A DNA stretch of 64,000 nt, taken from contig RXIG01000024.1 of the NCBI GenBank assembly GCA_004212155.1, forward strand, positions 7,853-71,852, written 5' to 3'. The notes under the pieces are model-generated. The model was not told where the DNA came from, ran no database searches, and saw only the letters and a program-made list of their open reading frames with translations. This document shows, piece after piece, positions 1-64,000 of this stretch (its first letter is position 1; the number at the start of each line of letters is the position of its first letter). The position numbers were made by a program, and so were the translations under genes. This stretch comes from an archaeon (GTDB lineage Archaea; Methanobacteriota_B; Thermococci; Methanofastidiosales; NM3).

Positions 1-50
1 ACCAGAAATGATATGGTGATGAGGGCAGAAGCCCACAGCACGCCCTTCAT
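1..50 (-). CDS. pstA: Phosphate ABC transporter permease PstA, first 16 codons only (gene runs off window)
   Basis: ATG at 48-50 (minus), 20 nt after the pstC stop. Hydrophobic MKGVLWASALITISFL. Expected position in pstS-pstC-pstA order. Confidence 0.45.
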   Translation of the reverse strand, partial: MKGVLWASALITISFL

Positions 51-69
51 GATCGTTTGCTTCGTATAC

Positions 70-960
70 CTATCCACGCTTCAACCCCCTTCCGAGCCAG
101 ACGTTCGATACGATGTTGAGCACCATTACGATGAGGAAGAGCAGGATGCCAAGTGCGAATATTGAGTAGTAATGCGGCGAACCGACTGCCGCCTCGCCCA
201 TCTCGAGAAGTATTGTCGAGGTGAGCGGCTCCCCGGAGTCGAAAAAGCTTGTTGGAAGCTTTTCGACGTTGCCCACAACAAGCACGACGGCCATCGTCTC
301 GCCGATGGCCCGTCCGACGCCAAGGATGATCGATGCCATTATCCCCGAACTTGCCGAAGGCACGATGATGCGGGCGATCGACTCCCAGTGCGTGGCGCCG
401 AGCGCGAGCGAGCCTTCCTTGTAGGCGCGGGGCACCTGCCGCAACGAGTCCTCAGAGATCGATATGATCGTGGGCAGGATCATGATGGCGAGTATGATCG
501 ACCCGGCAAGGATCGACTCGCCCGTGGGCTGATCGAGTGTGATTCTGATGTACTTGACGATGACGATGAGGCCGAAGAGACCGAAGATGACCGACGGTAT
601 GCCTGCCAGGAGCTCGATGGCCGGTTTGACAATCTCGCGCACGCGCTGGGGCGAAAGCTCTGCCAAGAATATCGCAGTGAGCAACCCGATAGGAACGGCG
701 ATGACGATGGCGCCCACCGTGACAAGCAACGAGCTGACGATAAACGCGGCCGCCCCAAACGTTTCCTTGGACGGATTCCATTCCCTTCCAAAGACGAAGT
801 CGATGACGTTCGTGTATGAGAAGGCCTCAAGGCCCTCCCTGAAGAGGAATATGATAATCAGAAAAATAATGATGATCGAGAAGATTGCGCAAATCCCAAG
901 GATGCCCTTGACCATGTCTTCGCTCAATCTTCGTGCCATGAGTGCCCACCATGAAAACAA
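70..960 (-). CDS. pstC: Phosphate ABC transporter permease PstC
   Basis: 296-aa polytopic membrane ORF. ABC permease loop GRAIGETMAV. Lies between pstS and pstA. Confidence 0.9.
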   Translation of the reverse strand: MFSWWALMARRLSEDMVKGILGICAIFSIIIIFLIIIFLFREGLEAFSYTNVIDFVFGREWNPSKETFGAAAFIVSSLLVTVGAIVIAVPIGLLTAIFLAELSPQRVREIVKPAIELLAGIPSVIFGLFGLIVIVKYIRITLDQPTGESILAGSIILAIMILPTIISISEDSLRQVPRAYKEGSLALGATHWESIARIIVPSASSGIMASIILGVGRAIGETMAVVLVVGNVEKLPTSFFDSGEPLTSTILLEMGEAAVGSPHYYSIFALGILLFLIVMVLNIVSNVWLGRGLKRG

Positions 961-979
961 ATAATAAAAAAAGGATTTA

Positions 980-1816
980 TCAGAGCTTGATAAATCCTTC
1001 GGCTGCTACGATATCCTGGCCCTCGTCGCTCAAGACGAAGTTGATAAACGCCTTTGTGAGGCCTTCTGGTTCGCCGTTCGTTATCATGTAGAGCAGACGG
1101 GAGATGGGGTAGCTGCCATTTGCAACATTGGCTTCGGTTGGTATCACGCCGTCGATCTTTACCGGCTGGACCGTATCATCGAGATAACCAATACCGATGT
1201 AGCCTATGGAGTATGGCGTCTGACCCACCGTGGTCTTTACGGCGCCGTTTGACGGCTTTTGGAGCGCTTCGGATGAGGGGTCTACGTCATCATGGACGAT
1301 CTCCTCGAATGTGGCGCGTGTGCCCGATCCGTCCTCGCGTACGACAACGACGATCTCCTCGTCAGGGCCACCGACTTCGGACCAGTTCGTGATCTGACCC
1401 GTGAATATCTTTTCTACTTGCTCCATCGAAAGAGCGTCGATATCATTCGAGGGGTGAGTGACGACCGCGATGCCGTCGGCAGCCACCGCAGTGGGGACAA
1501 GGCCTGGATATTCCTCCATCTCGCTCGGCTTGACCTCGCGCGATGCGTTGCCGATGTCGACCGTTCCCTGCGCGACCTGCGTGACGCCGGTGCCTGAGCC
1601 GCCGCCCTGAACGGTCACGGTCACGTCAGGGTGCATCTCCATGAACGCCTCTGCCGCGGCCGATGCGATGGGCTGGACGGTCGTTGATCCTGCGATACTG
1701 ATCGTTCCTGAAAGCTCTGAGTCGCCGCCCTCATCGTCTCCGCCGCCGATGCATCCTGCAAGCAGCGAGCCGATCAAAACAGCCATTAACATAAATCCGA
1801 TTCGTTTATTCAACAC
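980..1816 (-). CDS. pstS: Phosphate-binding protein PstS (lipoprotein-type signal)
   Basis: Signal peptide with LLAGC lipobox. SIAGSTTVQP, GGGSGTG and DGSGTR motifs typical of PstS. GTG start preceded by GAGGTGAT. Confidence 0.9.
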   Translation of the reverse strand: MLNKRIGFMLMAVLIGSLLAGCIGGGDDEGGDSELSGTISIAGSTTVQPIASAAAEAFMEMHPDVTVTVQGGGSGTGVTQVAQGTVDIGNASREVKPSEMEEYPGLVPTAVAADGIAVVTHPSNDIDALSMEQVEKIFTGQITNWSEVGGPDEEIVVVVREDGSGTRATFEEIVHDDVDPSSEALQKPSNGAVKTTVGQTPYSIGYIGIGYLDDTVQPVKIDGVIPTEANVANGSYPISRLLYMITNGEPEGLTKAFINFVLSDEGQDIVAAEGFIKL

Positions 1817-1972
1817 ATATCACCTCAAAAGTGCTCTAAACGAGAGTGCAACCATGTAAAATAAATACATTGTCGAAGTAATCTAAATATCTCTCAATAT
1901 TTATATAAAATAAAAAAATTTATATATAATATAGATTTTATAGTAAAATATATAGTATGATTTGTGGTCATC

Positions 1973-2944
1973 ATGGAACAACGCAAGATACAGATCACGG
2001 GCGGTAACTCGTATATCGTGTCACTCCCTCGAGAATGGGTGCTTGCCACGGGGCTTTCCAAGGGCGATTATGTCGGTGTCGAGACGAACGAGGACGGGTC
2101 CATTAGCGTCTACCCCAAGGCCAAGGAACGTAAGAAGCGCCGATTCGTCATCGAGCTGACAGACTCGCTAACACTAAACAACAGGCTGCTCATCTCCAAA
2201 TATCTTGAGGGATACGACGTCATCGAGCTGGTCTCCAGCGAACGCATACAAAAGGACGTTCGAAAGGAGATAATACACACGGTACAAAACCTCATCGGTA
2301 TCGAGATCTTCGAGGAGACGTCAAACAAGTTCGTGCTCTCTACGCTCATCGACTTCGGATCGATTCGCATTGAGAAGATCCTCAGGAGGATGATCATCCT
2401 CACATCATCGATCTTTTCCGAATCGCTACAGGCACTCGCAGAGGGTAACGTGGAGTTCGCCCAGGAGATCATACCGCGGGAGGACGAGGTCGACAAGTTC
2501 TACTTCCACGGGATCCGCGAGCTGGCCGAGGCGTCGCGCACGCCCCAGATCCTCAAGAGCATGGGTATCAACAGGAGCACCGACATCCTCTCCTACCTCA
2601 CCATACTCAAATCGATAGAGCGCATATCCGACTACCTTATCGACATCCTCGGCCTCTTCATAGAAAGCGATCACAGGGTGCCGCAGGAGGTAAGCGCGTT
2701 CGGGGAGAAGTGCAACGTCATATTCAAGGACGTCACGGACAATCTCTTCACGAAGGACCTCAAGAAGGCAAACACGTTCCTCGACTCGTTAAAGGACGAA
2801 GAGGCCAACGTGCCCAACATCACGAAGCTCGAGGACACGTCGATGAAGGGCGTCACATCATACTCGAAGATGGTCGACTACTACCTCCGCATCACGAGGC
2901 ACTGTGCGAACATGTCCGAACTTACCATCAATCTCGCCGTGTAG
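1973..2944 (+). CDS. phoU: PhoU-family phosphate uptake regulator with N-terminal AbrB/SpoVT-like domain
   Basis: N-terminus IQITGGNSYIVSLPREWV (AbrB-like) followed by two PhoU-like helical repeats. Divergent from pstSCA. ATG 1973 is about 23 nt from the TATA-like AAAATATATA. GTG 1964 is an alternative start. Confidence 0.8.
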   Translation: MEQRKIQITGGNSYIVSLPREWVLATGLSKGDYVGVETNEDGSISVYPKAKERKKRRFVIELTDSLTLNNRLLISKYLEGYDVIELVSSERIQKDVRKEIIHTVQNLIGIEIFEETSNKFVLSTLIDFGSIRIEKILRRMIILTSSIFSESLQALAEGNVEFAQEIIPREDEVDKFYFHGIRELAEASRTPQILKSMGINRSTDILSYLTILKSIERISDYLIDILGLFIESDHRVPQEVSAFGEKCNVIFKDVTDNLFTKDLKKANTFLDSLKDEEANVPNITKLEDTSMKGVTSYSKMVDYYLRITRHCANMSELTINLAV

Positions 2945-4007
2945 GGGGCCCTTCGACGCGTATGGGGTGTCCGCAGTCGGGACAGTGGCCGTCATCGGTC
3001 ACGCGGTACGAGATGATGTCATAGCTTGCGCAAAAGGGGCTGATCACCGTGTCATCGCCAACGGACCCCTCCCGCTCTATGAGCATCGCTCCGCACGAGG
3101 GGCAGACCGTGCTCTCGTACCGGGATCCGTAGAGGTCTGATATATATACATATTCTATGCCCGCATCACGGGCCTTTCTGTGATATGATACCAGCATCTC
3201 AGATGGCGTCTCATCATCGGTACTCTTGTACGAGGGGAAGAACTTGCCGAGATGAAGTATCTGCGGGCCATCGAACTGCGAGATAAAGGACAGAAAGTCG
3301 CCATATCCCCTGTCGTCGTTTCGCACGAGGTATGAAAACTCCACGTGCCAGCCCGCCCCCATGACGTGCGATAGTGCCTCCTTGAGTCGAGCAAGCGAAG
3401 CGTTGCAGCTTCGGGCATAGAACTCCTCGTCAAACGTCTTGACGCCGACGATGCATGCATCCATGTGTGGTGAGAGGTAGTCGACCGCCTCCTTGCTCAG
3501 ATACCCGTTCGTGGCCATGGCGGTGAAAAATCCCTTCTTGTGTGCGAGACGGGAGATGTCGTGCACGCTCTCTGCGGAGATCGCGGGCTCGTTGAACGTG
3601 AAGGCTATGCCGTCGGCCCTCTGCGTCCGCGCCTGGCGTATTATCTGCATGGGGGCCACTCGCGTCAGCTCCACTGATGCAAACTCGATGCTCACCATGT
3701 AGTTCTGACAGAAGTCGCATGCGAAGTTGCATCCCACGCCGCCTATCGAATATACCAGGCTGCCTGGCCGATAGTGAAAGAGCGGCTTGCGCTCGATGGG
3801 GTCGGCCCGCGCATGGGAGACGTAGTCGAGCAAACCATAGAGTTCTCCGCCCCTGTTCATCCTCACGCCGCACACCCCATACTGACCCTGCTGCAGGAGA
3901 CATGCGTGCATGCATGCGCTGCAACGAACGCACTCCCCCTCTGTGACATAGAGCGTGCATCGCCTCCATACCGCTTCTGACGCGGTCACTCGTTCATCGC
4001 GGTACAT
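2928..4007 (-). CDS. amrS: AmmeMemoRadiSam-type radical SAM enzyme (PflA-like activase family)
   Basis: CNFACDFCQNY (CxxxCxxC) preceded by GVCGVRMNRGGELY and DPIERKPLFHY. C-terminal CPSC...CPDC ribbon. Confidence 0.8.
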   Translation of the reverse strand: MYRDERVTASEAVWRRCTLYVTEGECVRCSACMHACLLQQGQYGVCGVRMNRGGELYGLLDYVSHARADPIERKPLFHYRPGSLVYSIGGVGCNFACDFCQNYMVSIEFASVELTRVAPMQIIRQARTQRADGIAFTFNEPAISAESVHDISRLAHKKGFFTAMATNGYLSKEAVDYLSPHMDACIVGVKTFDEEFYARSCNASLARLKEALSHVMGAGWHVEFSYLVRNDDRGYGDFLSFISQFDGPQILHLGKFFPSYKSTDDETPSEMLVSYHRKARDAGIEYVYISDLYGSRYESTVCPSCGAMLIEREGSVGDDTVISPFCASYDIISYRVTDDGHCPDCGHPIRVEGPPTRRD

Positions 4008-4602
4008 TCATCCCACACGGCAACTGGACCATTTCTTCCTTGGACGCCGGCGTGAACTCCAGCGCGACAAGCAGGCCCATGAACCCGTCGAAGTCGGCGA
4101 GGTCATAGTACATGGCGCCCTCGAGCGTTCCCATCTGCCTGTTGAGAAGGTTCATCCGATTGGTACGTGCCATCATCGCAAAGCTCTTGTTGGCGCCAAG
4201 GATCTTTCCCTCATAGGTCGTGACGGCAAGCGCCTTGTGGCCCTCCATCTCTACGAGTGCGTTGTACTCCCTGATCATCTGCGTGTCGTCAAGGCGTGTT
4301 GCGATGCCGATTGTTCCACCGTCAGGATGGGGGCGGATCACGATGTTGTTGAGAAACGCCCTGAGGTCGCTTCGCAGGTTGACCGTGGTGAACTCGACCT
4401 CGCTTCCCTCATCGACATCATCGAGGATGTTGTCGAGCATGAGCTTCCTGCGCTTATCGACATCCATGCGTTCGATCGAGTGAATGAACGTGTTGAGCGA
4501 CCAGTCCATCACCTCTTCTGCCTCGAAGCCGAAAAGCTCTTCGGCCTCCAGCGACCAGTGGGTGACAAAGCCTACGTCATCGGTTCGAATAATAGCCTGC
4601 AT
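3994..4602 (-). CDS. Tandem PAS-domain protein
   Basis: Two PAS-like repeats (DDVGFVTHWSLEAEELFGF; TYEGKILGANKSFAMMA). TATA on minus strand about 30 nt upstream of ATG 4602. GTG 4620 is an alternative start. Overlaps the amrS start by 14 nt. Confidence 0.55.
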   Translation of the reverse strand: MQAIIRTDDVGFVTHWSLEAEELFGFEAEEVMDWSLNTFIHSIERMDVDKRRKLMLDNILDDVDEGSEVEFTTVNLRSDLRAFLNNIVIRPHPDGGTIGIATRLDDTQMIREYNALVEMEGHKALAVTTYEGKILGANKSFAMMARTNRMNLLNRQMGTLEGAMYYDLADFDGFMGLLVALEFTPASKEEMVQLPCGMNVPR

Positions 4603-4834
4603 GCACACACTTACGCGCACCTGCTTAAAAAGTTTAATCGAAAAGGGATACCAGCAGACACAATGCTGTGGGAGGTGGAAACAAATAGCCGATTGTGCCT
4701 GCTACCTCTCCCATTCGGTTTCCCTTTTTAAATTTTTCTGAAATAATGGGTGCGATACGATCATCGATTCTACCTTAGGAAATCGCACTTGCAAAACGCA
4801 AATCTTTATAATGCATCATGCACAGATAGCGTGG

Positions 4835-5275
4835 ATGAGCATCAAGTCACGATTGCGTGGTGTGGAAAAGCAACAGGTCAAACGGGAGAAGAGAAAGGCC
4901 AAGGTCGAGGAACGTGAGGAACGCAGGGACTTCCCTCCGCTCGTGCTCATGGGCATCCTCGCGGCCGGCAGCCTGATCGCCCTCATGCCCATACCGCTAT
5001 GGTTCCTTTTTTTGATCTTCCCGCTTGTCACCCGCAACATGGCTACATGGGACTTCTGGACATCGCTAAAGGTCGGAGCGATGATATCCATCGTGACGTT
5101 TATCACGAGACTCGTGTTCTATCTCAGCGAGATAGGCATCGTCGATTTGCTGATGTACTTTGGATACAGCCTTGCTATCATCACGCTGCTGCTCTATACC
5201 GGTTCGTTCCTCGTTGCATTGTTCCAGGGAAGGGGCGTAGAAAAGAAATCGACCGGAAAGAAAAAGAAGAAGTGA
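4835..5275 (+). CDS. Small membrane protein, unknown function
   Basis: Three predicted TM helices, K/E-rich N-terminus, KKKKK C-terminus. TTTATAAT at 4805-4812 is 27 nt upstream of ATG 4835, so the track start 4811 lies inside the TATA box. Confidence 0.5.
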   Translation: MSIKSRLRGVEKQQVKREKRKAKVEEREERRDFPPLVLMGILAAGSLIALMPIPLWFLFLIFPLVTRNMATWDFWTSLKVGAMISIVTFITRLVFYLSEIGIVDLLMYFGYSLAIITLLLYTGSFLVALFQGRGVEKKSTGKKKKK

Positions 5276-5887
5276 TCACTCGAGTTCGAACACGAGCTCG
5301 ATGCCGCGCTCAAGCTCCTCGACGATGATGCCGTTTGCACGCGTTTGCGGATGTGACGGCACGGCCTTGCATCCCGCGGCACCCTCAACGGAGATGTCAT
5401 ACGTCCCGATATCCTTTGCGATCTGTTCTATCTCGAGCTTGTCCATGCACAGGAGCGGGCGCACGACGTGGCGGGGGCTTGCCTTGGATATGAGGATCAT
5501 GTTGTCAAGCGTCTGCGAGGCCACCTGGCCGAGGTTCTCGCCCGTGACGATGACATCGGCGCCCTCATCATCTGCCACCTCGTTGGCGAGCTTCATCATG
5601 GCCCTCTTGCACAACACGCACACGTACGAGCGCGACTTCTCAGAGATCGATGTGATGATCTTTTGCAGGTTCGGGCCGTGCTTGAGCACGTAGAGCTTGA
5701 TGGGGCGGCCATGCAGCTCTGCCAGGTGCATGATGTGGCGCTTGGTCACCTCGAGGTTGATCGGTTCAGAGAATGGGGACGTGTCGTAGGTAAGTGCGAT
5801 GACATCGTAGCCCTGCTCAAGGGCCAGATGGCACGCCACAGGGCTGTCGATGCCGTCCGAGATGAGTGCGATCGCCTTTTTCACCAC
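5276..5887 (-). CDS. Stand-alone ThiI-type PP-loop ATP pyrophosphatase domain (no THUMP, no rhodanese)
   Basis: PP-loop LISDGIDSPVA. CVLC (CxxC) plus a later GCKAVP cysteine, as in archaeal ThiI Fe-S ligands. Only 203 aa. Lies 5 nt downstream of SepCysS. Confidence 0.7.
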   Translation of the reverse strand: MVKKAIALISDGIDSPVACHLALEQGYDVIALTYDTSPFSEPINLEVTKRHIMHLAELHGRPIKLYVLKHGPNLQKIITSISEKSRSYVCVLCKRAMMKLANEVADDEGADVIVTGENLGQVASQTLDNMILISKASPRHVVRPLLCMDKLEIEQIAKDIGTYDISVEGAAGCKAVPSHPQTRANGIIVEELERGIELVFELE

Positions 5888-5892
5888 TCCAC

Positions 5893-7035
5893 CTACATAT
5901 ACTTGTCCTTAATCTCTAAAAAGCTTTCCACAATGTAGTCGACCTGCTCATCGGTAAAGCCAAACGTCGAGAACTTGAAGTGCTTGGTACGCCCCGGCTT
6001 GATACCGACGATGCCGCGCGACTTGAGCTCCTTTGCGAGGAAGTATCCGCGTTTCTTGTGGTGTGAGGCGATCTCGTCGTAGGCGGGCGTCTCGATGGCG
6101 ATGATGTCGTGCTCCTTGGGCGACATGCCAAGGAGCGAGAAGCCACCAGCATCCAAAAGCCGCGAAACGACAGAACGGGCATGTGCGACCTCCCTTTCCC
6201 AGTGCTTGACGCGCTCTTTTACATGCGGAAACGACGAGATGAGTGCGACGACCTCCGAGCCGCGCGTCGAGCAGCCGAGGATCTCGATCGGTTTGACGGG
6301 ATACTCCTTCGAAAAGCGTATGATCCTATCACGATACTCCTCGTTCACTGCAAGGAGACCGGCGTTCCCGCCGCCGATTGCCCACGATTTGTGGGCAGAG
6401 CATGCGATGAAGTCCACACCGAGCTCACGTCCCGATACCGGCATCCTGCCTGCAGAGTATGCGGCGTTGAGGAGAACGGGGACCCCGTGGTCGTGGCATA
6501 CCGAAGCGATCGACTTCGCATCGACGACATTGCCGTAGTTGCCGTCCACATGGGTCACGACGGCAAGCACCGGAGGGCGGCCATGCTCCTTCGTGCCCCG
6601 TTCGATAGCCTCATCGAACATGGCGGGCGTGATCTCAAATGTGGGATGCCCCGACGTTTCGGTACGTATTACCGGCACGCCGTTGCGTTCGGCGGCAACA
6701 AGCGTCGAATAGTGTGCATTGCCATCGGCTACCATCCAGTCGTCCCTGGATGCAAGAGAATGTATGACCGTCTCCTTTGCCTCGCGCGCGCCGTTGGTAA
6801 GGAGCGCATTGTCCATGCCGAGGAACGCAGAGACGTCCTCGATGAACTGCCTGATGGGCGGTTTGTCCGTTGTTCTTAGCGAACCCTTGCACGCATCACA
6901 GACGGCATAGCCATCGACCCACGAGAATATCGCCTTGCGGGTGTCGGCGGGCGTTCGACCCCCCGTCTGGAGGGGGTTGATGTTAAGATAGAGTTCCTCG
7001 ACCATGCGTTCCCCGATGCCACAGACAAGGCTCAC
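5893..7035 (-). CDS. pscS: O-phosphoseryl-tRNA(Cys):Cys-tRNA synthase (SepCysS)
   Basis: LNINPLQTGG, DGYAVCDAC, THVDGNYGN, PLP-lysine context SAHKS, SFPHVKERV and KKRGYFL..LK.RGIVGIKPG all match the SepCysS pattern. GTG start at 7035; ATG 7002 is an alternative. Confidence 0.85.
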   Translation of the reverse strand: MSLVCGIGERMVEELYLNINPLQTGGRTPADTRKAIFSWVDGYAVCDACKGSLRTTDKPPIRQFIEDVSAFLGMDNALLTNGAREAKETVIHSLASRDDWMVADGNAHYSTLVAAERNGVPVIRTETSGHPTFEITPAMFDEAIERGTKEHGRPPVLAVVTHVDGNYGNVVDAKSIASVCHDHGVPVLLNAAYSAGRMPVSGRELGVDFIACSAHKSWAIGGGNAGLLAVNEEYRDRIIRFSKEYPVKPIEILGCSTRGSEVVALISSFPHVKERVKHWEREVAHARSVVSRLLDAGGFSLLGMSPKEHDIIAIETPAYDEIASHHKKRGYFLAKELKSRGIVGIKPGRTKHFKFSTFGFTDEQVDYIVESFLEIKDKYM

Positions 7036-7211
7036 AGCATCTCCTCCTCAATCGTGTCAAGGGACGTGCGGACCTTTTCAAGAAGTGAGGTGAGCTCCTC
7101 CCTGTCACGTTCGGAAAGGGTATGGAAGGGACGAGTGCGCCGCCAAATCTCCTGAATATCGATGAGCGCAAAAATCGCATTGTACGTGTTTTGCACAGAA
7201 CGTTCGCTCAT
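7032..7211 (-). CDS. 59-aa helical protein translationally coupled to SepCysS (candidate truncated SepCysE-like adaptor)
   Basis: Translated by hand: MSERSVQNTYNAIFALIDIQEIWRRTRPFHTLSERDREELTSLLEKVRTSLDTIEEEML. Stop TGA overlaps the SepCysS GTG (GTGA). AGGTGAT SD lies 3 nt upstream. TATA at 7244-7252. Below the ORF-track size cutoff. Confidence 0.55.
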   Translation of the reverse strand: MSERSVQNTYNAIFALIDIQEIWRRTRPFHTLSERDREELTSLLEKVRTSLDTIEEEML

Positions 7212-7243
7212 GGTATCACCTTGAAGTTAGCATGTATGGGGCA

Positions 7244-7252
7244 CATATAAAA
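7244..7252 (-). promoter_or_regulatory. TATA box for the small-ORF/SepCysS/ThiI-like operon
   Basis: Minus-strand TTTTATATG about 37 nt upstream of ATG 7211. Same CATATAAAA motif as upstream of orc1. Confidence 0.45.
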
Positions 7253-7388
7253 CTTTGGAGCAATATGCCATGACGCACATGATTTCTGATTATTCTGGAG
7301 GATCAAGTTGATATGATTATGTAATTTGATTGAGGTATAGGACAAAGGGAAGAAAGGAAAGCTTACAAAAGATTAACATATACAGAAG

Positions 7389-7459
7389 AGCCGGGGGGGA
7401 GATTTGAACTCCCGTGCGAGGATCTGCAGTCCACTGCCAAGCCGCTAGGCGACCCCGGC
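7389..7459 (-). tRNA. tRNA-Cys (anticodon GCA)
   Basis: Hand-folded cloverleaf. Acceptor GCCGGGG/CCCCGGC, D arm with GG, anticodon loop CTGCAGA, T arm GGGAG-TTCAAAT-CTCCC, discriminator U73. 71 nt, CCA not encoded. Confidence 0.9.
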
Positions 7460-7488
7460 ATGAAGGCATGTATCATAATTTGTGACTG

Positions 7489-7496
7489 CTTAAAAG
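7489..7496 (-). promoter_or_regulatory. TATA box of tRNA-Cys
   Basis: Minus-strand CTTTTAAG about 33 nt upstream of tRNA position 1. Confidence 0.4.
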
Positions 7497-7573
7497 CTTT
7501 TCGGATTTGTTCTGATGTCTGTTTTTTCCGTTGAAATGGAAAAATATTTTTCGTATGACGTCGATGAGTATTC

Positions 7574-7837
7574 ATGCGCGCACGAGAGATGCTCAACAAG
7601 CTCAAATGGCACCCGGATTACGAGGCGCGGCGCTACACGGTGGTCTATCTTCACAGGGGTGCACCGAGAAACGAACGTGCCATCGCATTCGAGGACATCG
7701 ATGAGCTGTGCACCTCAGACTTCCGAATCGTGCGCGAAGACGGCATCGAAAGCTATATACCCTACCACAGGGTGTTGCGCATCGAGGGGCCAGATGGCAA
7801 GGTGGTATGGAGGAAGCGACCTCCACCCACCACTTAG
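7574..7837 (+). CDS. DUF504/UPF0248-family small protein
   Basis: LNKLKWHPDY...VVYLHRGAP...IPYHRVLRI pattern of the archaeal UPF0248 family. TATA-like AAAATATTTT lies 28 nt upstream (leaderless). Confidence 0.7.
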   Translation: MRAREMLNKLKWHPDYEARRYTVVYLHRGAPRNERAIAFEDIDELCTSDFRIVREDGIESYIPYHRVLRIEGPDGKVVWRKRPPPTT

Positions 7838-8532
7838 CCGGCAAAAATGTGGGTCGAGATGAGCGAGCGTACGTCATCGATTCCCAGCGGTGGTCCGTGC
7901 CCCGGATGAAACGTCGTGCATCCGCGCACCGCAAGAGACCTGATGCTCTCGCGAAGCGCCCCCTCATCATTGGCGAAGGGGGGATAGGGCGAGAAGATGC
8001 GCATGTTAAAGAGCGTGTCGCCCACGATGCAGTCCCCTCCCTCGAGCACCACGGTCATCGAACCGTCCGTGTGGCCGGGGGTGTGAAACAGTGCACCACG
8101 AACGCCATGCGACAGGAGGTCGTAGGGCGCGTTGACCACGATGGAGGGATCGACCGGATCGAACCGGCCTCTGCTCTTCATGAGCGCATTGCCGATGCGG
8201 GAGAGGATACGTGTGATGAGCCTCGTTCCCCGCGGAAACGGCGCGAATCCCTGCCTAAGGTAGTGCGCATCGTCGTGATGAACGACCACCTTGGCGCCGA
8301 AGCGTTGCGCAACGTGTGCCAGATTCCCCACATGGTCCTCGTGGGCGTGGGTCACGACGACGAGATCTATCCTGTTGAGGCCATCAAGCGCGCGCATGAG
8401 CGCATCGCGCGACGATGCAGGCCCGGTGTCGACGAGCATGACGGTCGAGCCAGACCTCACGAGATATGCGTTCGAACGGCCAACGTTGATGCGAAGGAGT
8501 TCATCGACCATACTTCTTATTGGCATATACAT
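7834..8532 (-). CDS. MBL-fold metallo-hydrolase
   Basis: HAHEDHVGN (HxHxDH) and downstream TPGHTDGS motifs. Confidence 0.8.
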   Translation of the reverse strand: MYMPIRSMVDELLRINVGRSNAYLVRSGSTVMLVDTGPASSRDALMRALDGLNRIDLVVVTHAHEDHVGNLAHVAQRFGAKVVVHHDDAHYLRQGFAPFPRGTRLITRILSRIGNALMKSRGRFDPVDPSIVVNAPYDLLSHGVRGALFHTPGHTDGSMTVVLEGGDCIVGDTLFNMRIFSPYPPFANDEGALRESIRSLAVRGCTTFHPGHGPPLGIDDVRSLISTHIFAG

Positions 8533-8566
8533 ATATTTTAAATGTTCGAAGGAAGAAGGTTAAGAT

Positions 8567-10786
8567 ATGACGTCATTCTCCTTTTCCGGGATGCACGATG
8601 CGGACGACGCCATAAAAATACTCCTTGTTGACGACGACGAGGATCTGCTCACCATTGCGAAACACCTTCTCGAAAAAGACGAACCATGCCTGTCTATCGA
8701 CGTGGCAAAGGATGGCGAGGCTGCCTATGCATTGTTCATGAAACACGGATACGAGGCCGTCGTCTCCGACTACCAGATGCCTAAGATGGACGGGCTGGAA
8801 CTATTGCGCCGCATCCGGGAGAATGACGCGGAGATGCCGTTCATACTGTTTACCGGCAAGGGGCGGGAGGAGGTGGCGATCGAGGCGCTCAATCACGGTG
8901 CGAATCGCTACATACAAAAGAAGGGCGATCCCTCCACCCAATATGCCCTGTTAAAGGACGCCATCGTCAAGGAAGTCCGCTCCAAGCGCGCCCACGAGGC
9001 ACTGCGCGAAAGCGAGCACAAGTTCAGGACGTTTACGGAACTTGCCCCCGTTGCCATCATGATACACATGGACGAGCGATGGGTCTATGTCAATCCCGCC
9101 GCCAAGAGGCTTATCGGCCGCCCCGAGAATGACATAGTGGGTTCGAGCATTTGGGATATCGTCCATCCCGATCACCGAAGACTCATCGAGCGCCGACGAG
9201 ATGACTGGCTTTGTGGAAAACCGGAAAAGGATGAGGTCGAGCTGAAGATCATATGTGGACAGGAGATAAAATGGGCTGGTATGAAGGTGCGGCCCATCAC
9301 CTACGGAGATAAGAAGGCATTTCTTGTCGTTGCCATTGAAATCACGGAGCGTAAAAGGGCCGAAAAGGCGCTCAAGGAAAGCGAGAACAGATTCCAACGG
9401 CTGATCGATCAGGCACCCATGGGCATCGTTCGCGTCGACCTCAACGAAAACATCGTCGAGGCGAACAGAGCAATGAACGACCTGCTCGGATACGGCCCGG
9501 GTGAAATACAAAAGAAGAATCCGAGACGATTCGTCCATCCTGCGGACATGGAGATCCACCGCAAGAACGTCAGATTCCTCCTCGAGGGCAAAGAGGACAA
9601 CGTTACGTATGAACTGCGCATCGTCACCAGGAATGGAGACATCAAATGGGTCAGGGTCGTCAGCAACATCGTCGACGACGATGAGGGGCGCCCCCTCTTT
9701 CGCGTAAGCATGCTCGAGGACATCACGGCCCAAAAAGAGGCAGAAGAACGCCTTCACACCTCGCAGGTCCGCCTCAACACGGCGATGGAGAAGGGTAACA
9801 TCGCCTGGTGGGAGATGGAGCTTCCATCGGGACGCGTGAAGTTCGACGATAAAAAGGCGCGCATGCTTGGCCATGCGCCAGAACGATTCAAGACCTATAC
9901 CGACTTCATGGAGCTCGTCCATCCCGAAGATCACGAGCGCGTCATGGAGGACATGCGCAGCCACCTCGAGGGAAGGTCGGCGACATACGACAGCGAATAC
10001 AGGATCCTAACCGCCCGTGGCGACTGGACCTGGTTCGAGGACCGCGGCGGCATCACCAGACGCGATGAAGGGGGCCGCCCAACGCTTGTCACCGGCATCG
10101 TCATCGACATTAGCGAGAGAAAGGAAGCCGAGGAGGAGGTCGATTTCCTGCTCACCCTGCTGCGTCACGACCTGAAGAACAAGACCCACATCATACAAAG
10201 CTACCTCGACCTCATCAACCTGACGTCGCTTGACGACGACACTGCACAATATATCGAACGCGCAGCAAGTGTGAACAAGGTGGGCCAACAGCTCCTAGAA
10301 AAGGTCGGCAAACTCCGTGAGATCGAACAGGCGACAGAGCGGCGCCCCGTAAACATCGACCGCTTGCTCACGACCATCATCAAGCGCTACGAGGCACCTG
10401 CCAACGAGAGGGGCATAGAAATCGAACATCGTGGAAAGCCATCACGCGTCGAGGGCGGCGAGCTCCTCGAAGAGCTCTTTTCCAACCTCATCGAGAACGC
10501 CATCATCCACTCCAAAGGGTCGCTCATTCGCATCTCGATCGAGGAGCAAAACGGCGAGACGCGTGTAAGCATGGAGGACGACGGGCGAGGCATCGGTGAA
10601 AAGGATTTGGTGAACCTGTTCAACAAGGGATTCAAGGGAAGGGACTCCAAGGGGCTTGGAATCGGCACCTACCTCATCAAGAAGATCGCTGAGGCCTATG
10701 GCGGCAGGGTCCGTGCGCTCAAATCAGACCTCGGGGGAGCGCGTTTTGATGTCTACCTGAGGTCAAGCGCCAGCGCGGCGCAGTGA
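8567..10786 (+). CDS. Hybrid sensor: receiver domain + multiple PAS domains + histidine kinase
   Basis: Receiver (ILLVDDDEDLL...VVSDYQMPKMDG...K). At least three PAS repeats. H-box LLRHDLKNK. HATPase NLIENAIIHS, DDGRGI, GLGIGTYL. Confidence 0.85.
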   Translation: MTSFSFSGMHDADDAIKILLVDDDEDLLTIAKHLLEKDEPCLSIDVAKDGEAAYALFMKHGYEAVVSDYQMPKMDGLELLRRIRENDAEMPFILFTGKGREEVAIEALNHGANRYIQKKGDPSTQYALLKDAIVKEVRSKRAHEALRESEHKFRTFTELAPVAIMIHMDERWVYVNPAAKRLIGRPENDIVGSSIWDIVHPDHRRLIERRRDDWLCGKPEKDEVELKIICGQEIKWAGMKVRPITYGDKKAFLVVAIEITERKRAEKALKESENRFQRLIDQAPMGIVRVDLNENIVEANRAMNDLLGYGPGEIQKKNPRRFVHPADMEIHRKNVRFLLEGKEDNVTYELRIVTRNGDIKWVRVVSNIVDDDEGRPLFRVSMLEDITAQKEAEERLHTSQVRLNTAMEKGNIAWWEMELPSGRVKFDDKKARMLGHAPERFKTYTDFMELVHPEDHERVMEDMRSHLEGRSATYDSEYRILTARGDWTWFEDRGGITRRDEGGRPTLVTGIVIDISERKEAEEEVDFLLTLLRHDLKNKTHIIQSYLDLINLTSLDDDTAQYIERAASVNKVGQQLLEKVGKLREIEQATERRPVNIDRLLTTIIKRYEAPANERGIEIEHRGKPSRVEGGELLEELFSNLIENAIIHSKGSLIRISIEEQNGETRVSMEDDGRGIGEKDLVNLFNKGFKGRDSKGLGIGTYLIKKIAEAYGGRVRALKSDLGGARFDVYLRSSASAAQ

Positions 10787-10791
10787 ACCCC

Positions 10792-11985
10792 TTATCTCTT
10801 TTCATTCGACCCGAACGTTACCTCATCATCGGCAAAGGAACGCAGGTGGCCACGCTTGTGCGCCATCACGACGGCGTTGGAGAAGTAGGGAAATTCAAAC
10901 TCCGTCATCTCTCCCACACGTTTTTCCGTAAGCGGGAAGAGCCGCGTCGTGAGCGGTTTGTGCAGGCGCGCTGAAAGCCCTGCGACATCGAGCATCAGGG
11001 CATTGAGGTCGTCCTCGCTCGTCGCGCCGGGAAGGGGGATGCAGTCAAGGCCCGTGCCGCACACGGCACTGTAGAGCATGAGCGACTCGATGGAAAGCGA
11101 TCCATCGCCAACGCGCCTTGCGATGCCCGCATCCTCGAGCACGGGATACATCAGGCCCGAAAACCCAATATTTCCGCCAAGCGATTTTATCGCGTCTGCC
11201 AAAAACGCAGACAGGAATAACGTCCCGTGGGCGCCAAATCGCCTGATGCCAAGCGACTCGAGGGCGCATGCGATGCTATCGGTCTCGGCAGGCGCCGGCG
11301 CGAGGGTAAAGTCCGCTCCGTAGAACGCGATGCCAAACTCCTCTTCCAGCGCAAGCGACGTCGAGAGCAACGAGCAATACCGGTCGCGAACGACGGCAAG
11401 CAGCGCCTCGCGCGCCGCGTCCAGCGAATCGCACGACGTGAACGCGTCGATTGCAAGGTCTGCCGCCTCGAGCGCGAGCGAGAAGTTGGGCACATCCCCT
11501 GAGGCGTACGATGTTGGGAAGAAGGGATTGTCGGGCTGGCAGTTGTAGAGGCCTGCAAAACGCAGATTGGCAAAGCCGTCCTCAAGCGACGAGAGCGCCC
11601 GCACCGTCCGGGCGCATAGGCGTGTGGCACGGAGATTGATCGTGCCCCCCCATGCAAGCTGGCAGTTCGAGAAGACGTGCGAGGTCTCGGAGAGGATATC
11701 GGGCACCCATTCGAGAAACGCAAGGTCGTCAGCTGAGGGATACCGCCCAAGGCCGAACCCCCCGACGTAGTCGATGGTCGACGAGGATGCCCAGTCGTCG
11801 TACCGGCGTGCGGCATCGATGGCCGACGACGCGTCATCGAATCGGCCGTTTTGCGGCACTGTGGAGACCCGAACGGTCTGTACCTCAATGCCGTACTCCT
11901 TTCTTGCCGTATCCAAAAACGATTCAAGCGCATCCCAGTCGTGGCGCTCGAGGTCTGTATGAACGGTGACCGATCTGATCTTCAT
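10792..11985 (-). CDS. DUF711/UPF0210-family protein
   Basis: MKIRSVTVH start and AVCGTGLDCIPLPG motif typical of UPF0210. Track start 12042 would overlap the divergent gene; ATG 11985 chosen. Confidence 0.65.
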   Translation of the reverse strand: MKIRSVTVHTDLERHDWDALESFLDTARKEYGIEVQTVRVSTVPQNGRFDDASSAIDAARRYDDWASSSTIDYVGGFGLGRYPSADDLAFLEWVPDILSETSHVFSNCQLAWGGTINLRATRLCARTVRALSSLEDGFANLRFAGLYNCQPDNPFFPTSYASGDVPNFSLALEAADLAIDAFTSCDSLDAAREALLAVVRDRYCSLLSTSLALEEEFGIAFYGADFTLAPAPAETDSIACALESLGIRRFGAHGTLFLSAFLADAIKSLGGNIGFSGLMYPVLEDAGIARRVGDGSLSIESLMLYSAVCGTGLDCIPLPGATSEDDLNALMLDVAGLSARLHKPLTTRLFPLTEKRVGEMTEFEFPYFSNAVVMAHKRGHLRSFADDEVTFGSNEKR

Positions 11986-12012
11986 GGTATCTCCTGAATG
12001 GTCCGCAAAGGT

Positions 12013-12020
12013 ATTTAAAT
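12013..12020. promoter_or_regulatory. Palindromic TATA element shared by divergent leaderless genes
   Basis: ATTTAAAT is centred 26 nt from ATG 12042 (+) and 31 nt from ATG 11985 (-). Confidence 0.45.
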
Positions 12021-12041
12021 GCTCTCTCACCTGTGGTCGCA

Positions 12042-13196
12042 ATGGGTGTGAAGCGCGTCGAAGTGGACGGCAACGAGGTCGTGCTCGTTGGTACTGCGCA
12101 CGTGTCCAAGCGCAGCAGGGAGCTTGTCAGGGAGACCCTCGAGGAAGAGTCGCCCGACATCGTTGGCGTCGAGCTCGACAAGGGGAGGCGCGAAACGCTT
12201 ATCAACGAACCGCAGTGGCAAGAGACCAACGTCTATGACATCATACGTTCAGGCAGGGCCCCGATGTTTCTTGCAAGCCTCCTTCTCACAAACTTTCAAA
12301 AGCGCATGGGGGAGGAGCTGGGCACGAAGCCGGGCGCCGAGATGCTCGAGGCGATCGAGTATGCGGGCGATGCGCCCGTGGAGCTGCTCGACAGGGACAT
12401 CAACACCACCTTCAAGCGCGCCTGGCAGCGCATGTCGCTCAGGGAGAAGCTCAAGATCCTTTATTCAGTGCTCTTCTCGTTCCTTGAAGAAGGGGAGGCC
12501 ATCGACGAGGGGGCGCTCGAGAAGCTGCAGGAGGAGGACGCGCTCAATGCGATGCTCGAGGAGCTCGCACAGGAGATACCAAGCGTGAAGGAGGTGCTCA
12601 TCGACGAGCGTGACGCCTACATCGCTGCCAAGATACAAGGCGCGCTTTCAGGGAAAACGGGCGCCACGATGGTCGCAGTGGTGGGCGCCGGACACATCAA
12701 CGGCATCGTCTCCCACCTCCCCGCACCCGTCGATGCGGCGCCGCTCGAACGGGTCGAACGTTCGAGGAGCTGGTTCAAGATCGTCGCGTGGGGCGTGCCG
12801 GTCCTGCTCGCAGCGTTGCTTGTCATCGGATTCTACACCAATGGGGCCGACGTGACGGTCAAGATGCTCAAGGCCTGGTTTCTCATCAACGGCACGCTCT
12901 CCACCGTCGGCGTCATCTGCGCTCTCGGACACCCGCTCTCAGCGCTCGTCGCATTCCTCGCCGCGCCGTTCACCTCACTCAATCCGACGCTTGCCGCCGG
13001 ATGGTTTGCCGGGCTTACCGAGGCGCATGTGCGAAAACCGAAGGTGCGCGACTTCGAGTCTCTGGGCACGATCGCGGGGGTTACCGACCTGTGGAGGAAC
13101 AAGATCACGCGCACGCTGCTTGTCGTGGCGTTTGCCAACATCGGCTCCACCATCGGCACGGCGGTCGCGCTGCCCTGGATCATATCGCTCCTGTGA
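12042..13196 (+). CDS. TraB/PrgY-family protein with C-terminal membrane domain
   Basis: VVLVGTAHVSKRS and VVGAGHINGI motifs. Four C-terminal TM helices. Confidence 0.75.
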   Translation: MGVKRVEVDGNEVVLVGTAHVSKRSRELVRETLEEESPDIVGVELDKGRRETLINEPQWQETNVYDIIRSGRAPMFLASLLLTNFQKRMGEELGTKPGAEMLEAIEYAGDAPVELLDRDINTTFKRAWQRMSLREKLKILYSVLFSFLEEGEAIDEGALEKLQEEDALNAMLEELAQEIPSVKEVLIDERDAYIAAKIQGALSGKTGATMVAVVGAGHINGIVSHLPAPVDAAPLERVERSRSWFKIVAWGVPVLLAALLVIGFYTNGADVTVKMLKAWFLINGTLSTVGVICALGHPLSALVAFLAAPFTSLNPTLAAGWFAGLTEAHVRKPKVRDFESLGTIAGVTDLWRNKITRTLLVVAFANIGSTIGTAVALPWIISLL

Positions 13197-13472
13197 TCAC
13201 CCGCCTGCCACGGGAGGAAAGAGCGCTACCTCGTCGTCGGGACCGATGGGCGTGCCCCGACCCGAAAGGAACGTGATGTCGCGTCCGTTCACGAATATCC
13301 TCACATACGGGCGAAGCTCCCCTTCTTCCAGGATCGCCTCGTACACGTCGCGATGCGTGTAGAAGAGGCGGTCGATGAGGGCGCCGATGCTTTCCGCATC
13401 GATGCGCGCCTCCTTTTCCCTCGCACGCCCCCTCAGATCGGCGTAGAATCGCACCAGCGCCATATGCCCCAC
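13197..13472 (-). CDS. MoaD/ThiS-fold ubiquitin-like protein (SAMP-like) ending in Gly-Gly
   Basis: 91 aa, C-terminus ALFPPVAGG-stop, beta-grasp pattern VNGRDI. Confidence 0.7.
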   Translation of the reverse strand: MGHMALVRFYADLRGRAREKEARIDAESIGALIDRLFYTHRDVYEAILEEGELRPYVRIFVNGRDITFLSGRGTPIGPDDEVALFPPVAGG

Positions 13473-14705
13473 CTAAAAGGATGTTGCGCACTGCGGCCCT
13501 TCGTTCACACGAAAGATGGCATCGAGCACGCCAGTGTACGACGGGTCCGACATACCAACGAGCCCATAGGCGCGAAGCTTCGAAAACGTCACCGTGCCCA
13601 TGAGAAGCGAGGAGAGCTCGGCGATGCCGAGGCGCACCGTGACATCGACGTCGCACTTGCAGTGGCTCGCGCGTCCATTCCGAAACGTCACGGCCACAGG
13701 CGATGTGTTGTCCGGAAGGAACGAGTCGTCGGGCTCGATCTTGACGCTGCAGTCACCGGGGCCGAACCGGGCGCTGCCAAGCACGTCGAACATGAGCTGG
13801 GCATCGACCACGCGATACATGAGGCCGACGCCGCTGCGCCGGGTGGGGTGCGATATGGGGTGCAGCAGGTCGTCGGTCCCATCCCGGGGGTCGTCGACCA
13901 CGAAATGAAGGAAGTCATCATGCGTGTTGAAGTGGATGCGGCGCACCTGGTCCGACTGCCGATTGAGGAATGAAAGCAGTGCCCTTAACGCATCCTTGTT
14001 AAGATAAGCGAATTCCAATACTTCGATGTCGTTGACAAGCGACGTATGCCCGCGGGCAAATCGGAAGTGGGCGTATCCGTCCATGACCTCGCCGTCCCAG
14101 TGACAGGCTATGAACGTATCATCGGACGTGAGCATCTGGCGCACCTCGTGGTCGCTCTTGTCGACCATGCCGTGGTGCTCACGCACGTAGCGGCGGGAGC
14201 ATTCAACGAGGGCGTTTTTGTCCTCGGGCCGAAGGTAGCGCACGCCGCCTAGCTGCTTGTTTGCAGGAAGCGCCGCCGGGGACAACGAATAACGGTTGAG
14301 CAGGGGGCCGTACCCAAATCCCATGCGCTTATAGAAGTCGGGCCTGAACGGGTAGAGCATTGCAAGCGGTCGCACCGTCGTTCGGCAGTATGCGAGGAAG
14401 TGCTCGATGAGCTCCTTGCAGACATGCTCGCGCTTGTGGATGAGATCGACGGCAACGAGTCCCACCCCTCCCGCATTGATCATCGTCGAGCGGACGTTGG
14501 TGCAAAAGTTATGGACCCTCATGCCGCCGAGCAGTTCGTCGTCGCGGTAGAGCCCATAAAACGTCACCGACGGTTCCTCGTGCTGCATGGTGCGAAGGCG
14601 CTCTATTGTCTCCTCGCGATACGACTGCTTGGAATACGTGAATCCCGGATAGGCGCGGGACACGATGTCGGCAAAGCGGGGAATGTCCTCATCGGGTAGG
14701 GGCAT
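13473..14705 (-). CDS. Eis-like GNAT acetyltransferase with SCP2-like C-terminal domain
   Basis: GNAT core GVGLVAVDLIHKREHVCKELIEHF. Overall ~410-aa Eis architecture. Start reset to ATG 14705 because the upstream 163 codons of the track ORF overlap the next gene. Confidence 0.65.
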   Translation of the reverse strand: MPLPDEDIPRFADIVSRAYPGFTYSKQSYREETIERLRTMQHEEPSVTFYGLYRDDELLGGMRVHNFCTNVRSTMINAGGVGLVAVDLIHKREHVCKELIEHFLAYCRTTVRPLAMLYPFRPDFYKRMGFGYGPLLNRYSLSPAALPANKQLGGVRYLRPEDKNALVECSRRYVREHHGMVDKSDHEVRQMLTSDDTFIACHWDGEVMDGYAHFRFARGHTSLVNDIEVLEFAYLNKDALRALLSFLNRQSDQVRRIHFNTHDDFLHFVVDDPRDGTDDLLHPISHPTRRSGVGLMYRVVDAQLMFDVLGSARFGPGDCSVKIEPDDSFLPDNTSPVAVTFRNGRASHCKCDVDVTVRLGIAELSSLLMGTVTFSKLRAYGLVGMSDPSYTGVLDAIFRVNEGPQCATSF

Positions 14706-14713
14706 CACGTCGC

Positions 14714-15304
14714 TCACTTCGATCCCCCCATGCGCGACTCGAGCAGCTCGCGTATGGCGCGAAGCTCGGACAACACGTCCGGCTCGCTGGAGGCGCCAGT
14801 CGCAGAAGATGAAAAAGCGCGCGTTTGGCGCACGTATTCCATGAGCATGTCGCGCAGTGCCTCGTGGCGCTCGATGCCCGTTATCGAAATCTCGGCAGAG
14901 CTTTTTGAAGCGGAGTAGCCTGCCGTCTGGAGCTTGACCGACGCGATACCGAGCCGCCTGGAGAGCGGTCCCTGCGATACGTCCACGTTCGTTATCTTCC
15001 GGTAGGGGACGATACCTGTCGTCCTGAACCAGACCCCGCGCTGCCAGCTGACCTCGTCGGACCCGACCGTATACGAGATCGTCTCGTGGTATCGCGGTAT
15101 CCAGTAGAGCACGAACGCTATGGCGGCCACCACGGGCAGCGTCGTGAGCACCTTTGCCAGCATGGGAGCGAACACGAGCAGCGGCACGTACCATGGCAGG
15201 ACGAGCAGGGCAACGCCCATGGTAAAGTACCAGTAGAGCAGCTTCCTGTACGTGGGCGACGGCGAAAACGGCGTATCTATCCTCACAGGTTGATCGTGAT
15301 ACAT
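14714..15304 (-). CDS. Membrane protein with bacterial PH (bPH_2/YdbS-like) domain
   Basis: Two TM helices followed by VPYRKITNVDVSQGPLSRRLGIASVKLQTAG. Start uncertain (15304 or 15382). Confidence 0.6.
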   Translation of the reverse strand: MYHDQPVRIDTPFSPSPTYRKLLYWYFTMGVALLVLPWYVPLLVFAPMLAKVLTTLPVVAAIAFVLYWIPRYHETISYTVGSDEVSWQRGVWFRTTGIVPYRKITNVDVSQGPLSRRLGIASVKLQTAGYSASKSSAEISITGIERHEALRDMLMEYVRQTRAFSSSATGASSEPDVLSELRAIRELLESRMGGSK

Positions 15305-15438
15305 ATGTTGGTCCACCTCTGTCACATTGTTAACGGTTCCATTCTTGAAGGCTGCGATGCGCATGGCGGCACATCGCCTCATGCACGTAGTAGTAGTGTT
15401 CAGTTAAAGACTTATATTCCTTGTTACACATTAGACAT

Positions 15439-17454
15439 ATGCAGGATGATGACGCAGGCCACAATGGGGGTCACACGTCCCATCACAAGATGATGGTCGA
15501 AGACTTCAAGCGGAGATTCTTCGTTTCCATGATCGCCACCGCTCCCGTGCTCGCGCTCTCGCCCCTTGTGCAGGACTTCCTTTCGATAGAGTTCTCGTTT
15601 GTGGGCGACAGCTATCTGCTCTTTGCGCTCTCGGCGTTCGTCTACGCCTACGGGGGTTATCCGTTCACGAAGGGGCTCTACAGGGAGCTCAGCTCGCGTG
15701 CTCCCGGCATGATGACGCTCATCGGCCTTGCCATAAGCGTTGCGTTCTTCTACAGCAGCGCGGTCGTCTTCGGCCTCCCGGGAAAGTTCTTCTTCTGGGA
15801 GCTCGTGACCCTGATCGACATCATGCTCCTCGGCCACTGGGTGGAGATGCGCTCTGTCATGGGCGCCTCTCGCGCTCTCGAGGAGCTTGCAAGGCTCATG
15901 CCCTCCACCGCCCACAGGATATCAGAAGACGGGTCCACCGAAGATGTGGCGATCTCGTCGCTTGGGGCCGGCGACCGCGTGCTCGTCAAGCCGGGGGAGA
16001 AGGTGCCTTCCGACGGGACGATCGTCGACGGGACCACGAGCGTCAACGAATCGCTCCTCACGGGTGAATCGACGCCTGTGGCCAAGGGCGAGGGGGACAA
16101 GGTCATCGGCGCCTCGATCAACGGGGAGGGCTCGATAACGGTAGAGATCACCCACACCGGCAAGGACTCGTACATCTCGCAGGTCATCTCGCTTGTCAAG
16201 CAGGCGCAGCAGTCCCGCTCAAAGACGCAAAACCTTGCCGACAGGGCCGCGCTGTGGTTGACTGTCATCTCGATATCCGTTGGCATCACCACGTTTGCGG
16301 CATGGTATCTGGCAGGAAGGGATGCGGTCTTTTCCATCGAGAGGATGGTGACGGTGATGGTGATCACCTGCCCGCACGCCCTCGGGCTCGCGATACCGCT
16401 CGTCGTTGCCGTCTCCATATCGCTTTCGGTGAAAAATGGCGTACTCGTCCGCGACAGGCGAGCGTTTGAGCAGATGCGCCTGCTAGACACCATCGTCTTC
16501 GACAAGACGGGCACGCTCACCAAGGGCGAGTTCGGAGTGACCGACGTGGTGGCCCTCGACGGCGACGAGGGGTCGCTCGTGCGCGACGCCGCATCGCTTG
16601 AATCACGCTCTGAGCACCCCATTGGAGTGGGTATCGTAAAGAAGGCGGAGGAGATGTCGCTCGAGCCAGGGGAGGTAGCGTCGTTTTCCTCGATCACGGG
16701 GCGAGGCATCGAGGGCGTGGTGGACGGCACGAACATACGCGTCGTGAGCCACAACTACGTCAAGGAGCAAGGCGACATGCCAGACGAAAAAAGCCTCGAG
16801 GCGCTTCTCGAACAGGGCAAGACGCTCGCGTTCGTCTACAGGGACGACACGCTCGCCGGCGCCCTGGCGCTTGCCGACATCATCAGGCCCGAGTCCCGCG
16901 ACGCGATAGCGTCGCTCCAGGCCGAAGGCATCCGCTGCATGATGCTGACAGGCGACAACGCAAAGGTGGCGGCCTGGGTGGCACGCGAGGTGGGCCTCGA
17001 CGACTACTTCGCAGAGGTGCTTCCCGAACAGAAGTCCGAGACGATCAAGCGGATACAGGACGAGGGGCATCGCGTCGGCATGGTGGGCGACGGCGTCAAT
17101 GATGCGCCCGCCCTCGCTCAGGCGGACGTTGGCATAGCCATCGGCGCAGGCACCGACGTCGCCATCGAATCGGCCGACGTGATACTGGTGCGAAGCGAGC
17201 CGACCGCCGTATTGGGTAGCTACCTCTTGTCGAAGGCGACGTACGCGAAGATGAAGCAGAATCTCTTCTGGGCGACCGGTTACAACGCAGTGACGATACC
17301 GCTTGCGGCAGGCGTGCTCTATCCGTTCGGCATCCTGCTCAGCCCGGCAGTCGGTGCCGTGCTCATGTCGCTTAGCACCGTGATCGTTGCCATCAACGCA
17401 CGATTCCTTTCCGTTGACGAGCAGACGGACCGCAACGGAGGTCGTCATGGATGA
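15439..17454 (+). CDS. copB: Copper-exporting P1B-type ATPase, CopB type (His-rich N-terminus, CPH motif)
   Basis: N-terminus GHNGGHTSHH. TM6 CPHALGLA, DKTGTLT, GDGVNDAPAL. TATA-like CTTATATT lies about 27 nt upstream of ATG 15439. Confidence 0.9.
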   Translation: MQDDDAGHNGGHTSHHKMMVEDFKRRFFVSMIATAPVLALSPLVQDFLSIEFSFVGDSYLLFALSAFVYAYGGYPFTKGLYRELSSRAPGMMTLIGLAISVAFFYSSAVVFGLPGKFFFWELVTLIDIMLLGHWVEMRSVMGASRALEELARLMPSTAHRISEDGSTEDVAISSLGAGDRVLVKPGEKVPSDGTIVDGTTSVNESLLTGESTPVAKGEGDKVIGASINGEGSITVEITHTGKDSYISQVISLVKQAQQSRSKTQNLADRAALWLTVISISVGITTFAAWYLAGRDAVFSIERMVTVMVITCPHALGLAIPLVVAVSISLSVKNGVLVRDRRAFEQMRLLDTIVFDKTGTLTKGEFGVTDVVALDGDEGSLVRDAASLESRSEHPIGVGIVKKAEEMSLEPGEVASFSSITGRGIEGVVDGTNIRVVSHNYVKEQGDMPDEKSLEALLEQGKTLAFVYRDDTLAGALALADIIRPESRDAIASLQAEGIRCMMLTGDNAKVAAWVAREVGLDDYFAEVLPEQKSETIKRIQDEGHRVGMVGDGVNDAPALAQADVGIAIGAGTDVAIESADVILVRSEPTAVLGSYLLSKATYAKMKQNLFWATGYNAVTIPLAAGVLYPFGILLSPAVGAVLMSLSTVIVAINARFLSVDEQTDRNGGRHG

Positions 17455-18998
17455 AGTGCGCCCACGAGTACCGGACCGCAGGGAAGAAGTGCCCCTATGA
17501 AGCGGAGGAGGGAAGCGAGCTGTGCCGGTGGCACGTGCAGCAATCGGGCAAGAGGCTCTCAGGCAAGGACCTGACGAAGATCGACCTGGAGGAAGCCTAT
17601 CTCAAGGGAGCAGACCTCTCCTCATCGAACCTTACCGGGGCGCGCCTTGTCGGTGCGAACCTCTTCGGTGCCGTGCTTGAAGGGGCGACCCTCGTCGATG
17701 CTGACCTCTCCGATGCCGACATATCAAAGTCCCAGATGCGCGGCGTCGACCTCGAGAACGCCAAGCTCAAGTACTGCAAGGCAGAGGGTACGATACTTGC
17801 CAACAGCAATCTGCAAAACGCCGACCTATCATGGGCGGTGATGCGGGAGGCAATCCTTACCGGGGCGCGCCTTCCCTATGCGACGCTGCTCGATGCGTCG
17901 CTTGTCAACGCGGTGCTGCTCCATGCCATGCTTGAAAACGCAACGATGCGCGGCGTCGACCTCAAGGGGGCCGACATGCAGGTCGCCGACATGCGCGGCG
18001 CGGATTTGAGGGGGGCGACGCTTGACGGCTGCAACATGCGTGGCGCTGACCTGAGGGGAACAGACCTCAAATACGCCAGCCTTGAGGGAGCCATACTTGC
18101 CAACAGCAATCTCCAGCGCGCCGACTTCGCTCGCGCACAGCTCAAGAACGTGCTCGTCCAGAGCACGACCGCACAGCGCGCCAACTTCAGGGAGTGCGAT
18201 CTCGAGAACGCCGACTTCTCGGATGCCAATCTCGACAAGGCAAATCTTCGTGGAGCCAATCTCAAGGGTGCCAACTTCGATGACGCGATTCTCACCGACG
18301 CAGACCTCTTCAATGCGAAGATAGAGGGCATACAAAATCTCAGGTACGCGGCCCTCGATGACGTATCCATCACCGAACGCCTCGCCGACGAGAATGTGAG
18401 AAAAGGCGAGCACATCGCCGCGCTCAAGCGCTACGACGAGGCGATAGCGACCTATCTTGACCTCAAGAATCACTTCAATGCGGCCGGGCTCTACGAGAAG
18501 TCGAGCGAATACTACATCCATGAATGGACGGTGCGCGGCAAGCTCGAACGTACGGCACTCAGGTTGGACGAGGGCCAGCTCAAGGCGAACAAGTTCGTGC
18601 CATACCACTTCCCGTTCTCGTTCAAGTACCGATCGAACAGGCTCTTCGCATCGATACTGCAACTCGAGGGATGGACAAAATGGATCTCAAACAAACTTTT
18701 CTATCTTATCTCAAACTACGGGCAAAGCCCCCTGCGCGTCTTGCTCACCTCGCTTACGATCATCTTTTCCTACACGTTCATCTACTGGCTGTCGGGTGGC
18801 ATCACGACAGGTCCGGAGACGTTCGTACCGACATTTGCCGAATCGCTCTACTTCAGCGTGGTGACGTTCACGACGCTCGGATACGGTGACTTCCACCCCA
18901 AGCCATCGATCCAGCTCGTGGCGATAAGCGAGGCGTTTTTAGGTGCGTTCATCATCGCGTTCTTCGTCGTGGTGGTGAGCAGGCGACTCATCAGGTGA
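17451..18998 (+). CDS. Pentapeptide-repeat protein fused to a 2-TM K+ channel pore
   Basis: About 270 aa of A(D/N)LxG-type pentapeptide repeats. C-terminal TM-pore-TM with selectivity filter TTLGYGD. N-terminal Cys/His cluster CAHE..CPYE..CRWH. ATGA overlap with copB. Confidence 0.75.
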   Translation: MKCAHEYRTAGKKCPYEAEEGSELCRWHVQQSGKRLSGKDLTKIDLEEAYLKGADLSSSNLTGARLVGANLFGAVLEGATLVDADLSDADISKSQMRGVDLENAKLKYCKAEGTILANSNLQNADLSWAVMREAILTGARLPYATLLDASLVNAVLLHAMLENATMRGVDLKGADMQVADMRGADLRGATLDGCNMRGADLRGTDLKYASLEGAILANSNLQRADFARAQLKNVLVQSTTAQRANFRECDLENADFSDANLDKANLRGANLKGANFDDAILTDADLFNAKIEGIQNLRYAALDDVSITERLADENVRKGEHIAALKRYDEAIATYLDLKNHFNAAGLYEKSSEYYIHEWTVRGKLERTALRLDEGQLKANKFVPYHFPFSFKYRSNRLFASILQLEGWTKWISNKLFYLISNYGQSPLRVLLTSLTIIFSYTFIYWLSGGITTGPETFVPTFAESLYFSVVTFTTLGYGDFHPKPSIQLVAISEAFLGAFIIAFFVVVVSRRLIR

Positions 18999-19008
18999 AG
19001 GGAACCGG

Positions 19009-19470
19009 TTACGTGAGGCGCGTCCTGCGCGCGCCGGTGTGGCGGATGATCTCTTCGGGTGCGATCTTTATGAGGCCGCTATCGCTTCCCCCGCCTGCCC
19101 ACACGCACGGGAGTTCGAGCACCGCCTCGTCGATCAGAAAGCATGCATCGAAGCCGATGGGGGGCACGCCCCCTGCAGGAAATCCGGTGTGGGAAAGCAC
19201 CTCGCATGCCCGCGCGATGCGGGGAACGGGGGCCTCAAGCGCCTCGCCGATGCGCCGCGGCAAGACGCGGTCGCACCCGCGAACGATGGCCACGACGATG
19301 CCATCATCAGCCATGAAGCAGATCGATTTGACGAACTCCTCGGGCGCTGCGCCCGTGGCCTTGCAGGCCGCCTGGACGGAATGACACGAATCGTCGTAAG
19401 TAAAAAGAGAGCAGTCCACGCCGTTCCTGCGTATGTAGTCCTGTAGTTTCTTCGTGTATTCATTCTCCAT
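19009..19470 (-). CDS. ybaK: YbaK/ProX-type aminoacyl-tRNA deacylase
   Basis: KSICFM...IVVAIVRG and GFPAGGVPPIGF motifs of the YbaK/EbsC editing domain. Leaderless, with TATA 26 nt upstream. Confidence 0.75.
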   Translation of the reverse strand: MENEYTKKLQDYIRRNGVDCSLFTYDDSCHSVQAACKATGAAPEEFVKSICFMADDGIVVAIVRGCDRVLPRRIGEALEAPVPRIARACEVLSHTGFPAGGVPPIGFDACFLIDEAVLELPCVWAGGGSDSGLIKIAPEEIIRHTGARRTRLT

Positions 19471-19608
19471 AGGGTGCAGGCATCATGAATGTATAAAAAA
19501 CATGCGCTGCTTGCCACGACGAACAATTTAAAAAATAGAAAAGTTTATAAATCACAGTACTCATGAGGAAAAGGAGCGAACCGGCGCGACCTGTCCGTTC
19601 TTTTTGAT

Positions 19609-19684
19609 GCGGCCGTAGTGTAGTGGCCCAGCACATAAGCCTGCCACGCTTGTAACCCGGGTTCAAATCCCGGCGGCCGCACCA
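19609..19684 (+). tRNA. tRNA-Gly (anticodon GCC), CCA encoded
   Basis: Acceptor GCGGCCG/CGGCCGC, anticodon loop CTGCCAC, T arm CCGGG-TTCAAAT-CCCGG, A73, CCA. 76 nt. Confidence 0.9.
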
Positions 19685-19889
19685 CAACCTTTCTTACATG
19701 ATTTCAACTCATTTTAGGGAAAAAACCTATAATTATTGTCTATTTCAAAGATACGCATCCAATTTTTGTTAACTTCAGCATGAATTGAACTATCTCAAAA
19801 CGTTTAAAAAAATTGCAGTGCATCTCTTCTCGTAGGGAAATCAACCCAAATCAGTATCATGAAAGTGGAATTCAAAGGAGTTGAGTGAG

Positions 19890-20405
19890 ATGAAAAAGAT
19901 TGTAACCCTTCTGCTCGTGCTGGGAATGCTTTGTGCGATAGCTTCCCCGCTCGCAGCGGATGAAAAGACGGGCGATGTCGAGGAATATGACAATCTCGTC
20001 AGGCCTTCGACATCAGAGGGCGATGTGTTCATACTGGGCGACCCCGACGAAGCGGGTGACCGAGATGATTCGGGGGGTGATGAGCCACCGCTCATCGCGC
20101 CGAACCCCAACGGGGATGAGGAGCCGCTCATCGTCCCCAATCCAAATGCGGTAAGCGATGAGGACTGGGACGGCGATGGCATACCGAACGAACAGGATGC
20201 CTGTCCGACCGTCTGGGCGGACACCGAGGATGGATGCCCCGTCGACAACCCCCTTGCAGAGAACGACACTACCATCGGCATTGACGAGGAAGACGATGAG
20301 AAGGAAGAGGATGGCCCAAAACGACCCGGCATCCTCGCATTAGGCGCGATCATGGTGTGCGCCGCAGTGCTTGCCCTCGGTATTGCCAAGAGGAAGTGGA
20401 ACTAA
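19890..20405 (+). CDS. Secreted acidic protein with thrombospondin-type-3-like Ca-binding repeat and C-terminal TM anchor
   Basis: Signal peptide MKKIVTLLLVLGMLCAIASPLAA. DWDGDGIPNEQDACP (DxDxDGxxDxxDxCP). C-terminal PGILALGAIMVCAAVLALGIAKRK. AAGGAG SD upstream of ATG 19890. Confidence 0.55.
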   Translation: MKKIVTLLLVLGMLCAIASPLAADEKTGDVEEYDNLVRPSTSEGDVFILGDPDEAGDRDDSGGDEPPLIAPNPNGDEEPLIVPNPNAVSDEDWDGDGIPNEQDACPTVWADTEDGCPVDNPLAENDTTIGIDEEDDEKEEDGPKRPGILALGAIMVCAAVLALGIAKRKWN

Positions 20406-20435
20406 CGTTCCTCATTTCTTTTTTTTTCTCAACTT

Positions 20436-20603
20436 TTAATTGCCCTTGAACTGTTCCCCCGTCGCCTTTGTCACGATCATCGGGAGGAGAAATGACAGCA
20501 TGATGACGGCAAATGCAACGTATTGAAGGGGATAGTTCACGAACTCGGAGCCAAAGAGCAAGATCACACCGAGTATGAGCAGTCCGTAGGAATACTTGTT
20601 CAT
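20436..20603 (-). CDS. 55-aa two-TM membrane protein (below ORF-track cutoff)
   Basis: Hand translation MNKYSYGLLILGVILLFGSEFVNYPLQYVAFAVIMLSFLLPMIVTKATGEQFKGN. TTTAAATAA (20627-20635) lies 28 nt upstream of the ATG. Confidence 0.45.
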   Translation of the reverse strand: MNKYSYGLLILGVILLFGSEFVNYPLQYVAFAVIMLSFLLPMIVTKATGEQFKGN

Positions 20604-20708
20604 CGTTGTGCTCTTCGAGTTCCCCCTTTAAATAATTGACTTTCATGAAGGGTGGGCAGCGGCGGAAGCGACCAATCGTTTTTTAGTGCGGCACGCATAC
20701 GTATATGT

Positions 20709-21830
20709 ATGAAGACGGTAGGATTTTTGATCAATCCCATCGCTGGTATGGGTGGACGGGTCGGCCTCAAGGGCACTGACGGCATGCTCGAGGAGGCTCG
20801 GCGCAGGGGTGCCGCACCCGTTACCCCGCAACGTGCGGCACGGTTCTTCGATTCGCTCGATCGCGACGTGGCGGCACAAGCTCGCTGGCTCACGTGTGCG
20901 GGGCTGATGGGTGCCGACACCATGAAAGACACCGGGCTTGAGTACGATACCGTCTACACGCCAAAGGGCGGCTCGAGCGGAGCGGATACGCGGCGTGCCT
21001 GCGAACTGTTCCTTGAGCGCGGATGTGACCTCATCGTGTTCTGTGGTGGCGACGGGACCGCCCGTGACGTCAACGCGGCCGTTGGGCGCTCGGTGCCCGT
21101 CCTCGGCATCCCTAGCGGTGTCAAGATGCTCTCAGGCGTATTCGCCATCAATCCGTCGGCAGGAGCCGAGCTGCTCGAGCTCTACCTCGCCGGGTCGGCC
21201 GAGACGCAGGAAGCGGAGGTGGTCGACCTCGATGAGGAGGAATACCGTCATGACCGCTTCTCGTTCAAGGTCTTTGGCACGGCCCTGACGCTCTTTGAAG
21301 GCAATTACACCCAGTCATCGAAGATGCTCATCCGCGGTGCGCGCGAGGATGACATCAAGGACGACATCGCGCGCACCGTCATCGAGGATATGGACGACGG
21401 GACGCTCTACCTTCTGGGGCCGGGGAGCACGGTGCGCTCCATAGCCGAACGGCTTGGCATCGATAACACGCTCCTTGGCATCGATGCCGTGAAAGGGAAG
21501 GAACTCGTCGGGCGCGACCTCAACGAGGAGCGCATACTCGGGCTCATCGAGGGCGAACAAAACGTCATGCTCATCCTCTCGCCCATCGGCGCCCAGGGGT
21601 TCGTCATCGGGCGCGGCAATCTTCAGATCTCACCAGCGGTGCTCGAACGCATCAGCATCGAAAACATACTAATTGTATCGACACCGGCGAAATTGAAGAC
21701 AATACGTCACCTCCTGGTGGACACAGGGGATGCCAACCTTGACAAAAAGTTTATGGAAAAACAGTACCTGCCTGTCATTATTGGTTATAGAACGTCTACA
21801 TTAAAGAATATTGGAATACAAAACCTTTAA
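20709..21830 (+). CDS. ATP-NAD kinase-like family protein (COG3199 type)
   Basis: MKTVGFLINPIAGMGGRVGLKGTDG and FCGGDGTARD motifs. Confidence 0.7.
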   Translation: MKTVGFLINPIAGMGGRVGLKGTDGMLEEARRRGAAPVTPQRAARFFDSLDRDVAAQARWLTCAGLMGADTMKDTGLEYDTVYTPKGGSSGADTRRACELFLERGCDLIVFCGGDGTARDVNAAVGRSVPVLGIPSGVKMLSGVFAINPSAGAELLELYLAGSAETQEAEVVDLDEEEYRHDRFSFKVFGTALTLFEGNYTQSSKMLIRGAREDDIKDDIARTVIEDMDDGTLYLLGPGSTVRSIAERLGIDNTLLGIDAVKGKELVGRDLNEERILGLIEGEQNVMLILSPIGAQGFVIGRGNLQISPAVLERISIENILIVSTPAKLKTIRHLLVDTGDANLDKKFMEKQYLPVIIGYRTSTLKNIGIQNL

Positions 21831-21855
21831 ATAATGAACATATTGTTTTAGTACC

Positions 21856-22890
21856 ATGAAAGCAGCTGTGAAGGTCAGGCCCGAATACGGGGGCACCGAG
21901 GTGCGTGACGTGCCCACCCCCCAACCAGGGCCGGATGACGCACTCATCAAGATGGATGCCGCCTCCATATGCGGAACCGACATGCATATTTACGAGTGGG
22001 ACGCCTGGGCGCAAAAAAACATTGACGTCCCGCGAATCTACGGCCATGAGTTCGCCGGCACGGTGGTCGAGGTAGGCAAGAACGTTGATTCGGTCAAGGT
22101 AGGGGACAAGGTCTCAGGCGAGTGCCATGTCTACTGCGGACACTGCCCACAATGTATGAGAGGAAACATGCACATCTGCATGAACATGTCCGCGTTCGGC
22201 GTGAGCTCTGAAGGCATCTTCTGCGAGTATCAGGCGCTGCCCGCACAGAACCTGTGGGTCAACGACCCCACGATCCCCGCGAAGTACACCACGCTCCAGG
22301 ACCCCCTGGGCAACGCCGTACATACCGTCTTTTCAGCAGGCGACATCACGGGCAAGAACGTTGCAGTGCTCGGGTGCGGCCCCATCGGTCTTTTGGCCAT
22401 CACCGTTGCAAAGGCCGCCGGCGCCGCGCAGGTCGTTGCCGTGGGGCACACGAACGAATACCGCATCAACCTCGCCAAGAAGCTGGGGGCCGACGTCGTG
22501 CTCAAGAAGGGCGACGACTTCGGCAAGGTGGCACGCGACCTCACCGACGGGCTTGGCATGGACGCCGTCTACGAGATAACGGGCAATCCGAATGCCGTGC
22601 TCACAGGGCTCGACATGGTGCGCGGCGGCGGAACACTGGCATTGCTTGGCATATTCAACGACCCCGTCACGATCAATCTCACCGACGACATCGTCTTCAA
22701 GTGCGTCGATATGAAGGGCATCTACGGAAGGAAGATATGGGACACGTGGTTCACGTCCACCGGACTCCTCAAGTCGGGCAAGCTCGACCTCGATACGATC
22801 ATCACACATACATTTAAGTTCGATGACATTTTAGAGGGAATGGAAGTCATGGCCTCTGGCAATTCTGGAAAGATTGTCCTTACGTTTTGA
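21856..22890 (+). CDS. tdh: L-threonine 3-dehydrogenase (Zn-dependent MDR family)
   Basis: Zn-ADH motifs ICGTDMH and GHEFAG, structural Zn CGHCPQC, Rossmann GCGPIGL. Followed by kbl. Confidence 0.8.
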   Translation: MKAAVKVRPEYGGTEVRDVPTPQPGPDDALIKMDAASICGTDMHIYEWDAWAQKNIDVPRIYGHEFAGTVVEVGKNVDSVKVGDKVSGECHVYCGHCPQCMRGNMHICMNMSAFGVSSEGIFCEYQALPAQNLWVNDPTIPAKYTTLQDPLGNAVHTVFSAGDITGKNVAVLGCGPIGLLAITVAKAAGAAQVVAVGHTNEYRINLAKKLGADVVLKKGDDFGKVARDLTDGLGMDAVYEITGNPNAVLTGLDMVRGGGTLALLGIFNDPVTINLTDDIVFKCVDMKGIYGRKIWDTWFTSTGLLKSGKLDLDTIITHTFKFDDILEGMEVMASGNSGKIVLTF

Positions 22891-22900
22891 AGGTGGTAGC

Positions 22901-24088
22901 ATGGAACGAGATCCAAACGCATTCCTCAGGGAAGAATATGAAAAGCTCAAGGAGAAGAATCTCAACTGGAACCTGCGCGTGCTCGAGGGCCCCTCCGCGC
23001 CACGGACCGTGGTGGATGGAAAGCCCGTCATCATGCTCTGTTCCAACAACTATCTCAACTTATCGAATCATCCAAAGATCATCGAGGCGTCCATCGAGGC
23101 CACTCGGCGGCTTGGTGCAGGTTCTGGCTCCGTACGCCCGATAGCAGGGAATATGGGGCTCCACATGGAGGTGGAGCGCGAGCTTGCCAGATTCAAGCGA
23201 AGCGAGTCGGCGCTCGTCTACCAGACGGGATTCGCCACCAACGCTGGCCTCATACCCCAGCTTGCCGACAAGGGTGACATCATCATCTCCGATGAGCTCA
23301 ACCACGGCAGCATCATCGACGGCGTGCGCCTCTCGCGTGCTGACAAGGCGATATACGCCCACCAGAACATGGGTCAGCTCGAGGACCAGCTACGCGAGGC
23401 CGACAAGAAGGGATACCGCCGCATCCTCGTCATCACCGATGGTGTCTTCTCCATGGACGGCGATGTCGCACAAGCCGACACGATCGTCAAGCTCTGCAAG
23501 GAGGTCGGCGCCATGACGTACTTCGACGATGCCCATGGCGAGGGCGTCCTTGGACCACATGGCGAGGGCATATCGGCCCACTACGGCATCGAGGGCGAGA
23601 TCGATGTGGAGGTCGGCACGTTCTCAAAGGCATACGGCGTCGTCGGCGGGCTCGTGGCGGGAAGCCAGGACCTTGTCAACTACGCGTACAACACGTCGAG
23701 GACATGGCTGCTCTCCGGATCGCATCCGCCAGGCGTGGCCGCGGCGCAGCTCGAGGCGATCCGCGTGCTCTCACGCGAACCCGAGCACCACAAGCGTCTC
23801 TGGGACAACACCAACTACTTCAAGAAGGAGCTCCAGTCGCTCGGATTCGACACCGGCGACTCGGTGACGCCCATCACCCCCGTGATGTGCGGCGAGTCGA
23901 AGATGGCAAAGGACCTCTCCGATGGACTCTACAAAAACGGCGTCTTCGCGCTTCCCATCGTCTTCCCCATGGTCGCGCAGGGCAAGGCGCGCATCCGCAC
24001 CATCATGAACGCCGGACTCACCAAGGACGACCTCGACGAGGCCATCTCCGCGTTCGAGAAGGTCGGCAAATCGATAGGGCTTATCTGA
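22901..24088 (+). CDS. kbl: 2-amino-3-ketobutyrate CoA ligase (glycine C-acetyltransferase)
   Basis: Alpha-oxoamine synthase pattern SNNYLNLSNHP, DELNHGSIIDG, GTFSKA (PLP Lys). GGTGG SD before ATG 22901. Confidence 0.8.
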   Translation: MERDPNAFLREEYEKLKEKNLNWNLRVLEGPSAPRTVVDGKPVIMLCSNNYLNLSNHPKIIEASIEATRRLGAGSGSVRPIAGNMGLHMEVERELARFKRSESALVYQTGFATNAGLIPQLADKGDIIISDELNHGSIIDGVRLSRADKAIYAHQNMGQLEDQLREADKKGYRRILVITDGVFSMDGDVAQADTIVKLCKEVGAMTYFDDAHGEGVLGPHGEGISAHYGIEGEIDVEVGTFSKAYGVVGGLVAGSQDLVNYAYNTSRTWLLSGSHPPGVAAAQLEAIRVLSREPEHHKRLWDNTNYFKKELQSLGFDTGDSVTPITPVMCGESKMAKDLSDGLYKNGVFALPIVFPMVAQGKARIRTIMNAGLTKDDLDEAISAFEKVGKSIGLI

Positions 24089-24762
24089 TGCGTATGTGCC
24101 CCCGCTACAAGATCGTCGTCTTCGACCTCGACGGCACGCTTATCCACTACGGATCGTCGTGGGAGACGCTGCATGACCACTTCGAGGCGATGCCCGAAGA
24201 CGTTCGTGCGAACATGGACGCATTCCTCGCGGGTGAGATCGACTACAAGGAGTGGATGGAGCGCGATATCGCGCTCTGGCACCACATGGCCCCAACGTCA
24301 CGCGACGTCGACGAGGCGTTCAGGGACCATGTGCCGTGTGACGAGACCCGTGCGGCCATCGCCCGGCTCAAGGAGCACGGCATCAAGGTCTTTATCGTTT
24401 CCTCCGGCATCGATGTCCTCGCACGGCGCATCGGTGAGGAGCTCGGGATCGATGGCGCCTATGCCAATGCGCTCGACTGCGACGAGGACGGACGCCTCAC
24501 CGGACGCGGCGAGTGCAGCGTCGACCCCCTGCGCAAGCACGAGGTCGTTCACCGAATCGCGTGCGAGGAGGGCGTACCGCTCGATGAGATCGCCTGTGTG
24601 GGCGACACGAAGTACGACATCTCGATGTTTCACGGCGTGGGAGGGAAATTTGCCCTCAAGGCAAAGCACGACGAGCTTCGCGAGGCTGCCGATGCGTCGT
24701 TCGAGTCGATCACCGACCTAGTGGACCATATTCTGGGCGAACAGGGAACTGCCATGCCATGA
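24088..24762 (+). CDS. HAD-superfamily hydrolase, subfamily IB (phosphoserine-phosphatase-like)
   Basis: VVFDLDGTL, IVSSG and CVGDTKYDISMF motifs. TGATG stop/start overlap with kbl. Confidence 0.7.
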   Translation: MRMCPRYKIVVFDLDGTLIHYGSSWETLHDHFEAMPEDVRANMDAFLAGEIDYKEWMERDIALWHHMAPTSRDVDEAFRDHVPCDETRAAIARLKEHGIKVFIVSSGIDVLARRIGEELGIDGAYANALDCDEDGRLTGRGECSVDPLRKHEVVHRIACEEGVPLDEIACVGDTKYDISMFHGVGGKFALKAKHDELREAADASFESITDLVDHILGEQGTAMP

Positions 24763-24795
24763 AAACCTTTTTCTTTCTATAATGCTAATAGGTGT

Positions 24796-25014
24796 ATGCC
24801 TCAAGCAACGAGCAATTACGTGAAAATAGGCGATATCGAACTTTCTTCAAAGGAATCCCTGGATTCGCTCATGGAAAAGGCCATGCGCCTCTATGTATGG
24901 AAGATGGAGGCCAGGCAGGCGAAGAAGTCCGGCGAGGACATCGACCTCGAGATGGTCTTCGACGAGGGAGAGAAGCAGGCTCCTGAAGAAAAGAAAGAGT
25001 TCGTGGGCATCTAG
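24796..25014 (+). CDS. Hypothetical 72-aa charged protein
   Basis: ORF only. K/E-rich, no recognised motif. Confidence 0.35.
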   Translation: MPQATSNYVKIGDIELSSKESLDSLMEKAMRLYVWKMEARQAKKSGEDIDLEMVFDEGEKQAPEEKKEFVGI

Positions 25015-25037
25015 GGCTTTGTGTGCAAAGCCGGCAT

Positions 25038-26156
25038 CTAAGAAAAGTCCTTGAGCACCGCCAATATGTCCTCGGAGGGGAATCGTGGCGTGAACACCCT
25101 GCTCCTTCCACGGCCCATCATAACGACATTGCTATCGATGAGCCCGTAGGACTCGAGCTTTGCCAGCGCCTGGGAGAACGACTTCTTGTTAAACGATCCT
25201 TTCATGCGCTCGAAGAGTGCCCCTGAACGCACATCCTTGTCCGTTGCTATCTCAAGCAGCATCTGCCGCTCGGCGGCGGAAAGCACCGCAACCTTTTCGT
25301 GAAGCGTGACGAATCGGGCCTTCTTCTCATATGCGGCATCGATGTCCTCGCGTTCGATCTTTCGCTTCGCATGCGATTCAGCGATGATGCCGCTCGATGA
25401 AAGAAGCGTTATGCCGACACGAAGGTCGCCCTGCGAGGCGGTGAGCTCCGCGATGTGTTCAACGAGTTCCTGTGATATGACGCCCGGGAAGAACCCCGCC
25501 TGGGCCCGCTTGAGCAGTATCTCGTACGTCTCTGAGAGTGAGTATGGGGGGAACGTGACCTCCTGGGGCATGAAGATGCTGTAAAGCTTCGTTGCGATCA
25601 CCTCCTTGAAGTCCTCGCGCGATAGGATGGCGACGACGCCGGTGCGCACGCGCGGATACTGCTCATAGGCGCGCAGAATATCGTACATGATGTCGTTTGC
25701 ATACTTTTGCTCGAAGAGGAAGTCGATGTCGTCAAGCGCCACAAGGAGACTGAGCCCCTTGCGGTCGAGATGGTTCATCACCTTCTCGTAGACGCGTGTG
25801 TAGGGGACCCCCGTCTCGGGCGGGCGATGGCCAAAGATCTTCTTGTGCACCTCGGACATGACGGTGAACTTCGTGTTCGAGAGCTTGCAGTTGATGTGGA
25901 CGGGCACCATCCTGTCCGAAGCGTTCTGGATCTCGTCGAATAGGAAGTGCACCGTCGTCGTCTTTCCCGTGCCGGGGGGACCGATGATGAGCGTGTTGTG
26001 CGGCTTCCCGCCCCGAAGGCCGGGGCGCACGAGCGAGACGAGTGCCTGGAGCTCCTTGTCCCTGAACAGCAGGGTGTCGGGAAGATAATTGGGATTGAAC
26101 ACCTGTTCATCCTTGAAGAGCGTCTCATCAGACATGAGCATGTCCTTTATGTTCAT
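25038..26156 (-). CDS. cdc6: Orc1/Cdc6 replication initiator
   Basis: LFRDKELQ...GPPGTGKTTT (Walker A), LVALDDID (Walker B), C-terminal winged-helix region. ATG 26156 lies 30 nt from the TATA at 26182-26190. Confidence 0.9.
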   Translation of the reverse strand: MNIKDMLMSDETLFKDEQVFNPNYLPDTLLFRDKELQALVSLVRPGLRGGKPHNTLIIGPPGTGKTTTVHFLFDEIQNASDRMVPVHINCKLSNTKFTVMSEVHKKIFGHRPPETGVPYTRVYEKVMNHLDRKGLSLLVALDDIDFLFEQKYANDIMYDILRAYEQYPRVRTGVVAILSREDFKEVIATKLYSIFMPQEVTFPPYSLSETYEILLKRAQAGFFPGVISQELVEHIAELTASQGDLRVGITLLSSSGIIAESHAKRKIEREDIDAAYEKKARFVTLHEKVAVLSAAERQMLLEIATDKDVRSGALFERMKGSFNKKSFSQALAKLESYGLIDSNVVMMGRGRSRVFTPRFPSEDILAVLKDFS

Positions 26157-26181
26157 ACTGTACTCCAATCGTGCGGCGCAC

Positions 26182-26190
26182 ATATAAAAT
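26182..26190 (-). promoter_or_regulatory. TATA box of orc1/cdc6 (leaderless)
   Basis: Minus-strand ATTTTATATG, 30 nt upstream of the start codon. Confidence 0.5.
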
Positions 26191-26556
26191 GATTACCTTC
26201 CAAAGATGGAGGATATCACTTGATGTTTTTCCTCTCGGGGCGCGTCGGTATGCATTAGTCCGTTCTTCAACAATATGGGAAATGGTATGTATCGTTCCAT
26301 GTGTTACCACCACTATTGATTATCAATGTCGCATATAAAACGAACATCCAAGAGAGGAGGAGTAAGGTGACCTTAATTTTGGAACGAAAATTATTTTTAG
26401 AATCAAAGAAAAAGCATGAAATATATTCTTAAAAAAAATATAAAATAAAATAATTGATTAGATTAGAATATAAAATATTTTTTAGGATAATATGAAATAT
26501 AAAAAGATTTATAAATCAATGCACAACGTTCATACTGTGGTTACCATGGAACCAGC
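26184..26556. other. Candidate replication origin (ORB-like TTCCA elements flanking an AT-rich unwinding region)
   Basis: Adjacent to orc1. The 26395-26490 stretch is about 90% AT. TTCCA cores at 26198 and 26295 (one orientation) and TGGAA at 26380 and 26547 (opposite orientation). 26291-26313 and 26535-26556 form a 15/17 inverted repeat GTTCCATG(T)GT(T/A)ACCAC. Confidence 0.45.
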
Positions 26557-27472
26557 GATCAAGCTCAACAATCTGACGAAGCGCTACACCTTCAAGATTC
26601 TCGCGCTCAAGGGCATATCCCTCGAGATCGACCAGGGTGAATGCGTCGGGTTTCTGGGGCCAAACGGTGCCGGCAAGAGCACAACGATCAAAATCCTTAC
26701 CGGACTCATACGCCCCACGGATGGTACCGCGTTCCTTAACGGTCATGACATCAGGAAGAACAAGAAGGAGGCACTGCGAAGCGTAGGGTGCGTCGTCGAG
26801 ACGCCCGACTTCTACCCATACCTCACGCCGATCGACACGCTCAACTACCTGGGCAATCTCAGGGGCGTCGACGGTCTTGATGGCAGGATAGAAGAGGTCC
26901 TCGACCTTGTCAACCTCCAGGACTGGGCCGACACGCGCGTCGGTTCGTTCTCGAAGGGCATGAAGCAGCGCCTCGGACTGGCGCAGGCGCTCCTGCACGA
27001 CCCGCAGTTGCTCATCCTCGATGAACCTTCCTCTGGTCTCGACCCGAAGGGAATGGCGGAGATACGCCAGCTCATCAACAAGCTCAAGCACGAGAAGACG
27101 ATCTTTCTCTCATCGCACCTGCTATCCGAGGTACAGCAGATAGCGGATAAGGTCGCACTCATCAACAAGGGTGAGATCCTCGCCTACGACACGATGCGCG
27201 GGCTCTCAAGCAAGCTCTCAAGCGTCCAAGAAGCGACCATCGAGACGCTCTCCCCCCTCACGGAGGAACAGCTGGAGACGGTGAGGTCACACCCCATCGT
27301 CAAGGACATCAAGCTCACCGATGTGAAGCACTACCTCCTCATCTTCCAGGGGGAGACGGAGGAATGCAGGATGGACCTCATGCGCGAGCTCATCGAACGC
27401 GGCATACCGCTCACGGCGTTCACGCCCAAGGGGCTTGGACTCGAGGACATCTACATGGAGATGATACAATGA
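26546..27472 (+). CDS. ABC transporter ATP-binding protein
   Basis: Walker A GPNGAGKST, signature FSKGMKQR, Walker B LLILDEPSSGLD. Start at ATG 26546 (MEPAIKLNNL); 26492 lies in the AT-rich spacer. Confidence 0.85.
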   Translation: MEPAIKLNNLTKRYTFKILALKGISLEIDQGECVGFLGPNGAGKSTTIKILTGLIRPTDGTAFLNGHDIRKNKKEALRSVGCVVETPDFYPYLTPIDTLNYLGNLRGVDGLDGRIEEVLDLVNLQDWADTRVGSFSKGMKQRLGLAQALLHDPQLLILDEPSSGLDPKGMAEIRQLINKLKHEKTIFLSSHLLSEVQQIADKVALINKGEILAYDTMRGLSSKLSSVQEATIETLSPLTEEQLETVRSHPIVKDIKLTDVKHYLLIFQGETEECRMDLMRELIERGIPLTAFTPKGLGLEDIYMEMIQ

Positions 27473-28269
27473 GCACGGTCTCTGACCTCTCACAATTGAT
27501 GACGATCATGCGCTACGAGATGCTCAAGTTCCTGCGCGGAAAGAAGCTCTACATCATGCTCGGCCTCATTGCCGTCATCGCAGTGGCAATCATGATCATC
27601 CCGCCCGCGCTTGGCGAGGCCTACCCCAATGCGGATGAGTTCATACAGTTCTTCGCACAGTTCGCAAACATCCTCGTCATACTCATCGTGACGCTCTTCG
27701 GGGCAGACTCGATCGTCTACGACTTCGAGAAGGGAACGGCGTTCGTGCTCTACCCGAATCCGGTGCGAAGGCGCACGATCTTCGTCGGCAAGTTCCTCTC
27801 GGCGTTTTTGGTCTCGGCAGGGGTGCTCGCAGCCTACTATATGCTTGCAGCGGTACTTGACTTCGGCATCAATCAGGCGGTGCCGCTCGAAACGGTCTGG
27901 TCGCTGCTTCTGGCGATAGGCTACATGTTCACGCTCATGTCGGTGACGTTTCTCATCTCGACGACGATGAAGTCGACACTTGCCGCCAGCGTCATCGTGT
28001 TCGCGCTCTTCTTCCTCGTCTTTTCGATGGTGGAAGGGGTGCTGACGGTCGTGGGGCAGGAACCATTCTTTGTCATCACGTCTATGAGCACGGTGATACA
28101 GGACATCATGGTCACCCCGTTCCCTGAAACGGTAAAGCAGGACTTCGGCGCGTTCCAGGTGCTCATATACCATCCGACGGTGCGAACGGCGCTTCTGGTG
28201 TTTGCAGGCTATGCGATACCGTCGCTTGCCCTTGCCTACAACAGATTCCTGAAAAAAGAGCTCCAGTGA
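27469..28269 (+). CDS. ABC-2-type transporter permease
   Basis: Six TM helices. ATGA overlap with the ATPase gene. Confidence 0.7.
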   Translation: MSTVSDLSQLMTIMRYEMLKFLRGKKLYIMLGLIAVIAVAIMIIPPALGEAYPNADEFIQFFAQFANILVILIVTLFGADSIVYDFEKGTAFVLYPNPVRRRTIFVGKFLSAFLVSAGVLAAYYMLAAVLDFGINQAVPLETVWSLLLAIGYMFTLMSVTFLISTTMKSTLAASVIVFALFFLVFSMVEGVLTVVGQEPFFVITSMSTVIQDIMVTPFPETVKQDFGAFQVLIYHPTVRTALLVFAGYAIPSLALAYNRFLKKELQ

Positions 28270-28271
28270 GC

Positions 28272-28751
28272 TCATCTCTTCTTTCTTATCCTTTTTTTCA
28301 TGCGAACGAACTCATGTTCATCCCCATTCGTTTTCTGCATGAAGGTCCTTTCGATCTCAAACCCTGCCGACAGGTAGGTGCGTATGGCACGCTTGTTAAA
28401 CGATGCCACGCTCAGGCATATATGGTCACCCTTGTAGCAAAAATGCTGGAGGCCAAACGCGATGCCCGAGCGTACGAACATCTCACCCTCTCCACGCCCC
28501 GTCATCCATGGGGCAAGGCCGAGGCCGACCTCCATGCATCCGGGAGTAAAGCCATACGTGAAGAATCCCACGAGCCGCCAACCATGGTCGAGAACGGCAA
28601 ATGTGCGGTCCCATGTCTCGGGGTTAAAAAACTCCCGAAGGTCGTCCTCATCGGCGGTGAGGTCGTAGAAGGAGTATGGCTCCTCATACGTCCATTCGTA
28701 TGCGATCTCCTTTGCGTATCGCTCATTCATCGGATAAAAGAAGAAGGCCAT
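28272..28751 (-). CDS. GNAT-family N-acetyltransferase
   Basis: GNAT core GLGLAPWMTGRGEG...F. ATG 28751 preferred to TTG 28772. Confidence 0.7.
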   Translation of the reverse strand: MAFFFYPMNERYAKEIAYEWTYEEPYSFYDLTADEDDLREFFNPETWDRTFAVLDHGWRLVGFFTYGFTPGCMEVGLGLAPWMTGRGEGEMFVRSGIAFGLQHFCYKGDHICLSVASFNKRAIRTYLSAGFEIERTFMQKTNGDEHEFVRMKKRIRKKR

Positions 28752-28887
28752 AGGCTCACCGACCGCAAACAACTATGGCAAGAGAGAATAAATAATTGAT
28801 GACAAGACCCCCTTTTCAGAAAAGAGGTCGATGGCAAAATCGGCCAAAGGGGGTCGCGCCCCGCCCCCGGCCAGGTTCAAAAGAATG

Positions 28888-29061
28888 TCACTTGCGGATC
28901 ATGCGCGCTCCGCATTTAGGGCACGTCATCTCGCTACATGGTTTTCGTAGTGTATGGGGTTCCTCGTGGCCACACTCCGGACACTGGCACGAGTCGGGTG
29001 GTCCGCGACCGCGGCCGGGCCGGCGAACGCCTGGTGGTGGGCCGACGCCTCCTTGTTGCAT
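28888..29061 (-). CDS. 57-aa zinc-ribbon protein with Gly/Pro/Arg-rich N-terminus (below ORF-track cutoff)
   Basis: Hand translation MQQGGVGPPPGVRRPGRGRGPPDSCQCPECGHEEPHTLRKPCSEMTCPKCGARMIRK. CxCxxC...CxxC. GAGGTGAT SD lies 5 nt upstream. Confidence 0.6.
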   Translation of the reverse strand: MQQGGVGPPPGVRRPGRGRGPPDSCQCPECGHEEPHTLRKPCSEMTCPKCGARMIRK

Positions 29062-29124
29062 GTTCTATCACCTCACGGATAATATGATTCCCCTCGTTGA
29101 AAAATTCTTTCCCGTTCCTCCTTT

Positions 29125-29748
29125 CTAGAAGAAAAGCGTGTACGAGAGCGCCATGACCAGTCCCGACACGATGGGAACGAAGAAGTTGTCATCGATGAAG
29201 ATGCGCTGATAGATGCTCGTGCCCCGGTGGAGCTCGAAGGGTATCATCTCGACGATGGCACCAACGATGGCGCCGATCGCGGCGAGCATGGCAACATCAC
29301 GCAGCGTATCCAACGGCGCCGTGAAGTGCATGGCAAAGATGAGGGCAGCGAACGCGAAGATGAAAAACGCGATTGACCCCTCGACCGTCTTGTTGTCGTC
29401 AACGGGATTTCTCGTCCTTCCCCATCGCTTGCCGACGATGGTGGCAAAGCCGTCTCCAAACGCCATCACGCCAATGGACGCGGCGGATATGAAGAGGGGA
29501 TAAAAGACCACGCAGACACCGATGGCGCAGATATAGATAAGGGGGCCGATAAGGTACCCATAGACATAGTCCTCCTCCCTTGCCATGGCGACAAACGATG
29601 CTCGCCATGCATGTAATCGAAAGACGAAGAGCGCAAGGAAGAGCATGATGGCAACGACAAGCAGGGCCGGTATGCGCGTGAGCACGAGGGGATAGAACAT
29701 CCATAGACCCATTCCGATGTGTACCGTCTTGCGCCTGAGCTCCTCCAC
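29125..29748 (-). CDS. CTP-dependent transferase/kinase family membrane protein (CdsA / dolichol-kinase-like)
   Basis: GDGFATIVGKRWG and NKTVEGSIAFF motifs, 6 TM. GTG 29748 after GGTGAGG; ATG 29712 is an alternative. The track start 29880 overlaps the thioredoxin gene. Confidence 0.6.
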   Translation of the reverse strand: MEELRRKTVHIGMGLWMFYPLVLTRIPALLVVAIMLFLALFVFRLHAWRASFVAMAREEDYVYGYLIGPLIYICAIGVCVVFYPLFISAASIGVMAFGDGFATIVGKRWGRTRNPVDDNKTVEGSIAFFIFAFAALIFAMHFTAPLDTLRDVAMLAAIGAIVGAIVEMIPFELHRGTSIYQRIFIDDNFFVPIVSGLVMALSYTLFF

Positions 29749-29773
29749 GTCCTCACCTTTAAAATGCGAGAGG

Positions 29774-30067
29774 CTAGATTGCCTCGTACTCCTCTTCATC
29801 GAAATCGTCATAGAGAACGTCGATGAGTTCCTCGAGCTCCTCGAGCTCGACAACGCCTTCCACCTTGGTAATGACTGCATCGCCCACCTCGAAGACGAGC
29901 GTGGGGATGTTGATTATCTCATACTTCCTGGCCTTGTTGTCCTGGTAGTCGACGTTGACGAGCTCGAACGTCACATCGTCAAACTCCATGGAGAGCTGAT
30001 CGAGGATTTGATTCTGAATCTCGCAGTCCTGGCACCAATCGGCGTAGAAATGGATAATCTTAATCAT
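29774..30067 (-). CDS. Thioredoxin-family protein
   Basis: IIHFYADWCQDCEIQ (WCxxC) and PT cis-Pro context NIPTLVF. Confidence 0.8.
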   Translation of the reverse strand: MIKIIHFYADWCQDCEIQNQILDQLSMEFDDVTFELVNVDYQDNKARKYEIINIPTLVFEVGDAVITKVEGVVELEELEELIDVLYDDFDEEEYEAI

Positions 30068-30429
30068 GCAAAAAGGAGTACTTGGGTGTTTCTTTTAAGC
30101 TTTGTGGTTTTCAACGCGAGGGGTAATTGTTTTTCAACCCTCATGAATCATTCGCCGATGAAATTAATAGGAAATGAGGAAAAAGCCGAATAAAAAAATA
30201 GTAAATTAATAATCTCAAAAATCGTACAAATCAATGGACAAAATTAAAGGATTTTAAAAGCACTATGATGGCGCATGAAACAGCTGCCTCCTGACGACCC
30301 AAAGAAGAGCGATCGCCATCAGAGGGGCATGTGCCACGCAGGCAATTCCTCTTGTTATGATCCCATGGTGCGGTCTGATGGCATCCAGGTGACGGACCCC
30401 TCACTGACAACCCATGGCACAGCTGCAAG

Positions 30430-31608
30430 CTAATCGATCAGGTACTCTTCCTGTATCCGGGAGATGAGCGTGCAGATGATCATCGCGACGCCTATGATGA
30501 TAAGCGTTCGTGGAAGTGACCATTCCACGAGAACCCCCACGACAGGATAGATGACGGCCTGCACGATACTATTGAGCATCGATATGGTGGATATTACCGT
30601 TGCCCGATTGTGTGACTCGATATGTTTGTTGAAATAACTCTGGAAGAGCACATACCTTGTAAGACCGAAGGCACAAATGATGAGAAGCAGGCTTATGACA
30701 CCTGGCACCCAAGCAATGACCCCTAGCGCTACGAATCCTATGCCAGGTATTATCGAGCTGACTGCGAGATATCTTCGTTTGGAGCCGACAAGGCGCTCCA
30801 AGCGTTCTAAGTTGTTCATGACAAGTATTTGCGCCCCTGTCATTGCGGCATTTATGAATCCAAAGAAGATGATTGCTACACCAAGGGACTGCAGGAGCGG
30901 TTGGTAGGTCCAAATGATGAAGAATGAAAGAGAGCCTATAGATACCGCATCGAACGCAAGGATCTGGAGAATCCGATGGTGCCTGAAATATTGGATCCCA
31001 TCCTTTACCATGGAAAAATAGTTGCTACTCTGATCCTTGCGATGAATGGGTGGCTCGTCGAGGGTGAGCGTGATGAGAAACGCGATGAAGAAGGGGATAG
31101 ACATGGCCAGCATCGCAAATCGAAGCCCCAGAACCGAGGCGATGATGCTGCCTATCGGACTGCTGACCATGATAGCAGCCAACTCAACACTCCCGAATCG
31201 CCCGAAGATGAATTTTGAACGATGTTCCTCCCCCATTTCTCTGAGGGTGTCGTAAACGAACGCCTCGGCAGCGCCAGAAAGCAGAGCCCCGCCCAACGCC
31301 CATAGGAACTCGCCAATGGCAAAGACAAAGATCGAGGGATACGATGCGTAGACGGCAGTTGCTGCAGAGAGCGAGAGGGCTCCGAACAGGAGCGACGTCT
31401 TTCTGCCGAACGAATCCGCTATTGCACCGGTAGGCACCTCGAGGATGAAGATCGATATGACAAAAAACGACTGAAGAAGCATGATCTGGCTGTAGCGTAT
31501 GCCACCCCAGTCGAGGAAGAACGGGACGAGCACCCCGCCTATGAAATGGAGGCTGAGGAAGAATCGCAATGCGTACATCTTCCGAATGTTGGCACTATAC
31601 GCTGACAC
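30430..31608 (-). CDS. MFS transporter
   Basis: 12 TM. GAIADSFGRK loop (MFS motif A-like). Confidence 0.8.
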   Translation of the reverse strand: MSAYSANIRKMYALRFFLSLHFIGGVLVPFFLDWGGIRYSQIMLLQSFFVISIFILEVPTGAIADSFGRKTSLLFGALSLSAATAVYASYPSIFVFAIGEFLWALGGALLSGAAEAFVYDTLREMGEEHRSKFIFGRFGSVELAAIMVSSPIGSIIASVLGLRFAMLAMSIPFFIAFLITLTLDEPPIHRKDQSSNYFSMVKDGIQYFRHHRILQILAFDAVSIGSLSFFIIWTYQPLLQSLGVAIIFFGFINAAMTGAQILVMNNLERLERLVGSKRRYLAVSSIIPGIGFVALGVIAWVPGVISLLLIICAFGLTRYVLFQSYFNKHIESHNRATVISTISMLNSIVQAVIYPVVGVLVEWSLPRTLIIIGVAMIICTLISRIQEEYLID

Positions 31609-31745
31609 GGTGATGTGGAGTAAAAATAGAAAATAAATAATTATTGACGAGGGGGCCGCTCATCAAGGAAAAACTATGATTCCCATGCTGATCACACTAT
31701 CAAAAATATAGCTTCATTACATCTTGAAGTTTATATTAGAATGAA

Positions 31746-32906
31746 TCAAGGCTCCTTGGACAATGCGGGGATGGGGGCTCCCCTCGCTTCATTGGTGCAT
31801 ACACCGTTTGTGAAGAATCTTTTGCCACGCACCCATGTCTCGACGACGCGTGCCTCGACCTCCATGCCAGAAAAGGGCGAGTGCTTCGCCTTAGAATGGA
31901 ATGTCGTCGGGTCAATAGCATAGGTCTCGCTCGTATCGACGATTGAGAAGTCCGCTCGTCCGCCGATGCCGAATCCGAATTCGAAGCCGTGCGAACGCAA
32001 TATGCGCTTTGGATTCTCATGCATTACAGCGTAGAATTGCTTGAACGAGATCTCGCCACGCACGAGCGCAGTCACCATCAAAGGAAGCATGGTCTCGACC
32101 CCGGAGATGCCAAAGGCGCCGTGTTCCTTCTCCTCGAGCGTATGGGGCGCATGGTCGCTTGCGACGATGTCGATTGTCGTGCCAAGCGCTGCCCAGAGAG
32201 CATCCCTGTCGTTGACGTTGCCAAGCGGCGGCTTGACGGTATAACCCCCAGAGAGGAAAAGATGGTGGGGCGTTGCCTCGCACGTGATGCGCTCATCCTT
32301 GTGGCGGGCGATGAGCTCGACCTCCTCCCTGCGGGAAACGTGGCATATGTGGAGTGGCGTCTCGTAGCGCTTCGAGTACTTGATCGCCTCCCGCATGCCC
32401 TCAATGTCGGCATGGATGGCAACGGGTTTTCTCAACATGAAGACGTTCTCAAGCAGCCCCTTCTCGAGAACGTATGAACCAGTGGTCTCTCCAAGGAAGA
32501 CCTTGATGAAGAACGGGTCGACACTAGCCGCCTGGCTGAGCGAATATTTGTCGTCGACACAGAAGTTCAGGACAAAATCGCATGCCGCATCATGGGACAT
32601 GAGCTCCAGCCGGCGCTCGTACGTCTCACGATCCGCCACCGGGGGCACGGTGTTTGGCATGTCGGCCACGGCGCAGATGCCCCCTGCAAGCGCCGCGCGC
32701 GTCCCTGAGGAAACGGTCTCCTTCTGGAGCTGCTCGAAGTCGCGCAGATGGACGTGCAGGTCGACAGGCGACGGAATGAGCAGCCGCGTCGGTGATGCGT
32801 GGGCCCCGTCCGTATAGGTGATCGAGTCAATGCGCTCCCCCTCGAACCCGATGGTGACGGGAAAGAGCCCGCGGCCTGTGGCAATATTTATATTGAACTG
32901 GGGCAT
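31746..32906 (-). CDS. pyrC: Dihydroorotase-type amidohydrolase
   Basis: VDLHVHLRD metal motif and DHAPH. Divergent from pyrBI. ATG 32906 is 26 nt from the shared TATA; 32927 is an alternative start. Confidence 0.8.
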   Translation of the reverse strand: MPQFNINIATGRGLFPVTIGFEGERIDSITYTDGAHASPTRLLIPSPVDLHVHLRDFEQLQKETVSSGTRAALAGGICAVADMPNTVPPVADRETYERRLELMSHDAACDFVLNFCVDDKYSLSQAASVDPFFIKVFLGETTGSYVLEKGLLENVFMLRKPVAIHADIEGMREAIKYSKRYETPLHICHVSRREEVELIARHKDERITCEATPHHLFLSGGYTVKPPLGNVNDRDALWAALGTTIDIVASDHAPHTLEEKEHGAFGISGVETMLPLMVTALVRGEISFKQFYAVMHENPKRILRSHGFEFGFGIGGRADFSIVDTSETYAIDPTTFHSKAKHSPFSGMEVEARVVETWVRGKRFFTNGVCTNEARGAPIPALSKEP

Positions 32907-32928
32907 ATGACCACTATAGGCAGCCATC

Positions 32929-32935
32929 TATAAAA
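32929..32935. promoter_or_regulatory. Single TATA element shared by divergent pyrC and pyrB
   Basis: TATAAAA is centred 26 nt from ATG 32906 (-) and 27 nt from ATG 32959 (+). Confidence 0.5.
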
Positions 32936-32952
32936 GGTCGTTGCCTAGGTGA

Positions 32953-34321
<1,369 letters not shown>

Positions 34322-34325
<4 letters not shown>

Positions 34326-35182
34326 TACGCAAAAGTGTAGCAGCAGGGGGATTCTACCCCTATGACCCCACGCTTCTGAAGCGTGAACTGACATCGTTTT
34401 TCGAAATTAACGGTTCGCAGGACATAAGCGTCAATCGAAGCGACGACATCGTGTGCGGTGTCTGCCCACATGCGGGATACACCTATTCGGGCAAGACCGC
34501 TTCGATGTTCTATAAGGAGCTTGCCGATGCGATGCCGAACAGATTCATCCTCGTCGGTCCCAACCACTACGGCCTCGGGCCAAGGGTCGCGGTGATGGAT
34601 GAGGGATCATGGGAGACGCCGCTTGGCCAGATGCCGGTCGACACCGAACTCGCCTCGGCCATCCTTGACGAATCGGACTACCTCTCGCCGGACGAACACG
34701 CACACCGACAAGAACACTCCATCGAGGTGCAGCTCCCGTTCCTCCAGTATCTGCGAGACGATATCTCGTTCGTCCCCATCTCGATGAACACGCAGGATCT
34801 TGACTCGGCAATAGAGGTTGCCCAGGCGATAAAGAACAGCGTTGAGGGTAACGTTGGCGTCATAGCCTCAAGCGACCTGGTCCACTATGGCGCATCGTTT
34901 GGATACAAGCCCGTTCGCGGAAGCGACAGCGAGATAATCGAATGGATCGAGCGAAACGACCGGCAGGTACTCACCATGATCGTCGAAAAGGACGTCGACG
35001 GGCTCTACGACTTCATATCAGGCCTCAACTACACGATGTGCGGGTACGGACCTTCGGCCGTTACGATGATCCTGGCCTCAAACTTCGGTCTCGACGGCAC
35101 GGTGCTCGACTATACGAACTCGTACACACACTCGAAAAACACCGATCTCGTTGTCGGTTACGGCTCTGTGATCTTCAGGTGA
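34322..35182 (+). CDS. amrB: Memo-like AmmeMemoRadiSam system protein B
   Basis: AAGGFYPYDP, CPHAGYTYSG and HSIEVQLPFLQ motifs. ATGA overlap with pyrI. Confidence 0.8.
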
Positions 35183-35390
35183 CGCCCCTCCCCAAGGAAG
35201 ATTCCGTGTGCGATTCGCTTGATGGGAAAATCTTTTCAAAACTATTTTAATTTTCTAATTTTTTTTCATTCTTTCATAACGATAAAATAAATTTTTGAAC
35301 GATAAAAAAAAGAATAATATACTCCTAAAATCACGAAATAAAAAGATTTATATGTGTTATTTGCACATCACTTGTAAGGGGGGTGGTAGC

Positions 35391-36611
35391 GTGTCAACGA
35401 CCACGTTCGAGATCAATCCGGCGACCCGTATAGAGGGTCACGCGAAGATCGTCCTTGAAACGAATGAAGAGGATATCATAGAAAACGCTTACTTCATGTC
35501 CACCAGCATGGTGCGTGGATTCGAATATCTCGTGAGAGGGAGGCACTATAACTTTGCAACATTGGTGACGCAGCGCATCTGCGGCATCTGCCCCATTCCG
35601 CATGGGCTTGCGTCAGCAGAGGCGATCGAGGATGCCATGGGCGTCACGCCTCCTCGAAACGCCATGTTGCTTCGCGAACTTCTCCTGCTGGCAAACAAGA
35701 TACAAAGCCACGCTCTGCACCAATACCTCATCCTTCCCGACCTTCCGGCCGACGAAGCGGTGCGTGCGGAGATGACAGAAAGGATACAGGAGATACGAAG
35801 GCTCAGCCAGAAGATCGTCGATACGGTCGGAGGCGAGGCGATCCATCCCTCGAACATCGAGGTCGGCGGCATGCGGGCGCCGATCACCGCCTATGCGGCA
35901 GCCATGCTCTACCGGGTGCTTCGCAAGTGCGAACGGCTCGTGAAGATACAACGAGACGACATGATGGCGCTCCTCGAAAAGATGTCTGAGGAGTCAGAGC
36001 ATCCCATGGGGCGGTATCGAGAGGCGATGCTTGCCACGGACATGACGTATGGCAACAGGGAACGATTCGACCTGTCAGCAATCACCGAGATCACCCCGTA
36101 CCGATTCTACCAGGAGCATGAACCCGGAAAGGAGACCCACATCATGATCCCACTCTACTACGGCGAGACCGTCGAGGTGGGCCCGCGTGCACGATTCTCC
36201 CACTTCAAGGGATTTCGTGGCGAGACGCCCATCGACATCAACATCGCCCGGGCGCGTGAGATGATGATCATGGTCTATCGTGCCGTGGAGATACTCGATG
36301 ACCTGTCTCCCACTGCGCCGACAAGAGCAGACGTCGTCGTGAGGAAGGGCAGCGGCATCGGCGTCGTCGAGGCACCGCGCGGAACGAACGCACACATGGT
36401 CTCGGTCGATGACAGCGGCACTATCACCGCCTACAACATGATCGTCCCCACGACCTGGAACATGCCCACCGTTGAGAGGGCGCTTCGCGGCAATCACCAT
36501 TCGCTTGCCGAGTTCATCGTCAGGTCCTACGACCCGTGCGTCGAATGCGCCACGCACTGCATCGAGGTGCGCGACCTTGATGGCAACGTCACGGAAAGGA
36601 GGATGATGTAG
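35391..36611 (+). CDS. frhA: [NiFe] hydrogenase large subunit, F420-reducing type (FrhA-like)
   Basis: RIEGHAKI, RICGICPIPH and C-terminal DPCVECATH plus a cleavable extension. About 406 aa. GTG 35391 after GGGGGGTGGT. Gene order A-D-G-B. Confidence 0.8.
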   Translation: MSTTTFEINPATRIEGHAKIVLETNEEDIIENAYFMSTSMVRGFEYLVRGRHYNFATLVTQRICGICPIPHGLASAEAIEDAMGVTPPRNAMLLRELLLLANKIQSHALHQYLILPDLPADEAVRAEMTERIQEIRRLSQKIVDTVGGEAIHPSNIEVGGMRAPITAYAAAMLYRVLRKCERLVKIQRDDMMALLEKMSEESEHPMGRYREAMLATDMTYGNRERFDLSAITEITPYRFYQEHEPGKETHIMIPLYYGETVEVGPRARFSHFKGFRGETPIDINIARAREMMIMVYRAVEILDDLSPTAPTRADVVVRKGSGIGVVEAPRGTNAHMVSVDDSGTITAYNMIVPTTWNMPTVERALRGNHHSLAEFIVRSYDPCVECATHCIEVRDLDGNVTERRMM

Positions 36612-37070
36612 ATGGCAGCAACGGTCATCGTGGGCTGCGGCAATCTGCTACGGGGCGACGACGGATTCGGCTGCCTCGTGGCGCAGCGGCTCGCCTCCAT
36701 GCTCTCTCCAAGGCGCGACATCGAGATCGTCGATGCGGGAAGTGCCGCCGGGCAGTATATCAATCTTCTCTCAAGCAAGGACGACCCTCCATCGCTCATC
36801 GTGATCGACGCAGGCATGTTCGGTGCCCGGCGCGGCGAGCTCCGCCTCTTCACGCCAGATGAACTTGGTGCCGATGCGTGCGGACACTCGCTACACGGCT
36901 GGCCCCTTCAGACAGAGATTGCTCGCTATCCCGGCGCCGCAAAGGCCCTTCTCTGCCAGGTTGACGACGATGGAACGAAGGACATGAGCCTGGATGTGAG
37001 CTCCGATGTGCGCGACGCCGTGGCGCAAGCATGCACGATGGTGTGCCAGTTGACGGAGGTGCGCGCATGA
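36612..37070 (+). CDS. frhD: Hydrogenase maturation endopeptidase (FrhD-like)
   Basis: VIVGCGNLLRGDDGFG and IVDAG motifs. Abuts the frhA stop. Confidence 0.8.
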   Translation: MAATVIVGCGNLLRGDDGFGCLVAQRLASMLSPRRDIEIVDAGSAAGQYINLLSSKDDPPSLIVIDAGMFGARRGELRLFTPDELGADACGHSLHGWPLQTEIARYPGAAKALLCQVDDDGTKDMSLDVSSDVRDAVAQACTMVCQLTEVRA

Positions 37071-38620
37071 GCAAGCCGGTCGTCGTATGGGTGGAACTTG
37101 CCGCCTGCAGCGGATGCAGCGTCTCGTTCTTGGACAATCACGACTCGGTCGGCCGCATACTCGAAGCCATCGACCTCAGGTACGACACGCTCATTATCGA
37201 CGGACGCGACATACCCGACCATATCGACCTTGCCATCGTCGAGGGCGGGGTCGCGATCACCGACAAGCAAATAGAGCTCGTGCGCTGCATCAGGAGGCGC
37301 TCGGACGTCGTCGTGGCCATGGGCGCGTGTGCCGAGACAGGGGGCGTGCTCAACTACGCCGAGGGCAATCAGATGCCGATGCCCGAGCTTGATGCCTATC
37401 TTCCCCTGCACGACCTGATCGAGGTCGACTACGTGCTGCCCGGATGCCCACCGGCGTCGGAGGCCATCGCCAAGTTCTTCGAGGCGTATCTCGACAAGGA
37501 CTGGGCATACCTTGCACCATACAACACCATCAAGGGGAAGAGCGAGGGGAAGATACGCGACATCGTGAAGATGGGGCTTTGCGTCTCCTGCGGACTGTGC
37601 GGCGCGACGTGCCCGACAAACGCTATACGATTCGTCGAGGGCAAGCCGGTGATACGCGACGAGCGCTGCATCATCTGCGGCGAATGCTACTTCCAGTGCC
37701 CCCGTTCGTTCCTGCGGCTCGAAGAGCGCGACCCCGGCACGCCAAACGGGTCGGTGGGCCCCTATCTCGAGGCATACCAGATGCGCACCACCAGCTCAAC
37801 GCTTCGCCGCGCCGCACAGTCGGGCGGCATCGTCACCACACTGTTCACCTATGCGCTTGACAACAATCTCATCGACGGCGTCATCGCCGCCAAGAAGAGC
37901 GAGGAGAGCGTATGGATGGGCGATCCCTACATCGCGACGACGCCCGAGGAGCTCCTTGCCACCACGGGCACGAAGTATTCGGTCTGCCCGACACTCAACT
38001 ACCTGCGCGATGCGGTGACGACCCACGGCCTGGGGAAGCTTGGCATCGTCGGACTGCCATGCCAGCACGAGGCGCTCAAGAAGCTCGATGACTATCCGCT
38101 CGGACTGCGCCACATATCCGATAAGATCGCGCTCAAGGTCGGCCTCTTCTGCACATCGAACTTCAGGTACAATGCCATGACAAAGATGGTTGAGGAGGTG
38201 GGCGGCGTTCGCCCGGAGGACATACGCAAGATCGACATCGGCGCGGGAAGCTTCAACATCAGCGCCCTCACGGGCGAACTCATCAAGATCCCCCTTGACG
38301 TAGTGCACAACTACGAGCAGGAGTCGTGCAAGATCTGCCCCGACTTCACATCGGAGTATGCCGACATCTCGGTGGGCTCAATCGGCGCCGATGAGCACTG
38401 GTCGACCGTCTTCGTGCGCACGCAGCGGGGCAAGGAGATCCTCGACGGCGCGGTCGAGAACGGCTACATCGATTCGCGTGAGCTGCCGGAAAACGCGCTC
38501 AAGCTCGTCGGAAAGATCGCGGCATCGAAGCGAAAGAAGGGTGCACGATACCTTGCAACGAGGAAGGACTACGGCCTGCTCATCCCGTTCAGGTATGTCG
38601 AGACCGATAGTTCAACATGA
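37067..38620 (+). CDS. Fused hydrogenase small subunit (FrhG-like, with 2x[4Fe-4S] ferredoxin segment) and FrhB-family F420/FAD subunit
   Basis: N-terminus VWVELAACSGCSVSFLD. CVSCGLCGATCP and CIICGECYFQCP. Then FrhB-type QSGGIVTTL..IDGVI, TKYSVCP, VGLPCQ, GLFCTSNF, CKICPDFTSEYADISVGS. Single uninterrupted 517-codon ORF. ATGA overlap with frhD. Confidence 0.75.
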   Translation: MSKPVVVWVELAACSGCSVSFLDNHDSVGRILEAIDLRYDTLIIDGRDIPDHIDLAIVEGGVAITDKQIELVRCIRRRSDVVVAMGACAETGGVLNYAEGNQMPMPELDAYLPLHDLIEVDYVLPGCPPASEAIAKFFEAYLDKDWAYLAPYNTIKGKSEGKIRDIVKMGLCVSCGLCGATCPTNAIRFVEGKPVIRDERCIICGECYFQCPRSFLRLEERDPGTPNGSVGPYLEAYQMRTTSSTLRRAAQSGGIVTTLFTYALDNNLIDGVIAAKKSEESVWMGDPYIATTPEELLATTGTKYSVCPTLNYLRDAVTTHGLGKLGIVGLPCQHEALKKLDDYPLGLRHISDKIALKVGLFCTSNFRYNAMTKMVEEVGGVRPEDIRKIDIGAGSFNISALTGELIKIPLDVVHNYEQESCKICPDFTSEYADISVGSIGADEHWSTVFVRTQRGKEILDGAVENGYIDSRELPENALKLVGKIAASKRKKGARYLATRKDYGLLIPFRYVETDSST

Positions 38621-38692
38621 ATGTCGATAAGCGCTACGACAGATGGCATAACTATATATAGATGTCAATCATAGGAAAATAGGGGAAGGGTT

Positions 38693-39223
38693 TTGAATAA
38701 CATATGGGGGAGTTCGTACAAGGAGCTTGTCCTGAAGGAGCTGCGTAACAACTGCCGGCGGAGCGACAGGGACATATCGAAGGCGATCAAGGTCCATCCG
38801 TCCACTGTCGGCCGCATACGCAACACGCTCGAGGAAGAGGGCAAGATATTCGGTTACACTGTATGCCGCGACTACTTGAAGGCAAACTACAACATGATGT
38901 TGATCTGCCTCAAGACATCGACCGTCGATGAGGCGTTCTATCACAAGATACGCGACATCCTCGAGCAGAGCGAACCCGACATCGGCGAGCGCGAGCCTGA
39001 CACCACCAAGGAGATCATACTCATCGACTTTTACGAATGCGTCGGGAAGTACGACTTCATGCTCACCGTCGCATCGAAAGAGGCGCTCTCGCTCAAGCGG
39101 TTCATCAACGAGATGAAGCGCCAGCTCGATGGATGGCTCGAGGCGGATATCGAACTTATCAACATCGCGTCGATCTTCAAGAAGAACGAGATACTCAATC
39201 CGTACAAGGTCTCGACACGCTAG
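38693..39223 (+). CDS. Lrp/AsnC-like transcriptional regulator
   Basis: HTH NCRRSDRDISKAIKVHPSTVGRIRNTLEEEG followed by an alpha/beta effector-like domain. TTG start just downstream of TATA-like CTATATATAG. Confidence 0.55.
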   Translation: MNNIWGSSYKELVLKELRNNCRRSDRDISKAIKVHPSTVGRIRNTLEEEGKIFGYTVCRDYLKANYNMMLICLKTSTVDEAFYHKIRDILEQSEPDIGEREPDTTKEIILIDFYECVGKYDFMLTVASKEALSLKRFINEMKRQLDGWLEADIELINIASIFKKNEILNPYKVSTR

Positions 39224-39228
39224 GAAGG

Positions 39229-39465
39229 ATGCACATGGACTACAGGCTGATCTTTACGTTCCTATGGATAATTTTCATCTTGCTGTTTTCAAGCCTTGCC
39301 ATGAGGAGTGGCAGGCAGTACCAACGAACGGGCAGATGGGGGTGGCTTCATCCTCCGAGCTCGCTTTCGCATATGTACAAGGAGATCGCGCAGTACTTCG
39401 TTTGGTTTGGGTTCGTTGCGCCGCTGCTTGTTATCATCCTGCTCGCCGTCATCACGTACGGTTGA
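39229..39465 (+). CDS. Small membrane protein, unknown function
   Basis: 78 aa, two TM helices. AGGAAGG upstream of ATG 39229. Confidence 0.4.
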   Translation: MHMDYRLIFTFLWIIFILLFSSLAMRSGRQYQRTGRWGWLHPPSSLSHMYKEIAQYFVWFGFVAPLLVIILLAVITYG

Positions 39466-39501
39466 CGGTGCATGGAGATAGATAAAAAAAGAGGGAAATG
39501 G

Positions 39502-40083
39502 CTAAGTGCCGTCCCCGATTTTTGATGCCAAAGCGACGATACGCTTGCCAAGCGCATACGCTTCTTCGATCGATTCCACATTCTCTGCAGCCTCGCCCAT
39601 CTCGTCCGCATAGACCATGAGCCCGAGGCCGGGTATGCCGCCGATACTGGTCAGCACCGCCTTGTTGGTAAGGAGAAATCCGCTGATAGAGGCGAGCGTG
39701 GGGAAGTGTCCCCACTTCCAGGCGACCGCCACGGCCGCGCCGACCTTTCCGTCAAACGTCTTTTCCTGATGCCAGAGCACGCGCTCGCGGTCGATGAGCG
39801 CCTTGAGCGGCGCCGCGATGTTGCCGAAGTAGACGGGCGAACCGATGACTATCCCGTCCGCGTCCATCATCTTGTCGAAAATGAGCTCGGCATCATCATC
39901 GTAGGTGCACTCCTTGTGCTCGGCGCAGTACTCGCATGCCTTGCATGGATGCACCGTCTTGTTGGCCATTGGGAGGAACTCTGTCGAGGCCCCCGATTCC
40001 TTTGCCGACTTCAAGACCTCCTTGATGATGAAGTCGGTGTTTCCGCCAGATCTGGGACTTGCGGATATGCCAAGTATATGCAT
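39502..40083 (-). CDS. Iron-sulfur flavoprotein (Isf) / NADPH-dependent FMN reductase family
   Basis: ILGISASPRSGGNT flavodoxin-like start. Compact cysteine motif CKACEYCAEHKEC (Cx2Cx2Cx5C). Confidence 0.8.
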   Translation of the reverse strand: MHILGISASPRSGGNTDFIIKEVLKSAKESGASTEFLPMANKTVHPCKACEYCAEHKECTYDDDAELIFDKMMDADGIVIGSPVYFGNIAAPLKALIDRERVLWHQEKTFDGKVGAAVAVAWKWGHFPTLASISGFLLTNKAVLTSIGGIPGLGLMVYADEMGEAAENVESIEEAYALGKRIVALASKIGDGT

Positions 40084-40342
40084 ATCATCACCACGAATTA
40101 TTGTTTTTTTTTAGTATAAATAATTAACTAATAATTGTTTAAATCAATAAATAAAAAATAAAACAAATTCATATTAAATTAGTACAAAATAATGAAACTT
40201 TAATTTAAAATAAAATAATATTAATATCATTAAAATAAATAATTTAAATATTCTTAAATAAAATAATCAAATAAGTAATATAAAGATTCTTAATGAGTAA
40301 AGAACAATAAATTAATATATAATGAAGTTATAGGTAGATACC

Positions 40343-40777
40343 ATGAATCACTATGCGATCGGGAAGGTCATCGACAATACGCTGTACCTTCCAAAGGACG
40401 TCCTCTCCATGATGGGGATCAACAAAGACGCTTATGTGCTTATCGAGGTTGACCGCCATGACAAGGAGGCGGTGGTGACGAGAATTGGCTCTGCCGACAC
40501 CGAGCTCGTGGAGATGAATCTTATCCTGAAGAACATGCCCGGCACGAACGCCAAGATAGACACGGTCCTTGGCGACGGTAACATCAACATCCTCTTCGGC
40601 GAGGGTGAGGCCATAGACGACGAAACCTATATCTCGATCAAGATGCTTGACATGAAGAGGTCGGACATGACGATCTCCGAACTCTGCACGAAGCTACGCG
40701 AGACGGGGGTCGTCTACGAGGTAGAGCTCAAACCGCTGGACAAGGCGAGCGCATGCCATCACGTCGAAGATTTCTAA
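40343..40777 (+). CDS. AbrB/SpoVT-like + ACT-like domain protein
   Basis: N-terminus GKVIDNTLYLPKDVL. C-terminal half has an ACT-like beta-alpha-beta pattern. First gene of an operon with the CBS protein and antiporter. Confidence 0.45.
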   Translation: MNHYAIGKVIDNTLYLPKDVLSMMGINKDAYVLIEVDRHDKEAVVTRIGSADTELVEMNLILKNMPGTNAKIDTVLGDGNINILFGEGEAIDDETYISIKMLDMKRSDMTISELCTKLRETGVVYEVELKPLDKASACHHVEDF

Positions 40778-41274
40778 GGGACGAGCTCGAGGGCCTCAAG
40801 GAGAAGCTCTCCACCGAGCACGACGGCTGGCAGGAACTCAGGTTTCCCCGCAAGATGCAGGCACGGGAGATCATGGAGGAGCCACATCTCATCGATGACG
40901 ACGCGACCATCAAGGATCTCCTCTACAAGATGAAGCTGCTCAATGCCACGAACTTCATCGTCGTCGACGACGACGAGAAGGTACGGGGCATCGTCACCGA
41001 GAGCGATTTCCTCAAGATCGTTTCGCGCCCCTCGCTTCCCTCGGGCATAGGCGGCGCCCATTCGGCCGACCTCTTCTTCCGCGCCTCTGAGGTGGTGCGC
41101 GACATCATGACCGAAGACCCCATCACAGTGCGCGAAGATGATTCCCTCGAAGAGGTAACGACGACGATGCGCAAGTTCAAGATCAGCCACGTGCCGGTGG
41201 TCGACAAGACTGAAAAGGTCTTGGGCATCATCAGCACAAAGGATGTCCTTACCGTACTGCGGCTACTCGGGTGA
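40753..41274 (+). CDS. CBS-domain pair protein
   Basis: Two CBS repeats (VVDDDEKVRGIVTESDFL; VVDKTEKVLGIISTKDVL). Start uncertain (40753 overlaps the upstream gene by 25 nt). Confidence 0.7.
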   Translation: MPSRRRFLRDELEGLKEKLSTEHDGWQELRFPRKMQAREIMEEPHLIDDDATIKDLLYKMKLLNATNFIVVDDDEKVRGIVTESDFLKIVSRPSLPSGIGGAHSADLFFRASEVVRDIMTEDPITVREDDSLEEVTTTMRKFKISHVPVVDKTEKVLGIISTKDVLTVLRLLG

Positions 41275-41280
41275 AGCGAC

Positions 41281-42417
41281 ATGGACCTCATCCTCGATAT
41301 TGCCATACTGCTGCTGGCAGCAAAGGTCGGCGGAGAACTGACCGAGTATGCTGGATATCCTTCCATCATAGGCGAGCTCGCCGGCGGCATCATCGTTGGC
41401 ACGTCGGTGCTCGGCCTCATAGGTGATACGAGCGCGCTTGAGCGCTTTGCTGACATCGGCATCCTGCTGCTCATGTTCCTGGCAGGCGCAGAGACGAATC
41501 TGCAGGAGCTCACGAAGTCGGCAGGCAGCTCAGTTGCCGTGGCGATATCAGGAGTCGTGTTCCCGTTCATGCTCGGGTATCTTGCTGCCGTCGCGTTCGG
41601 ATACGGGGCATCGGAGGGCATGTTCCTCGGCGCGGCCCTGACGGCGACTTCGGTGAGCATCACTGTGCGCGCCCTGTTTGACATCGAAAAGCTCAATACA
41701 AGTAAGGGCATGACCATCCTTGGTGCAGCGATCATCGACGACGTCATCGGCGTCATCATCTTCACACTTGTAGTCGGACTGGCTGTGCAGGGTGAGCTCT
41801 CGGCGCTCCGCATCATCGAGGTGATAGGGGTAATCATTGCGTTCTTCCTGCTCTCGCACTTCGTGGTGCGCAGAGCCATGCGCCGCCTCTTCAAATATTC
41901 TCGCATGCTCAGGACCGAGGAGGGTACGGAAACGTTCGTCATCGTCTTCGTGCTCCTCTTCGCCCTCGTCGCAGAGGAGGCCTACATCGCAGGCATCACG
42001 GGCAGCTTCCTGGCAGGCATCATGCTAGCGCAGACGCATGACCGAAACACGATCATAGAAAAGACGAAGACGGTCGGCTATGCGTTTTTCATCCCTCTCT
42101 TCTTCGCCTTCGTGGGGAGCCGCGTCGACATCTGGCAAATTCTTGATGTCGGGGCGATAAGTGTGGTGGTGATCGTCTTTGCCATCGTAGGCAAGATGGG
42201 TGGCAGTGCCATCGCATGCAAGGCGATCGGCATGAAGATCAGAGACGGACTCGAGATAGGCATCGGCATGACCCCCCGCATGGAAGTGGCCATCGTCATC
42301 GCGAACGCGGCACTGACAGAGGGCGTCTTCGCGGTGCCACTCTACACGTCAGTCGTGATGATGAGCTTTGCGACGACGCTCATCACGCCGCCGCTCCTCA
42401 AGAAGTTCTTTACGTGA
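41281..42417 (+). CDS. Cation:proton antiporter (CPA2/Kef-NapA type)
   Basis: About 11 TM. GGELTEYAGYPSIIGELAGGII and DDVIGVI motifs. Confidence 0.8.
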   Translation: MDLILDIAILLLAAKVGGELTEYAGYPSIIGELAGGIIVGTSVLGLIGDTSALERFADIGILLLMFLAGAETNLQELTKSAGSSVAVAISGVVFPFMLGYLAAVAFGYGASEGMFLGAALTATSVSITVRALFDIEKLNTSKGMTILGAAIIDDVIGVIIFTLVVGLAVQGELSALRIIEVIGVIIAFFLLSHFVVRRAMRRLFKYSRMLRTEEGTETFVIVFVLLFALVAEEAYIAGITGSFLAGIMLAQTHDRNTIIEKTKTVGYAFFIPLFFAFVGSRVDIWQILDVGAISVVVIVFAIVGKMGGSAIACKAIGMKIRDGLEIGIGMTPRMEVAIVIANAALTEGVFAVPLYTSVVMMSFATTLITPPLLKKFFT

Positions 42418-44110
42418 ACTCCTTCGGGGTGAGCGTGAGCGTGCGAATGTTCTGCACAGGTGTGCCCACGGTGATATCGCATCCCGAGGCAAGAATGAGT
42501 CCCTTGCCGCCCATGTCCTCGATGCATCGGCGCGCCTCGGTGCGTACCTTGTCGGGGGACGACATGTAGAGCGTCTCGAGTGCCGATACGTTGCCGATGA
42601 TAGCGAAGCGGTCGCCAAGCATCCGTCTCGCGAACGAGAGGTCGACATGCGAGTCGATGCTCACGGCATCGGTGTTGAGGCCGCGGAACAGGTCAAGCCT
42701 GTCGCTGATGTTTCCGCAGATGTGAAGCGCCGTCTTGTCGTCGCTTCGGTTGAAGTGGCCAAAGACGTCGTTGATGAACGGAAGCGAGAACTCCTCGAAG
42801 ACCTCGGCGGATATGAGGTCGCCCGATGCGACGGGGTCGCAGAAGAGATATGCCTCGATGCCCGCCTCCTGCATGAGACGGGTGAATGAAAGCGTGAGCT
42901 CGGTGCAGTACTTGAGCAGTTTGAACGCAAACGGCCTGTTCACGAAGAGGTCCATGAGGAGATTCTGGGTGCCGCGAAGCTCGGCGGCCAGGGTAAACGG
43001 CATCGCGAGCGTAGCATACGTGAAGCGAGATCCATCATTGAGCTCGTTTATCGCAGTTGCCGCCTCGATGGCCGAACTGATGCGCTCATGCGACTGCAGC
43101 TCGGGCATCTCCAGCGAATCGATGTCCTCCGCGCGCTTGAGCAAAGGCTCGATGGTCACCGGATTACCCTTCGCCTCAATACGCACGTGCCCCCCTGCCG
43201 CTTCGATGGGGGCGAGCCAGTCCCATGCGCACTCGTAGGCGTCAAAGCCGCAGTTACGGACCTCCTTGTACTGGGTCTTTGCGGCTAGTTCTGGATGTGC
43301 GATCGACTGACCCACCGTCATGCCCGCGTGGTGCAGCGCCCAGTAGCCCTGAAAGGGGGGGGCGGTGGACACCATGTCAGGCACATCGCCACGAAGCGTC
43401 ATCATGACGCGCTGGTGGGGCGAGACCTTGCGCTTCTTTCCCTTCAGTGTGGCAGCTCGCTGCTTGACGAGCTCGTGCGAGAGTTCCACGGTCTTGACCG
43501 CGTCGTCGGCGTAGCCGTCTGCGCCGATGGTGCGGGCGAACTCCTCGGTGACGGGGGCCCCGCCCACCATGACCTTGACGTCGTCGCGGCGCTCGAGAAA
43601 GAGGTTGACAACATCGATCATGTTCTCCATGCTCGTCGTCATGAGCGCCGAGACGCCGACGATGTCCGCATCGACCTCGATGGCCTTTTCAAGGAACGTC
43701 TCGGCAGGCGTGTCGACGCCGAGATCATAGACCTTGAACCCACCCAGCTCAAGCAGCATCTTGACCATGTTCTTTCCGATATCGTGGAAATCGCCCGTGG
43801 TCACGCCGAGCACGACGGTGCCCTCGTTGTGGGAGTTGTTGTTCTGCGAAAGATAAGAATGAAGGATATCAATGGCCGCGTTTGCGGCGCGAGAAGAGAG
43901 CAGGACCTCGGGGATGAAGATCTTTCGCTGTTCGAACAGCTCGCCGAGCACCTGCATTGTGTCATGACAGGCAAACGAGAGGGCCTTGCGCACGTCGACG
44001 TCATGCTCGATGACCTGTCGGGCGGCATCTACCGCACCGTCAACATCGCCGTGGATGATGCTCCTGCACAGAGCACCCAGGATCTCGTCGTCCCGTTTCA
44101 TCATGGTCAC
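42410..44110 (-). CDS. Fusion protein: corrinoid-binding module + URO-D-family (MtaA-like) methyltransferase domain
   Basis: N-terminal B12 cap helix domain and GDFHDIGKN...SALMTT...GGAP. C-terminal about 350 aa with PPFQGYWAL, LHICGN and ASGCDI. Architecture as in MtsD/F/H-type fusions. Confidence 0.8.
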   Translation of the reverse strand: MTMMKRDDEILGALCRSIIHGDVDGAVDAARQVIEHDVDVRKALSFACHDTMQVLGELFEQRKIFIPEVLLSSRAANAAIDILHSYLSQNNNSHNEGTVVLGVTTGDFHDIGKNMVKMLLELGGFKVYDLGVDTPAETFLEKAIEVDADIVGVSALMTTSMENMIDVVNLFLERRDDVKVMVGGAPVTEEFARTIGADGYADDAVKTVELSHELVKQRAATLKGKKRKVSPHQRVMMTLRGDVPDMVSTAPPFQGYWALHHAGMTVGQSIAHPELAAKTQYKEVRNCGFDAYECAWDWLAPIEAAGGHVRIEAKGNPVTIEPLLKRAEDIDSLEMPELQSHERISSAIEAATAINELNDGSRFTYATLAMPFTLAAELRGTQNLLMDLFVNRPFAFKLLKYCTELTLSFTRLMQEAGIEAYLFCDPVASGDLISAEVFEEFSLPFINDVFGHFNRSDDKTALHICGNISDRLDLFRGLNTDAVSIDSHVDLSFARRMLGDRFAIIGNVSALETLYMSSPDKVRTEARRCIEDMGGKGLILASGCDITVGTPVQNIRTLTLTPKEFT

Positions 44111-44158
44111 AGCTTCTTGTTTATACCAACTCCTTAAAAAGGTAATTCAGGATAGAGC

Positions 44159-45172
44159 TCAAAGTCCGTGCGCATACGACGTGTAGGCGCGTATGTTGTC
44201 AAGCGGCGTCTTGGGCGATATGCCGCAGCCCGGGGCGAGGATGTCCGCGCCCTTCTCGATGCATGAGCGCGCCTCGTCGACCACGCGCCGAGCGTCGCCG
44301 AAGAGGAGCGTGTCGATGGGATTGATGTTTCCCACGAGCGCAGCGGAGCGGACCTTCTCGCGCGCAACAGCCATGTCAACGAGGTGGTCAATCGATATGC
44401 CCTTGGCACCGATGCGCTGCATATCATCAAGTATCTCAGTGGTGTCCCCGCAGATGTGGAGCACCACCGGCACGTCGAGCGAATCGATGACGGCATGCAG
44501 CTGTGGTCCTGCAAGCGAGGCGAACATCTCGGGTCCGATGAGCTCGGTTGTCGCCGAAGGATCGATGAGCGTGATGACATCTGCCCCGTTGGCCACGAGG
44601 TGGCGGGCGTATGCGACGCACACGTCGGTGGTGAACGCGAGCACGCGTTCGAGGAAGTCGTAATCATCGAACGAGTCGATGAGGAGCGTCTCGATGCCGC
44701 GTATCTGCCCGGCCAGTGTGAACGGCCCGACCACTCCGCCGATGACGGGAAGCCCATGCCGGTCCGCGCGTTCCGAGAGCAAGCCAAGCGCCGTTGCCAC
44801 CACGGGCATGCGCCCTGTCTTGGAGGGATCGGGAACCGAGAGCGAGTCGAGCGCATCCTTGTCAGCGAGCACGGGGCGTTCCACCGAAGGCTGCGACGTG
44901 TCTGCGCCGCTGTGGATCGAGCATCCCAGCGCCTCCGCCTCCACGGTGAGGCAAAACGGAACGCGCACGCTCTCGATGTCGGCACACTTCCATGCTGCGT
45001 AGGCGAGGTCCGCCATCTTCTTCGCATCGTAGTGCGCATCGGGCCAGCGAGCACCGCTTCGCTCCATCATCTCGAGCGTCGCCGTCTGGAGCGGACATGC
45101 GCACGATGGGCGGTCTGCCGGTTCGCCGTCGAGTATGGCAAGCAGCCGTTCGCGGGAGGAGAGCTCGGGCAT
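44159..45172 (-). CDS. Methylcobamide:CoM methyltransferase-like (MtaA/MtbA family, URO-D fold)
   Basis: SSRERLLAILDGEPADRP, ARWPDAHYDAKKMADLA, Zn-ligand context LHICGDT and APGCGI. ATG 45172 lies 4 nt after the upstream stop. Confidence 0.75.
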   Translation of the reverse strand: MPELSSRERLLAILDGEPADRPSCACPLQTATLEMMERSGARWPDAHYDAKKMADLAYAAWKCADIESVRVPFCLTVEAEALGCSIHSGADTSQPSVERPVLADKDALDSLSVPDPSKTGRMPVVATALGLLSERADRHGLPVIGGVVGPFTLAGQIRGIETLLIDSFDDYDFLERVLAFTTDVCVAYARHLVANGADVITLIDPSATTELIGPEMFASLAGPQLHAVIDSLDVPVVLHICGDTTEILDDMQRIGAKGISIDHLVDMAVAREKVRSAALVGNINPIDTLLFGDARRVVDEARSCIEKGADILAPGCGISPKTPLDNIRAYTSYAHGL

Positions 45173-45176
45173 GGTA

Positions 45177-46205
45177 TCACTTCCGCGCGACGACCGTCTT
45201 GAGCGCCTCGACGTTATCCATCGGACTTCCCGGTGCGATATCGCATCCAGCACCCAGCACGAACGCCTTGCCGTCGGTCTTTTGTATGCACGCCTGCGCC
45301 TCGCGCACGACCTGTTCGGCCGTCCCGTTAAAGAGCGTCTCTGCGGGATTCACGTTGCCAAGCAGCGTGGGCGAGTCTCCAAGCGTCTCCTTCGCATAGG
45401 CGAGGTCGACGAGGAAGTCGAGCGAGAAGACGTCAATGTCGAGCTCGCCGATGGTATCGAGCCTGTCGGACGTGTTGCCGCAGATGTGAAGGAGCACGTA
45501 GGCGTCGGCATCGCGAATGGCCTTGATGGGTGCCTTGAGATAGTGTTTCGAGAACGTCTCGAAGTCCTCTTTTGATATAAGGTCCGCCGAAGCGGTGGGA
45601 TCGCAAAGAATGACGCCGTCAACACCCCAGCTCGTGAGATATTCGCTGTAGCGCACGACGACGTCCTCTGCAAACGAGAGCATGTCGTGGACGAAGTCAG
45701 GCTCGTCGTACATGTCAAGCATGAGATTCTCGACGCCGCGAAGCTCGCCTACGAGCGTGAACGGCGATACGAGCGTCGTGTAAAGGAACTTGTCGCTTCC
45801 CAGCTTGTTCCTGATGATGCTTGTCGTGTGCATTGCGCTCTGAAGGCGGTAGTCCTTCTCAGGATCGGGGACCTCGAGTGAGTCGAGAACTGAGGGTGAG
45901 GTAACGACATGAGTTGCCGTGCTTGGGTTCCCGACATCCGGCATGTCCACCGTGCAGCCCACAGCCTCCACAGGGGCGAGCCAGTCCCACATCGTCTCGA
46001 AGCCGTCAAAGGCGCAGCGCTCCACCGCTTTGAGCTGGGCCGAAGCGGCAAGCTGCGGCTTGTCGATCGACGTCCTGACGGGGACGCCGGCCTGCTGCAG
46101 CGCCCAGTAGCCCTGAAAGGGGGGCCCGATGGGCACCCTGTCGACGGGCTCGCCGTTGATGGCAGCCACGAATCTGTCGCGAGATGAGTGCGACACCATT
46201 GTCAT
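45177..46205 (-). CDS. URO-D-family methyltransferase, paralogue of the fusion C-domain (candidate substrate:corrinoid MT1)
   Basis: PPFQGYWAL, WDWLAPVEA, LHICGN and GAGCDI. About 50% identical by eye to residues ~230-566 of the 42410-44110 product. Confidence 0.7.
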   Translation of the reverse strand: MTMVSHSSRDRFVAAINGEPVDRVPIGPPFQGYWALQQAGVPVRTSIDKPQLAASAQLKAVERCAFDGFETMWDWLAPVEAVGCTVDMPDVGNPSTATHVVTSPSVLDSLEVPDPEKDYRLQSAMHTTSIIRNKLGSDKFLYTTLVSPFTLVGELRGVENLMLDMYDEPDFVHDMLSFAEDVVVRYSEYLTSWGVDGVILCDPTASADLISKEDFETFSKHYLKAPIKAIRDADAYVLLHICGNTSDRLDTIGELDIDVFSLDFLVDLAYAKETLGDSPTLLGNVNPAETLFNGTAEQVVREAQACIQKTDGKAFVLGAGCDIAPGSPMDNVEALKTVVARK

Positions 46206-46837
46206 GCCCCCACCAACTTACCGATGAGCTTGACCGCCTTTGCCGCGTCGTCGGCGTAACCGTCTGCACCGATCGTGTCAGCATAGCTCTGTGAGACGGC
46301 GCCACCACCAATGATGATCTTGATGTTGCCATCGACCTCCCTTACGGCGGCGATGACGTCGGGCATGCCCACCATGCTTGTCGTCATGAGCGATGACATG
46401 CCCACGACCTGTGGAGATGAGTCCTTGACCGAGGCGACAAAGGCATCCTTTGTGACGCTCTTGCCAAGGTCGACGACGGTGTAGCCCGCTGCCTCGCACA
46501 GCAGCTTGACGAGGTTCTTCCCGATGTCGTGGATGTCGCCCTCGACGACGCCCAGCACCACGGTGCCCGATGACTTCGAATCGACCTCGAGGTGCGGCTT
46601 GAGGATTTCCACTGCCATGTTCATCGCCCGCGCTGAGCGAAGGATCTGTGGCACGAACACCTTGCGCTGCTCGTAGAGGTCGCTTACGATCTGCATGCCC
46701 TTGTTCAGGCCCTGCTGTATGCACTCGTACGCATCGAGTTCCATGGATATCGCATCATGTGCCGTGGCGGTGGAAAGCTTCTCATCACCGCTAACGACCG
46801 CATCGGTCAGTTTTTTGTAAACATCTTCCTTTTTCAT
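46202..46837 (-). CDS. Corrinoid (B12-binding) protein
   Basis: Cap domain plus GDIHDIGKN, SSLMTTS and GGGAV. ATGA overlaps at both ends (46202-46205, 46834-46837). Confidence 0.85.
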   Translation of the reverse strand: MKKEDVYKKLTDAVVSGDEKLSTATAHDAISMELDAYECIQQGLNKGMQIVSDLYEQRKVFVPQILRSARAMNMAVEILKPHLEVDSKSSGTVVLGVVEGDIHDIGKNLVKLLCEAAGYTVVDLGKSVTKDAFVASVKDSSPQVVGMSSLMTTSMVGMPDVIAAVREVDGNIKIIIGGGAVSQSYADTIGADGYADDAAKAVKLIGKLVGA

Positions 46838-48729
46838 TTTATCACTTCCTTCATCGTTGCAAGGTCGAAATGGTCCTCGTAGAGGGAGGGTTCGATCCCG
46901 ACGGATGCGAGCATCTCCCTGGTAGGATATCCGTCCCTCGTCCATCCCCTCATCCTGTAGCATTCCTGCATCATGTCGTCAAATGGCGGCGCCTTACCCA
47001 TGCGGGCGCCATCGGGTGCGGGCGTGAGGAGCTTCTTTGGAAGCACGTCGTATGCCGGCCCCTTCCCGTCGCGTATGTTGACGAGACGCTGGAAGTTATA
47101 GATGCGCTCGCCGCAGCGCGAGAGGTCTTCAAACGACCATCCCCAGCCGGTCATGGCATTGAGCGCGTCCAGATAGCGAGATATCGACGCCTCGCCCTCG
47201 ACGAACATGAACGCGCAGAGGACCGCCGATCCCATGATCGCGCCGAAGTTCTGATGGATGACGGCAAGTCGCGTCTTGTCCCCGACCTCGAAGAAGCGCG
47301 GTTTTTTTGTCACGCCGTACTCGGGGAGGAGGAATCCGCCGATCTCGGTCTCCTCGGGGCATCCTCGGTAATGGCATGCGCCGCGGGTCCCTGTCGCATA
47401 GTTTACCGAGAGGCTGTAGCACAGGCGCGGGTCGTGTCCGGGCACGTCGAGTCCCCGTACATGGACCGCATGCCCTTCCTTACCGAGGGTGGCCCCGAGC
47501 GTGGCGGCACCCTCGGCCATGATGCTCCCTATGCCTTCCCGTTTGCCTATGAGGTCGATGAGGTGGAGGACAATGGCAGGATCTCCCCAATCGATTCGCA
47601 GGTCCCCGATGACGTGAGGTGGAAACCACCCCTTCTCGTAGGCTTCCATGGCAAGGGCTATGGCCGAGCCCGCAGAGATGGTGTCCATCCCGTAGCGATT
47701 GCACAGATCATTAGCCTTCGCTACGGCGCGCACCTCGCGGACGAGGCAGTTCGCCCCTAGCATTGCCAGAGTCTCGTACTCGGGTCCTGGTCCATCGACC
47801 CCATAGGACGGGTGCTCAAAGGAGACATGACGGTGACAGGCAAGCGGGCAGCTGAGACAGGCCTTGGGCTTGACGTTGAGCGCCTCGTTGTAATGGGGCG
47901 TCTCCATCTCCTTGCCCTCCTCCGTCCAGCTGCTGCCGTCCCAGTTCTTCTTTGGAGTGTTGTCAAGGGCATTATAGGTGGCAAAGCCACCTGGTGTGCC
48001 CCAGGCGCGAAGCTCCTTGCCCCGGTCGCTTCGCACCATCGTCCTGGTGATATCCTTCCTGATGTCGTCAAGTGCCCCTCCATCGAAATACGAAGGTGTC
48101 GCGCTCCCCAAGAGCGCGATGCCCTTGAACTTCTTGGAGCCCAACACAGCGCCGATGCCCGACCGGCCAGCGTAGCTGTGCTTGTCGACGACGACGCAGG
48201 CGAAGCGGACGAGCCGCTCCCCTGCCGGCCCTATGGCAGCGACACTCGCCTTCTTGTTCGTGTCGCTTTTCATGGCGTCAATGGTATCGAACGTCTCGAG
48301 CCCCCATAAGGCCGAGGCGTCCCTGAGCTCGACCGCGCCGTCCTCTATCCATAGATAGACGGGTGATGGCGAGCGTCCCTCGACGACGATGGCGTCGAGT
48401 CCGCATCCGCGAAGGGACGGCCCGAAGCTGGCACCCGCCGCCGAATCGCCAAAGGTGTGGGTCATAGGAGACTTGGAGACTAGCGACCATTTGGCGGATC
48501 CGGGGATGCGCGTGCCCTGGAACGGTCCTGTGGCGAAGACGACCTTGTTTGCAGGTTGGAATGGGTCGACGTGGGAGGGAACTTCATCGAGAAGGATCTT
48601 TGCGCCCATTCCCGCTCCGCCGAGAAACACCTTGTAGAACCGTTCGTCGGTGTGCTCTATATGGGTCCGTCCCTTCGTGAGGTCGACCCTCAACACCTTG
48701 TTATGGTAACCAGACGACAACAGGATCAC
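46834..48729 (-). CDS. Aldehyde:ferredoxin oxidoreductase (AOR) family tungsto/molybdopterin enzyme
   Basis: GYHNKVLRVDLTKG, LGGAGMGAKILLDE and FATGPFQGT N-domain pattern. About 630 aa. Cys ligand region CLSCPLAC. GTG start. Confidence 0.8.
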   Translation of the reverse strand: MILLSSGYHNKVLRVDLTKGRTHIEHTDERFYKVFLGGAGMGAKILLDEVPSHVDPFQPANKVVFATGPFQGTRIPGSAKWSLVSKSPMTHTFGDSAAGASFGPSLRGCGLDAIVVEGRSPSPVYLWIEDGAVELRDASALWGLETFDTIDAMKSDTNKKASVAAIGPAGERLVRFACVVVDKHSYAGRSGIGAVLGSKKFKGIALLGSATPSYFDGGALDDIRKDITRTMVRSDRGKELRAWGTPGGFATYNALDNTPKKNWDGSSWTEEGKEMETPHYNEALNVKPKACLSCPLACHRHVSFEHPSYGVDGPGPEYETLAMLGANCLVREVRAVAKANDLCNRYGMDTISAGSAIALAMEAYEKGWFPPHVIGDLRIDWGDPAIVLHLIDLIGKREGIGSIMAEGAATLGATLGKEGHAVHVRGLDVPGHDPRLCYSLSVNYATGTRGACHYRGCPEETEIGGFLLPEYGVTKKPRFFEVGDKTRLAVIHQNFGAIMGSAVLCAFMFVEGEASISRYLDALNAMTGWGWSFEDLSRCGERIYNFQRLVNIRDGKGPAYDVLPKKLLTPAPDGARMGKAPPFDDMMQECYRMRGWTRDGYPTREMLASVGIEPSLYEDHFDLATMKEVIK

Positions 48730-48748
48730 CTGTAAAAAAAAGAAGGGC

Positions 48749-50026
48749 CTAGAGGGCCCTGTCCAACAGTTGTACCAGGTCTAGCGTCGGTATGTTCTTG
48801 TTCGCCGCGCGCGCACCGTCGTTGAGGTTGGTGTGGCAGAAGGGGCAGATTGACACGATCGCCTCGGCGTTCTTCTCCTCTGCCTCGTCCACGCGTCGCT
48901 TTGACGTGTTCACCGCGAAGTCCGGATAGTCGGTCTTCACGCCGCCACCGGCGCCGCAGCACAGCGAATCGCGGCGTATGCGTTCGAACTCGACGAAGTC
49001 GATGCCCGGTATCGCGCTCAGGAGCTCGCGGGGCTGGTCGTAGAGCGAATGACTCTGGTCCTCATCGCCCGTTCCTTCCTTGTAGCGGTGCAGATGGCGT
49101 CCCGTGTGGCACGGGTCGTGATAGGTAACGCGCATGTTGACCTCCTTTTCCGGCCTCCACTCGCCCGCCTTGTACTTCTCGTGCAGGAAGTCGACGAGGT
49201 GCATGATGCGTATGCCGTCGATGTAGTCCTCGTATCCTTCCACATCTGGATAGTCCTTGTTGAAGCAGCGGAAGCAGCCTGCGCACGCAGTGACGATCGT
49301 GTTCACGCCGTGGTTTTCATGCATGTCCTTGAACGTCTCAAGCGATTTCTTGGCAACGCGCTGGAACTCGTTTTCAACACCCATCCTGCGCACGGTCGAA
49401 CCGCAGCAGACCTCCTTGTCGTAGAGATAGCCGAAGTCGATGCCGAGCTTGTTGAGGACATTGACGGTGGAGACGGCGATGCAGCGGTTGTTGGAGTTGT
49501 AGGCAGGCGTGCAGCCGGCATAGTAGAGGACCTCTGCGTCCTCCTTGTTGAGGTTTTTGACCGGCGTGTCCTTGAACTCCTTGGTCCACCTCGTTCGCAT
49601 CTTGCGCGAGCCGGTGTAGGGGTTGTCGTTGTTTCGCATCGACTTGATGAGCACCTCTCCGGACTCGGGCCCAAGGCCCTTGTCCTGCAGCTCGAATCGG
49701 ATGTGCTGCAGGATCTCGGCGCCATAGGCGCGTATGGGCTTCCAGGCGTCCTCGTCGTTGATGTAGCACTGCTCGGCGCAGGCACCGCATAATGTACAGT
49801 AGGAGAACATCTCTGCCACGTCGTCGTCCCACTCGAGCTCGCCGTTGCGCAGGGCCCGATAGACCTGCATCCTCCCCTGGAGCGTATAGTCAAGAAACGA
49901 CCTGTCAAGGTACGATGGGCACACGATCTCCCTGTTGCCCTCGTGCTGTGTCCTGCAGGTGCCGCATCCTATGCAGCGCTCGGGCAGATTGTTCTCCTTT
50001 AGGATCTTTTCTATGTCGAGTTTCAT
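48749..50026 (-). CDS. Fe-S oxidoreductase with two [4Fe-4S] motifs and two CCG domains (HdrD/GlcF/GlpC-like)
   Basis: CIGCGTCRTQ and CTLCGACAEQC. CCG motifs VCCGST and LCCGAGGG with PCH and CPFC. Confidence 0.8.
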   Translation of the reverse strand: MKLDIEKILKENNLPERCIGCGTCRTQHEGNREIVCPSYLDRSFLDYTLQGRMQVYRALRNGELEWDDDVAEMFSYCTLCGACAEQCYINDEDAWKPIRAYGAEILQHIRFELQDKGLGPESGEVLIKSMRNNDNPYTGSRKMRTRWTKEFKDTPVKNLNKEDAEVLYYAGCTPAYNSNNRCIAVSTVNVLNKLGIDFGYLYDKEVCCGSTVRRMGVENEFQRVAKKSLETFKDMHENHGVNTIVTACAGCFRCFNKDYPDVEGYEDYIDGIRIMHLVDFLHEKYKAGEWRPEKEVNMRVTYHDPCHTGRHLHRYKEGTGDEDQSHSLYDQPRELLSAIPGIDFVEFERIRRDSLCCGAGGGVKTDYPDFAVNTSKRRVDEAEEKNAEAIVSICPFCHTNLNDGARAANKNIPTLDLVQLLDRAL

Positions 50027-51484
50027 TTAGATGCCCCCTATCTGGCCCCGATTCATGATGCGGTACGGATCGATGAGGTCCTTGATCTGTTTGATGAACT
50101 CCACCGTGTTCGGGTCCGCATGCGACATGTTCACCCTGCTGTTTGAGTATGAGGGCTTGTAGACGACCGCCCCGAGCTCGACCTCCTTTTCGGCGATGGC
50201 CTTGAGCAGCGCGCGGTCGCGCTCCTTCTCCTCCTCCGATGCGTCCTTGTGCTGGAAGACGTTGAAGCGAAGGATCGTCTCGTGGCCGTTGTCCATCACG
50301 CGATTGTACTGCATGATCGGATGCTCTGGCTCGACGTAACCAAGCTTCTCGTAGACCTTCTCGACAGCACGGTAGATCTCGGCCTGCTTGAACGGGGGAG
50401 CGTAGCAGCCGGCCCACTCACCCGTGCCGCCCCTGTTGCCGTCCATGTCGTTTGAGAGCTGCATGGGCAGGTCGTGGAAGTACTGCATCTGATTGCCTGG
50501 AGGAAGCTTCGGGAGGCCCTCCTCCTCAGGCTCTATCTCGATGCCCTTGTCCTCCTTGCATATCTTGTAGAGCTCCTCGATCTTGCCATCCATGATCTTC
50601 TCGTTGGCCGCCTGGAGCACCACCCAGCTCTCGAGCTCTGGCTCTCCCTTTTCGCGGCTGAACGGGAGCTTGATGCCCGCCTCGCAGCGCCCCCACGCCC
50701 AGTTGTTGGACGCGATGTCGACGGCGATCTGCTGCTTTGCGATGTTCATCTGATTGAGGTAGCCGTGCTCGACCGTGTCTGCGTTGACGTAGAACGCCTG
50801 TTGCTCGGCAGGTTGCTTGTAGATCTTAACGGATGCCTTGGTGACGATGCCGGTCGTTCCGGCCCATCCTATGAAGAGGCCAGCCAGGTCGATGATGGGC
50901 GCCCTCGTGCCCCAATATGGCGAGATCATGTGGTTTCCCGTCTTGATCAGCTCGCCGTTTGGCAGCACGACCTCCATGCCGGTGATGTAGAAGCTGCCGT
51001 CGCCGTGGGCAAGGCTGACATCCATCATGCCGCAAAGCAGATACCCTGTCACGACGCCGCTTGACGGCGGAGAATAGGTATATGCACCGATGTAGCCCGG
51101 TGCGCGCTTCATCATCTCGCGCTTGAAGTCGGCCCACGTGAGGCCTCCATCGACAACGGCATAAAGACCATCGGTGTTGATCTCCTCGACCTTGTTCATG
51201 CGTCGCAAGTCGAGGATGATGCCTCCATGGTGGGCATTGCACATGCCCCCAGTCGTAAGATTGCACACCCATGGAATGACGTTTACCTTGTTCTTCCATG
51301 CGATGCGCATGATGGCCTGGACCTCCTCGGTGGAGCCGGGCATGAGGACGGCGTCGGGATGCCCGTTCGGTTCGACGCTCGTCCAGTCATTTGAATAAGC
51401 GTATCGGGTGGTCTTCTTTTCCGATATATACTTCTGGCCGACCACGCCTTCTAGCTCTTTGAATACATTTCTATCTAAAGTCAT
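50027..51484 (-). CDS. FAD-linked oxidase (GlcD / D-lactate dehydrogenase family)
   Basis: FAD_binding_4-like N-half (PDAVLMPGSTEEVQAI...VIPWV..TTGGM) and FAD-oxidase C-half. GGAGGTGG SD before ATG 51484. Confidence 0.75.
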   Translation of the reverse strand: MTLDRNVFKELEGVVGQKYISEKKTTRYAYSNDWTSVEPNGHPDAVLMPGSTEEVQAIMRIAWKNKVNVIPWVCNLTTGGMCNAHHGGIILDLRRMNKVEEINTDGLYAVVDGGLTWADFKREMMKRAPGYIGAYTYSPPSSGVVTGYLLCGMMDVSLAHGDGSFYITGMEVVLPNGELIKTGNHMISPYWGTRAPIIDLAGLFIGWAGTTGIVTKASVKIYKQPAEQQAFYVNADTVEHGYLNQMNIAKQQIAVDIASNNWAWGRCEAGIKLPFSREKGEPELESWVVLQAANEKIMDGKIEELYKICKEDKGIEIEPEEEGLPKLPPGNQMQYFHDLPMQLSNDMDGNRGGTGEWAGCYAPPFKQAEIYRAVEKVYEKLGYVEPEHPIMQYNRVMDNGHETILRFNVFQHKDASEEEKERDRALLKAIAEKEVELGAVVYKPSYSNSRVNMSHADPNTVEFIKQIKDLIDPYRIMNRGQIGGI

Positions 51485-51527
51485 GATAGTTCCACCTCCC
51501 ACATGGGGAAAAAGAAAAAAAGAGGGG

Positions 51528-52877
51528 TTAGTCCTCGACCACCCCTGTAGGTACGTCAATAACGTACTGGTCCGCGTACCTGCTGCGTTCCCAGCGAAGG
51601 AAGAGCCAAACGACAAATCCGATCGCGAAGTAGGCAAAGAACATGTACCACAGCGTACTGTCGAAGTACTTGAACGTGTAGTACGTCATCACTAGGCCGC
51701 ATCCCACTGCGAGCACACCCGTTGCGCTTCCGCCTGGCACCTTCCATGGACGGCGCCACTTGGGGAATACCCTGCGCATCTGAAGGAACGAAAGACTTGA
51801 GATGGTATATGTTATACCAACGCCGATCGCCATCAGGGTAAAGAGATACTCCAGCCACTGCGTGCCTGAAATGGCAATGAAAAACAGTGTGACGGCAAGT
51901 ATCGACCAGTTGGCAGTCGATGGTACGTGCTGCTTGTTGAGGTTCCCGAACTGACGCGGCAGGATGCGGGAACGTCCCATGCTGTAGAGCAGCCTGGAGC
52001 CTGCAAGCCAGAATCCGTTGAGGCAGGTCGCAAGCGCGCAGAAGTTGGCCAATGCTATCGCATACTGGGCCCATGTACCGTAAAGCGCGCCCGCGATTGT
52101 GGCGCTTACCATCGGCGTTTCGTTGACGATGGTGTCGAACGGAAGCATCGCTGCGTTCACGATGCAAAGACCGCCGTAGAACGCGATACAGAAGATGATG
52201 GAGCCAACGATAAGCCTCCAGTGCTTCTCGGTCGGGTATTTAGACTCCTCGGCGAACTGCGGGATGATCTCGAATCCGAAGAACATCGTCACCATGAGGG
52301 CCGTAGCAGTAAAGAATCCGTCCCTTCCTGTTTGGAAGAACGGGCTCCAGTTAGCCGTATCGAACGTCGGGTGGGACACGAAGAGGACCACGATTGTCAC
52401 AGCAATAACAACGAGTACCAAGAACATCAAGAACTGTGCTGTAGCGCTGATGATGAGCTCACGAGAGTTCATTATGGCAAAGCCCACGGCAAGAATAGCT
52501 GCGATAATCATCATGGAGGTCAACGGCATGCCGGGCCACCACAGATATTCAACGATCCACATGAGTGCCATGAGCTGGAACGAAAGCACTGTCGTGTACG
52601 AGAGCAAAAGTGCCCATGAGGTCCAGAACGAAGCCTCTTTGCCAAACGCGTTTTGTATAAAGACAAAAGGCCCACCGACGAATGGGAGCATGGCGGTCAT
52701 TTCACCATACACCAATCCTATGGGGATACACATCAATCCGACGACCAAGAACGAGAGAGCTATAGACGCGCCGGTAAGTGAGATCCACCATTGCATCATC
52801 ACTAACCAGGGTCCTATGACGGCAGCTGTCGCCATGGCGAACAGATACCAGCTCCCAAGTGACTTTTGAAGTCGCAT
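51528..52877 (-). CDS. APC-superfamily (amino acid/polyamine/organocation) permease
   Basis: 12 TM. N-terminal LGSWYLFAMATAAVIGPW and GEMTAMLPFVGGPF motifs. Confidence 0.8.
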   Translation of the reverse strand: MRLQKSLGSWYLFAMATAAVIGPWLVMMQWWISLTGASIALSFLVVGLMCIPIGLVYGEMTAMLPFVGGPFVFIQNAFGKEASFWTSWALLLSYTTVLSFQLMALMWIVEYLWWPGMPLTSMMIIAAILAVGFAIMNSRELIISATAQFLMFLVLVVIAVTIVVLFVSHPTFDTANWSPFFQTGRDGFFTATALMVTMFFGFEIIPQFAEESKYPTEKHWRLIVGSIIFCIAFYGGLCIVNAAMLPFDTIVNETPMVSATIAGALYGTWAQYAIALANFCALATCLNGFWLAGSRLLYSMGRSRILPRQFGNLNKQHVPSTANWSILAVTLFFIAISGTQWLEYLFTLMAIGVGITYTISSLSFLQMRRVFPKWRRPWKVPGGSATGVLAVGCGLVMTYYTFKYFDSTLWYMFFAYFAIGFVVWLFLRWERSRYADQYVIDVPTGVVED

Positions 52878-53187
52878 TGTGTCTCCGCCGCTTCCAGTGT
52901 CACTGATAGAATCACCTAGAAAAGGTAAAAAAAAGGCGCTTTATATTGTTTTTCGAACCTATTGCAGAAGGTTGCAACATTTAATCAATATATGAAAATA
53001 ATTGTGTTTTTTGTTGCAAAAATAAAATATAATAATTCTATTGAAACTTTCAAGGACATGAATTTTACGTTATTTTTTCCTCCGGTAACACATATGCATA
53101 TATAAGCTTATCGGTTTGAAAAGAATCACTTGGCGGAAGTGGAACGTATGCGAGCCGCGTCCTGTGTTGGGTCGAGACGAGAAAAGA

Positions 53188-53194
53188 TTTAAAT
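53188..53194 (+). promoter_or_regulatory. TATA box of SRP RNA gene
   Basis: TTTAAAT lies about 20-25 nt upstream of the predicted 5' helix. Confidence 0.45.
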
Positions 53195-53209
53195 GCATGC
53201 CTGCGAGAG

Positions 53210-53545
53210 GTGATGCGACTAGGTCGGGGAGGTAGGCGTGCCCTGTTACCAGAAACCGTCTAGATGCTGGGACCGAAGCCCTCGGGGCGTCGACTGAACG
53301 TGGCAAAGGTGCTGCCTACGCCGATGAAGTCCTGTCCTGCTTGATTGGTGGGGCGCGAGGCCCTTTTGGAGGAAAGGGTTAACGCGCCTTGTCTCCCGAA
53401 CCCCGCCAGGTCCGGAAGGAAGCAGCGGTAGGGAGGACATTCAATGCTTGCGGGATTGCAGGATGGAGAACGGGGCAGTCCTCTCTTTGCCACCGGATGT
53501 CGGCCACCCGCGGGCGCGTCGTGACCATCACAAACGTTTTTTAAC
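53210..53545 (+). ncRNA. Signal recognition particle 7S RNA
   Basis: Helix-8 signature CCCGCCAGGTCCGGAAGGAAGCAGCGGTAGG at 53402-53432. Long-range pairing GTGGCAAAG/CTTTGCCAC. 5' GTGATG..CGAC pairs with 3' GTCG..CATCAC. No credible ORF. Ends are approximate. Confidence 0.8.
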
Positions 53546-53547
53546 GT

Positions 53548-53553
53548 GCCTGA
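53548..53553 (+). terminator. Oligo-T terminator after SRP RNA
   Basis: TTTTTT immediately after the 3' terminal helix. Confidence 0.5.
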
Positions 53554-53565
53554 CCATTCGAGACC

Positions 53566-54492
53566 ATGCGTGCCGCCATCGAGAACAACTTCTCACTTGT
53601 CATCGCCCTCGCGTTCGTCGTTGGCATGGTGGCGCCCGGGTTCGCACGCGTGTTCAACCCCTATATACTCTACATACTCATGGGGGTGATGTATCTCACC
53701 ATCCTCAAGATCGACCTGCGCGAGCTCAAGGCACATGCCGCCAACGCCGGTTACATGGGATACCTCACGTTCATCATCCTCATCGCGACGCCTGTTGCAG
53801 TCTTTGCTGTCACGCGCGCAGTCTACCCGGAGATCGCCGCAGCCGCGCTCATCGTGGGAAGCCTTCCCGCCGCGATAGCCTCGACGTCGTTTACCGACCT
53901 TCTCAAAGGGAATGTCAACATCGCGCTGCTCATGACGACGATAACGTCGCTTTTGGCACCGTTCACGATGCCGCTGCTCATCAGGCTGCTCATCGGCGTC
54001 GAGACCGATGCGAGTTTCACCGAAATGCTCCTGATGCTCGCCCAGGCCATATTCATCCCGTTTGCGCTCGCCGTCCTTACCAAGTGGGCGGCGCCGGGCC
54101 TCATACGACGCACGAAACCCTTCTACGCATCCCTCAACATCCTGCTGCTCTTCTTCGTCATCATCGGCCCCGTCGGCCACAACGCCGAATTCATCTACGA
54201 CAACGTCCGAAAGGCGATAACTATCGCGCTCTTTTTCATAGGCATCTCCGTCCTTCAGCACATCATCGGTTGGTACGCATCGTACTGGCGCCCCATCGAG
54301 GACAGGGTGGCATCGGCCACCGTCATCGCATACAACAACATCACGCTTGGCATCGTCTTCACATCGCAGTTCTTCTCGCCGCTCATCGTGCTCTCCGTCG
54401 TCCTCTACGAGGTCGCCTGGGACCTGATGCCAATGCCGTTCCAGTTCGTCGTGCGCCGCGCCAGGGGGTGGCATGCATCGCCCAAGGCATGA
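53566..54492 (+). CDS. Bile acid:sodium symporter (BASS/SBF-like) family transporter
   Basis: About 9-10 TM. GSLPAAIASTSFTDLLKGNVNIAL motif region. Confidence 0.7.
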   Translation: MRAAIENNFSLVIALAFVVGMVAPGFARVFNPYILYILMGVMYLTILKIDLRELKAHAANAGYMGYLTFIILIATPVAVFAVTRAVYPEIAAAALIVGSLPAAIASTSFTDLLKGNVNIALLMTTITSLLAPFTMPLLIRLLIGVETDASFTEMLLMLAQAIFIPFALAVLTKWAAPGLIRRTKPFYASLNILLLFFVIIGPVGHNAEFIYDNVRKAITIALFFIGISVLQHIIGWYASYWRPIEDRVASATVIAYNNITLGIVFTSQFFSPLIVLSVVLYEVAWDLMPMPFQFVVRRARGWHASPKA

Positions 54493-54633
54493 CCCGGTAT
54501 ACGTGATGGCGGGGCGAGAATGGCATGGTTGAGATAAAAAGTTGCCCCACACATCGAAAAATACATATAATGTGGCACGCATTCTGACTAAAATCGTCTT
54601 CGTGCCCGAGCCGCGAGGACGGGACGTGATCAC

Positions 54634-55581
54634 ATGATGAGACGGGAAGACATCGTGTCACAGTGCGGCGACCTGCCCTACATGACACCTTTTGAAAAGA
54701 TATTTGCACTCATAGACGAAACTGGCAATGCCATCGAGCTCCACGAATACCATGCGCGAGGTATGTGCGACGGAGGGGCGGCATGGGACTGCTACCACTT
54801 TCCGCGCACTTCGCGCCTCATACGCGCCGGCATCAACCAGGGCGCGCACAACACGTTCATACTCTCAACAGGCGCGGAGAAGCTCGACCTCATACCAGGT
54901 ATTTGCGGCGCGGGCATCGAGCGAGCAGAGATCAGCAGCGACACCGTCTCCATCACCTATGCCGGACTCGCGGGCGCGGGGGTCTCGGTCACCATGGGGC
55001 GCGGCATGGCGTCAAACATCTCAGGTGTCGAGATCCACTCCATGGGGGGCGGCGCGAAACTGGGCCGCGCGACGATGCACCTGCCCGCCTACCGTAAGCT
55101 CGTCTTCGGCGTCGACGACACCGACGTTCCCGGAGAGGGCGCCACCTGGTCGATGATGAACGAGCTCGGTTACCTCGTCGAGCAAAAGGGCCTCGCGCAC
55201 TACCTCAATCACACGATCACGCAGCTCTACCCCCAGGCCCCGAAGAAGACGACCAACTGCGTCACCGTCGCCATCAATCTCGCCTGCCCGCTGGGCGAGG
55301 AGCGGCGGCTCAAGGACCTGCTGCTCAAGGAACTGGCCGAGCGCACCTACAGCGACGATACCTCCGCCGTCTTCTGGGAGAAGGTCGACATCCCGGAAGG
55401 ATTGAGGCGATACACGCAAAACGCGAAGAATCGCATCGTGGAGATTCCCGAGGCGGAGGACACCGCAAAGGAAAACGGCGTCGAGCTCGTCGAGGTGACC
55501 GGACCGATGGGAAAGATCGGCGCCGTGGCCTCGATCGGCCTCCACCGCGATAGGGAACGGGCTGTCATGCCGTATTATTGA
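54634..55581 (+). CDS. Uncharacterised conserved protein, paralogue A (possibly 'methanogenesis marker 11'-type; not verifiable here)
   Basis: 315 aa. HEYHARG.C.GGAAW..YHFPRTS, IPGICGAG and FGVDDTDVPGEGATW. About 78% identical to the 56463-57410 product. Confidence 0.55.
   Translation: MMRREDIVSQCGDLPYMTPFEKIFALIDETGNAIELHEYHARGMCDGGAAWDCYHFPRTSRLIRAGINQGAHNTFILSTGAEKLDLIPGICGAGIERAEISSDTVSITYAGLAGAGVSVTMGRGMASNISGVEIHSMGGGAKLGRATMHLPAYRKLVFGVDDTDVPGEGATWSMMNELGYLVEQKGLAHYLNHTITQLYPQAPKKTTNCVTVAINLACPLGEERRLKDLLLKELAERTYSDDTSAVFWEKVDIPEGLRRYTQNAKNRIVEIPEAEDTAKENGVELVEVTGPMGKIGAVASIGLHRDRERAVMPYY
55450..55550 (+). repeat. 101-nt tract identical to 57279-57379 (3' ends of paralogues)
   Basis: Direct comparison of both sequences. 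The rest of the genes carries many synonymous differences. Confidence 0.9.
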
Positions 55582-55725
55582 GTATCCTATGACATGAAAA
55601 TACCCTAATAGTATAATAAATTGAACATATGTATCTTGTAAGGATAAAAATATAATAGCATTGTACATTGAAAAAGAAAACCTTAAAAAAGTATGACCTT
55701 TCCCTAGAGTTTAGGAAGGTGTAGT

Positions 55726-56469
55726 ATGCTCGACCATATCAAGAGCAAGGTCTCCGAGGACATCACGGTGGGCATCGGTGCCTACACCGATGTGAACAAG
55801 ATCATGGACATCAGGGACGAGATCGACTTCTGTCCCGTGAAGGTCCTAAAGGACGAGGAGACAGCACTGCTCGCACTCAAGAAGGGGTATGTCGACTGCC
55901 TCGTGCGTGGAACACTGAGGTCATCCCATTTCATCCGTGCGCTCTTCAAGCAGTACGGGCTCGAAAAGACCTATCGTATCGCTTTGCTTGGCACCGTCGA
56001 CCATAAGTACTTCCTCTTCGCCCCCGTCGGCATTGACGAGGGTGAGAGCCTGAAGGAGAAGATCAAGCTTGCCAATTACGGCAAGGACTTCCTCTCCACC
56101 CTCGGCGTCGAACCGCACATCACGATCCTTTCGGGCGGCAGGCGCGACGACCTTGGACGATCCCGCTACGTGGACGTGACGATCATCGAGGCGCGCATGA
56201 TGGCAGAGGAGCTTGGCATCATGCACCACGAGATCATGATCGAGGACGCCATCAAGGACTCCAATTTCATCATCGCGCCTGACGGCATATCGGGCAATCT
56301 CATCTACCGAACGCTCGTGCATCTCGGCTGCGGCACGTCCCACGGTGCGCTCTACTATCCGCTCGCAGAACAGGGCACTGTCATCGTGGACACGTCCCGT
56401 GCGGCAGACCCTCCTGAGTACAAGACAGCGATCATGCTTGCCAACGCCTTCAAGGTGATGAAATGTTAA
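55726..56469 (+). CDS. mtxX: MtxX-like protein (PTA/PlsX-fold, 'methanogenesis marker 4' type)
   Basis: 247 aa. IIAPDGISGNLIYRTLVHLG motif and overall size typical of MtxX. Confidence 0.6.
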   Translation: MLDHIKSKVSEDITVGIGAYTDVNKIMDIRDEIDFCPVKVLKDEETALLALKKGYVDCLVRGTLRSSHFIRALFKQYGLEKTYRIALLGTVDHKYFLFAPVGIDEGESLKEKIKLANYGKDFLSTLGVEPHITILSGGRRDDLGRSRYVDVTIIEARMMAEELGIMHHEIMIEDAIKDSNFIIAPDGISGNLIYRTLVHLGCGTSHGALYYPLAEQGTVIVDTSRAADPPEYKTAIMLANAFKVMKC

Positions 56470-57410
56470 CAAGGGATGAAGTTATAGATAAGTACGGATC
56501 ACTTCCGTACATGAGCCCCTATGAGCGCATCTATGCGCTCATCGATGATGATAAAAATGATATAGAGCTTCATGAGTACCATGCCCGCGGCAAGTGCAAC
56601 GGCGGTGCTGCATGGGAGACCTACCACTTCCCGCGCACGTCGCGCATCGTCAACGGCGTGGCGCGCGAAGGGGCGCGCAACATCTTCACGCTCTCAACGG
56701 GCGAGGAGAAGCTCGACCTCATACCAGGCATCTGCGGCGCAGGCCTTGAGTCGGCCCGCATCAAGGGCGACAAGGTCGAGTTGACCTATGCGGGCCTCGC
56801 AGGCGGCGGCGTCGCAGTAACGGTATGCAGGGGCATGGCGTATAACATCGACGGCATCGAGATCCACTCCATGGGGGGCGGCGCGAAGCTCGGCCGAGCG
56901 ACGCTGCACCTTCCCGCGTACAAGAAGCTCGTTTTCGGCGTCGACGACACCGACATCCCGGGAGAGGGTGCGACCTGGTCGATCATGAACGAGATCGGGT
57001 ACAAGGCAGAACAGGACGGGATGGCCCACTATATCGACCACACGATAACACAGCTCTACCCGCACGCCCCGAAGAAGACGACCAACTGCGTCACCGTCGC
57101 CATCAACCTCGCCTGCCCGCTGGGACAGGAAAAGCAGCTCAAGCAATACCTGCTCGACAATCTGGCCGAGCGCACCTACAGCGACGACGCCTCTGCCGTC
57201 TTCTGGGAGAAGGTCAAGATCCCCGATGAACTGAGGCGCTACACGCAAAACGCGAAGAACCGCATCGTCGACCTTACCGAGGCGGAGGACACCGCAAAGG
57301 AAAACGGCGTCGAGCTCGTCGAGGTGACCGGACCGATGGGAAAGATCGGCGCCGTGGCCTCGATCGGCCTCCACCGCGACAGGGAACGGGCTGTCATGCC
57401 ATACTACTGA
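56463..57410 (+). CDS. Uncharacterised conserved protein, paralogue B
   Basis: Same motifs as paralogue A. Its ATG overlaps the mtxX-like stop (ATGTTAA). Confidence 0.55.
   Translation: MLTRDEVIDKYGSLPYMSPYERIYALIDDDKNDIELHEYHARGKCNGGAAWETYHFPRTSRIVNGVAREGARNIFTLSTGEEKLDLIPGICGAGLESARIKGDKVELTYAGLAGGGVAVTVCRGMAYNIDGIEIHSMGGGAKLGRATLHLPAYKKLVFGVDDTDIPGEGATWSIMNEIGYKAEQDGMAHYIDHTITQLYPHAPKKTTNCVTVAINLACPLGQEKQLKQYLLDNLAERTYSDDASAVFWEKVKIPDELRRYTQNAKNRIVDLTEAEDTAKENGVELVEVTGPMGKIGAVASIGLHRDRERAVMPYY
57279..57379 (+). repeat. 101-nt tract identical to 55450-55550
   Basis: See partner repeat. Confidence 0.9.
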
Positions 57411-57414
57411 TACG

Positions 57415-58491
57415 ATGACCTCGACAGCTCAGCTCAAGGCGCGCCTCCAGTGCCTCGGCGTCCGTCTGCCCGACGACGACCGCGGCCGCAGGGGTGGTGC
57501 CGGCCCTGCCGCCGGAAAAAGCCTCATCTTCGGGAAAACGGTGGCGAACGTCCCGACACAAAGCGTGTTCGTCAGTGAGTCGCCCTACCATATCGAGCGC
57601 GAGGGTGACGACTATGCGATCTGGGAGGATGAGCGCCGGATCGTCCATGTCACCTTCCCGCATACGCCCGCGTTCTACGCCAAGACCACATCCGACGGCA
57701 CGCCCATGCGCCAGGTGGCGCTCCTTCACGGCGCAAGCTGTCTTGCGTCCACCGTCTGCCAGACGTGCGTCTACTACGAAACGCCCCAGGCGTGCACGTT
57801 CTGCGGCATCGAGCTCTCGCTGCGCCTCGGCGACACGATAGCTGAAAAGACACCACAGCAGCTCGCGGAAGTGGCCCGTGCGGCCGTCGACGAGCATGCG
57901 GTCAATCATGTAACGCTCACGTCCGGCACACAGCGCGGACCCGACAAGGGACTTGCAAAGCTCAAGGCCGCCGCACGTGCGATAAAGGACGAGACCGGCC
58001 TACCGGTGCAGGTGCAGGTAGAGCCGCTCCATGATCTCTCACACTTCGATGACATGAAGGAGTGGGGTGTCGACTCCATCGGCATCCACATCGAGAGCCT
58101 GGATGACGAGGTGTTAAAGCGCCATGCTCCCGTCAAGGCACGGTATGGATTCTCCGCGTTCCTCAAGGCCTGGCGGCGTGCCAGGGAGGTGCTTGGCGAC
58201 AATCAGGTGGAAAGCTTCATCCTCGCAGGTCTGGGAGAGGACGTCGATGTGACAACGGCGCGCTTTAACGAGATGGTCGAGGCCGGAGCCTATCCGTTCG
58301 TGGTGGCGCTGCGCCCCATCCCGGGAACGAGGCTCGAGTCGTGGCGCCCGCCGCCGCCAGACCACCTCATAGAACTCTCGCAACGGGCGGCCCAGGCGGC
58401 GCGCGACGGCGCCTTGACCTGGAAAAACTGTTCGTCGGGATGCCTGCGTTGCCGTGCGTGCTCGTGCGTGCCAGACTTCGAGCGGGAATGA
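57415..58491 (+). CDS. Radical-SAM-like TIM-barrel Fe-S enzyme with non-canonical cysteine motif
   Basis: C-x5-C-x2-C-x8-C-x2-C (CLASTVCQTCVYYETPQACTFC) at residues 109-130. VTLTSGT and IGIHIESLD barrel strands. C-terminal CSSGCLRCRACSC. Lies 4 nt after paralogue B. Confidence 0.6.
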   Translation: MTSTAQLKARLQCLGVRLPDDDRGRRGGAGPAAGKSLIFGKTVANVPTQSVFVSESPYHIEREGDDYAIWEDERRIVHVTFPHTPAFYAKTTSDGTPMRQVALLHGASCLASTVCQTCVYYETPQACTFCGIELSLRLGDTIAEKTPQQLAEVARAAVDEHAVNHVTLTSGTQRGPDKGLAKLKAAARAIKDETGLPVQVQVEPLHDLSHFDDMKEWGVDSIGIHIESLDDEVLKRHAPVKARYGFSAFLKAWRRAREVLGDNQVESFILAGLGEDVDVTTARFNEMVEAGAYPFVVALRPIPGTRLESWRPPPPDHLIELSQRAAQAARDGALTWKNCSSGCLRCRACSCVPDFERE

Positions 58492-58492
58492 G

Positions 58493-59398
58493 CTACCTCA
58501 AGAGCTTTCGCGGGATGCCCGACTCGCACGGGACCCCCGCCTGGCACAGCCCGCACCCGTGGCCGTCAACGCCATACATCTTGCGAGACATATTATGTAG
58601 CCACTTATGGAACTCGCCGCACTTCTCCTTGTCGATGCCCTTATCGGATATGGCACCGGCGGGACAGCGCCTGATGCACGCCCCGCACTTGCCGTTGACG
58701 AGGTAGGGGCAGTAAGCCGTGTGCGTGTCATACGGCCGCTCTGTCGGAGGGATGCGCGCACGTATGATGATCGAGCCGCACCGATGCGCGATGCCCTTGG
58801 GGGTAATGAGGCCATGAGAGAGACCGAACGTTCCAAGGCCCGAGACGAAACAGGCGTGACGCTCCGACCATCGCGAGGAGGGGCCACGTGGCACGTAGTT
58901 GAATCGCTGCCACTGTTTGATGCGATGTGGTGCGAGCACCTCGTATCCCTCGTCGCGCAGCGTCTCGACGAGGTGTCGTGCCAGCCGCTCGTTTATCATC
59001 TCACCATAGTAGCGCGACAGCATCCACCGTCGCGAAGGGAATCCATGGCTGCGCCGGTGTTCGCGTTTCGTCTCCATGGTCTGGGGCAGCACCCAGCAGA
59101 CGACGGAGAGGTCGGATGCGGTGGCATCGGTGTCGGGATATGCGGTCTCGAACGCCTCGATGGGCAGCCAGTAGTAATCGCCGATATGCGCCTTGATCTC
59201 CTCGTGGAGCGGGTCGTCGCCTGTGGACACGCCGATAAGCGGCTCCCGCCACGCCGGCTCGTCGCAGGTGGGGCAGAGCTTGTTCTCATCGCTTGCGATG
59301 AAGTCCTTTGCAAGTGCGGTGATATGGGCGATCAATTCGGTATCGGTGGCCGTCATGCTACCTCGTAAGAATCCAGGTCCTATATATACGTTCGCCAC
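58493..59398 (-). CDS. QueG/reductive-dehalogenase-superfamily Fe-S protein (epoxyqueuosine-reductase-like)
   Basis: Two ferredoxin-type motifs (CGACIRRCP; CGLCQAGVPC) in the C-terminal third. Start uncertain (GTG 59398 or ATG 59356). Confidence 0.5.
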   Translation of the reverse strand: MANVYIGPGFLRGSMTATDTELIAHITALAKDFIASDENKLCPTCDEPAWREPLIGVSTGDDPLHEEIKAHIGDYYWLPIEAFETAYPDTDATASDLSVVCWVLPQTMETKREHRRSHGFPSRRWMLSRYYGEMINERLARHLVETLRDEGYEVLAPHRIKQWQRFNYVPRGPSSRWSERHACFVSGLGTFGLSHGLITPKGIAHRCGSIIIRARIPPTERPYDTHTAYCPYLVNGKCGACIRRCPAGAISDKGIDKEKCGEFHKWLHNMSRKMYGVDGHGCGLCQAGVPCESGIPRKLLR

Positions 59399-59532
59399 TA
59401 ATGACCCTTACACACAAAGGATGATACGGAAGACCTAACGACCGATAATGAAGAATTAATTGGATTTAAAAAAACTATTGTGTAGAAAAAATGAACATGA
59501 TACTAAAAATAATGTCTTGCTTCTTGCAGTAT

Positions 59533-59685
59533 TTAGATACAATCCAGATTGAGCCACGAATAAGGGGGCACCGTTTCGCCGTTGCAGTTGCCTGCGATGC
59601 TGCCGCAGAATGGCACGAACGCCACCATGAGGACAAGAAAAAGCATTACACGTCTCATGTTCACTATTGCACCCTCGTTGATCAT
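59533..59685 (-). CDS. 50-aa secreted peptide candidate
   Basis: MINEGAIVNMRRVMLFLVLMVAFVPFCGSIAGNCNGETVPPYSWLNLDCI. GGAGTGA SD upstream. Lies 5 nt downstream of the beta-propeller gene. Confidence 0.3.
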   Translation of the reverse strand: MINEGAIVNMRRVMLFLVLMVAFVPFCGSIAGNCNGETVPPYSWLNLDCI

Positions 59686-59690
59686 ATTTC

Positions 59691-60938
59691 TCACTCCGAG
59701 TATCTCCCATAACACCGCTGCAGCATCCTGTTCAAGGCATGCACACTACTACTATTGCCATGCTCCAATGCGTAGCACTTCAGGCTCGTTCCCGTCACGA
59801 ACACGAATCGGTTACCGATGGCAACGGGCCACTTGAGGCCCTGGTCCGCAGACATTTCCATCACGCGCTGTCCCGTGTGGATGTCCCATACCACGAGCTC
59901 GCGCTCAGGCGTCCCGGGGGGCGTGACGGAGTTCGGATCCTGCATTCCCGGATCTATCTTGTGTAGGTCAGGGATATAGGCAATGCCTGAAATGAGGACG
60001 TCGCCCGAGACTGCCAGCCCCGCACGGTACATCGCGTCATCGCTCCATACGGGGTCTCCTGACTCCATGTCGACACAAAGGACCGTATCGTCTATTGTGG
60101 AGACAAAGGCATACGGGTAGCTGACGAAGGCAGGGGTCCACGACCCCCCTTCCTCAATGAATTCGTATTCCCACCTCACGCCACCGGTGTCGGCGTCAAG
60201 GCAAGTAAGGCAGAATCCCCCCATTGCGTAGACTGAATCGTCGTGCACGAAGAGGTTTTCCATATCGCAGCGCGCGTCCCACTCATCTAGTATCGCGCCG
60301 GTTTCCGCGTCTACCACGGTCACGTTGTGAGAGTATGTGTCAACAAGCAGCTTGTTTTCGCTGCGAACGATGCACGAGTAGACCGCACCCTCTGGAAGGT
60401 CAACGCGCCATGCTATGTCGCCCGATTCGGCATGCATACATAGAAGGTATTTACCTGATGAGACATACAAATTTTTTCCATACGCACACACCGGCACAGA
60501 TTCGCGAGCATCTACAGACCTTTTCCACATGGTATCGCCGGTGGATCCGTCCCTTTGCTCAACACTACCATCAGCGTACACGAGATAGATCAAGTCTCCA
60601 TAGGTGACAGGGGCATATCTCACTTCGCCAGACAGCGGCTCATCCCACAACACGTTGCCCTCGCTGGAGATTAGCAAGATGCGCTTTTCTGTGGCGACAC
60701 AGATGGACTCACCTACGAGAATTGGTGGAAACGCGGGCTCGGCCCCGATATCGAGCCCCCACGCATCTTCAAGCTGGACGGTGTATGACGGCTCAGTAGG
60801 GGCGGGGGTCGTTGTGGGTGGCTCAGTAGTGGTCGGCGGAGCCGTTTCGTTACCACTTTCAGATATGCAGCCAGATGCCACACTAGAAACAAAAAGTAAA
60901 CAAATGCAGTACATGAGTGCGGTTTGGCGATTTGACAT
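59691..60938 (-). CDS. Secreted PQQ-like beta-propeller repeat protein (lipoprotein-type signal)
   Basis: Signal LLFVSSVASGC and a Thr/Pro linker. Repeated G.(V/I)YA...DG.(V/L).A(L/V)D..TG...W units. Confidence 0.65.
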   Translation of the reverse strand: MSNRQTALMYCICLLFVSSVASGCISESGNETAPPTTTEPPTTTPAPTEPSYTVQLEDAWGLDIGAEPAFPPILVGESICVATEKRILLISSEGNVLWDEPLSGEVRYAPVTYGDLIYLVYADGSVEQRDGSTGDTMWKRSVDARESVPVCAYGKNLYVSSGKYLLCMHAESGDIAWRVDLPEGAVYSCIVRSENKLLVDTYSHNVTVVDAETGAILDEWDARCDMENLFVHDDSVYAMGGFCLTCLDADTGGVRWEYEFIEEGGSWTPAFVSYPYAFVSTIDDTVLCVDMESGDPVWSDDAMYRAGLAVSGDVLISGIAYIPDLHKIDPGMQDPNSVTPPGTPERELVVWDIHTGQRVMEMSADQGLKWPVAIGNRFVFVTGTSLKCYALEHGNSSSVHALNRMLQRCYGRYSE

Positions 60939-61262
60939 GATGCTCACGGCTGCTCCCTCACGAAGTTTTGGCATCCTGTTGGGTCGCATGCGAATCGTTC
61001 CCCTGAGGTCATCCCTAAAAATAGTGCATATGCCATCAATACCAACACTGATATTAGAAGATGCATCCTATATAGTATCGTTAGAACGGTATCGTAATAT
61101 ATAAATATAAACATAACGCCTTATATTACACCTATTTTTAAATAATATATTAATATAAGTTTTTATATAATAATGAAGAATATGGGATTATTACAAATTA
61201 GTGTAAATGTTATTTCCGTAGGGATCCACTGATACTGACCATATGTGCAAAAACCCACTAGC

Positions 61263-62198
61263 TTACTTCATTATTTTGTCGTAGCGCAGCCAGTCAGGCT
61301 TGCGCGTGAAACCAAGCGACATGTTGAGCGAGAGGATCGACGTGTTGTTGACCTCGTTTGCCGTCTCAAGGCGCGAAAATCCACGCTCTTTGGCGCTCCA
61401 CATCGCATTGGTCTTGAGCGCCTTGGCGACGCCCATGCCACGATACTCCCTGCGCACCGCGGTAAGGCCTATCACCATGTAGGTGCCCCCGCCCACCTTT
61501 ATTAGGTTGGTCAGGCCCACGTACGAGTCGCCGTCGACTGCCACAAGGTAGCAGTCGTGGGGAAAGTAGGGATTCTCTATGACGATCTTTTTCCACTCCT
61601 CATACGTCGGTTCGCTCGTCACGCCCGGCACGTCACGACCCGCGGTCCTGTCCAGGTCATAGAGCTTCTCGTCGCGCTGCGGGTCGTTTGCAAGCTCTTC
61701 GAGCGATTTGATGCGTATGCCCCGTTCGTTGACCGTTCGTTCGTGTTCAAGGCGTACGGATTCGTCCCATTCATTGAGGTCGATGCAAGACTCTGCGATG
61801 CGCATAGTCTCTGTGAATCCGCGATGCTCGAGGAATCGCACGCTCTCCCCGAAGCTGCTCTTGAACCAGGCGCATAGCTTCGCGACGTCTTCGGCTGATG
61901 TCAGGATCGTGTCGTAAAGGAGAGTCCCTATGCCGCTGCGCTGGTGGTCGGGGTCGACATGTATTTCGAACATGTAGGTGAGGGGGTCGTAGTCCCAGAG
62001 GTCGTGCTCCCGCTGCGCGGATGCGACTACGTGCCCATCGGCCTCGACCACCCATCGTCGATGGTCGGCGCGCTCGCTGCGACGGCGATCCTCATCCTGT
62101 ACCTCTTTTAGCGTGCGCGGCATGTCAGGAAAGAGGACATTATGGATGCGCACGAGCTCAGGGTAGTCGCGTTGTTCGAAGGCACGTAGGGTATACAT
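61263..62198 (-). CDS. Two-domain GNAT acetyltransferase
   Basis: Two GNAT cores (DPDHQRSGIGTLL; RREYRGMGVAKAL). GGGAGGTGA SD before ATG 62198. Confidence 0.7.
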   Translation of the reverse strand: MYTLRAFEQRDYPELVRIHNVLFPDMPRTLKEVQDEDRRRSERADHRRWVVEADGHVVASAQREHDLWDYDPLTYMFEIHVDPDHQRSGIGTLLYDTILTSAEDVAKLCAWFKSSFGESVRFLEHRGFTETMRIAESCIDLNEWDESVRLEHERTVNERGIRIKSLEELANDPQRDEKLYDLDRTAGRDVPGVTSEPTYEEWKKIVIENPYFPHDCYLVAVDGDSYVGLTNLIKVGGGTYMVIGLTAVRREYRGMGVAKALKTNAMWSAKERGFSRLETANEVNNTSILSLNMSLGFTRKPDWLRYDKIMK

Positions 62199-62277
62199 GG
62201 TCTCACCTCCCATATGTGAGTAAGGGATTGAAGAACACACCGTAAGCTATTTAAAGGTATTTGCATCGCATGGCGCC

Positions 62278-62913
62278 ATGGCACTTCACATTGCTAACCA
62301 AAAAAAACACCTCCGCCTCGCGGGTATACTGCTCGTGCTCGTGGGCATCATAGCCTTCATGGGCATCATCACCGCCGAGGCAACGTATCCAGGCTACAGT
62401 ACGGCCGACAACATGATAAGCGACCTTGGCGGTACGGAGCCGCCTGATTCCATTGTGCTCGAGCCTGCCTCGACCATCTTCAACGCCACGATGGCCATCT
62501 GCGGGATCATGCTCATAGGGGGTGCGTATCTCATCCACCTGCTGTACCGTAGACCGATATTTTCCGTCTTTTTCATGCTCTTTGGCGCAGGCGTCCTGGG
62601 CGTCGGCGTCTTCCCGGGCGACACGGGCGACCCCCATGCGCTCGCAGCGATGACCACGTTCCTGTGCGGCAGCATCGCCGCCATAACGGCATACGCCATC
62701 GAGGAGGGGCCGCTTCGCTTGCTCTCGGTGGCGCTGGGGGCCGTATCGCTTGCCACGCTGCTGCTCTACATTTTCGTGGGAGAATCGTCCCATCCCCTCG
62801 CAACGCTTGGCGTCGGCGGCATCGAGCGGTGGGTGGCATATCCCCTCATCCTGTGGGTGCTCGCCCTGGGAGGCTACCTCCTGGGCAGGGAGAGCGCTGC
62901 CCACAAGGCTTGA
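62278..62913 (+). CDS. DUF998-family membrane protein
   Basis: Six TM. YPGYSTADNMISDLG motif near TM1. Confidence 0.65.
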   Translation: MALHIANQKKHLRLAGILLVLVGIIAFMGIITAEATYPGYSTADNMISDLGGTEPPDSIVLEPASTIFNATMAICGIMLIGGAYLIHLLYRRPIFSVFFMLFGAGVLGVGVFPGDTGDPHALAAMTTFLCGSIAAITAYAIEEGPLRLLSVALGAVSLATLLLYIFVGESSHPLATLGVGGIERWVAYPLILWVLALGGYLLGRESAAHKA

Positions 62914-62920
62914 GGCCATA

Positions 62921-63811
62921 TCACTGCTTTAAGAGCCTGGTGACGACGGCATCGTCGATGAGCTTTGCGCGCGGCAGGCGGCGCAGGAGCTCGCGCCATT
63001 GCGGTGCCCGCGAGAAAAGGTCGTCGAAGATGGTGCTGGCCTGGGCCTCCTCGCCAGCCTTGGCAAGCATGATCGCCTCCCAGAAGGCGAACTCGTCGTT
63101 GTCGGGGGCGATGTGGCGCGCCTGTTCGAACGCGTCCCTTGCCTCAGCGACATTTCCCATCTCGATCTCGAGGTCGCCATGCTCCGCATAGTGGTATGCG
63201 CGCTTCATCTCGAGAAGTCGCCCAAGCTCGCCGATCGGGTCGGGGCTGTCCTCGACACGGAGGTCGATGGGAACGTCGTGCCACGGCTTGCTCGATGGCT
63301 CGAGATGCGCGACAATGATCGCGGCCGACTGTTTGCCGCGGATGTCGCCCCCCTCCGCCTCGGCAGCCTCGAGTGCGGCGAGCAGGCGCCATTTGAGCGT
63401 ACCCTCCGCATCCTCGTACGCCTCGGCCATGGCGTCCCAGACGGTATCGCGCTCCATCATGTTTGCCTGGCATGAGTAAAGGTGGCCTATGCGGTGTCCC
63501 GCCTCGGGTATGCACTCCTTGCCGGTGTGGGTGTGCACGTTGCCCTCAACATCAAGGAACGAGACCTGGCGCACGGCGGGCGAGGTGTCGGCTGCAAGCA
63601 GCCCCTCGAGCGCATGGTTGGCATGAAGGCCTGCGCACATCGCGGCAAGGCCGCGTGGTCCGTAGGATGGCTCTACAAGGGCCTGTGTGGCGACGACGCC
63701 CGTTCCGGGCTCGACCCACGGCACGACCGTGCCCACCGAGAAGTAGTGCGACTGGACGGCAACGCCCATCACCCCTTCCTCCCGGTCCATGGCGACGATG
63801 GAATATGTCAT
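62921..63811 (-). CDS. DUF1028 (Ntn-hydrolase-like) protein with TPR-like C-terminus
   Basis: MTYSIVAMD..GVMGVAVQS...VPWVEPGTGVVATQA. Confidence 0.7.
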   Translation of the reverse strand: MTYSIVAMDREEGVMGVAVQSHYFSVGTVVPWVEPGTGVVATQALVEPSYGPRGLAAMCAGLHANHALEGLLAADTSPAVRQVSFLDVEGNVHTHTGKECIPEAGHRIGHLYSCQANMMERDTVWDAMAEAYEDAEGTLKWRLLAALEAAEAEGGDIRGKQSAAIIVAHLEPSSKPWHDVPIDLRVEDSPDPIGELGRLLEMKRAYHYAEHGDLEIEMGNVAEARDAFEQARHIAPDNDEFAFWEAIMLAKAGEEAQASTIFDDLFSRAPQWRELLRRLPRAKLIDDAVVTRLLKQ

Positions 63812-63816
63812 GGTAT

Positions 63817-64000
63817 CTACTCCTCCGGCGGTGCCGGTATGAAATCGTGCTTCATGAGAAGCTGCGTCTCGTCACGAGCGCGGGCGATGATCTTCTCGGC
63901 GTGGGCGTAGAGCTCCTGTCGCGAGCGCTTGACGCGCGCCACGCCGTCGCGCACCGCCTGGCGTCCGACGGCAACGGCCTCCCGCGGGAATACCTCCCAC
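63817..64000 (-). CDS. C-terminal fragment of an unidentified protein (gene runs off window)
   Basis: Open frame ending ...ELYAHAEKIIARARDETQLLMKHDFIPAPPEE-stop (TAG 63817-63819). Confidence 0.3.
   Translation of the reverse strand, partial: WEVFPREAVAVGRQAVRDGVARVKRSRQELYAHAEKIIARARDETQLLMKHDFIPAPPEE

Follow-up and report, generated by a model that had tools for sequence, protein, structure and literature searches.

In the archaeon considered here, a member of the Methanofastidiosales, a gene of the tRNA-thiolation type follows the genes for tRNA-dependent cysteine synthesis so closely that a question arises as to what joins them: a shared sulfur supply, a shared tRNA substrate or simply a shared neighborhood of sulfur genes. 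The locus lies within a 64-kb stretch of DNA, which was analyzed as a whole and is referred to below as the window. [quoted passage not shown] The first-pass annotation had described these same four parts, and all of them were recovered on that strand essentially where it had placed them.

7489-7496, minus strand: TATA-like element CTTTTAAG of the tRNA-Cys promoter, read from the sequence, with a purine-rich BRE-like GAAAAG before it
7388-7459, minus strand: tRNA-Cys, anticodon GCA, from ARAGORN, sequence and conservation in relatives
7244-7252, minus strand: TATA-like element TTTTATATG, putative operon promoter, read from the sequence, 34-41 nt 5' of the SepCysSn ATG
7216-7220, minus strand: Shine-Dalgarno-like GGTGA, read from the sequence, preceding the SepCysSn start codon
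7032-7211, minus strand: SepCysSn, 59-aa two-helix protein with an ATG start, from profile, predicted fold and gene position
5893-7035, minus strand: SepCysS, 380 aa, by TIGR02539, with a GTG start overlapping the SepCysSn stop
5276-5887, minus strand: ThiI/TtuI catalytic domain without THUMP (ThiI-PP), 203 aa, by PF02568, 5 nt past the SepCysS stop

The tRNA-Cys, SepCysSn and SepCysS core

The tRNA at the head of the locus had been called as tRNA-Cys at 7389-7459; its identity stands, and ARAGORN sets the boundary at 7388-7459. As read from the sequence it carries U8, G37 and discriminator U73, and the identity elements named for SepRS and CysRS are GCA, G37 (as m1G37) and U73 (PMC8762117). 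The two TATA elements proposed earlier, at 7489-7496 and 7244-7252, can both be read in the sequence, and apparent equivalents occur in aligned relatives. The first, CTTTTAAG, is part of a GAAAAGCTTTTAAG block ~30 nt 5' of tRNA-Cys, and a block of the form GAAAAGCTTTTAAG, GAAAACCTTATAAG or AACTTTATAA is found ~30 nt 5' of the tRNA end in 11/11 aligned loci. Its sequence and conservation suggest that this BRE/TATA block serves as the tRNA gene's own promoter. On similar grounds, TTTTATATG is a putative promoter for the operon; relatives in which only ~45 nt separate the tRNA from the ORF have a TTTTATAT-type element equally far from the ATG. The GGTGA is likewise kept at the same place in six relatives (L004, L005, L006, L014, L016 and L019), and the genes that follow are tightly packed, with a 4-nt overlap between SepCysSn and SepCysS and then a 5-nt gap before the PP-loop gene.

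The 59-codon ORF has nine protein homologues at 66-98% identity, and after dereplication 27 locus clusters have a recognizable homologue directly 5' of SepCysS, so it is more than a chance reading frame. The more distant of these homologues are those of L007-L010, L018-L054 and L060. Searched as a single sequence, the ORF product returned MJ1481 as its top PDB match at E=0.65; a profile of 11 SepCysS-linked ORFs matched residues 49-98 of MJ1481/SepCysE at E=6e-4, with the next match at 0.14. Its AF2 model has a pLDDT of 93.7, and when that model was run through Foldseek against ~350,000 PDB chains, the top five matches were all SepCysE chains (TM 0.75; rmsd 1.2-1.3 Å over 49 columns). Profile, predicted fold and gene position agree that the ORF encodes SepCysSn, a small protein homologous to the SepCysE N-domain and already defined in PMC5424206, which gives a name to what the first-pass annotation had called a putative adaptor. 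Throughout the 27 clusters SepCysSn is a separate small gene directly 5' of SepCysS that lacks the SepCysE C-terminal domain, and the locus contains no longer SepCysE-like ORF. Homology to the SepCysE of the M. jannaschii SepCysS-SepCysE crystal complexes (3WKR/3WKS) suggests that SepCysSn would bind the SepCysS dimer.

The likeness to M. jannaschii SepCysE (MJ1481; 3WKR, 3WKS, 5X6B) is confined to the segment matching residues 49-98 and to being encoded with SepCysS. The 59-aa SepCysSn has neither the SepRS-binding N-terminal helix nor the C-terminal tRNA-binding domain of the 216-aa SepCysE, and since these parts are missing, a stable SepRS-bridged ternary complex is not expected (PMC8762117); the full-length SepCysE of the transsulfursome is absent, only the one segment being present.

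SepCysS belongs to its family by every measure applied, scoring 477.4 bits on TIGR02539 (cutoff 365.25) and 477.8 on NF006810 (301), and matching 2E7I, the A. fulgidus SepCysS, at E=4e-106. Ten diverse SepCysS sequences all share the HK motif (H215-K216) with the PLP-binding lysine and the three active-site cysteines C46, C49 and C255, and these residues line up with those in the SepCysS structures from A. fulgidus and M. jannaschii. Conversion of Sep-tRNA(Cys) to Cys-tRNA(Cys) is accordingly its predicted activity. The GTG start overlaps the upstream TGA (CTGTGA), and an in-frame ATG 30 nt downstream of the GTG is an alternative start chosen by gene callers in some relatives. Neither SepRS nor CysRS was found among the window ORFs of sufficient length (ten large ORFs and a 416-aa ORF); the Arc I/Methanofastidiosa lineage is on record as carrying SepRS together with SepCysS (PMC5424206).

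An arrangement of tRNA-Cys, SepCysSn, SepCysS and "a few sulfur metabolism genes" has already been published (Mukai et al. 2017, mBio, PMC5424206; updated in PMC8762117), and this locus resembles the clade VII loci of that work in having a small split gene for the SepCysE N-domain directly before SepCysS. Their description of the clade would place the window's locus there as well. It differs from them in that no tRNA-Thr-ED gene, as reported there, was seen; relatives instead have a YbaK-type editing gene nearby. This core is textbook knowledge for the field, of which the window provides one more example. What is new is the recurrent linkage of ThiI to SepCysS and the catalytic-domain-only form of ThiI in the window's clade. 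The term "ThiI" is absent from the text of PMC5424206, of PMC8762117 and of the Mukai 2017 supplementary text, where the THUMP-less form is likewise undescribed, and no mention of a ThiI neighborhood for SepCysSn-type SepCysS was found in the text of the searchable literature.

A ThiI catalytic domain without THUMP

ThiI-PP matches PF02568 (ThiI) at 9e-55 and, by sequence, 4KR6 at E=9e-32. It begins at the PP-loop, with no N-terminal ferredoxin-like or THUMP domain, and TIGR00342 covers it only at model positions 173-368, the C-terminal catalytic part, where its score of 187.6 lies below the cutoff of 264.5. Its motifs are the PP-loop SDGIDS and a CXXC (C90-V-L-C93) with C173, so that of the features expected of ThiI/TtuI, the catalytic domain and the CXXC+C triad are present, and NFLD and THUMP are absent. 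Neither the 64-kb window nor any locus of the close clade yielded an NFLD or THUMP sequence in an HMM search. The AF2 model (pLDDT 94.5) superimposes on the catalytic domain of T. maritima ThiI (4KR6) with a TM of 0.88 and an rmsd of 1.9 Å at 35% identity, C173 being the equivalent of Cys344. The two proteins are mirror images in other respects: T. maritima ThiI has NFLD and THUMP and lacks the CXXC, whereas ThiI-PP has the CXXC and lacks NFLD and THUMP. The P-loop SDGIDS also departs from SGGxDS, although G, S and D are all seen at the variable position in the family.

A further parallel is found in TtuI/ThiI of M. maripaludis (MMP1354) and P. furiosus (PMC9825150), which share with ThiI-PP the PP-loop domain, the CXXC+C triad and the lack of a rhodanese domain, such that sulfide-type chemistry would be expected. 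In characterized TtuI the CXXC+C holds a [4Fe-4S] cluster, and the reaction depends on ATP and takes its sulfur from sulfide (PMC9825150; PMC5372739); this [4Fe-4S]-bearing, sulfide-using motif is that of the M. maripaludis and P. furiosus enzymes (PMC9825150). Cluster binding and s4U8 formation by ThiI-PP are putative by this parallel. Unlike TtuI, ThiI-PP is without NFLD and THUMP and is co-operonic with SepCysS. He et al. (2022) reported NFLD and THUMP in all TtuI enzymes (PMC9825150), which leaves tRNA thiolation by a THUMP-less member without precedent, and the literature searched contained no characterized THUMP-less ThiI/TtuI.

Could the gene be the functionless, decaying remnant of a 5'-truncated thiI? 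A full-length gene does stand at this position in relatives. However, the gene is intact; the 23 family members compared all have the S-x-G-I-D-S loop (S10, G12, D14 and S15), the GENLGQVASQT block and the cysteines C90, C93 and C173, and identity within the clade is 59-98%, which together point to a probably active enzyme. The fold is predicted with confidence, and the mere 5 nt between the SepCysS stop and the PP-loop start leave no THUMP remnant. Furthermore, ThiI-PP shares up to 51% identity with a widespread family of PP-only proteins, its nearer kin, against 36-41% with the full-length genes linked to SepCysS. Decay is thus disfavored, and we consider it very improbable.

By its sequence, ThiI-PP belongs to this widespread and uncharacterized stand-alone family. 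Its best NCBIfam match is PRK08349 (NF006222, E=5e-56), a short stand-alone ThiI-like PP-loop protein of ~198 aa named only "hypothetical protein" and itself uncharacterized, of which ThiI-PP is not a member by NCBI's rule since its 189.7 bits fall below the curated cutoff of 251. PP-only proteins elsewhere are mostly unlinked to SepCysS and lie beside neither a tRNA gene nor a THUMP gene. A complementary family of NFLD-THUMP proteins without a PP-loop is also large (665 matches, Nano- and Woesearchaeota among others), and PP-only proteins come from the same sorts of taxa. At one locus type (L050/51) an NFLD-THUMP half comes directly after SepCysS with a PP-only gene 1.5 kb away. No stand-alone THUMP-half gene examined elsewhere adjoins a PP-only gene, and the idea of a split enzyme consequently rests on the shared taxa and this single locus type.

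ThiI-family genes recur beside SepCysS

The first-pass annotation regarded the locus as a likely functional module, and within the clade its parts do form a conserved unit. The SepCysSn-SepCysS-ThiI-PP trio, with gaps of at most 18 nt or overlaps, is found in every window-clade relative examined (L001-L006, L014-L016 and L018-L020), and tRNA-Cys lies directly 5' of it in most of them. Synteny beyond the clade holds in a looser form, as the linkage of a ThiI-family gene to SepCysSn-type SepCysS reappears there in five further locus types, which are rearranged. In total, 12/27 dereplicated clusters of SepCysSn-type SepCysS, representing six independent locus types, have a ThiI-family gene in their flanks, compared to 0/24 of the SepCysSn-less clusters, a large and well-sampled one included; Fisher p-values for this comparison overstate independence, because 7/12 of the positive clusters come from one clade. 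The linkage of a ThiI-family gene to SepCysSn-type SepCysS is real, and across several divergent archaeal lineages such a gene is the commonest immediate neighbor of this SepCysS.

In sister lineages the slot directly after SepCysS is filled by a full-length gene (L025 and L041/42/44) with the Pfam order ThiI_fer+THUMP+ThiI, i.e. NFLD-THUMP-PP-loop, the domain layout of an ordinary tRNA s4U8 synthetase; by inspection, the SepCysS of L025 is Mukai's Arc I group sequence. Elsewhere the full-length ThiI is farther off, at 5.5 kb in L039 and ~3 kb in L021. The first-pass annotation had raised the ordinary s4U synthetase as an identity that would undo its proposal for the PP-loop protein; in the sister lineages this nearly applies, whereas the window's protein is the catalytic domain only. 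The slot has been occupied by at least three different ThiI lineages, which suggests that the linkage is under stronger selection than loose co-regulation would entail and allows for a connection at the physical or the substrate level.

ThiI-family genes are not the only recurrent neighbors of SepCysSn-type SepCysS, as Thi4, ThiM, ThiE, ThiS/ThiF and homocysteine-type PLP genes (PALP+CGS) are also found repeatedly. The linkage may for this reason reflect a cluster of sulfur-biosynthesis genes with no dedicated relay. The same neighbors raise the prospect that ThiI-PP abandoned RNA along with THUMP and now adenylates and thiolates a small molecule (e.g. for thiamine or another cofactor) or a protein C-terminus, being near SepCysS only through the sulfur-gene cluster. 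Thi4, ThiM and ThiE flank SepCysSn-SepCysS in L024, L029, L032, L037 and L041, a PP-only gene is followed immediately by ThiM in L032, ThiS-like genes lie within ~6 kb in the window and also occur in relatives, and the isolation of PP-only proteins from tRNA and THUMP genes elsewhere is in keeping with a non-RNA substrate. We nevertheless find this rather unlikely, given how closely the domain resembles that of the RNA-bound T. maritima s4U synthetase, and given that a split RNA enzyme is suggested both by the gene order in L050/51 and by the existence of a corresponding THUMP-half family. As for thiamine, archaeal thiazole synthesis uses Thi4. Moreover, of ThiI only the rhodanese domain is needed for thiamine synthesis (PMC9825150), and that domain is absent here.

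What the linkage may mean

We favor, with a probability of roughly 0.55, the reading in which the locus serves this lineage as its Sep-tRNA(Cys)-to-Cys-tRNA(Cys) conversion module, with a co-expressed tRNA-thiolation gene attached. tRNA-Cys (GCA, G37, U73) would be transcribed from its own promoter, and a second promoter directly downstream would drive the three-gene operon. SepCysSn would dock as a 59-aa helical hairpin on the dimer of SepCysS, a PLP enzyme that would swap the phosphate of tRNA-bound phosphoserine for sulfur, and ThiI-PP would most likely carry out ATP- and sulfide-dependent uridine thiolation in tRNA, of the s4U8 type. As its NFLD-THUMP half is missing, tRNA binding would presumably be supplied in trans, either by a separately encoded NFLD-THUMP protein of the widespread family or by some other tRNA-bound partner. 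The linkage itself would then represent co-expression of two Fe-S/sulfide-dependent enzymes that insert sulfur into tRNA, in neighborhoods rich in sulfur-biosynthesis genes.

It is also conceivable that ThiI-PP activates sulfur for SepCysS or delivers it, for example with its [4Fe-4S] cluster capturing sulfide for the SepCysS active-site cysteines, and thus constitutes the lineage's physiological sulfur relay. The tight operon coupling conserved in the clade, the persistence of ThiI genes beside SepCysSn-type SepCysS across rearrangements and different ThiI lineages, and the listing of intermediate carriers in archaeal thiolation as an open question (PMC5372739) are all compatible with this, and a ThiI-PP that need not find tRNA alone could afford to lose its RNA-binding half. 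However, strict conservation of the PP-loop points to a retained adenylation that Sep-to-Cys replacement does not need, as the phosphate is already a leaving group (PMC5424206). In addition, sister lineages keep a complete THUMP-bearing s4U synthetase in the slot, the 24 SepCysSn-less clusters without a ThiI neighbor indicate that ThiI-PP is no general requirement for SepCysS, and sulfide alone suffices for SepCysS in vitro (assay description, Mukai 2017 supplement). We therefore judge such a relay unlikely, and the passing of sulfur from ThiI-PP to SepCysS less likely than tRNA thiolation with co-expression.

Alternatively, the complex of SepCysS, SepCysSn and tRNA(Cys) might itself be the RNA platform that replaces THUMP, with ThiI-PP docking on it and thiolating U8 of tRNA-Cys specifically during conversion. 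The four genes are contiguous, the tRNA has the U8 in question, no THUMP gene is nearby, the slot has recruited different ThiI lineages, and archaeal TtuI accepts the M. jannaschii tRNA-Cys transcript in vitro, this having been the substrate in earlier MmTtuI mutant assays (PMC9825150). Docking is purely inferential, however; the full-length THUMP-bearing enzymes at sister loci need no platform, and most of the PP-only family has no linkage to SepCysS, all of which makes it quite unlikely. In its broader form, with ThiI-PP as a physical partner of SepCysS-SepCysSn-tRNA(Cys) that either uses it as a platform for tRNA-Cys thiolation or feeds it Fe-S-bound sulfide, the idea is tentative and improbable. 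If true, the SepCysS-ThiI linkage would mark a unit, not recognized before, that handles sulfur in tRNA-dependent cysteine synthesis.

As the window's version shows, the archaeal [4Fe-4S] s4U synthetase has a catalytic domain that also occurs alone, as a widespread protein in its own right, beside an equally widespread NFLD-THUMP protein lacking the PP-loop. The PP-only family contradicts the statement that all TtuI carry NFLD and THUMP (PMC9825150), and together the two families suggest that the enzyme is split or that its substrate is a new one. In methanogens, tRNA thiolation and tRNA-dependent cysteine synthesis both use sulfide, and the recurrent linkage to SepCysS is a candidate for a connection between the two.

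Parts of the locus and its host

The four parts that the first-pass annotation had listed between positions 5276 and 7496 of the window (G+C content 56.9%) are all present according to ARAGORN, the ORF list and the sequence itself, and they are arranged as follows.

7489-7496, minus strand: predicted tRNA-Cys promoter element, within a GAAAAGCTTTTAAG block ~30 nt 5' of the tRNA
7388-7459, minus strand: tRNA-Cys(GCA), called by ARAGORN
7244-7252, minus strand: second predicted promoter element, TTTTATATG, 34-41 nt 5' of the SepCysSn ATG
7032-7211, minus strand: 59-codon ORF (SepCysSn), ATG start with GGTGA ahead of it, from the ORF list and sequence
5893-7035, minus strand: SepCysS, 380 codons, GTG start overlapping the upstream TGA (CTGTGA)
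5276-5887, minus strand: ThiI-PP, the ThiI-type catalytic domain, 203 codons, 5 nt past the SepCysS stop

Both promoters are predictions from sequence. The GAAAAGCTTTTAAG block is kept in 11 of 11 aligned loci bearing tRNA-Cys, and relatives with a ~45-nt spacer between tRNA and ORF carry a TTTTATAT-type element equally far from the ATG, with GGTGA after it. In the window this spacer (7212-7387) measures 176 nt, as it does in the 95%-identical locus L006, and the extra ~130 nt relative to other clade members contain no ORF and no recognised element. In another clade member, L001, a PIN-domain gene and a 324-aa ORF (8251-9635) are inserted between tRNA-Cys and SepCysSn. At the other end, a 154-aa ORF (4811-5275, plus strand) without a Pfam match and with apparent hydrophobic stretches is convergent with ThiI-PP, its end lying 1 nt away, and an ORF of 134-154 aa occupies this position in every close-clade locus. 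No transcripts of the locus were found in two metatranscriptome runs, of four from studies whose DNA runs contain it; the sole match in those two was 47 nt long and came from an unrelated contig.

The middle gene is beyond doubt SepCysS. Its product scores 477 bits against TIGR02539 (cutoff 365) and matches the SepCysS structures of A. fulgidus and M. jannaschii with E ~1e-106. When ten diverse SepCysS proteins are aligned, the PLP-site HK motif and three cysteines do not vary. The 59-aa ORF encodes a real conserved protein; nine protein homologues share 66-98% identity with it. As a single sequence, its best PDB match is M. jannaschii MJ1481 (SepCysE) at a weak E of 0.65, and a profile of 11 such ORFs matches SepCysE residues 49-98 at 6e-4, with the next, unrelated match at 0.14. 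The AlphaFold2 model consists of two helices (pLDDT 93.7), and among ~350,000 PDB chains its top five matches are all SepCysE from SepCysS-SepCysE crystal complexes (TM 0.75, rmsd 1.2-1.3 A over 49 columns). Distant homologues lie directly 5' of SepCysS in a 'Nitrospira' MAG, a bacterial MAG, two Methanomicrobiales MAGs and dozens of metagenome contigs. Judging from profile, predicted fold and position, the ORF is SepCysSn as described by Mukai et al. (PMC5424206), and the initial guess of a putative adaptor was a correct one.

The nearest relatives of the locus come from the MAG Methanomicrobia archaeon SpSt-1146 (95% SepCysS identity) and from 'Candidatus Methanofastidiosa/Methanofastidiosia archaeon' MAGs, and the DNA runs containing the organism are oil-field, crude-oil, subsurface and sediment metagenomes. 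The window encodes corrinoid-URO-D methyltransferase fusions, parts of Mvh/Frh-type hydrogenases and CCG-domain proteins, a content consistent with a methyl-reducing, Methanofastidiosa-like methanogen. Its methanogen-type energy genes, at 42410-45253 (minus strand), 35295-38620 (plus strand) and 46834-51637 (minus strand), comprise a fusion of B12-binding and URO-D domains, a second URO-D methyltransferase, a NiFe hydrogenase large subunit with an FrhB/Oxidored_q6 fusion, an aldehyde:ferredoxin oxidoreductase and a CCG-domain (HdrD-like) protein. No ORF of sufficient length in the window matched SepRS or CysRS. Mukai et al. (PMC5424206) count the Arc I group/'Ca. Methanofastidiosa' as carriers of SepRS, and their data set contains its SepRS and SepCysS sequences; the presence of SepRS here is presumed from this literature, at class level.

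A ThiI catalytic domain by itself

The last gene of the locus had been recognised as encoding a ThiI-type PP-loop domain, and its product does match Pfam ThiI (PF02568) at 9e-55. It aligns only with the C-terminal catalytic part of TIGR00342 and scores under that model's cutoff. The sequence is 35% identical to residues 176-368 of T. maritima ThiI, and the predicted structure (pLDDT 94.5) superposes on the catalytic domain of that enzyme with a TM of 0.88 and an rmsd of 1.9 A. On the strength of alignment and model, ThiI-PP comprises the entire catalytic domain of a tRNA 4-thiouridine synthetase, with no further domain; HMMs detected ferredoxin-like (NFLD) and THUMP domains neither in the protein nor in the whole 64-kb window nor in the close-clade loci. 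Its P-loop reads SDGIDS, and its cysteines include a CXXC pair (C90, C93) and C173, the counterpart of catalytic Cys344 in the bacterial enzymes. Bar one P-loop position, these residues do not vary among 23 family members. The idea that the SDGIDS variant signals a loss of ATP binding was considered and rejected, since the family has G, S or D at that position; S is found there in full-length SepCysS-linked enzymes as well.

According to He et al. (PMC9825150), all TtuI enzymes possess NFLD and THUMP domains. Unlike them, ThiI-PP lacks these N-terminal, tRNA-binding domains, and because one defining TtuI feature is missing we do not class it as a TtuI member; it very probably works like the TtuI catalytic domain. 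Stand-alone proteins of this kind (PP-only, 195-220 aa) gave 705 matches at E<=1e-10, from Woesearchaeota, Nanoarchaeota, Thermoplasmata and Methanomassiliicoccus, among others. An exact-sequence look-up of the window's ThiI-PP returned no record, its nearest NCBIfam model, PRK08349, is named 'hypothetical protein', and no characterised THUMP-less member of the CXXC+C ThiI family was found in the searchable literature. ThiI-PP is 46-51% identical to stand-alone proteins unlinked to SepCysS versus 36-41% to linked full-length ones. A recent N-terminal truncation of a Methanofastidiosum-type full-length gene is therefore not supported, identity being 36% to the PP domain of that gene and up to 51% to unlinked stand-alone proteins.

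The complementary architecture, ThiI_fer and THUMP without a PP-loop domain (here termed THUMP-half), gave 665 matches of ~250-290 aa in Nanoarchaeota, Woesearchaeota and other archaea, the kinds of archaea that also have PP-only proteins. Neither a PP-only ThiI nor SepCysS was found close to the stand-alone THUMP-half genes of four loci. Two such genes (L100 10001-10795, L102 10001-10786) share as conserved neighbours DUF2238, a TrmB-type regulator and a class II ribonucleotide reductase.

Recurrence of ThiI genes beside SepCysS

A reference-genome scan with a single SepCysS protein as query gave 8 loci, 6 of them useful, and scanning metagenomes with an alignment of SepCysS gave 80 (SepCysS identity 44-72%), which were scored with ARAGORN and HMMs for SepCysSn, ThiI-PP and NFLD-THUMP and dereplicated at 85% SepCysS identity into 27 clusters with SepCysSn and 24 without. 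The first-pass annotation had called for a check that its arrangement is conserved in relatives. The trio SepCysSn-SepCysS-ThiI-PP is found in every locus examined of the window's clade (L001-L006, L014-L016, L018-L020; ThiI-PP identity at least 59%), and tRNA-Cys lies directly 5' of it in most. As proof of function we discount this synteny, since the entire ~15-kb neighbourhood (TraB, DUF711, MJ1316, PAS, radical SAM, PhoU, Pst) is conserved there too, and we base the argument on rearranged, divergent loci instead. A ThiI-family gene occurs in the flanks of 12 of 27 SepCysSn clusters versus 0 of 24 SepCysSn-less ones, and tRNA-Cys in 10 of 27 versus 0 of 24. Seven of the 12 ThiI-positive clusters belong to the window's own clade and five are independent, rearranged locus types.

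Rearranged loci with a ThiI-family gene near SepCysS
L022/25-28/35: full-length ThiI_fer-THUMP-ThiI gene (367 aa), its start 1 nt past the stop of SepCysS
L041/42/44: Thi4, 129-aa ORF without a Pfam match, tRNA-Cys, SepCysSn, SepCysS, full-length ThiI (400 aa)
L032: SepCysS, putative toxin-antitoxin insert, PP-only ThiI, then ThiM
L050/51: 275-aa ThiI_fer-THUMP protein right after SepCysS (L050 9089-9916, plus strand); 186-aa PP-only ThiI 1.5 kb upstream on the opposite strand (L050 5886-6446, minus strand)
L021: full-length ThiI without CXXC ~3 kb upstream; ThiS, ThiF and a PALP enzyme lie between

By inspection, the first type has the SepCysS that appears in Mukai et al. as the 'Arc I group archaeon ADurb1013_Bin02101' sequence. 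In L039, of the same cluster as L041/42/44, the ThiI gene lies 5.5 kb off. The L032 insert (1772-2409) resembles, by eye, an AbrB/MazE-like and PIN-like pair. Both ThiI halves flank SepCysS in L050/51, an apparent split ThiI; the THUMP-half there has no recognisable PP-loop, and its last ~110 aa gave no match to a PP-loop family.

The linked genes fall into different ThiI lineages by pairwise identities and a PP-domain tree (neighbour-joining only, deep nodes unresolved), so that a ThiI-type gene must have been kept or re-recruited beside SepCysSn-type SepCysS several times. Such repetition speaks for a genuine link, functional or regulatory. The stand-alone PP-only family overall is not tied to SepCysS, and none was found near the PP-only genes of L017, L098 and L099. 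A 59-aa ORF 5' of the Methanomassiliicoccus-type PP-only gene in L098 was tried as SepCysSn and rejected as not SepCysSn-like.

Sulfur genes around SepCysS and the meaning of the linkage

The neighbourhoods of SepCysSn-type SepCysS are generally rich in genes for sulfur-incorporating biosynthesis. In several divergent lineages thiamine genes directly adjoin SepCysSn-SepCysS, namely Thi4 thiazole synthase in L024 (6479-7282) and L041 (1664-2491) and ThiM/ThiE in L029 (2747-4201), L032 (3022-3816) and L037 (6168-7606), and ThiS/ThiF are near SepCysS in L021. ThrC-like PALP and Cys/Met-PLP enzymes, possibly for methanogen-type homocysteine synthesis, are encoded near SepCysS in L008, L043 and L054, the pair lying upstream of SepCysSn-SepCysS at L008 7015-9608 and L043 5040-7602 (Pfam-confirmed in L043). 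By eye, an MnmA-like (tRNA 2-thiouridine synthase) protein follows SepCysSn-SepCysS in the 'Nitrospira' MAG (L007 2856-3923), and a QueH-like protein does so in a bacterial-labelled MAG (L008 11136-11693, equal to L054 9136-9693). In the window, a ThiS/MoaD-family sulfur-carrier-like gene (13197-13472, minus strand; PF02597, 4e-11) lies ~6 kb from the locus and adjoins a TraB-family gene, a pair also near the locus in L001, L005 and L016.

A protein of 153-154 aa with a YbaK-type aminoacyl-tRNA editing domain (PF04073) is encoded at 19009-19470 (minus strand), beside tRNA-Gly (19609-19684), 11.5 kb from the locus. In four relatives (L004 1873-2337, L005 5268-5732, L014 4837-5301, L016 8041-8505) its gene is upstream of tRNA-Cys-SepCysSn-SepCysS, at distances from ~70 nt (L016) to 3.3 kb (L014). 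Mukai et al. (PMC5424206) linked a tRNA-Thr-ED editing gene to clade VII SepCysS, and the YbaK-type protein may be a parallel, for example in clearing mis-acylated tRNA-Cys.

The suggestion of a functional module holds in that the parts and their linkage are real, but the tRNA-Cys-SepCysSn-SepCysS arrangement was already known: three of the four parts, with their linkage, are published (PMC5424206). The ThiI linkage is named neither in the text of the two Söll-lab surveys (PMC5424206, PMC8762117) nor in the Mukai 2017 supplementary text, and a full-text literature search for SepCysS together with ThiI gave nothing relevant. [quoted passage not shown]

Since sister lineages carry, linked to SepCysS, a gene with every domain of the ordinary archaeal tRNA s4U8 synthetase, and since ThiI-PP keeps all catalytic residues, the simplest reading is that ThiI-PP would still thiolate a tRNA uridine using ATP and sulfide. 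Binding of the tRNA would then be supplied in trans, with the THUMP-half family as the candidate partner. The first-pass annotation had instead proposed that ThiI-PP might act in a sulfur relay to SepCysS. This is less likely, because strict conservation of the PP-loop implies adenylation, for which Sep-to-Cys replacement has no need, sulfide alone was used in SepCysS assays (Mukai 2017, PMC5424206), and none of the 24 SepCysSn-less SepCysS clusters has a ThiI-family neighbour. Current understanding is not overturned by the tRNA-thiolating reading or by the locus as a whole; it is the recurrent SepCysS-ThiI linkage, together with the apparent split or THUMP-less TtuI, that merits specialist follow-up.

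Follow-up and report, generated by a model that had tools for sequence, protein, structure and literature searches.

What purpose could join a transporter, redox enzymes and corrinoid methyl-transfer proteins in a single archaeal gene cluster, and do they act on a single substrate? These questions are raised by positions 42410–52877 of a 64,000-nucleotide stretch of DNA that was analysed as a whole (the window), where eight open reading frames, all free of internal stops, follow one another on the minus strand. Our best reading is that an Mts/Mtp-like methyl-sulfur:coenzyme M (CoM) methyltransferase system is joined here to a flavoprotein/iron-sulfur dehydrogenase and a tungsten aldehyde:ferredoxin oxidoreductase (AOR).

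Layout, conservation and transcription signals

From gene 1 to gene 8 the successive gaps are 43, 0, 19, −4, −4, 4 and 48 nt, in agreement with the TAA/ATG abutment, two ATGA overlaps and 4-nt gap given in a preliminary description of the locus. That description also correctly placed an SD sequence (GGAGGTGG, 7 nt ahead of the gene 2 ATG at 51484) and an AT-rich spacer ahead of the first gene (52878–53211, 334 nt, 36.5% GC), which is bounded by an archaeal SRP RNA gene at 53212–53525 on the plus strand. Its domain calls were all reproduced by Pfam and NCBIfam profile searches of the reading frames: AA_permease_2; FAD_binding_4; Fer4_8 with two CCG domains; AFOR_N with AFOR_C; and, in the methyl-transfer genes, B12-binding_2 with B12-binding and three URO-D domains. 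Above subfamily level no enzyme of the set passes an equivalog cut-off, which counts against our reading. MtaB, MtmB, MtbB and MttB domains are absent from the eight genes, as is any in-frame TAG, which bears out the earlier view that a methanol or methylamine MT1 is missing.

The full gene order recurs in six further relatives (loci L012/L013, L002, L003, L004/L005/L020 and L016) with 54–99% protein identity, in MAGs labelled Methanofastidiosia or Methanomicrobia with a GC content of 40–57%. The first three genes, at 77–82% identity, are much better conserved than the methyltransferase genes, at 54–68%. A reduced core of five to six genes (permease | AOR, MoaD-like, flavoprotein, CCG protein, URO-D MT1) is found between unrelated flanks in about 12 Ca. 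Methanomethylicia loci. Here the flavoprotein is 44–49% identical to gene 2; all 12 loci with enough flank have it side by side with the CCG and MT1 genes, and 10 of 10 carry an AOR. Between the two cluster variants, however, AOR identity is only ~30%, so that these enzymes may not be orthologues, a further point against our reading. Since the gene order recurs in six relatives and the core in about 12 further loci, the arrangement is, by sequence comparison, beyond chance, and the proposal that the genes for uptake, redox chemistry and methyl transfer belong to a single conserved unit is upheld by synteny across two archaeal phyla. The hosts carry the labels Methanofastidiosia, Methanomicrobia and Methanomethylicia, and are not shown to be Methanomassiliicoccales, the order named in the preliminary description.

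The eight genes may be co-transcribed. The tight junctions are real, but the term ‘coupled operon’ used previously is too strong, in that conserved oligo-T tracts at the 1/2, 3/4 and 7/8 junctions, accompanied in the window by a GC hairpin and then T8, may split transcription. These elements could represent ends or attenuators of archaeal transcripts. Between genes 3 and 4 a scan located one such terminator-like element (48734–48760, minus strand), AGGGCCCTCTAGGCCCT followed by TCTTTTTTTT, and a T-rich tract is also present at this junction in L012, L002, L003 and L004. Comparison of upstream regions further revealed a candidate promoter and operator (52939–53019, minus strand), comprising TTGCAAC at 53013–53019, GTTGCAAC-N4-TGCAATAGG at 52958–52978 and a TATA-like AATATAAAG at 52939–52947, ~65 nt ahead of the permease ATG. 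TGCAA repeats, an A/T box and a downstream AGGTGA are common to the window and the same four loci, and are kept although genome GC spans 40–57%; the exact 21-mer has a single occurrence in the window, where 0.10 would be expected. These conserved elements may have a regulatory role.

One could ask whether two functions are neighbours for regulation only, with the permease, flavoprotein/CCG pair and AOR oxidising an ordinary amino acid, amine or hydroxy acid for electrons and the methyltransferases using small, diffusible methyl sulfides, for instance methanethiol, DMS or MMPA. The oligo-T tracts and hairpin/T8 would part gene 1, genes 2–3, genes 4–7 and gene 8, and the unequal conservation of the first three genes and the methyltransferase genes points the same way, as do homologues of the gene 6/5/7 trio that are free-standing in a Methanosarcinaceae MAG and Asgard relatives of the flavoprotein that keep only the CCG partner and lack a methyltransferase. 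We nevertheless consider such an arrangement improbable, as in every Methanomethylicia locus examined a lone MT1 gene lies 22–60 nt past the CCG gene, whatever the flanks and without a corrinoid or MT2 gene, which is hard to explain unless methyltransferase and dehydrogenase share a pathway.

Two side genes are associated with the cluster. A CPA2-family cation:proton antiporter gene (41281–42417, plus strand; Na_H_Exchanger 1.6e-62, TIGR00932 174 bits) converges on gene 8 with an 8-nt overlap. This layout is also seen in L012, while in L002 and L003 a homologue with 34% identity lies on the same strand, 22 nt after the fusion gene; adjacency, the sole basis for the link, suggests that the antiporter may be functionally tied to the cluster. 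A 193-residue iron-sulfur-flavoprotein-like FMN protein (39502–40083, minus strand; FMN_red, Flavodoxin_2 and a CxxCxxCx5C motif) is 62% and 65% identical to the products of cluster-adjoining genes in L004 and L016, respectively, and in L002 and L003 the AOR gene is parted from the corrinoid gene by a gene 34% identical to it, which overlaps the AOR stop.

The methyl-transfer genes

Gene 5 (46202–46837, minus strand, as are all eight), whose start codon shares an ATGA with the stop of the AOR gene, encodes a 211-residue methyltransferase-cognate corrinoid protein with B12-binding_2 and B12-binding domains and a GDIHDIGKN motif; its TIGR02370 score of 191 bits is slightly under the 215-bit cut-off. 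Gene 7 (44159–45172, 337 residues) is an MtaA-type methylcobamide:CoM methyltransferase (MT2). It passes the cut-off of NF004889, the methylcobalamin:CoM methyltransferase subfamily (371 versus 244 bits), scores 335 bits against a cut-off of 400 for MtaA_Meth, matches M. mazei MtaA (4ay7) at 232 bits in an alignment that pairs the zinc ligands, and joins MtaA in a neighbour-joining tree. Gene 6 (45177–46205, 342 residues, URO-D 1.4e-70) belongs to the MtaA/CmuA family of URO-D fold and is predicted to be a substrate-side (MT1) S-methyltransferase. It falls under every MtaA and MtbA cut-off in NCBIfam, with 121 bits against MtaA itself, and in the tree it clusters not with MtaA but with proteins of MAGs labelled Methanomassiliicoccales, Methanoplasma, Methanosarcinaceae and Deltaproteobacteria.

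Gene 8 (42410–44110, 566 residues) is a corrinoid::URO-D fusion by Pfam, with a corrinoid domain at residues ~4–215 that bears a GDFHDIGKN motif and a URO-D methyltransferase domain at ~230–558. By sequence it is a paralogue of genes 5 and 6 in fused form: the N-terminal domain shares 41% identity with gene 5, and the C-terminal domain 39.5% with gene 6 against 28% with gene 7. Gene 6 and the gene 8 C-terminal domain form separate clades in the tree. This architecture was found with close full-length similarity in only seven 90%-identity clusters, all from cluster-carrying relatives.

All URO-D domains keep His-Cys-Cys zinc ligands. These are reported for the S/Se-methyltransferases of the UroD superfamily, whereas O-demethylases replace the Cys residues; the bacterial MtaA-like CLJU_RS09375 has only ~17% identity to phenolic O-demethylases (Kountz & Balskus, PMC10418091). 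Of the O- or S-methylated substrate suggested in the preliminary description, the sulfur option is thus favoured and the oxygen option is not.

The redox genes and the permease

Gene 2 (50027–51484) encodes a 485-residue FAD flavoprotein dehydrogenase of the VAO/PCMH superfamily, 79–80% identical to its counterparts in L002–L004. Only FAD_binding_4 was found; FAD-oxidase_C (PF02913) was not detected in the Pfam search, and the label ‘GlcD-like’ is therefore valid at the superfamily level only. The AF2 model (pLDDT 90) matches mouse D-lactate dehydrogenase (D-LDH) in Foldseek with a TM-score of 0.80 and VAO/PCMH-type enzymes with 0.83–0.85, and the family profile scores 220 bits for PCMH, 214 for bacterial vanillyl-alcohol oxidase (VAO) and 171 for mouse D-LDH. 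Where the GlcD/D-LDH family carries its metal-binding GEHG motif, the gene 2 family has Tyr-Lys. These features argue against GlcD/D-LDH orthology: by sequence, the flavoprotein is nearer to PCMH/VAO than to D-LDH, without the defining residues of either. Three acidic residues (E402, D346 and E268) were acquired in methyltransferase-linked flavoprotein clades and are absent in relatives without a methyltransferase.

Gene 3 (48749–50026, 425 residues), whose ATG abuts the gene 2 stop (TAAATG) in all variant-1 relatives, encodes an HdrD/TfrB/GlpC-like iron-sulfur protein with a 4Fe-4S dicluster and two CCG domains (CCG 2.6e-34 over two stretches, plus Fer4_8). Its top NCBIfam match is TfrB (173 bits, under the cut-off), and its PDB matches are led by 9ojn (120 bits), followed by HdrB. 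Gene 4 (46834–48729, 631 residues; AFOR_N 2.9e-74, AFOR_C 2.3e-111) is a tungsten-type AOR carrying a CxxCxxxC motif (CLSCPLAC). The nearest solved structures are 9mqx (397 bits) and P. furiosus AOR (1aor, 383 bits), with FOR, WOR5 and BamB far lower, which places it by sequence nearest to the broad-range aldehyde oxidoreductases. Gene 1 (51528–52877, 449 residues; AA_permease_2 1.5e-35) is an APC-superfamily permease, 77–82% identical to distant relatives. Its NCBIfam matches, led by TIGR00909, are all under cut-off, and among solved structures it lies nearest to GkApcT and to CAT1, a cationic amino-acid transporter. A nonsense codon in the permease of one close relative counts against our reading.

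Among proteins of solved structure, those most closely related to the flavoprotein have 4-alkylphenols as substrates, which also counts against a sulfur compound: a phenolic substrate fits this better than an aliphatic one. The substrate could then be a methoxylated 4-hydroxybenzyl amine or alcohol of vanillyl or syringyl type, converted by the PCMH/VAO-like flavoprotein to an aromatic aldehyde and by the AOR to an aromatic acid, with the URO-D enzymes as O-demethylases feeding CoM. The leading PCMH and vanillyl-alcohol oxidase profile scores agree with this, the top Foldseek TM-scores belong to vanillyl-alcohol dehydrogenases, the Tyr-Arg phenolate-binding pair of PCMH aligns to the conserved Tyr-Lys, O-demethylases exist among UroD-superfamily enzymes (PMC8630106; PMC10418091), and a syringyl substrate would likewise balance two methyl groups against four electrons. 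Yet of the four phenol-enzyme residues examined the flavoprotein lacks two, the first phenol-triad Tyr and the Tyr384 to which PCMH links its flavin, and the His-Cys-Cys ligands of all URO-D domains are the reported S/Se signature (PMC10418091). Furthermore, gene 6 and the gene 8 C-terminal domain are ~340 residues long and 28–35% identical to the MtaA-type gene 7, and gene 6 scores 121 bits against MtaA itself, whereas MtoB is a 47–48 kDa protein in a separate cluster (PMC8630106). The MtrH-like MtoA, the MtoD activase and an MFS transporter are all missing here, the APC permease contrasting with the MFS transporters of the aromatic-acid Mto operon (PMC8630106). On balance we regard a phenolic substrate as unlikely.

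Least plausible is a scavenging role, in which the methyltransferases would serve assimilation rather than energy metabolism by releasing selenide, selenol or thiol from methylated Se or S compounds, for example selenomethionine or methylselenides: His-Cys-Cys does not separate S from Se, and several MtaA-like proteins and a corrinoid protein are implicated in Methanococcus dimethylselenide use (PMC10418091), but a dedicated MtaA-type CoM methyltransferase, AOR and flavoprotein dehydrogenase indicate energy-scale flux, the hosts are labelled methyl-reducing methanogens, and there is no Ram/RACE gene here, the defining gene of mlp clusters, of which type 1 has been proposed to act in such scavenging.

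Proposed pathway and comparison with known systems

We tentatively propose the following for the sulfur-methyl reading, building on the observed gene content, domain families, zinc ligands and conserved linkage. The case for a conserved catabolic module of methyl-reducing methanogens, acting on an imported sulfur-methylated organic compound, is in our view evenly poised. Its task in two unrelated methane-making groups would probably be import, methyl transfer to CoM and oxidation of the remaining molecule, in what may be a self-contained route for one compound. We infer in which direction each reaction runs, which electron acceptors serve and what the substrate is.

Uptake would occur via the APC-family permease, related to cationic amino-acid transporters. 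The PCMH/VAO-like FAD dehydrogenase would then turn a side-chain amine or alcohol into an aldehyde, its two electrons being taken by the translationally coupled HdrD/TfrB-like iron-sulfur/CCG subunit and passed on, maybe, to the CoM-S-S-CoB heterodisulfide. CCG proteins also serve enzymes without a known heterodisulfide link, such as GlpC, GlcF and the YdiJ-type fused flavoprotein/Fe-S enzymes, the last a weak NCBIfam match of the CCG protein here, and the Asgard archaea carrying flavoprotein/CCG homologues are not known to use CoM or CoB, all of which makes heterodisulfide coupling speculative. The tungsten AOR would oxidise the aldehyde to an acid, reducing ferredoxin or the associated iron-sulfur flavoprotein. 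Either before or after oxidation, two zinc (His-Cys-Cys) MtaA-family methyltransferases, one working with the separate corrinoid protein and the other fused to its own, could move the S-methyl group(s) to Co(I) corrinoid, from which the MtaA-type enzyme would methylate CoM for reduction to methane. The four electrons of the side chain would be the exact cost of two methyl groups; a single substrate could in this way meet the methyl as well as the electron demand of methane formation.

The relationship of the permease to GkApcT and CAT1, together with the acidic residues of methyltransferase-linked flavoproteins, leads us to a cationic substrate as the leading guess: an ω-(methylthio)- or (dimethylsulfonio)-alkylamine or related cationic amino acid, for example 3-methylthiopropylamine, DMSP-amine, S-methylmethionine or methionine derivatives. 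Methanogenesis in the host we infer from taxon labels and from neighbouring genes common in methanogens (Frh-type hydrogenase, a SepSecS/SepCysS-family gene); the absence of an mcr gene from the window and of a corrinoid reductive activase (RamA/RACE) from the cluster counts against our reading.

A literature search found no published description of the cluster and no characterised operon of the same composition, as had been suspected. A parallel is offered by the MMPA system of M. acetivorans, in which MtpA serves as a substrate-specific MT1, depends on a separate MT2 and is accompanied on purification by the fusion protein MtsF; here, likewise, a separate MT1, corrinoid protein and MT2 occur together with a corrinoid::methyltransferase fusion (10.1101/548461).

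Layout, transcription and conservation of the cluster

The listing of open reading frames and a direct reading of the junctions both bear out that the cluster consists of eight genes on the minus strand (42410-52877), free of internal stops and spaced, from gene 1 to gene 8, by 43, 0, 19, -4, -4, 4 and 48 nt. Of the junctions in the preliminary description, the TAA|ATG abutment, both ATGA overlaps and the 4-nt gap were re-read exactly as it gave them, the SD motif GGAGGTGG that it placed ahead of 51484 is present, and the AT-rich upstream spacer of ~330 nt measures 334 nt (52878-53211, 36.5% GC), bounded by a divergent archaeal SRP RNA gene on the plus strand (53212-53525; Rfam RF01857, 208 bits). 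Pfam and NCBIfam likewise recovered every domain call, namely an APC permease (gene 1), FAD_binding_4 (gene 2, the flavoprotein), a 4Fe-4S dicluster domain with two CCG domains (gene 3, the CCG protein), the N- and C-terminal domains of an aldehyde oxidoreductase (AOR; gene 4), a B12-binding corrinoid protein (gene 5), two URO-D proteins (genes 6 and 7) and a corrinoid::URO-D fusion (gene 8, with 8C its URO-D part). A methanol- or methylamine-type substrate-side methyltransferase (MT1) gene is absent from the cluster, as had been claimed, and none of the eight genes holds an in-frame stop codon; N-methyl substrates were ruled out, since the cluster has neither an MttB/MtgB/MtbB/MtmB-type gene nor an in-frame TAG. 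No Ram/RACE activase gene was found in the cluster, in adjoining genes or anywhere in 39.5-53.2 kb, nor was an MtrH-like gene in that same interval, and no mcr gene lies within the window.

The physiology of the host is read here from taxon labels and from neighbouring genes common in methanogens, namely those of an Frh-type hydrogenase and of the SepSecS/SepCysS family. The F420-reducing-hydrogenase-like operon (35295-38620, plus strand), whose arrangement recurs in the close relative represented by loci L012 and L013, encodes a large subunit (NiFeSe_Hases), a HycI-type protease and a 529-aa ORF; this last combines an Oxidored_q6 small-subunit domain, ferredoxin domains and FrhB N- and C-terminal domains and therefore looks like a gamma-beta fusion. 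At 5276-7459 (minus strand), tRNA-Cys (GCA) adjoins a SepSecS/SepCysS-family PLP enzyme (PF05889, 98 bits) and a ThiI-like protein, an arrangement typical of methanogen tRNA-dependent cysteine synthesis. Elsewhere, a Cdc6/Orc1 gene (25038-26183, minus strand) stands beside a GC-poor intergenic stretch (region 25038-26500; 47.8% GC in the 1-kb bin) that is a possible replication origin; no clear origin-recognition boxes were found beside it, the repeat search giving only short, trivial A/T-rich matches. Two 315-aa TiaS_TCKD paralogues (54634-55581 and 56463-57410, plus strand) surround a 247-aa ORF without a Pfam match and are followed by a radical-SAM gene (57415-58491), while at 53448-54633 two long ORFs, also without Pfam matches, overlap on opposite strands (352 aa, plus; 346 aa, minus). 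A 515-aa protein (17451-18998, plus strand) has an unusual architecture of at least eight pentapeptide repeats and a C-terminal two-TM Ion_trans_2 domain.

Repeats of the TGCAA type, together with an A/T box and, downstream, AGGTGA, are common to the upstream regions of five loci with the full eight-gene order, and the repeats and A/T box look like a candidate operator and promoter. The upstream region of the window carries TTGCAAC (53013-53019) and GTTGCAAC-N4-TGCAATAGG (52958-52978), an exact 21-mer with a single occurrence in the window. No riboswitch or other known RNA was detected 5' of the cluster, Rfam at gathering thresholds giving, across the window, nothing besides two tRNAs and the SRP RNA. 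The earlier view of a tightly coupled operon stands in part: coupling-type junctions occur in every lineage for genes 2-3 and genes 4-7 only, and T-rich tracts lie 3' of genes 1, 3 and 7 in all lineages, with a GC hairpin and T8 between the CCG and AOR genes of the window. Oligo-T is an archaeal termination signal, and transcripts may therefore be segmented or attenuated at these tracts into gene 1, genes 2-3, genes 4-7 and gene 8.

A check of synteny across other archaea, of the kind the preliminary description had called for, found the eight-gene order again in L012/L013, L002, L003, L004/L005/L020 and L016, all loci from other MAGs or contigs fetched by homology, and the GC content of the loci with this order spans 40 to 57%. 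L012/L013 represent a close relative (85-99% protein identity) with the same downstream flank as the window, whereas L002 (also fetched as L006) comes from a MAG labelled 'Methanomicrobia archaeon CSMAG_1224' and L003 from one labelled 'Ca. Methanofastidiosia archaeon', both with the full order. Identity to the window is uneven among genes in the distant relatives L002, L003 and L004, at 77-82% for the permease, 79-80% for the flavoprotein and 77-79% for the CCG protein, compared with 59-67% for the AOR, 65-68% for the corrinoid protein, 59-64% for the gene 6 methyltransferase, 56-61% for that of gene 7 and 54-56% for the fusion; genes 1-3 of L016 fall slightly below the other distant relatives, at 79%, 76% and 74%.

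A second, reduced variant, known from about a dozen loci set among differing flanking genes and assigned to Ca. Methanomethylicia / Methanomethylicaceae by the names of cluster members, encodes a flavoprotein with 44-49% identity to gene 2 and has the order divergent APC permease, then AOR, MoaD-like, flavoprotein, CCG protein and a single URO-D methyltransferase. In all 12 loci with enough flank, the last three of these genes stand side by side, and in 10 of the 10 whose flank suffices for that reading an AOR gene is found upstream. Because both variants retain it, the link between transport, redox chemistry and methyl transfer is kept across two archaeal phyla, and the gene arrangement is explained by neither chance nor shared flanks; it is a real unit. 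That two separate functions merely lie side by side is an unlikely reading: the T-tracts and the uneven conservation among genes would suit it, but the adjacency of the CCG and MT1 genes is invariant in Methanomethylicia.

Among GTDB species representatives, a scan with two peptide patterns from the flavoprotein alignment returned one locus, on the same contig as L002, so that the cluster is either scarce in this set or was missed by the two patterns. Methanosarcinaceae MAGs (L010, 8001-10414; L011, 8001-9707) carry a stand-alone trio of two URO-D genes, one with 49% identity to gene 6 and the other with 50% to gene 7, and a corrinoid gene with 49% identity to gene 5, adjoined by a FilR1-type regulator gene and devoid of redox and permease genes, which looks like the methyl-transfer module by itself.

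Redox enzymes and transport

Gene 4 matches AFOR_N and AFOR_C at full length in Pfam and has a CLSCPLAC 4Fe-4S cysteine motif in its translation. Its PDB scores (9mqx 397 bits, 1aor 383, FOR 280, BamB 175) put it nearest the broad-range AORs, and it has the features of an AOR sensu stricto.

The 'GlcD-like' label previously given to gene 2 did not survive, since GlcD models match its FAD domain only and PF02913 (FAD-oxidase_C) was undetected. TIGR00387 scored 76 bits (cut-off 568) over the N-terminal half only, and a PDB sequence search aligned the FAD domain alone. An AF2 model (pLDDT 90) gave about equal Foldseek TM scores to mouse D-lactate dehydrogenase (D-LDH; 0.80) and to enzymes of the vanillyl-alcohol oxidase (VAO) and p-cresol methylhydroxylase (PCMH) type (0.83-0.85), so that this comparison did not separate the two types. 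A profile of 40 sequences of the gene 2 family matched PCMH over its full length with 220 bits and a vanillyl-alcohol oxidase with 214, against 171 for D-LDH, and this lower D-LDH score, together with the undetected PF02913, led us to reject a GlcD/D-LDH identity. In the one HMMER alignment from which residues were mapped and numbered, Tyr473-Arg474 of PCMH align with the conserved Tyr442-Lys443 of the family, Tyr384 aligns with Met347, and Tyr95, the first phenolate-binding tyrosine, falls in an insertion that the family lacks, while His401 is invariant. The conserved Tyr-Lys also stands where the GEHG of the D-LDH motif GHxGDGNxH...GEHG, which marks the His/His/Glu metal site, would fall. 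Membership of the PCMH/VAO group of 4-phenol-oxidising enzymes was likewise rejected, given an incomplete Tyr-Tyr-Arg triad and the missing covalent flavin link of the Tyr384 type. Gene 2 represents a distinct branch of the VAO/PCMH superfamily, and the flavoprotein/CCG pair is a new and tightly conserved one, with ~80% identity across genomes 17 GC points apart. Three acidic residues (E402, D346 and E268) that occur in flavoproteins of methyltransferase-linked clades and are missing from other relatives are weakly suggestive of a cationic substrate.

For gene 3, the best NCBIfam match is TfrB (173 bits, below the cut-off of 385, over aligned residues 17-424), the PDB matches are led by a 1042-aa iron-sulfur reductase followed by HdrB, and the architecture, a 4Fe-4S dicluster domain with two CCG domains, is that of the HdrD/TfrB type. 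The similarity to TfrB and HdrB is what suggests that the CCG subunit may be coupled to CoM-S-S-CoB. The case for heterodisulfide coupling is weakened because homologous flavoprotein/CCG pairs occur in Asgard archaea, where flavoprotein relatives (35-38% identity) retain the CCG partner only; these archaea are not known to use CoM or CoB.

Among solved structures, those of GkApcT and of CAT1, a cationic amino-acid transporter, are nearest to the permease. The cluster is accompanied by two further genes: one for an iron-sulfur-flavoprotein-like FMN protein (39502-40083), whose homologue sits between the AOR and corrinoid genes in L002 and L003 and nearby in L004, L012 and L016, and one for a CPA2 cation:proton antiporter (41281-42417), adjacent in L012, L002 and L003. 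In the permease orthologue of L012 and L013 (1214-2563 in each; 51528-52877 in the window), Trp107 TGG reads TGA, and the protein is otherwise 98.9% identical to that of the window, compared with 85-94% for the other cluster genes. The fusion protein of this relative is reported on 21 contigs, and the TGA change is present in both places read, L012 and L013, which points to TGA read-through, to a recent exchange of the gene or to its very recent inactivation. Neighbours of the aminotransferase and arginase families also occur (L004, 13800-15110 and 1265-2290; L007, 18510-19562; L008, 14293-15345; all minus strand): a class-III (omega-) aminotransferase gene is convergent on the cluster in L004, and arginase/agmatinase-family genes lie 2-5 kb from it in L004/L005 and in the Methanomethylicia loci L007 and L008. 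Such neighbours may be coincidence or a hint of metabolism that involves amines or cationic amino acids.

Methyl transfer and a possible pathway

PF01208 (URO-D) was matched in genes 6, 7 and 8. Gene 7 exceeds the NCBIfam cut-offs of NF004889 (371 bits, cut-off 244) and TIGR01463 (305 bits, cut-off 235), falls below that of the MtaA_Meth equivalog (335 bits, cut-off 400) and scores 232 bits against M. mazei MtaA, the zinc ligands of the two coinciding in the alignment, whereas genes 6 and 8C lie below every MtaA/MtbA NCBIfam cut-off. It also groups with MtaA in a neighbour-joining tree built without bootstrap, in which the MtaA reference is the M. mazei protein rebuilt from a PDB alignment, and is an MtaA-type CoM methyltransferase (MT2). 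In the same tree, gene 6 clusters with proteins of MAGs labelled Methanomassiliicoccales, Methanoplasma, Methanosarcinaceae and Deltaproteobacteria, and 8C forms a separate clade neighbouring the Methanomethylicia methyltransferase. Gene 8 shares 41% identity with gene 5 and 39.5% with gene 6, as against 28% with gene 7, and represents a fused paralogue of the gene 5 and gene 6 pair; full-length close relatives of the fusion were found only in cluster-carrying MAGs, and no Methanosarcina-labelled protein was among its best 120 matches.

All URO-D domains of the cluster and their orthologues have His-Cys-Cys (HxC...C) at the zinc-ligand positions of MtaA, the HxC and GC positions of the M. mazei protein being its zinc ligands. 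In the UroD superfamily, His-Cys-Cys marks S- and Se-methyltransferases, while O-demethylases replace one or both cysteines (Kountz & Balskus, PMC10418091), and the MtoB O-demethylases are proteins of 47-48 kDa that form a separate cluster (PMC8630106). Genes related to gene 6 are annotated mtsAB in cultured Methanomassiliicoccales (PMC10673518). From the zinc ligands and the contrast with MtoB, genes 6 and 8 are read as putative substrate-side S-methyl enzymes, Se-methyl being less likely. The same evidence makes a methoxylated 4-hydroxybenzyl (vanillyl or syringyl) substrate improbable: the similarity of the flavoprotein to PCMH and VAO speaks for such a compound, but the His-Cys-Cys ligands, the size of the methyltransferases and the missing of all Mto components speak against it.

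For an S-methylated substrate we tentatively propose the following scheme, the most likely one and the simplest that uses every gene without a missing enzyme. The permease would import a cationic S-methylated amine or alcohol, which the flavoprotein/CCG pair would oxidise to the aldehyde, releasing two electrons, and the AOR would then take the aldehyde to the acid with release of two more. The two MT1 systems would strip one or two S-methyl groups, which the MtaA-type enzyme would hand to CoM, and the four electrons would balance two methyl groups. We put the chances of this general mechanism at about even, and those of any particular substrate much lower: 3-methylthiopropylamine, DMSP-amine, S-methylmethionine and other methionine derivatives are guesses. 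Routes from methionine, KMTB, methional or MMPA were rejected as complete explanations, because each requires a deaminating or decarboxylating step that the cluster does not encode.

A bolder and rather doubtful form of the scheme has one imported compound, an S-methylated or dimethylsulfonium amine or amino-acid-like molecule, supplying its methyl groups as well as the four electrons for their reduction in an H2-independent, previously unrecognised mode of methanogenesis. Methyl groups would pass through the two dedicated MT1 systems and MtaA, and electrons would come from a heterodisulfide-reducing dehydrogenase and a ferredoxin-reducing AOR. If this is true, methyl-reducers described as 'obligately H2-dependent' (Methanofastidiosia-like archaea, Methanomethylicia) would need no H2 on this substrate. 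Sediments, digesters and oil reservoirs widely harbour methyl-reducing methanogens of the Methanofastidiosia and Methanomethylicia, whose true substrates are poorly known. Cultured Methanomethylophilus and Methanosuratincola have mtsA-like genes or are kin to carriers, yet use neither DMS nor methanethiol (PMC10673518; PMC12244365). The conserved union of an Mts/Mtp-like methyltransferase with transporter, dehydrogenase and AOR genes points to a larger sulfur-methylated organic substrate with an internal source of electrons. Such a route, if it exists, would change models of methane formation from organosulfur (DMSP, methionine and S-methylmethionine pools) and offers concrete, testable enzymes.

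Comparison with known systems

A full-text literature search gave no description of an AOR-linked methyltransferase cluster, in keeping with the preliminary description, which had not recognised the operon as a characterised one; individual features are nevertheless shared with several systems. As in the TfrAB/HdrD type, a flavoprotein is paired with a subunit bearing a 4Fe-4S dicluster and two CCG domains, although the TfrAB flavoprotein is of the fumarate-reductase type and gene 2 belongs to the VAO/PCMH superfamily. PCMH is the best full-length profile match to gene 2, which shares a tyrosine and a basic residue at the Tyr473-Arg474 position, but its partner is a cytochrome c subunit rather than a CCG iron-sulfur protein, and of the covalent flavin links, through Tyr384 in PCMH and His422 in VAO, the Tyr384 type is absent from gene 2.

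Like the Mto system of Methermicoccus shengliensis, which serves a larger methylated molecule, the cluster is self-contained, with methyltransferases, a corrinoid protein and transport (PMC8630106). Mto has an MtvB-like MtoB of 47-48 kDa, whereas the methyltransferase domains here are of ~340 aa and keep both cysteine ligands; it passes methyl groups to H4MPT via an MtrH-like MtoA and includes the MtoD activase and MFS transporters, none of which was found in the cluster, and its operon is without redox enzymes (PMC8630106). An identification with this methoxydotrophic system was rejected on MtoB size, MtrH-like MtoA, activase and MFS features.

Type 1 mlp clusters, for which methyl-S or methyl-Se substrates have been proposed, likewise hold several MtaA-like His-Cys-Cys proteins and a corrinoid protein, but always include a Ram/RACE activase, lack AOR, flavoprotein, CCG and APC permease genes and occur mostly in Firmicutes and Methanococcales (PMC10418091). 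With no Ram/RACE gene in or adjoining the cluster, membership of this type was rejected, and the scavenging of selenium or sulfur, a role suggested for mlp clusters, seems very improbable.

Parallels to the methyl-sulfur system favoured here are found in Methanosarcina. In M. barkeri MtsA/MtsB, which acts on methyl sulfides, an MtaA-family zinc enzyme also stands beside a corrinoid protein, but MtsA is bifunctional (MT1 and MT2), so that a separate MtaA is not needed, and redox and transport partners are absent. Compared by architecture, gene 8 resembles MtsD, MtsF and MtsH in uniting corrinoid and MT2-family domains in one polypeptide.

In its methyl-transfer half the cluster is like the MMPA system of M. 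acetivorans, in which MtpA, an MT2-family enzyme, acts as a specific MT1 together with the corrinoid protein MtpC, a further enzyme is needed as MT2 and the corrinoid::methyltransferase fusion MtsF co-purifies (10.1101/548461). Both systems pair a corrinoid protein with an MT2-family thioether MT1, a putative one in the cluster, a separate MT2, a fusion protein and a linked transporter (10.1101/548461), and here all four methyl-transfer roles lie in one gene cluster. The likeness to Mtp does not extend to the type of transporter, an APC permease here as against MtpP, which is reportedly an MFS protein. No AOR, flavoprotein or CCG genes are known to accompany Mtp. What is new relative to the MMPA system is that genes for a flavoprotein/FeS dehydrogenase, for an AOR and for an APC permease are attached and that this attachment is conserved. 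We class the cluster as a methyl-sulfur:CoM methyltransferase system that depends on corrinoid and is extended, in an unprecedented and conserved way, by redox and transport genes.

Follow-up and report, generated by a model that had tools for sequence, protein, structure and literature searches.

The window analyzed here, a 64,000-nucleotide stretch from a Methanofastidiosales archaeon, carries an eight-gene minus-strand operon at positions 42410-52877 (coordinates of the whole stretch). Its genes encode, in order, an APC permease, a flavoprotein, a CCG Fe-S protein, an aldehyde:ferredoxin oxidoreductase (AOR), a corrinoid protein, two URO-D methyltransferases and a corrinoid::URO-D fusion. 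The features of the locus are:

52878-53211, minus strand: AT-rich divergent intergenic region with TATA-like AT-rich stretches, read from the sequence, adjoining the 5' side of the permease gene
51528-52877, minus strand: APC-family permease, 449 aa, first operon gene (AA_permease_2, E = 1.5e-35)
50027-51484, minus strand: VAO/PCMH-superfamily FAD flavoprotein, not GlcD-type, 485 aa, P0002 (PF01565, profiles, Foldseek, tree)
48749-50026, minus strand: Fe-S protein of HdrD architecture, 425 aa, P0001, with a 2x[4Fe-4S] ferredoxin domain and two CCG domains (Pfam)
48730-48748, minus strand: 19-nt spacer with a T9 run at the CCG/AOR junction, read from the sequence
46834-48729, minus strand: tungsten-type AOR, 631 aa from GTG, P0003 (AFOR_N and AFOR_C)
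46202-46837, minus strand: corrinoid protein, 211 aa (B12-binding and B12-binding_2; TIGR02370, 190 bits)
45177-46205, minus strand: UROD_a, URO-D/MtaA-CmuA-family methyltransferase, 342 aa (URO-D, E = 1.4e-70)
44159-45172, minus strand: UROD_b, MtaA-like methylcobamide:CoM methyltransferase, 337 aa from the ATG at 45172 (PRK06252, 371 bits, cut-off 244)
42410-44110, minus strand: corrinoid-domain::URO-D fusion, 566 aa, last gene of the block (B12-binding_2, B12-binding, URO-D)
39502-40083, minus strand: FMN_red/flavodoxin-like protein, 193 aa, loosely associated (PF03358, E = 5.8e-29)

The intergenic region upstream of the permease gene, bounded on its far side by an archaeal SRP RNA gene (53212-53525, plus strand), is likely the operon promoter region. 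The flavoprotein gene starts at an ATG with GGAGGTGG just before it, and immediately after its TAA stop comes the ATG of the CCG gene. Past the CCG stop, on the minus-strand reading, the AOR gene begins after the T9-containing spacer; an alternative TTG start three codons inward would extend this spacer to 28 nt. At the same junction, two other loci (L019 and L020) have a Shine-Dalgarno sequence behind a T-rich spacer, and the T9 spacer may act as a partial archaeal terminator. At the next junction, the letters ATGA hold both the TGA of the AOR gene and the ATG of the corrinoid-protein gene, which thus overlap. An earlier note, made from the sequence alone, had described a 425-aa protein with two ferredoxin-type and two CCG motifs, its adjacency to the flavoprotein gene, a 631-aa AOR gene 19 nt downstream and the AOR/corrinoid overlap, and each of these descriptions holds, the motifs in both the translation and Pfam searches. 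Oligo-T runs 3' of the permease and CCG genes are conserved and could divide the eight genes into separate transcripts, which counts against a single unit. The eight-gene block contains no corrinoid activase gene.

In relatives at 77-80% identity the block is kept gene for gene, again headed by the permease and closed by the fusion protein, between unrelated flanks. A rearranged core recurs in five Methanomethylicia genomes, consisting of a permease gene and, set apart from it, genes for an AOR, a ThiS-like protein, the flavoprotein, the CCG protein and then a UROD_a orthologue; one Methanomethylicia locus (L030) has this core plus a corrinoid gene. A gene order that recurs in independent genomes does not reflect chance, and because the block is conserved between unrelated flanks and its core reappears in another phylum, the flavoprotein, CCG protein and AOR appear functionally tied to the neighboring methyltransferases, as the earlier note had supposed. 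The module is accessory and rare: a block orthologue occurs in one of the two other genomes of the genus and in none from other genera of the class (81-genome class sample), and the module is present in 5 of 61 genomes of the class sample on the Methanomethylicia side. McrA is encoded in all five genomes searched for it (four Methanomethylicia and one relative of the window's organism). A homologue of the FMN_red gene lies inside the operon at L019 (34% identity) and 1.3 kb downstream at L020 (62%); the membership of this gene in the module is uncertain.

By the usual 'glcD/hdrD' annotation, the flavoprotein and CCG protein would form a canonical dehydrogenase of glycolate or D-lactate, composed either of GlcD and GlcF or of Dld and an HdrD-like protein. 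The automatic names of relatives ('glycolate oxidase', 'heterodisulfide reductase subunit D'), the top Foldseek E-values of the flavoprotein, which are to mouse D-LDH, and the GlcF-like domain architecture of the CCG protein agree with that annotation, but closer comparison makes it very improbable. PF01565 is the sole Pfam match of the flavoprotein. The NCBIfam glcD model scores 76 bits against a cut-off of 568, aligning over model positions 1-198 of 413. Matches to GlcD models are limited to the FAD-binding half, so the label 'GlcD-family' given in the earlier note stands at the superfamily level and fails as a GlcD-type assignment. From the E. coli GlcD motifs HAGDGNMH and GEHG, whose HxGDGNxH/GEHG residues we take to be the metal-binding triad of D-2-hydroxyacid dehydrogenases, the window flavoprotein retains only the first His of three aligned residues. 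The full-length family profile ranks PCMH/VAO (1.5e-61) above mouse D-LDH (5.7e-47), and the predicted structure (pLDDT 87) gives TMq values of 0.82-0.85 with VAO/eugenol oxidases against 0.78 with mLDHD. Phylogenetically, the flavoprotein is sister to Methanomethylicia proteins (support 100/99) and far from E. coli GlcD, which groups with another paralogue (C22). With one of three motif residues, a position outside the GlcD clade and greater proximity to PCMH/VAO enzymes, a GlcD-type identity was rejected, and a hydroxy-acid is therefore only one candidate donor. The active site fully matches neither the D-2-hydroxyacid nor the 4-phenol oxidase pattern.

The CCG protein contains Fer4_8 and two CCG domains (PF02754, E = 2.6e-34), with the motifs CIGCGTC...CP, CTLCGACAEQC, EVCCGST and SLCCGAGGG, and all 18 of its cluster cysteines (18, 21, 24, 36, 77, 80, 83, 87, 172, 207, 208, 248, 251, 306, 356, 357, 394 and 397) are invariant across 23 relatives. 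Its tree position is far from GlcF, LutA (YkgE) and GlpC, so the grouping with oxidase subunits that the earlier note had weighed against an HdrD-like role does not appear; this distance likewise speaks against the canonical dehydrogenase. The predicted flavoprotein-CCG complex has an ipSAE of 0.89, against 0.00 for the best of three controls. Of 80 solved complexes 58 attain that mark, and of 110 mismatched pairs 2 do, counts that apply here only roughly because our own alignments were used. At least 87% of contacts agree among model runs, partner pLDDT is at least 85, and the modeled interface on the CCG protein is its ferredoxin domain (residues 13-94). The model supports a heterodimer of the two proteins.

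The AOR-family assignment of the third gene is confirmed by AFOR_N (E = 2.9e-74) and AFOR_C (E = 2.3e-111) matches and the motifs CLSCPLAC and EYE, and the closest solved structures make it of the Pyrococcus AOR type: 9mqx (1.5e-117) and P. furiosus 1aor (1.8e-113) rank ahead of FOR, WOR5 and BamB. The Methanomethylicia AOR is only ~30% identical to that of the window, which suggests that a separate AOR lineage was recruited there; such apparently independent recruitment points to a need for the aldehyde step. The pairing also recurs elsewhere, and we count this too in favor of the module: behind a paralogous flavoprotein-CCG pair on contig C20 come genes for a ferredoxin and an AOR-N-domain protein, and the bacterial counterparts of that pair also have an MtaA-like URO-D gene and an aldehyde dehydrogenase.

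Every URO-D copy in the block retains the HxC...C zinc motif of MtaA. UROD_b resembles M. mazei MtaA (4ay7, 1.1e-67), with HICGD and PGCGI aligned. UROD_a falls below the MtaA/CmuA cut-offs (196 versus 235 bits) while retaining a Zn motif, LHICGN...GCDI. Its subfamily has 149 matches; those with names are largely from Methanofastidiosia, Methanomassiliicoccales, Methanosarcinaceae and Methanomethylicia, and a single one is from a Deltaproteobacteria MAG. UROD_a thus belongs to a small, divergent, nearly methanogen-restricted subfamily and is a candidate substrate:corrinoid methyltransferase; elsewhere, members are linked to an APC permease (L048) or a corrinoid protein (L046). The C-terminal half of the fusion protein groups by alignment with UROD_a, in the same subfamily. 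NCBIfam places the permease at subfamily level only, where the models for amino-acid, BcaP and ethanolamine permeases each score under their cut-off.

The host genome bears mcrA, and Mch and MtrA were not found in it at 90% completeness, a combination that fits methyl reduction. Short contigs from an oil-field RNA library match UROD_b (identical), the AOR and the permease, and one, from a 92%-identical relative, spans the CCG/AOR junction. As assembled contigs from a library that may contain DNA, these give a weak hint that the module is expressed.

Our tentative reading, held at just under even confidence, is that the operon serves methyl-reducing methanogens as an accessory module, shared horizontally, for 'methyl donor plus skeleton oxidation', in which electrons pass from the CCG site to CoM-S-S-CoB. 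The functional coupling of methyl transfer with skeleton oxidation is well supported; the substrate class, direction of electron flow and acceptor we infer. The permease would import a polar methylated compound, most likely S-methyl with an amino-acid- or amino-alcohol-like skeleton. Zn-dependent UROD_a would move its methyl group to the corrinoid protein, the fusion protein would play that part for a second substrate, and UROD_b would hand the methyl group to coenzyme M. A CH-OH group of the skeleton would be oxidized by the heterodimer of VAO/PCMH-type flavoprotein and HdrD-like protein, with electrons running from FAD through two [4Fe-4S] clusters to two CCG clusters, and the resulting or a derived aldehyde would be converted to the acid by the tungsten AOR, reducing ferredoxin. 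Electrons from the CCG site would most plausibly reduce CoM-S-S-CoB; HdrD/GlcD-driven heterodisulfide reduction is already proposed in the literature (PMC6421429, PMC6783470). If this is true, the substrate would pay for its own methyl-group reduction, and methane formation could draw its methyl group as well as its electrons from a single imported compound.

The acceptor is where a first alternative bears. Among NCBIfam models, the CCG protein scores highest with the C-terminal part of TfrB (173 bits, far short of the cut-off of 385), a CCG protein that acts on the CoM/CoB thiols, and we count this match, with the complete set of cluster cysteines, in favor of the module. TfrB, however, oxidizes thiols and does not reduce the heterodisulfide, and a TfrAB pair is encoded 15 kb away in the same genome. 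The CCG protein might instead act on a substrate-derived thiol or disulfide, either by reducing a methylated disulfide before demethylation or handling the mercapto product of S-demethylation, or, in the TfrAB direction, by passing electrons from CoM-SH and CoB-SH to a carbonyl at the flavin. In favor of this, the methyltransferases belong to the Zn/thiol (MtaA/MtsA-like) type, and HdrB-type CCG clusters are disulfide/thiol catalysts in HdrABC structures, one of which (5odc) was matched in our search. The nearest relatives of the CCG protein are mostly from non-methanogenic bacteria (Desulfobacterota-like, Thermoleophilia) and Asgard archaea, organisms in which CoM-S-S-CoB is expected to be absent. 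In conflict with the flavoprotein tree, the window protein is closest to its own paralogue on contig C20 and a bacterial clade, not to the Methanomethylicia CCG proteins. Because this clade and its flavoprotein partners work mainly in such organisms, the ancestral acceptor was probably something else, and by these relationships CCG family membership does not in itself imply heterodisulfide reduction. We nonetheless consider the thiol alternative unlikely, since we know of no VAO/PCMH-type flavoprotein tied to thiol chemistry, the AOR would be left without an obvious role, and the reductive direction would use up the scarce reductant of a methyl-reducing methanogen.

The neighbors of homologous pairs bring in a second alternative. 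Asgard pairs adjoin 2-hydroxyacyl-CoA dehydratase-family genes and CoA ligases, and bacterial pairs an aldehyde dehydrogenase, an arginase-family gene, a GntR regulator and cytochromes. Such surroundings would suit an ordinary catabolic or assimilatory route from alcohol or hydroxy-acid through aldehyde to acid, feeding ferredoxin or some other carrier and supplying carbon skeletons, with no link to the heterodisulfide or to H2-independence; the methyltransferases would adjoin it because both act on the same imported compound. The flavodoxin-like FMN_red gene, which travels with the block, could encode the acceptor, and Methanofastidiosa reportedly depend on organic carbon sources. We give this route a real but minor chance, as both CCG motifs are strictly retained in methanogen copies, the core turns up specifically in two mcrA-bearing lineages that are unrelated to each other and whose flavoproteins are sister clades, and UROD_a is nearly confined to methanogens.

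The methyl-donor module that we favor resembles several known systems in part. HdrD/GlcD pairs have been proposed to reduce CoM-S-S-CoB in Methanomethylicia (Verstraetearchaeota), Bathyarchaeia and Archaeoglobus (PMC6421429, PMC6783470, bioRxiv 10.1101/2022.08.18.504445), and one of these papers names the MAG series to which a Methanomethylicia locus of our set (L031) belongs. In the passages that describe them, these pairs share with the window a FAD_binding_4 flavoprotein gene beside a Fer4 plus 2xCCG gene in Mcr-bearing methyl-reducing archaea, and the same role, a proposal in both cases, of bringing electrons from an organic donor to the heterodisulfide. The same passages treat the flavoprotein as GlcD/D-lactate dehydrogenase, whereas that of the window fails the GlcD tests; they describe no linkage to an AOR, APC permease or URO-D methyltransferase, and present a core complex where the window pair sits in a rare accessory operon.

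The thiol:fumarate reductase of methanogens, TfrAB, is likewise a soluble flavoprotein with an Fe-S subunit bearing two CCG domains in its C-terminal half, but TfrA is of the fumarate-reductase type (PF00890) and TfrB has an extra 2Fe-2S domain. E. coli GlcDEF also encodes a FAD_binding_4 flavoprotein and a Fer4 plus 2xCCG subunit side by side; the window differs in having no GlcE homologue, in the two missing GlcD-motif residues and in the phylogenetic remoteness of both subunits. p-Cresol methylhydroxylase (PCMH) and the vanillyl-alcohol and eugenol oxidases, the 4-phenol oxidizing subfamily of VAO/PCMH, are closest to the window flavoprotein in profile and fold, and its Tyr-Lys pair aligns with PCMH Tyr473-Arg474. 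The equivalent of PCMH Tyr95 falls within an insertion missing from the flavoprotein family, and the covalent FAD-tethering residues of PCMH/VAO are not conserved there; the electron partner is an HdrD-like protein rather than a cytochrome c subunit or O2.

Like the window, MtsA/MtsB, MtsD/F/H and MtpCAP of Methanosarcina and MtaA (4ay7) combine URO-D-fold Zn methyltransferases, B12-binding corrinoid proteins and a corrinoid::methyltransferase fusion. UROD_b is clearly related to MtaA, whereas UROD_a and the fusion's URO-D domain form a separate subfamily below curated cut-offs, and their S-methyl assignment is putative. None of these systems is known to be linked to a flavoprotein/CCG pair or AOR as in the window. 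In the Mto methoxydotrophy of Methermicoccus shengliensis, MtoB is a 47-48 kDa enzyme of the MtvB type and H4MPT receives the methyl group from MtoA (PMC8630106), in contrast to the 38-kDa MtaA/CmuA-type enzymes of the window and a host genome where searches found neither Mch nor MtrA; what the two would share is corrinoid-dependent demethylation of a complex organic methyl donor, encoded in one operon with transporters (PMC8630106).

The methyltransferase operon comprises eight close-packed genes on the minus strand, assigned by their domains and by matches to curated models as follows.

Genes of the operon in order of transcription
51528-52877, minus strand, APC permease
50027-51484, minus strand, FAD_binding_4 flavoprotein
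48749-50026, minus strand, Fer4_8 protein with two CCG domains (CCG protein)
46834-48729, minus strand, aldehyde:ferredoxin oxidoreductase family protein (AOR)
46202-46837, minus strand, corrinoid protein
45177-46205, minus strand, URO-D methyltransferase (UROD_a)
44159-45172, minus strand, URO-D methyltransferase (UROD_b)
42410-44110, minus strand, corrinoid::URO-D fusion

The earlier note had described a flavoprotein, CCG protein, and AOR trio embedded among methyltransferase genes, and we confirmed this observation in its genes, motifs, and junctions. The TAA of the flavoprotein gene is followed directly by the ATG of the CCG gene, the AOR and corrinoid genes overlap as ATGA, and the 19-nt spacer between the CCG and AOR genes contains a T9 run before the AOR GTG. 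The CCG translation carries VCCGST, LCCGAGGG, and two ferredoxin motifs. On the 5' side of the permease gene, an AT-rich region of about 330 nt ends at an SRP RNA gene, and on the 3' side the fusion gene is convergent with a Na+/H+ exchanger gene; these two flanking genes therefore delimit the unit as 42410-52877. The archaeal SRP RNA gene itself (53212-53525, plus strand; Rfam RF01857, 208 bits) is divergent from the operon.

Oligo-T runs lie directly 3' of the CCG stop codon (48730-48748), where they are kept in two relatives (L019:6786-6825 and L020:11285-11330), and also 3' of the permease stop codon (51485-51527), with a Shine-Dalgarno sequence after each run. These runs may be partial archaeal terminators that tune expression inside the operon. 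Elsewhere in the window (35295-38620, plus strand), a [NiFe]-hydrogenase large subunit gene precedes one 529-aa ORF in which a small-subunit domain, ferredoxin motifs, and an FrhB module are fused.

The flavoprotein had been labeled GlcD-type, an assignment that its motifs, glcD score, phylogeny, and profile ranking all contradict. Its PCMH-type FAD-binding domain (PF01565, E 2.3e-21; PCMH, p-cresol methylhydroxylase) defines the superfamily only, and the Pfam and NCBIfam GlcD models match the FAD half alone, TIGR00387 (glcD) giving 76 bits against a cut-off of 567.9. In the reference, E. coli GlcD, HAGDGNMH lies at position 386 and GEHG at position 429; the HxGDGNxH and GEHG motifs (His-x6-His ... 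Glu) supply the metal-binding triad of D-2-hydroxyacid dehydrogenases, as in the mLDHD and D2HGDH structures. In our alignment, H401 of the flavoprotein matches the first histidine of the GlcD motif, R406/N408 and Y442-K443 occupy the other positions, and the two motifs are found in none of the 24 family members and in neither of the two paralogues in the host genome. In a maximum-likelihood tree, the window flavoprotein clade is sister to a Methanomethylicia clade (100/99) and, one node deeper, to Asgard proteins (100/100), and E. coli GlcD groups far off with a paralogue (FAD_C22), separated from the window clade by 100/99 branches.

A profile of the 24 family members matches PCMH and bacterial vanillyl-alcohol oxidases (VAO) at full length (1.5e-61 to 9e-60) and gives weaker matches to mouse D-lactate dehydrogenase (5.7e-47), 9qgz (7e-41; an arthropod D-LDH deposited under the name glycolate oxidase), and LctD (1.8e-37). 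The AlphaFold model (pLDDT 87) superposes on both the VAO and D-LDH groups and has two domains with a VAO/PCMH-like cap domain. By Foldseek it reaches TMq 0.82-0.85 and rmsd 3.3-3.6 Å to eugenol oxidase, vanillyl-alcohol dehydrogenase, and PCMH, and TM 0.78 at about 4.7 Å to mLDHD, yet mLDHD ranks first by E-value. Even with that rank, the combined evidence makes a canonical glycolate or lactate dehydrogenase highly improbable, and we assign the flavoprotein to a clade of the VAO/PCMH superfamily that is so far uncharacterised. It probably oxidises a CH-OH group.

Y442-K443 of the flavoprotein align with PCMH Tyr473-Arg474, and PCMH Tyr95 falls inside an insertion missing from the family; these three PCMH residues form the phenolate-binding triad. 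PCMH Tyr384, which like VAO His422 is a site of covalent FAD attachment, aligns to a non-conserved profile position and is without counterpart in the flavoprotein. Covalent FAD attachment is not an absolute requirement for the 4-phenol oxidising subfamily of VAO/PCMH. We also considered a methoxy-aromatic substrate, with O-demethylation, vanillyl-alcohol-type oxidation, and the AOR acting together. We give this reading little weight: enzymes of the MtoB/MtvB type are larger (47-48 kDa; PMC8630106), the permease belongs to the amino-acid type, and a tyrosine of the phenolate site is absent.

The CCG protein, which the earlier note called HdrD/GlcF-like, has the architecture of HdrD (Pfam Fer4_8 and two CCG domains), and its 18 cluster cysteines (C18/21/24/36, C77/80/83/87, C172/207/208/248/251, and C306/356/357/394/397) are invariant in 23 relatives. 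Curated models rank TfrB (173 bits) ahead of LdhH, GlpC, HdrB, and GlcF, all under their cut-offs; the NCBIfam scores are 50 bits against 333 for GlcF and 93 bits against 278 for GlpC. We ran the part of the proposed phylogenetic placement that concerns GlcF, LutA, and GlpC, using GlcF, GlpC, YkgE, and the genome's own TfrB and HdrB-like proteins as landmarks, and the CCG protein does not group with GlcF, LutA, or GlpC. E. coli GlcF, YkgE (LutA), and GlpC fall outside a clade of the CCG protein, TfrB, and HdrB-like proteins (99/84, 100/96), these three being long-branch rows whose exact positions are unsure. The CCG protein lies closer to the genome's TfrB and to an HdrA/MvhD-linked CCG protein.

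It is sister (97/97) to a large family of 436-445 aa proteins, which come from Desulfobacterota-like bacteria, Thermoleophilia, and Methanofastidiosa and among which is a paralogue encoded on contig C20 of the host genome (44% identity); the partner CCG proteins of Methanomethylicia and Asgard archaea form a separate clade. The subunit trees conflict: the sister group of the flavoprotein is in Methanomethylicia, and that of the CCG protein consists of the C20 paralogue together with the bacterial clade. This disagreement suggests that the Fe-S partner was replaced in the Methanofastidiosales module. Heterodisulfide reduction is not readable from membership in the CCG family because most members' hosts are expected to be without CoM-S-S-CoB. 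A CCG site that acts on a substrate thiol, or a TfrAB-like role, would suit the leading TfrB score; we consider this alternative unlikely.

In place of HdrE, the predicted partner of the CCG protein is the flavoprotein. The model of their complex has an ipSAE of 0.89, and the highest value among three controls is 0.00; by an approximate calibration, since our own alignments were used, 58 of 80 solved complexes attain this mark, as do 2 of 110 mismatched pairs. Contact agreement between runs is at least 87%, partner pLDDT is at least 85, and the ferredoxin domain of the CCG protein (residues 13-94) docks on the flavoprotein, which supports a putative electron path from FAD through [4Fe-4S] to the CCG site.

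The AOR has AFOR_N and AFOR_C domains, a CxxCxxxC cluster motif, and an EYE motif, and its nearest characterised relatives are AORs, ahead of FOR, GAPOR, WOR5, and BamB; on these domains, motifs, and relatives, it is predicted to be an aldehyde:ferredoxin oxidoreductase sensu stricto. LH(I/V)CG(N/D) and GC(D/G)I are conserved throughout the three URO-D domains and in the Methanomethylicia orthologue, and they align with HICGN and PGCGI of MtaA (4ay7; HxC...C zinc site). UROD_b scores 371 bits against PRK06252 (cut-off 244), and its predicted identity as an MtaA/MtbA-type methylcobamide:CoM methyltransferase is clear. UROD_a and the URO-D half of the fusion (196 and 170 bits against TIGR01463, cut-off 235) belong to a distinct subfamily that has the MtaA zinc motif. 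This UROD_a subfamily has only 149 database relatives, and those with names come nearly all from Methanofastidiosia, Methanomassiliicoccales, Methanosarcinaceae, and Methanomethylicia, plus one Deltaproteobacteria MAG. Because the subfamily is linked elsewhere to an APC permease or a corrinoid protein, with redox genes absent, we infer that substrate specificity lies in a core of permease and UROD_a, to which the redox trio has been added. An S-methyl donor is favoured as the putative substrate by the fold, which is of the Zn/thiol type, and by the resemblance of the fusion to MtsD/F/H.

The same eight-gene order occurs in relatives (L019/L029 and L020-L022), where the CCG protein and flavoprotein are 77-80% identical and the flanking genes differ. 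One relative has a flavodoxin-like FMN_red gene inserted 3' of the AOR gene, a homologue of which lies 2.3 kb downstream in the window. The next-nearest flavoproteins (45-47% identity) come without exception from Candidatus Methanomethylicia, where a divergent permease gene precedes genes for an AOR, a ThiS-like protein, the flavoprotein, the CCG protein, and a UROD_a orthologue, with a corrinoid gene at one locus (L030). McrA is encoded in all five module-bearing genomes searched (four Methanomethylicia and one relative of the window organism). Since the AOR of Methanomethylicia shares only about 30% identity with that of the window, it was recruited from a different AOR lineage, and this separate recruitment argues for the need for an aldehyde step.

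Of the two other genomes of the genus, one has the orthologue; an 81-genome sample of the class yielded it in no further genus, and in the class surrounding the Methanomethylicia loci it was found in 5 of 61 genomes. The module is rare and behaves as an accessory, horizontally shared unit. An arginase-family gene was rejected as a further member: it lies near the module at four loci (L020, L023, L043, and L044), but its homologue in the host genome is on a different contig, C9.

Each of the three FAD_binding_4 genes in the host genome is followed by a CCG gene, in a complement of about eleven CCG proteins and four full AORs. The second pair (C20:105074-110713; L035:7074-12713) is accompanied by a 111-aa ferredoxin, a 410-aa protein with the AOR N-terminal domain only, and a BPL_N-like protein. 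These five genes show 38-66% identity to clusters of large bacterial genomes (L043 and L044), whose additional genes code for an MtaA-like URO-D protein (294 bits to the MtaA model), a GntR regulator, an aldehyde dehydrogenase, cytochromes, and a member of the arginase family. In L045, a different Methanofastidiosa assembly, hdrCBA-mvhD follows directly downstream of a C20-type set. The C20 set is an uncharacterised module that has apparently been transferred. Between their CCG and MtaA-like URO-D genes, the bacterial clusters encode a 484-aa protein (L043:8511-9965) that has no Pfam or NCBIfam match and two homologues in the host genome (46-48% identical; C14:972-2399 and C15:15036-16433). 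The third pair (C22:77746-80297; L036:5746-8297) is followed by NfeD and Band-7 genes; its flavoprotein, which groups with E. coli GlcD, contains a recognisable FAD-oxidase_C domain but neither the HxGDGNxH nor the GEHG motif.

Asgard genomes carry the pair beside 2-hydroxyacyl-CoA dehydratase-family genes and CoA ligases, and the flavoprotein/CCG pair accompanies aldehyde-oxidising and MtaA-family genes in three separate arrangements. Ordinary catabolism with no connection to the heterodisulfide would agree with the bacterial and Asgard settings, and less readily with the McrA-encoding hosts of the module; we hold it to be rather unlikely, if somewhat less so than the substrate-thiol or TfrAB-like alternative.

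The host genome (1.49 Mb, 90% complete) encodes McrA, and neither Mch nor MtrA was found in this 90% complete assembly, which fits the earlier premise of a methyl-reducing methanogen. Close relatives of its proteins are labeled Methanofastidiosia or 'Methanomicrobia archaeon'. In the genome sample, the class further includes about 47 large, complete genomes from a single other family. Just past the window end (C1:73017-76359; L038), a thiol:fumarate-reductase-like pair adjoins a malic enzyme gene and consists of a TfrB-type protein (Fer2_3, Fer4_8, and two CCG domains; 519 aa) and a fumarate-reductase flavoprotein (596 aa). Heterodisulfide-reductase-like genes are also densely clustered at C14:38974-49788 (L037), where they encode a 1026-aa double HdrA-like protein, an FlpD/MvhD protein, a 389-aa HdrD-like protein, an HdrA::MvhD fusion (762 aa), a 676-aa protein with four CCG domains, an HdrC-like ferredoxin, and a 352-aa CCG protein.

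One oil-field metatranscriptome (X1) contains short contigs matching the operon: three are identical to UROD_b, others are 96-99% identical to the AOR or about 95% identical to the permease, and a 749-nt contig (92% identical) crosses the CCG/AOR junction. These are assembled contigs from a library that possibly includes DNA, and uncovered parts of the operon are no sign of silence; the matches offer a weak hint of operon expression and of read-through across the conserved oligo-T spacer. We rejected three other libraries (X2-X4) as evidence of expression. Their matches are 33-nt conserved pieces, in the corrinoid motif and SRP RNA, of other organisms' abundant contigs, which are very abundant for the SRP RNA piece.

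Our leading reading, held tentatively and at somewhat less than even confidence, is that the operon is a substrate-specific methyl-donor module in which the carbon skeleton of the substrate is oxidised by the flavoprotein/HdrD-like heterodimer and the AOR, CoM-S-S-CoB being the most attractive, though unproven, acceptor. A single imported methylated compound would pass its methyl group to coenzyme M via UROD_a, the corrinoid protein, and the MtaA-like system, and electrons from its carbon skeleton would reach CoM-S-S-CoB via the VAO/PCMH-type flavoprotein and the HdrD-like site, along with oxidation by the predicted tungsten AOR. The earlier interpretation is kept in part: the CCG protein stands apart from GlcF, LutA, and GlpC and is modeled in a heterodimer with the flavoprotein, and the flavoprotein is not GlcD-type. 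Methanofastidiosales and Methanomethylicia are regarded as strictly H2-dependent methyl reducers. That some of their members use an undescribed methanogenic pathway, in which one substrate gives both methyl group and electrons, the electrons by way of a novel type of dehydrogenase, and methane forms free of H2, is a bolder proposal that we think doubtful.

Both groups are widespread in digesters, sediments, and oil reservoirs and are modeled as needing H2 and a simple methyl compound. If a transferable operon coupled methyl transfer to oxidation of the carbon skeleton of one and the same substrate, the list of methane precursors would be longer and these archaea would have an internal electron source.

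In the literature searched, which does not extend to the key papers of 2015-2016, we found no description of a pair that is not GlcD-like, of its conserved linkage in two phyla to an APC permease, an AOR, and a URO-D methyltransferase nearly confined to methanogens, or of the related bacterial module. HdrD/GlcD pairs have repeatedly been proposed as heterodisulfide reducers in Methanomethylicia, Bathyarchaeia, and Archaeoglobus, according to PMC6421429, PMC6783470, and bioRxiv 10.1101/2022.08.18.504445, so the central idea of the earlier note is not new. Our analysis corrects a common annotation habit, in that at least this 'glcD/hdrD' pair is no glycolate or lactate dehydrogenase. The pair is part of a large flavoprotein/CCG family, as yet uncharacterised, whose members in both archaea and bacteria are repeatedly tied to genes of the AOR and MtaA types. 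The operon provides a defined, expressible set of eight proteins for a direct test of the long-standing HdrD/GlcD hypothesis.
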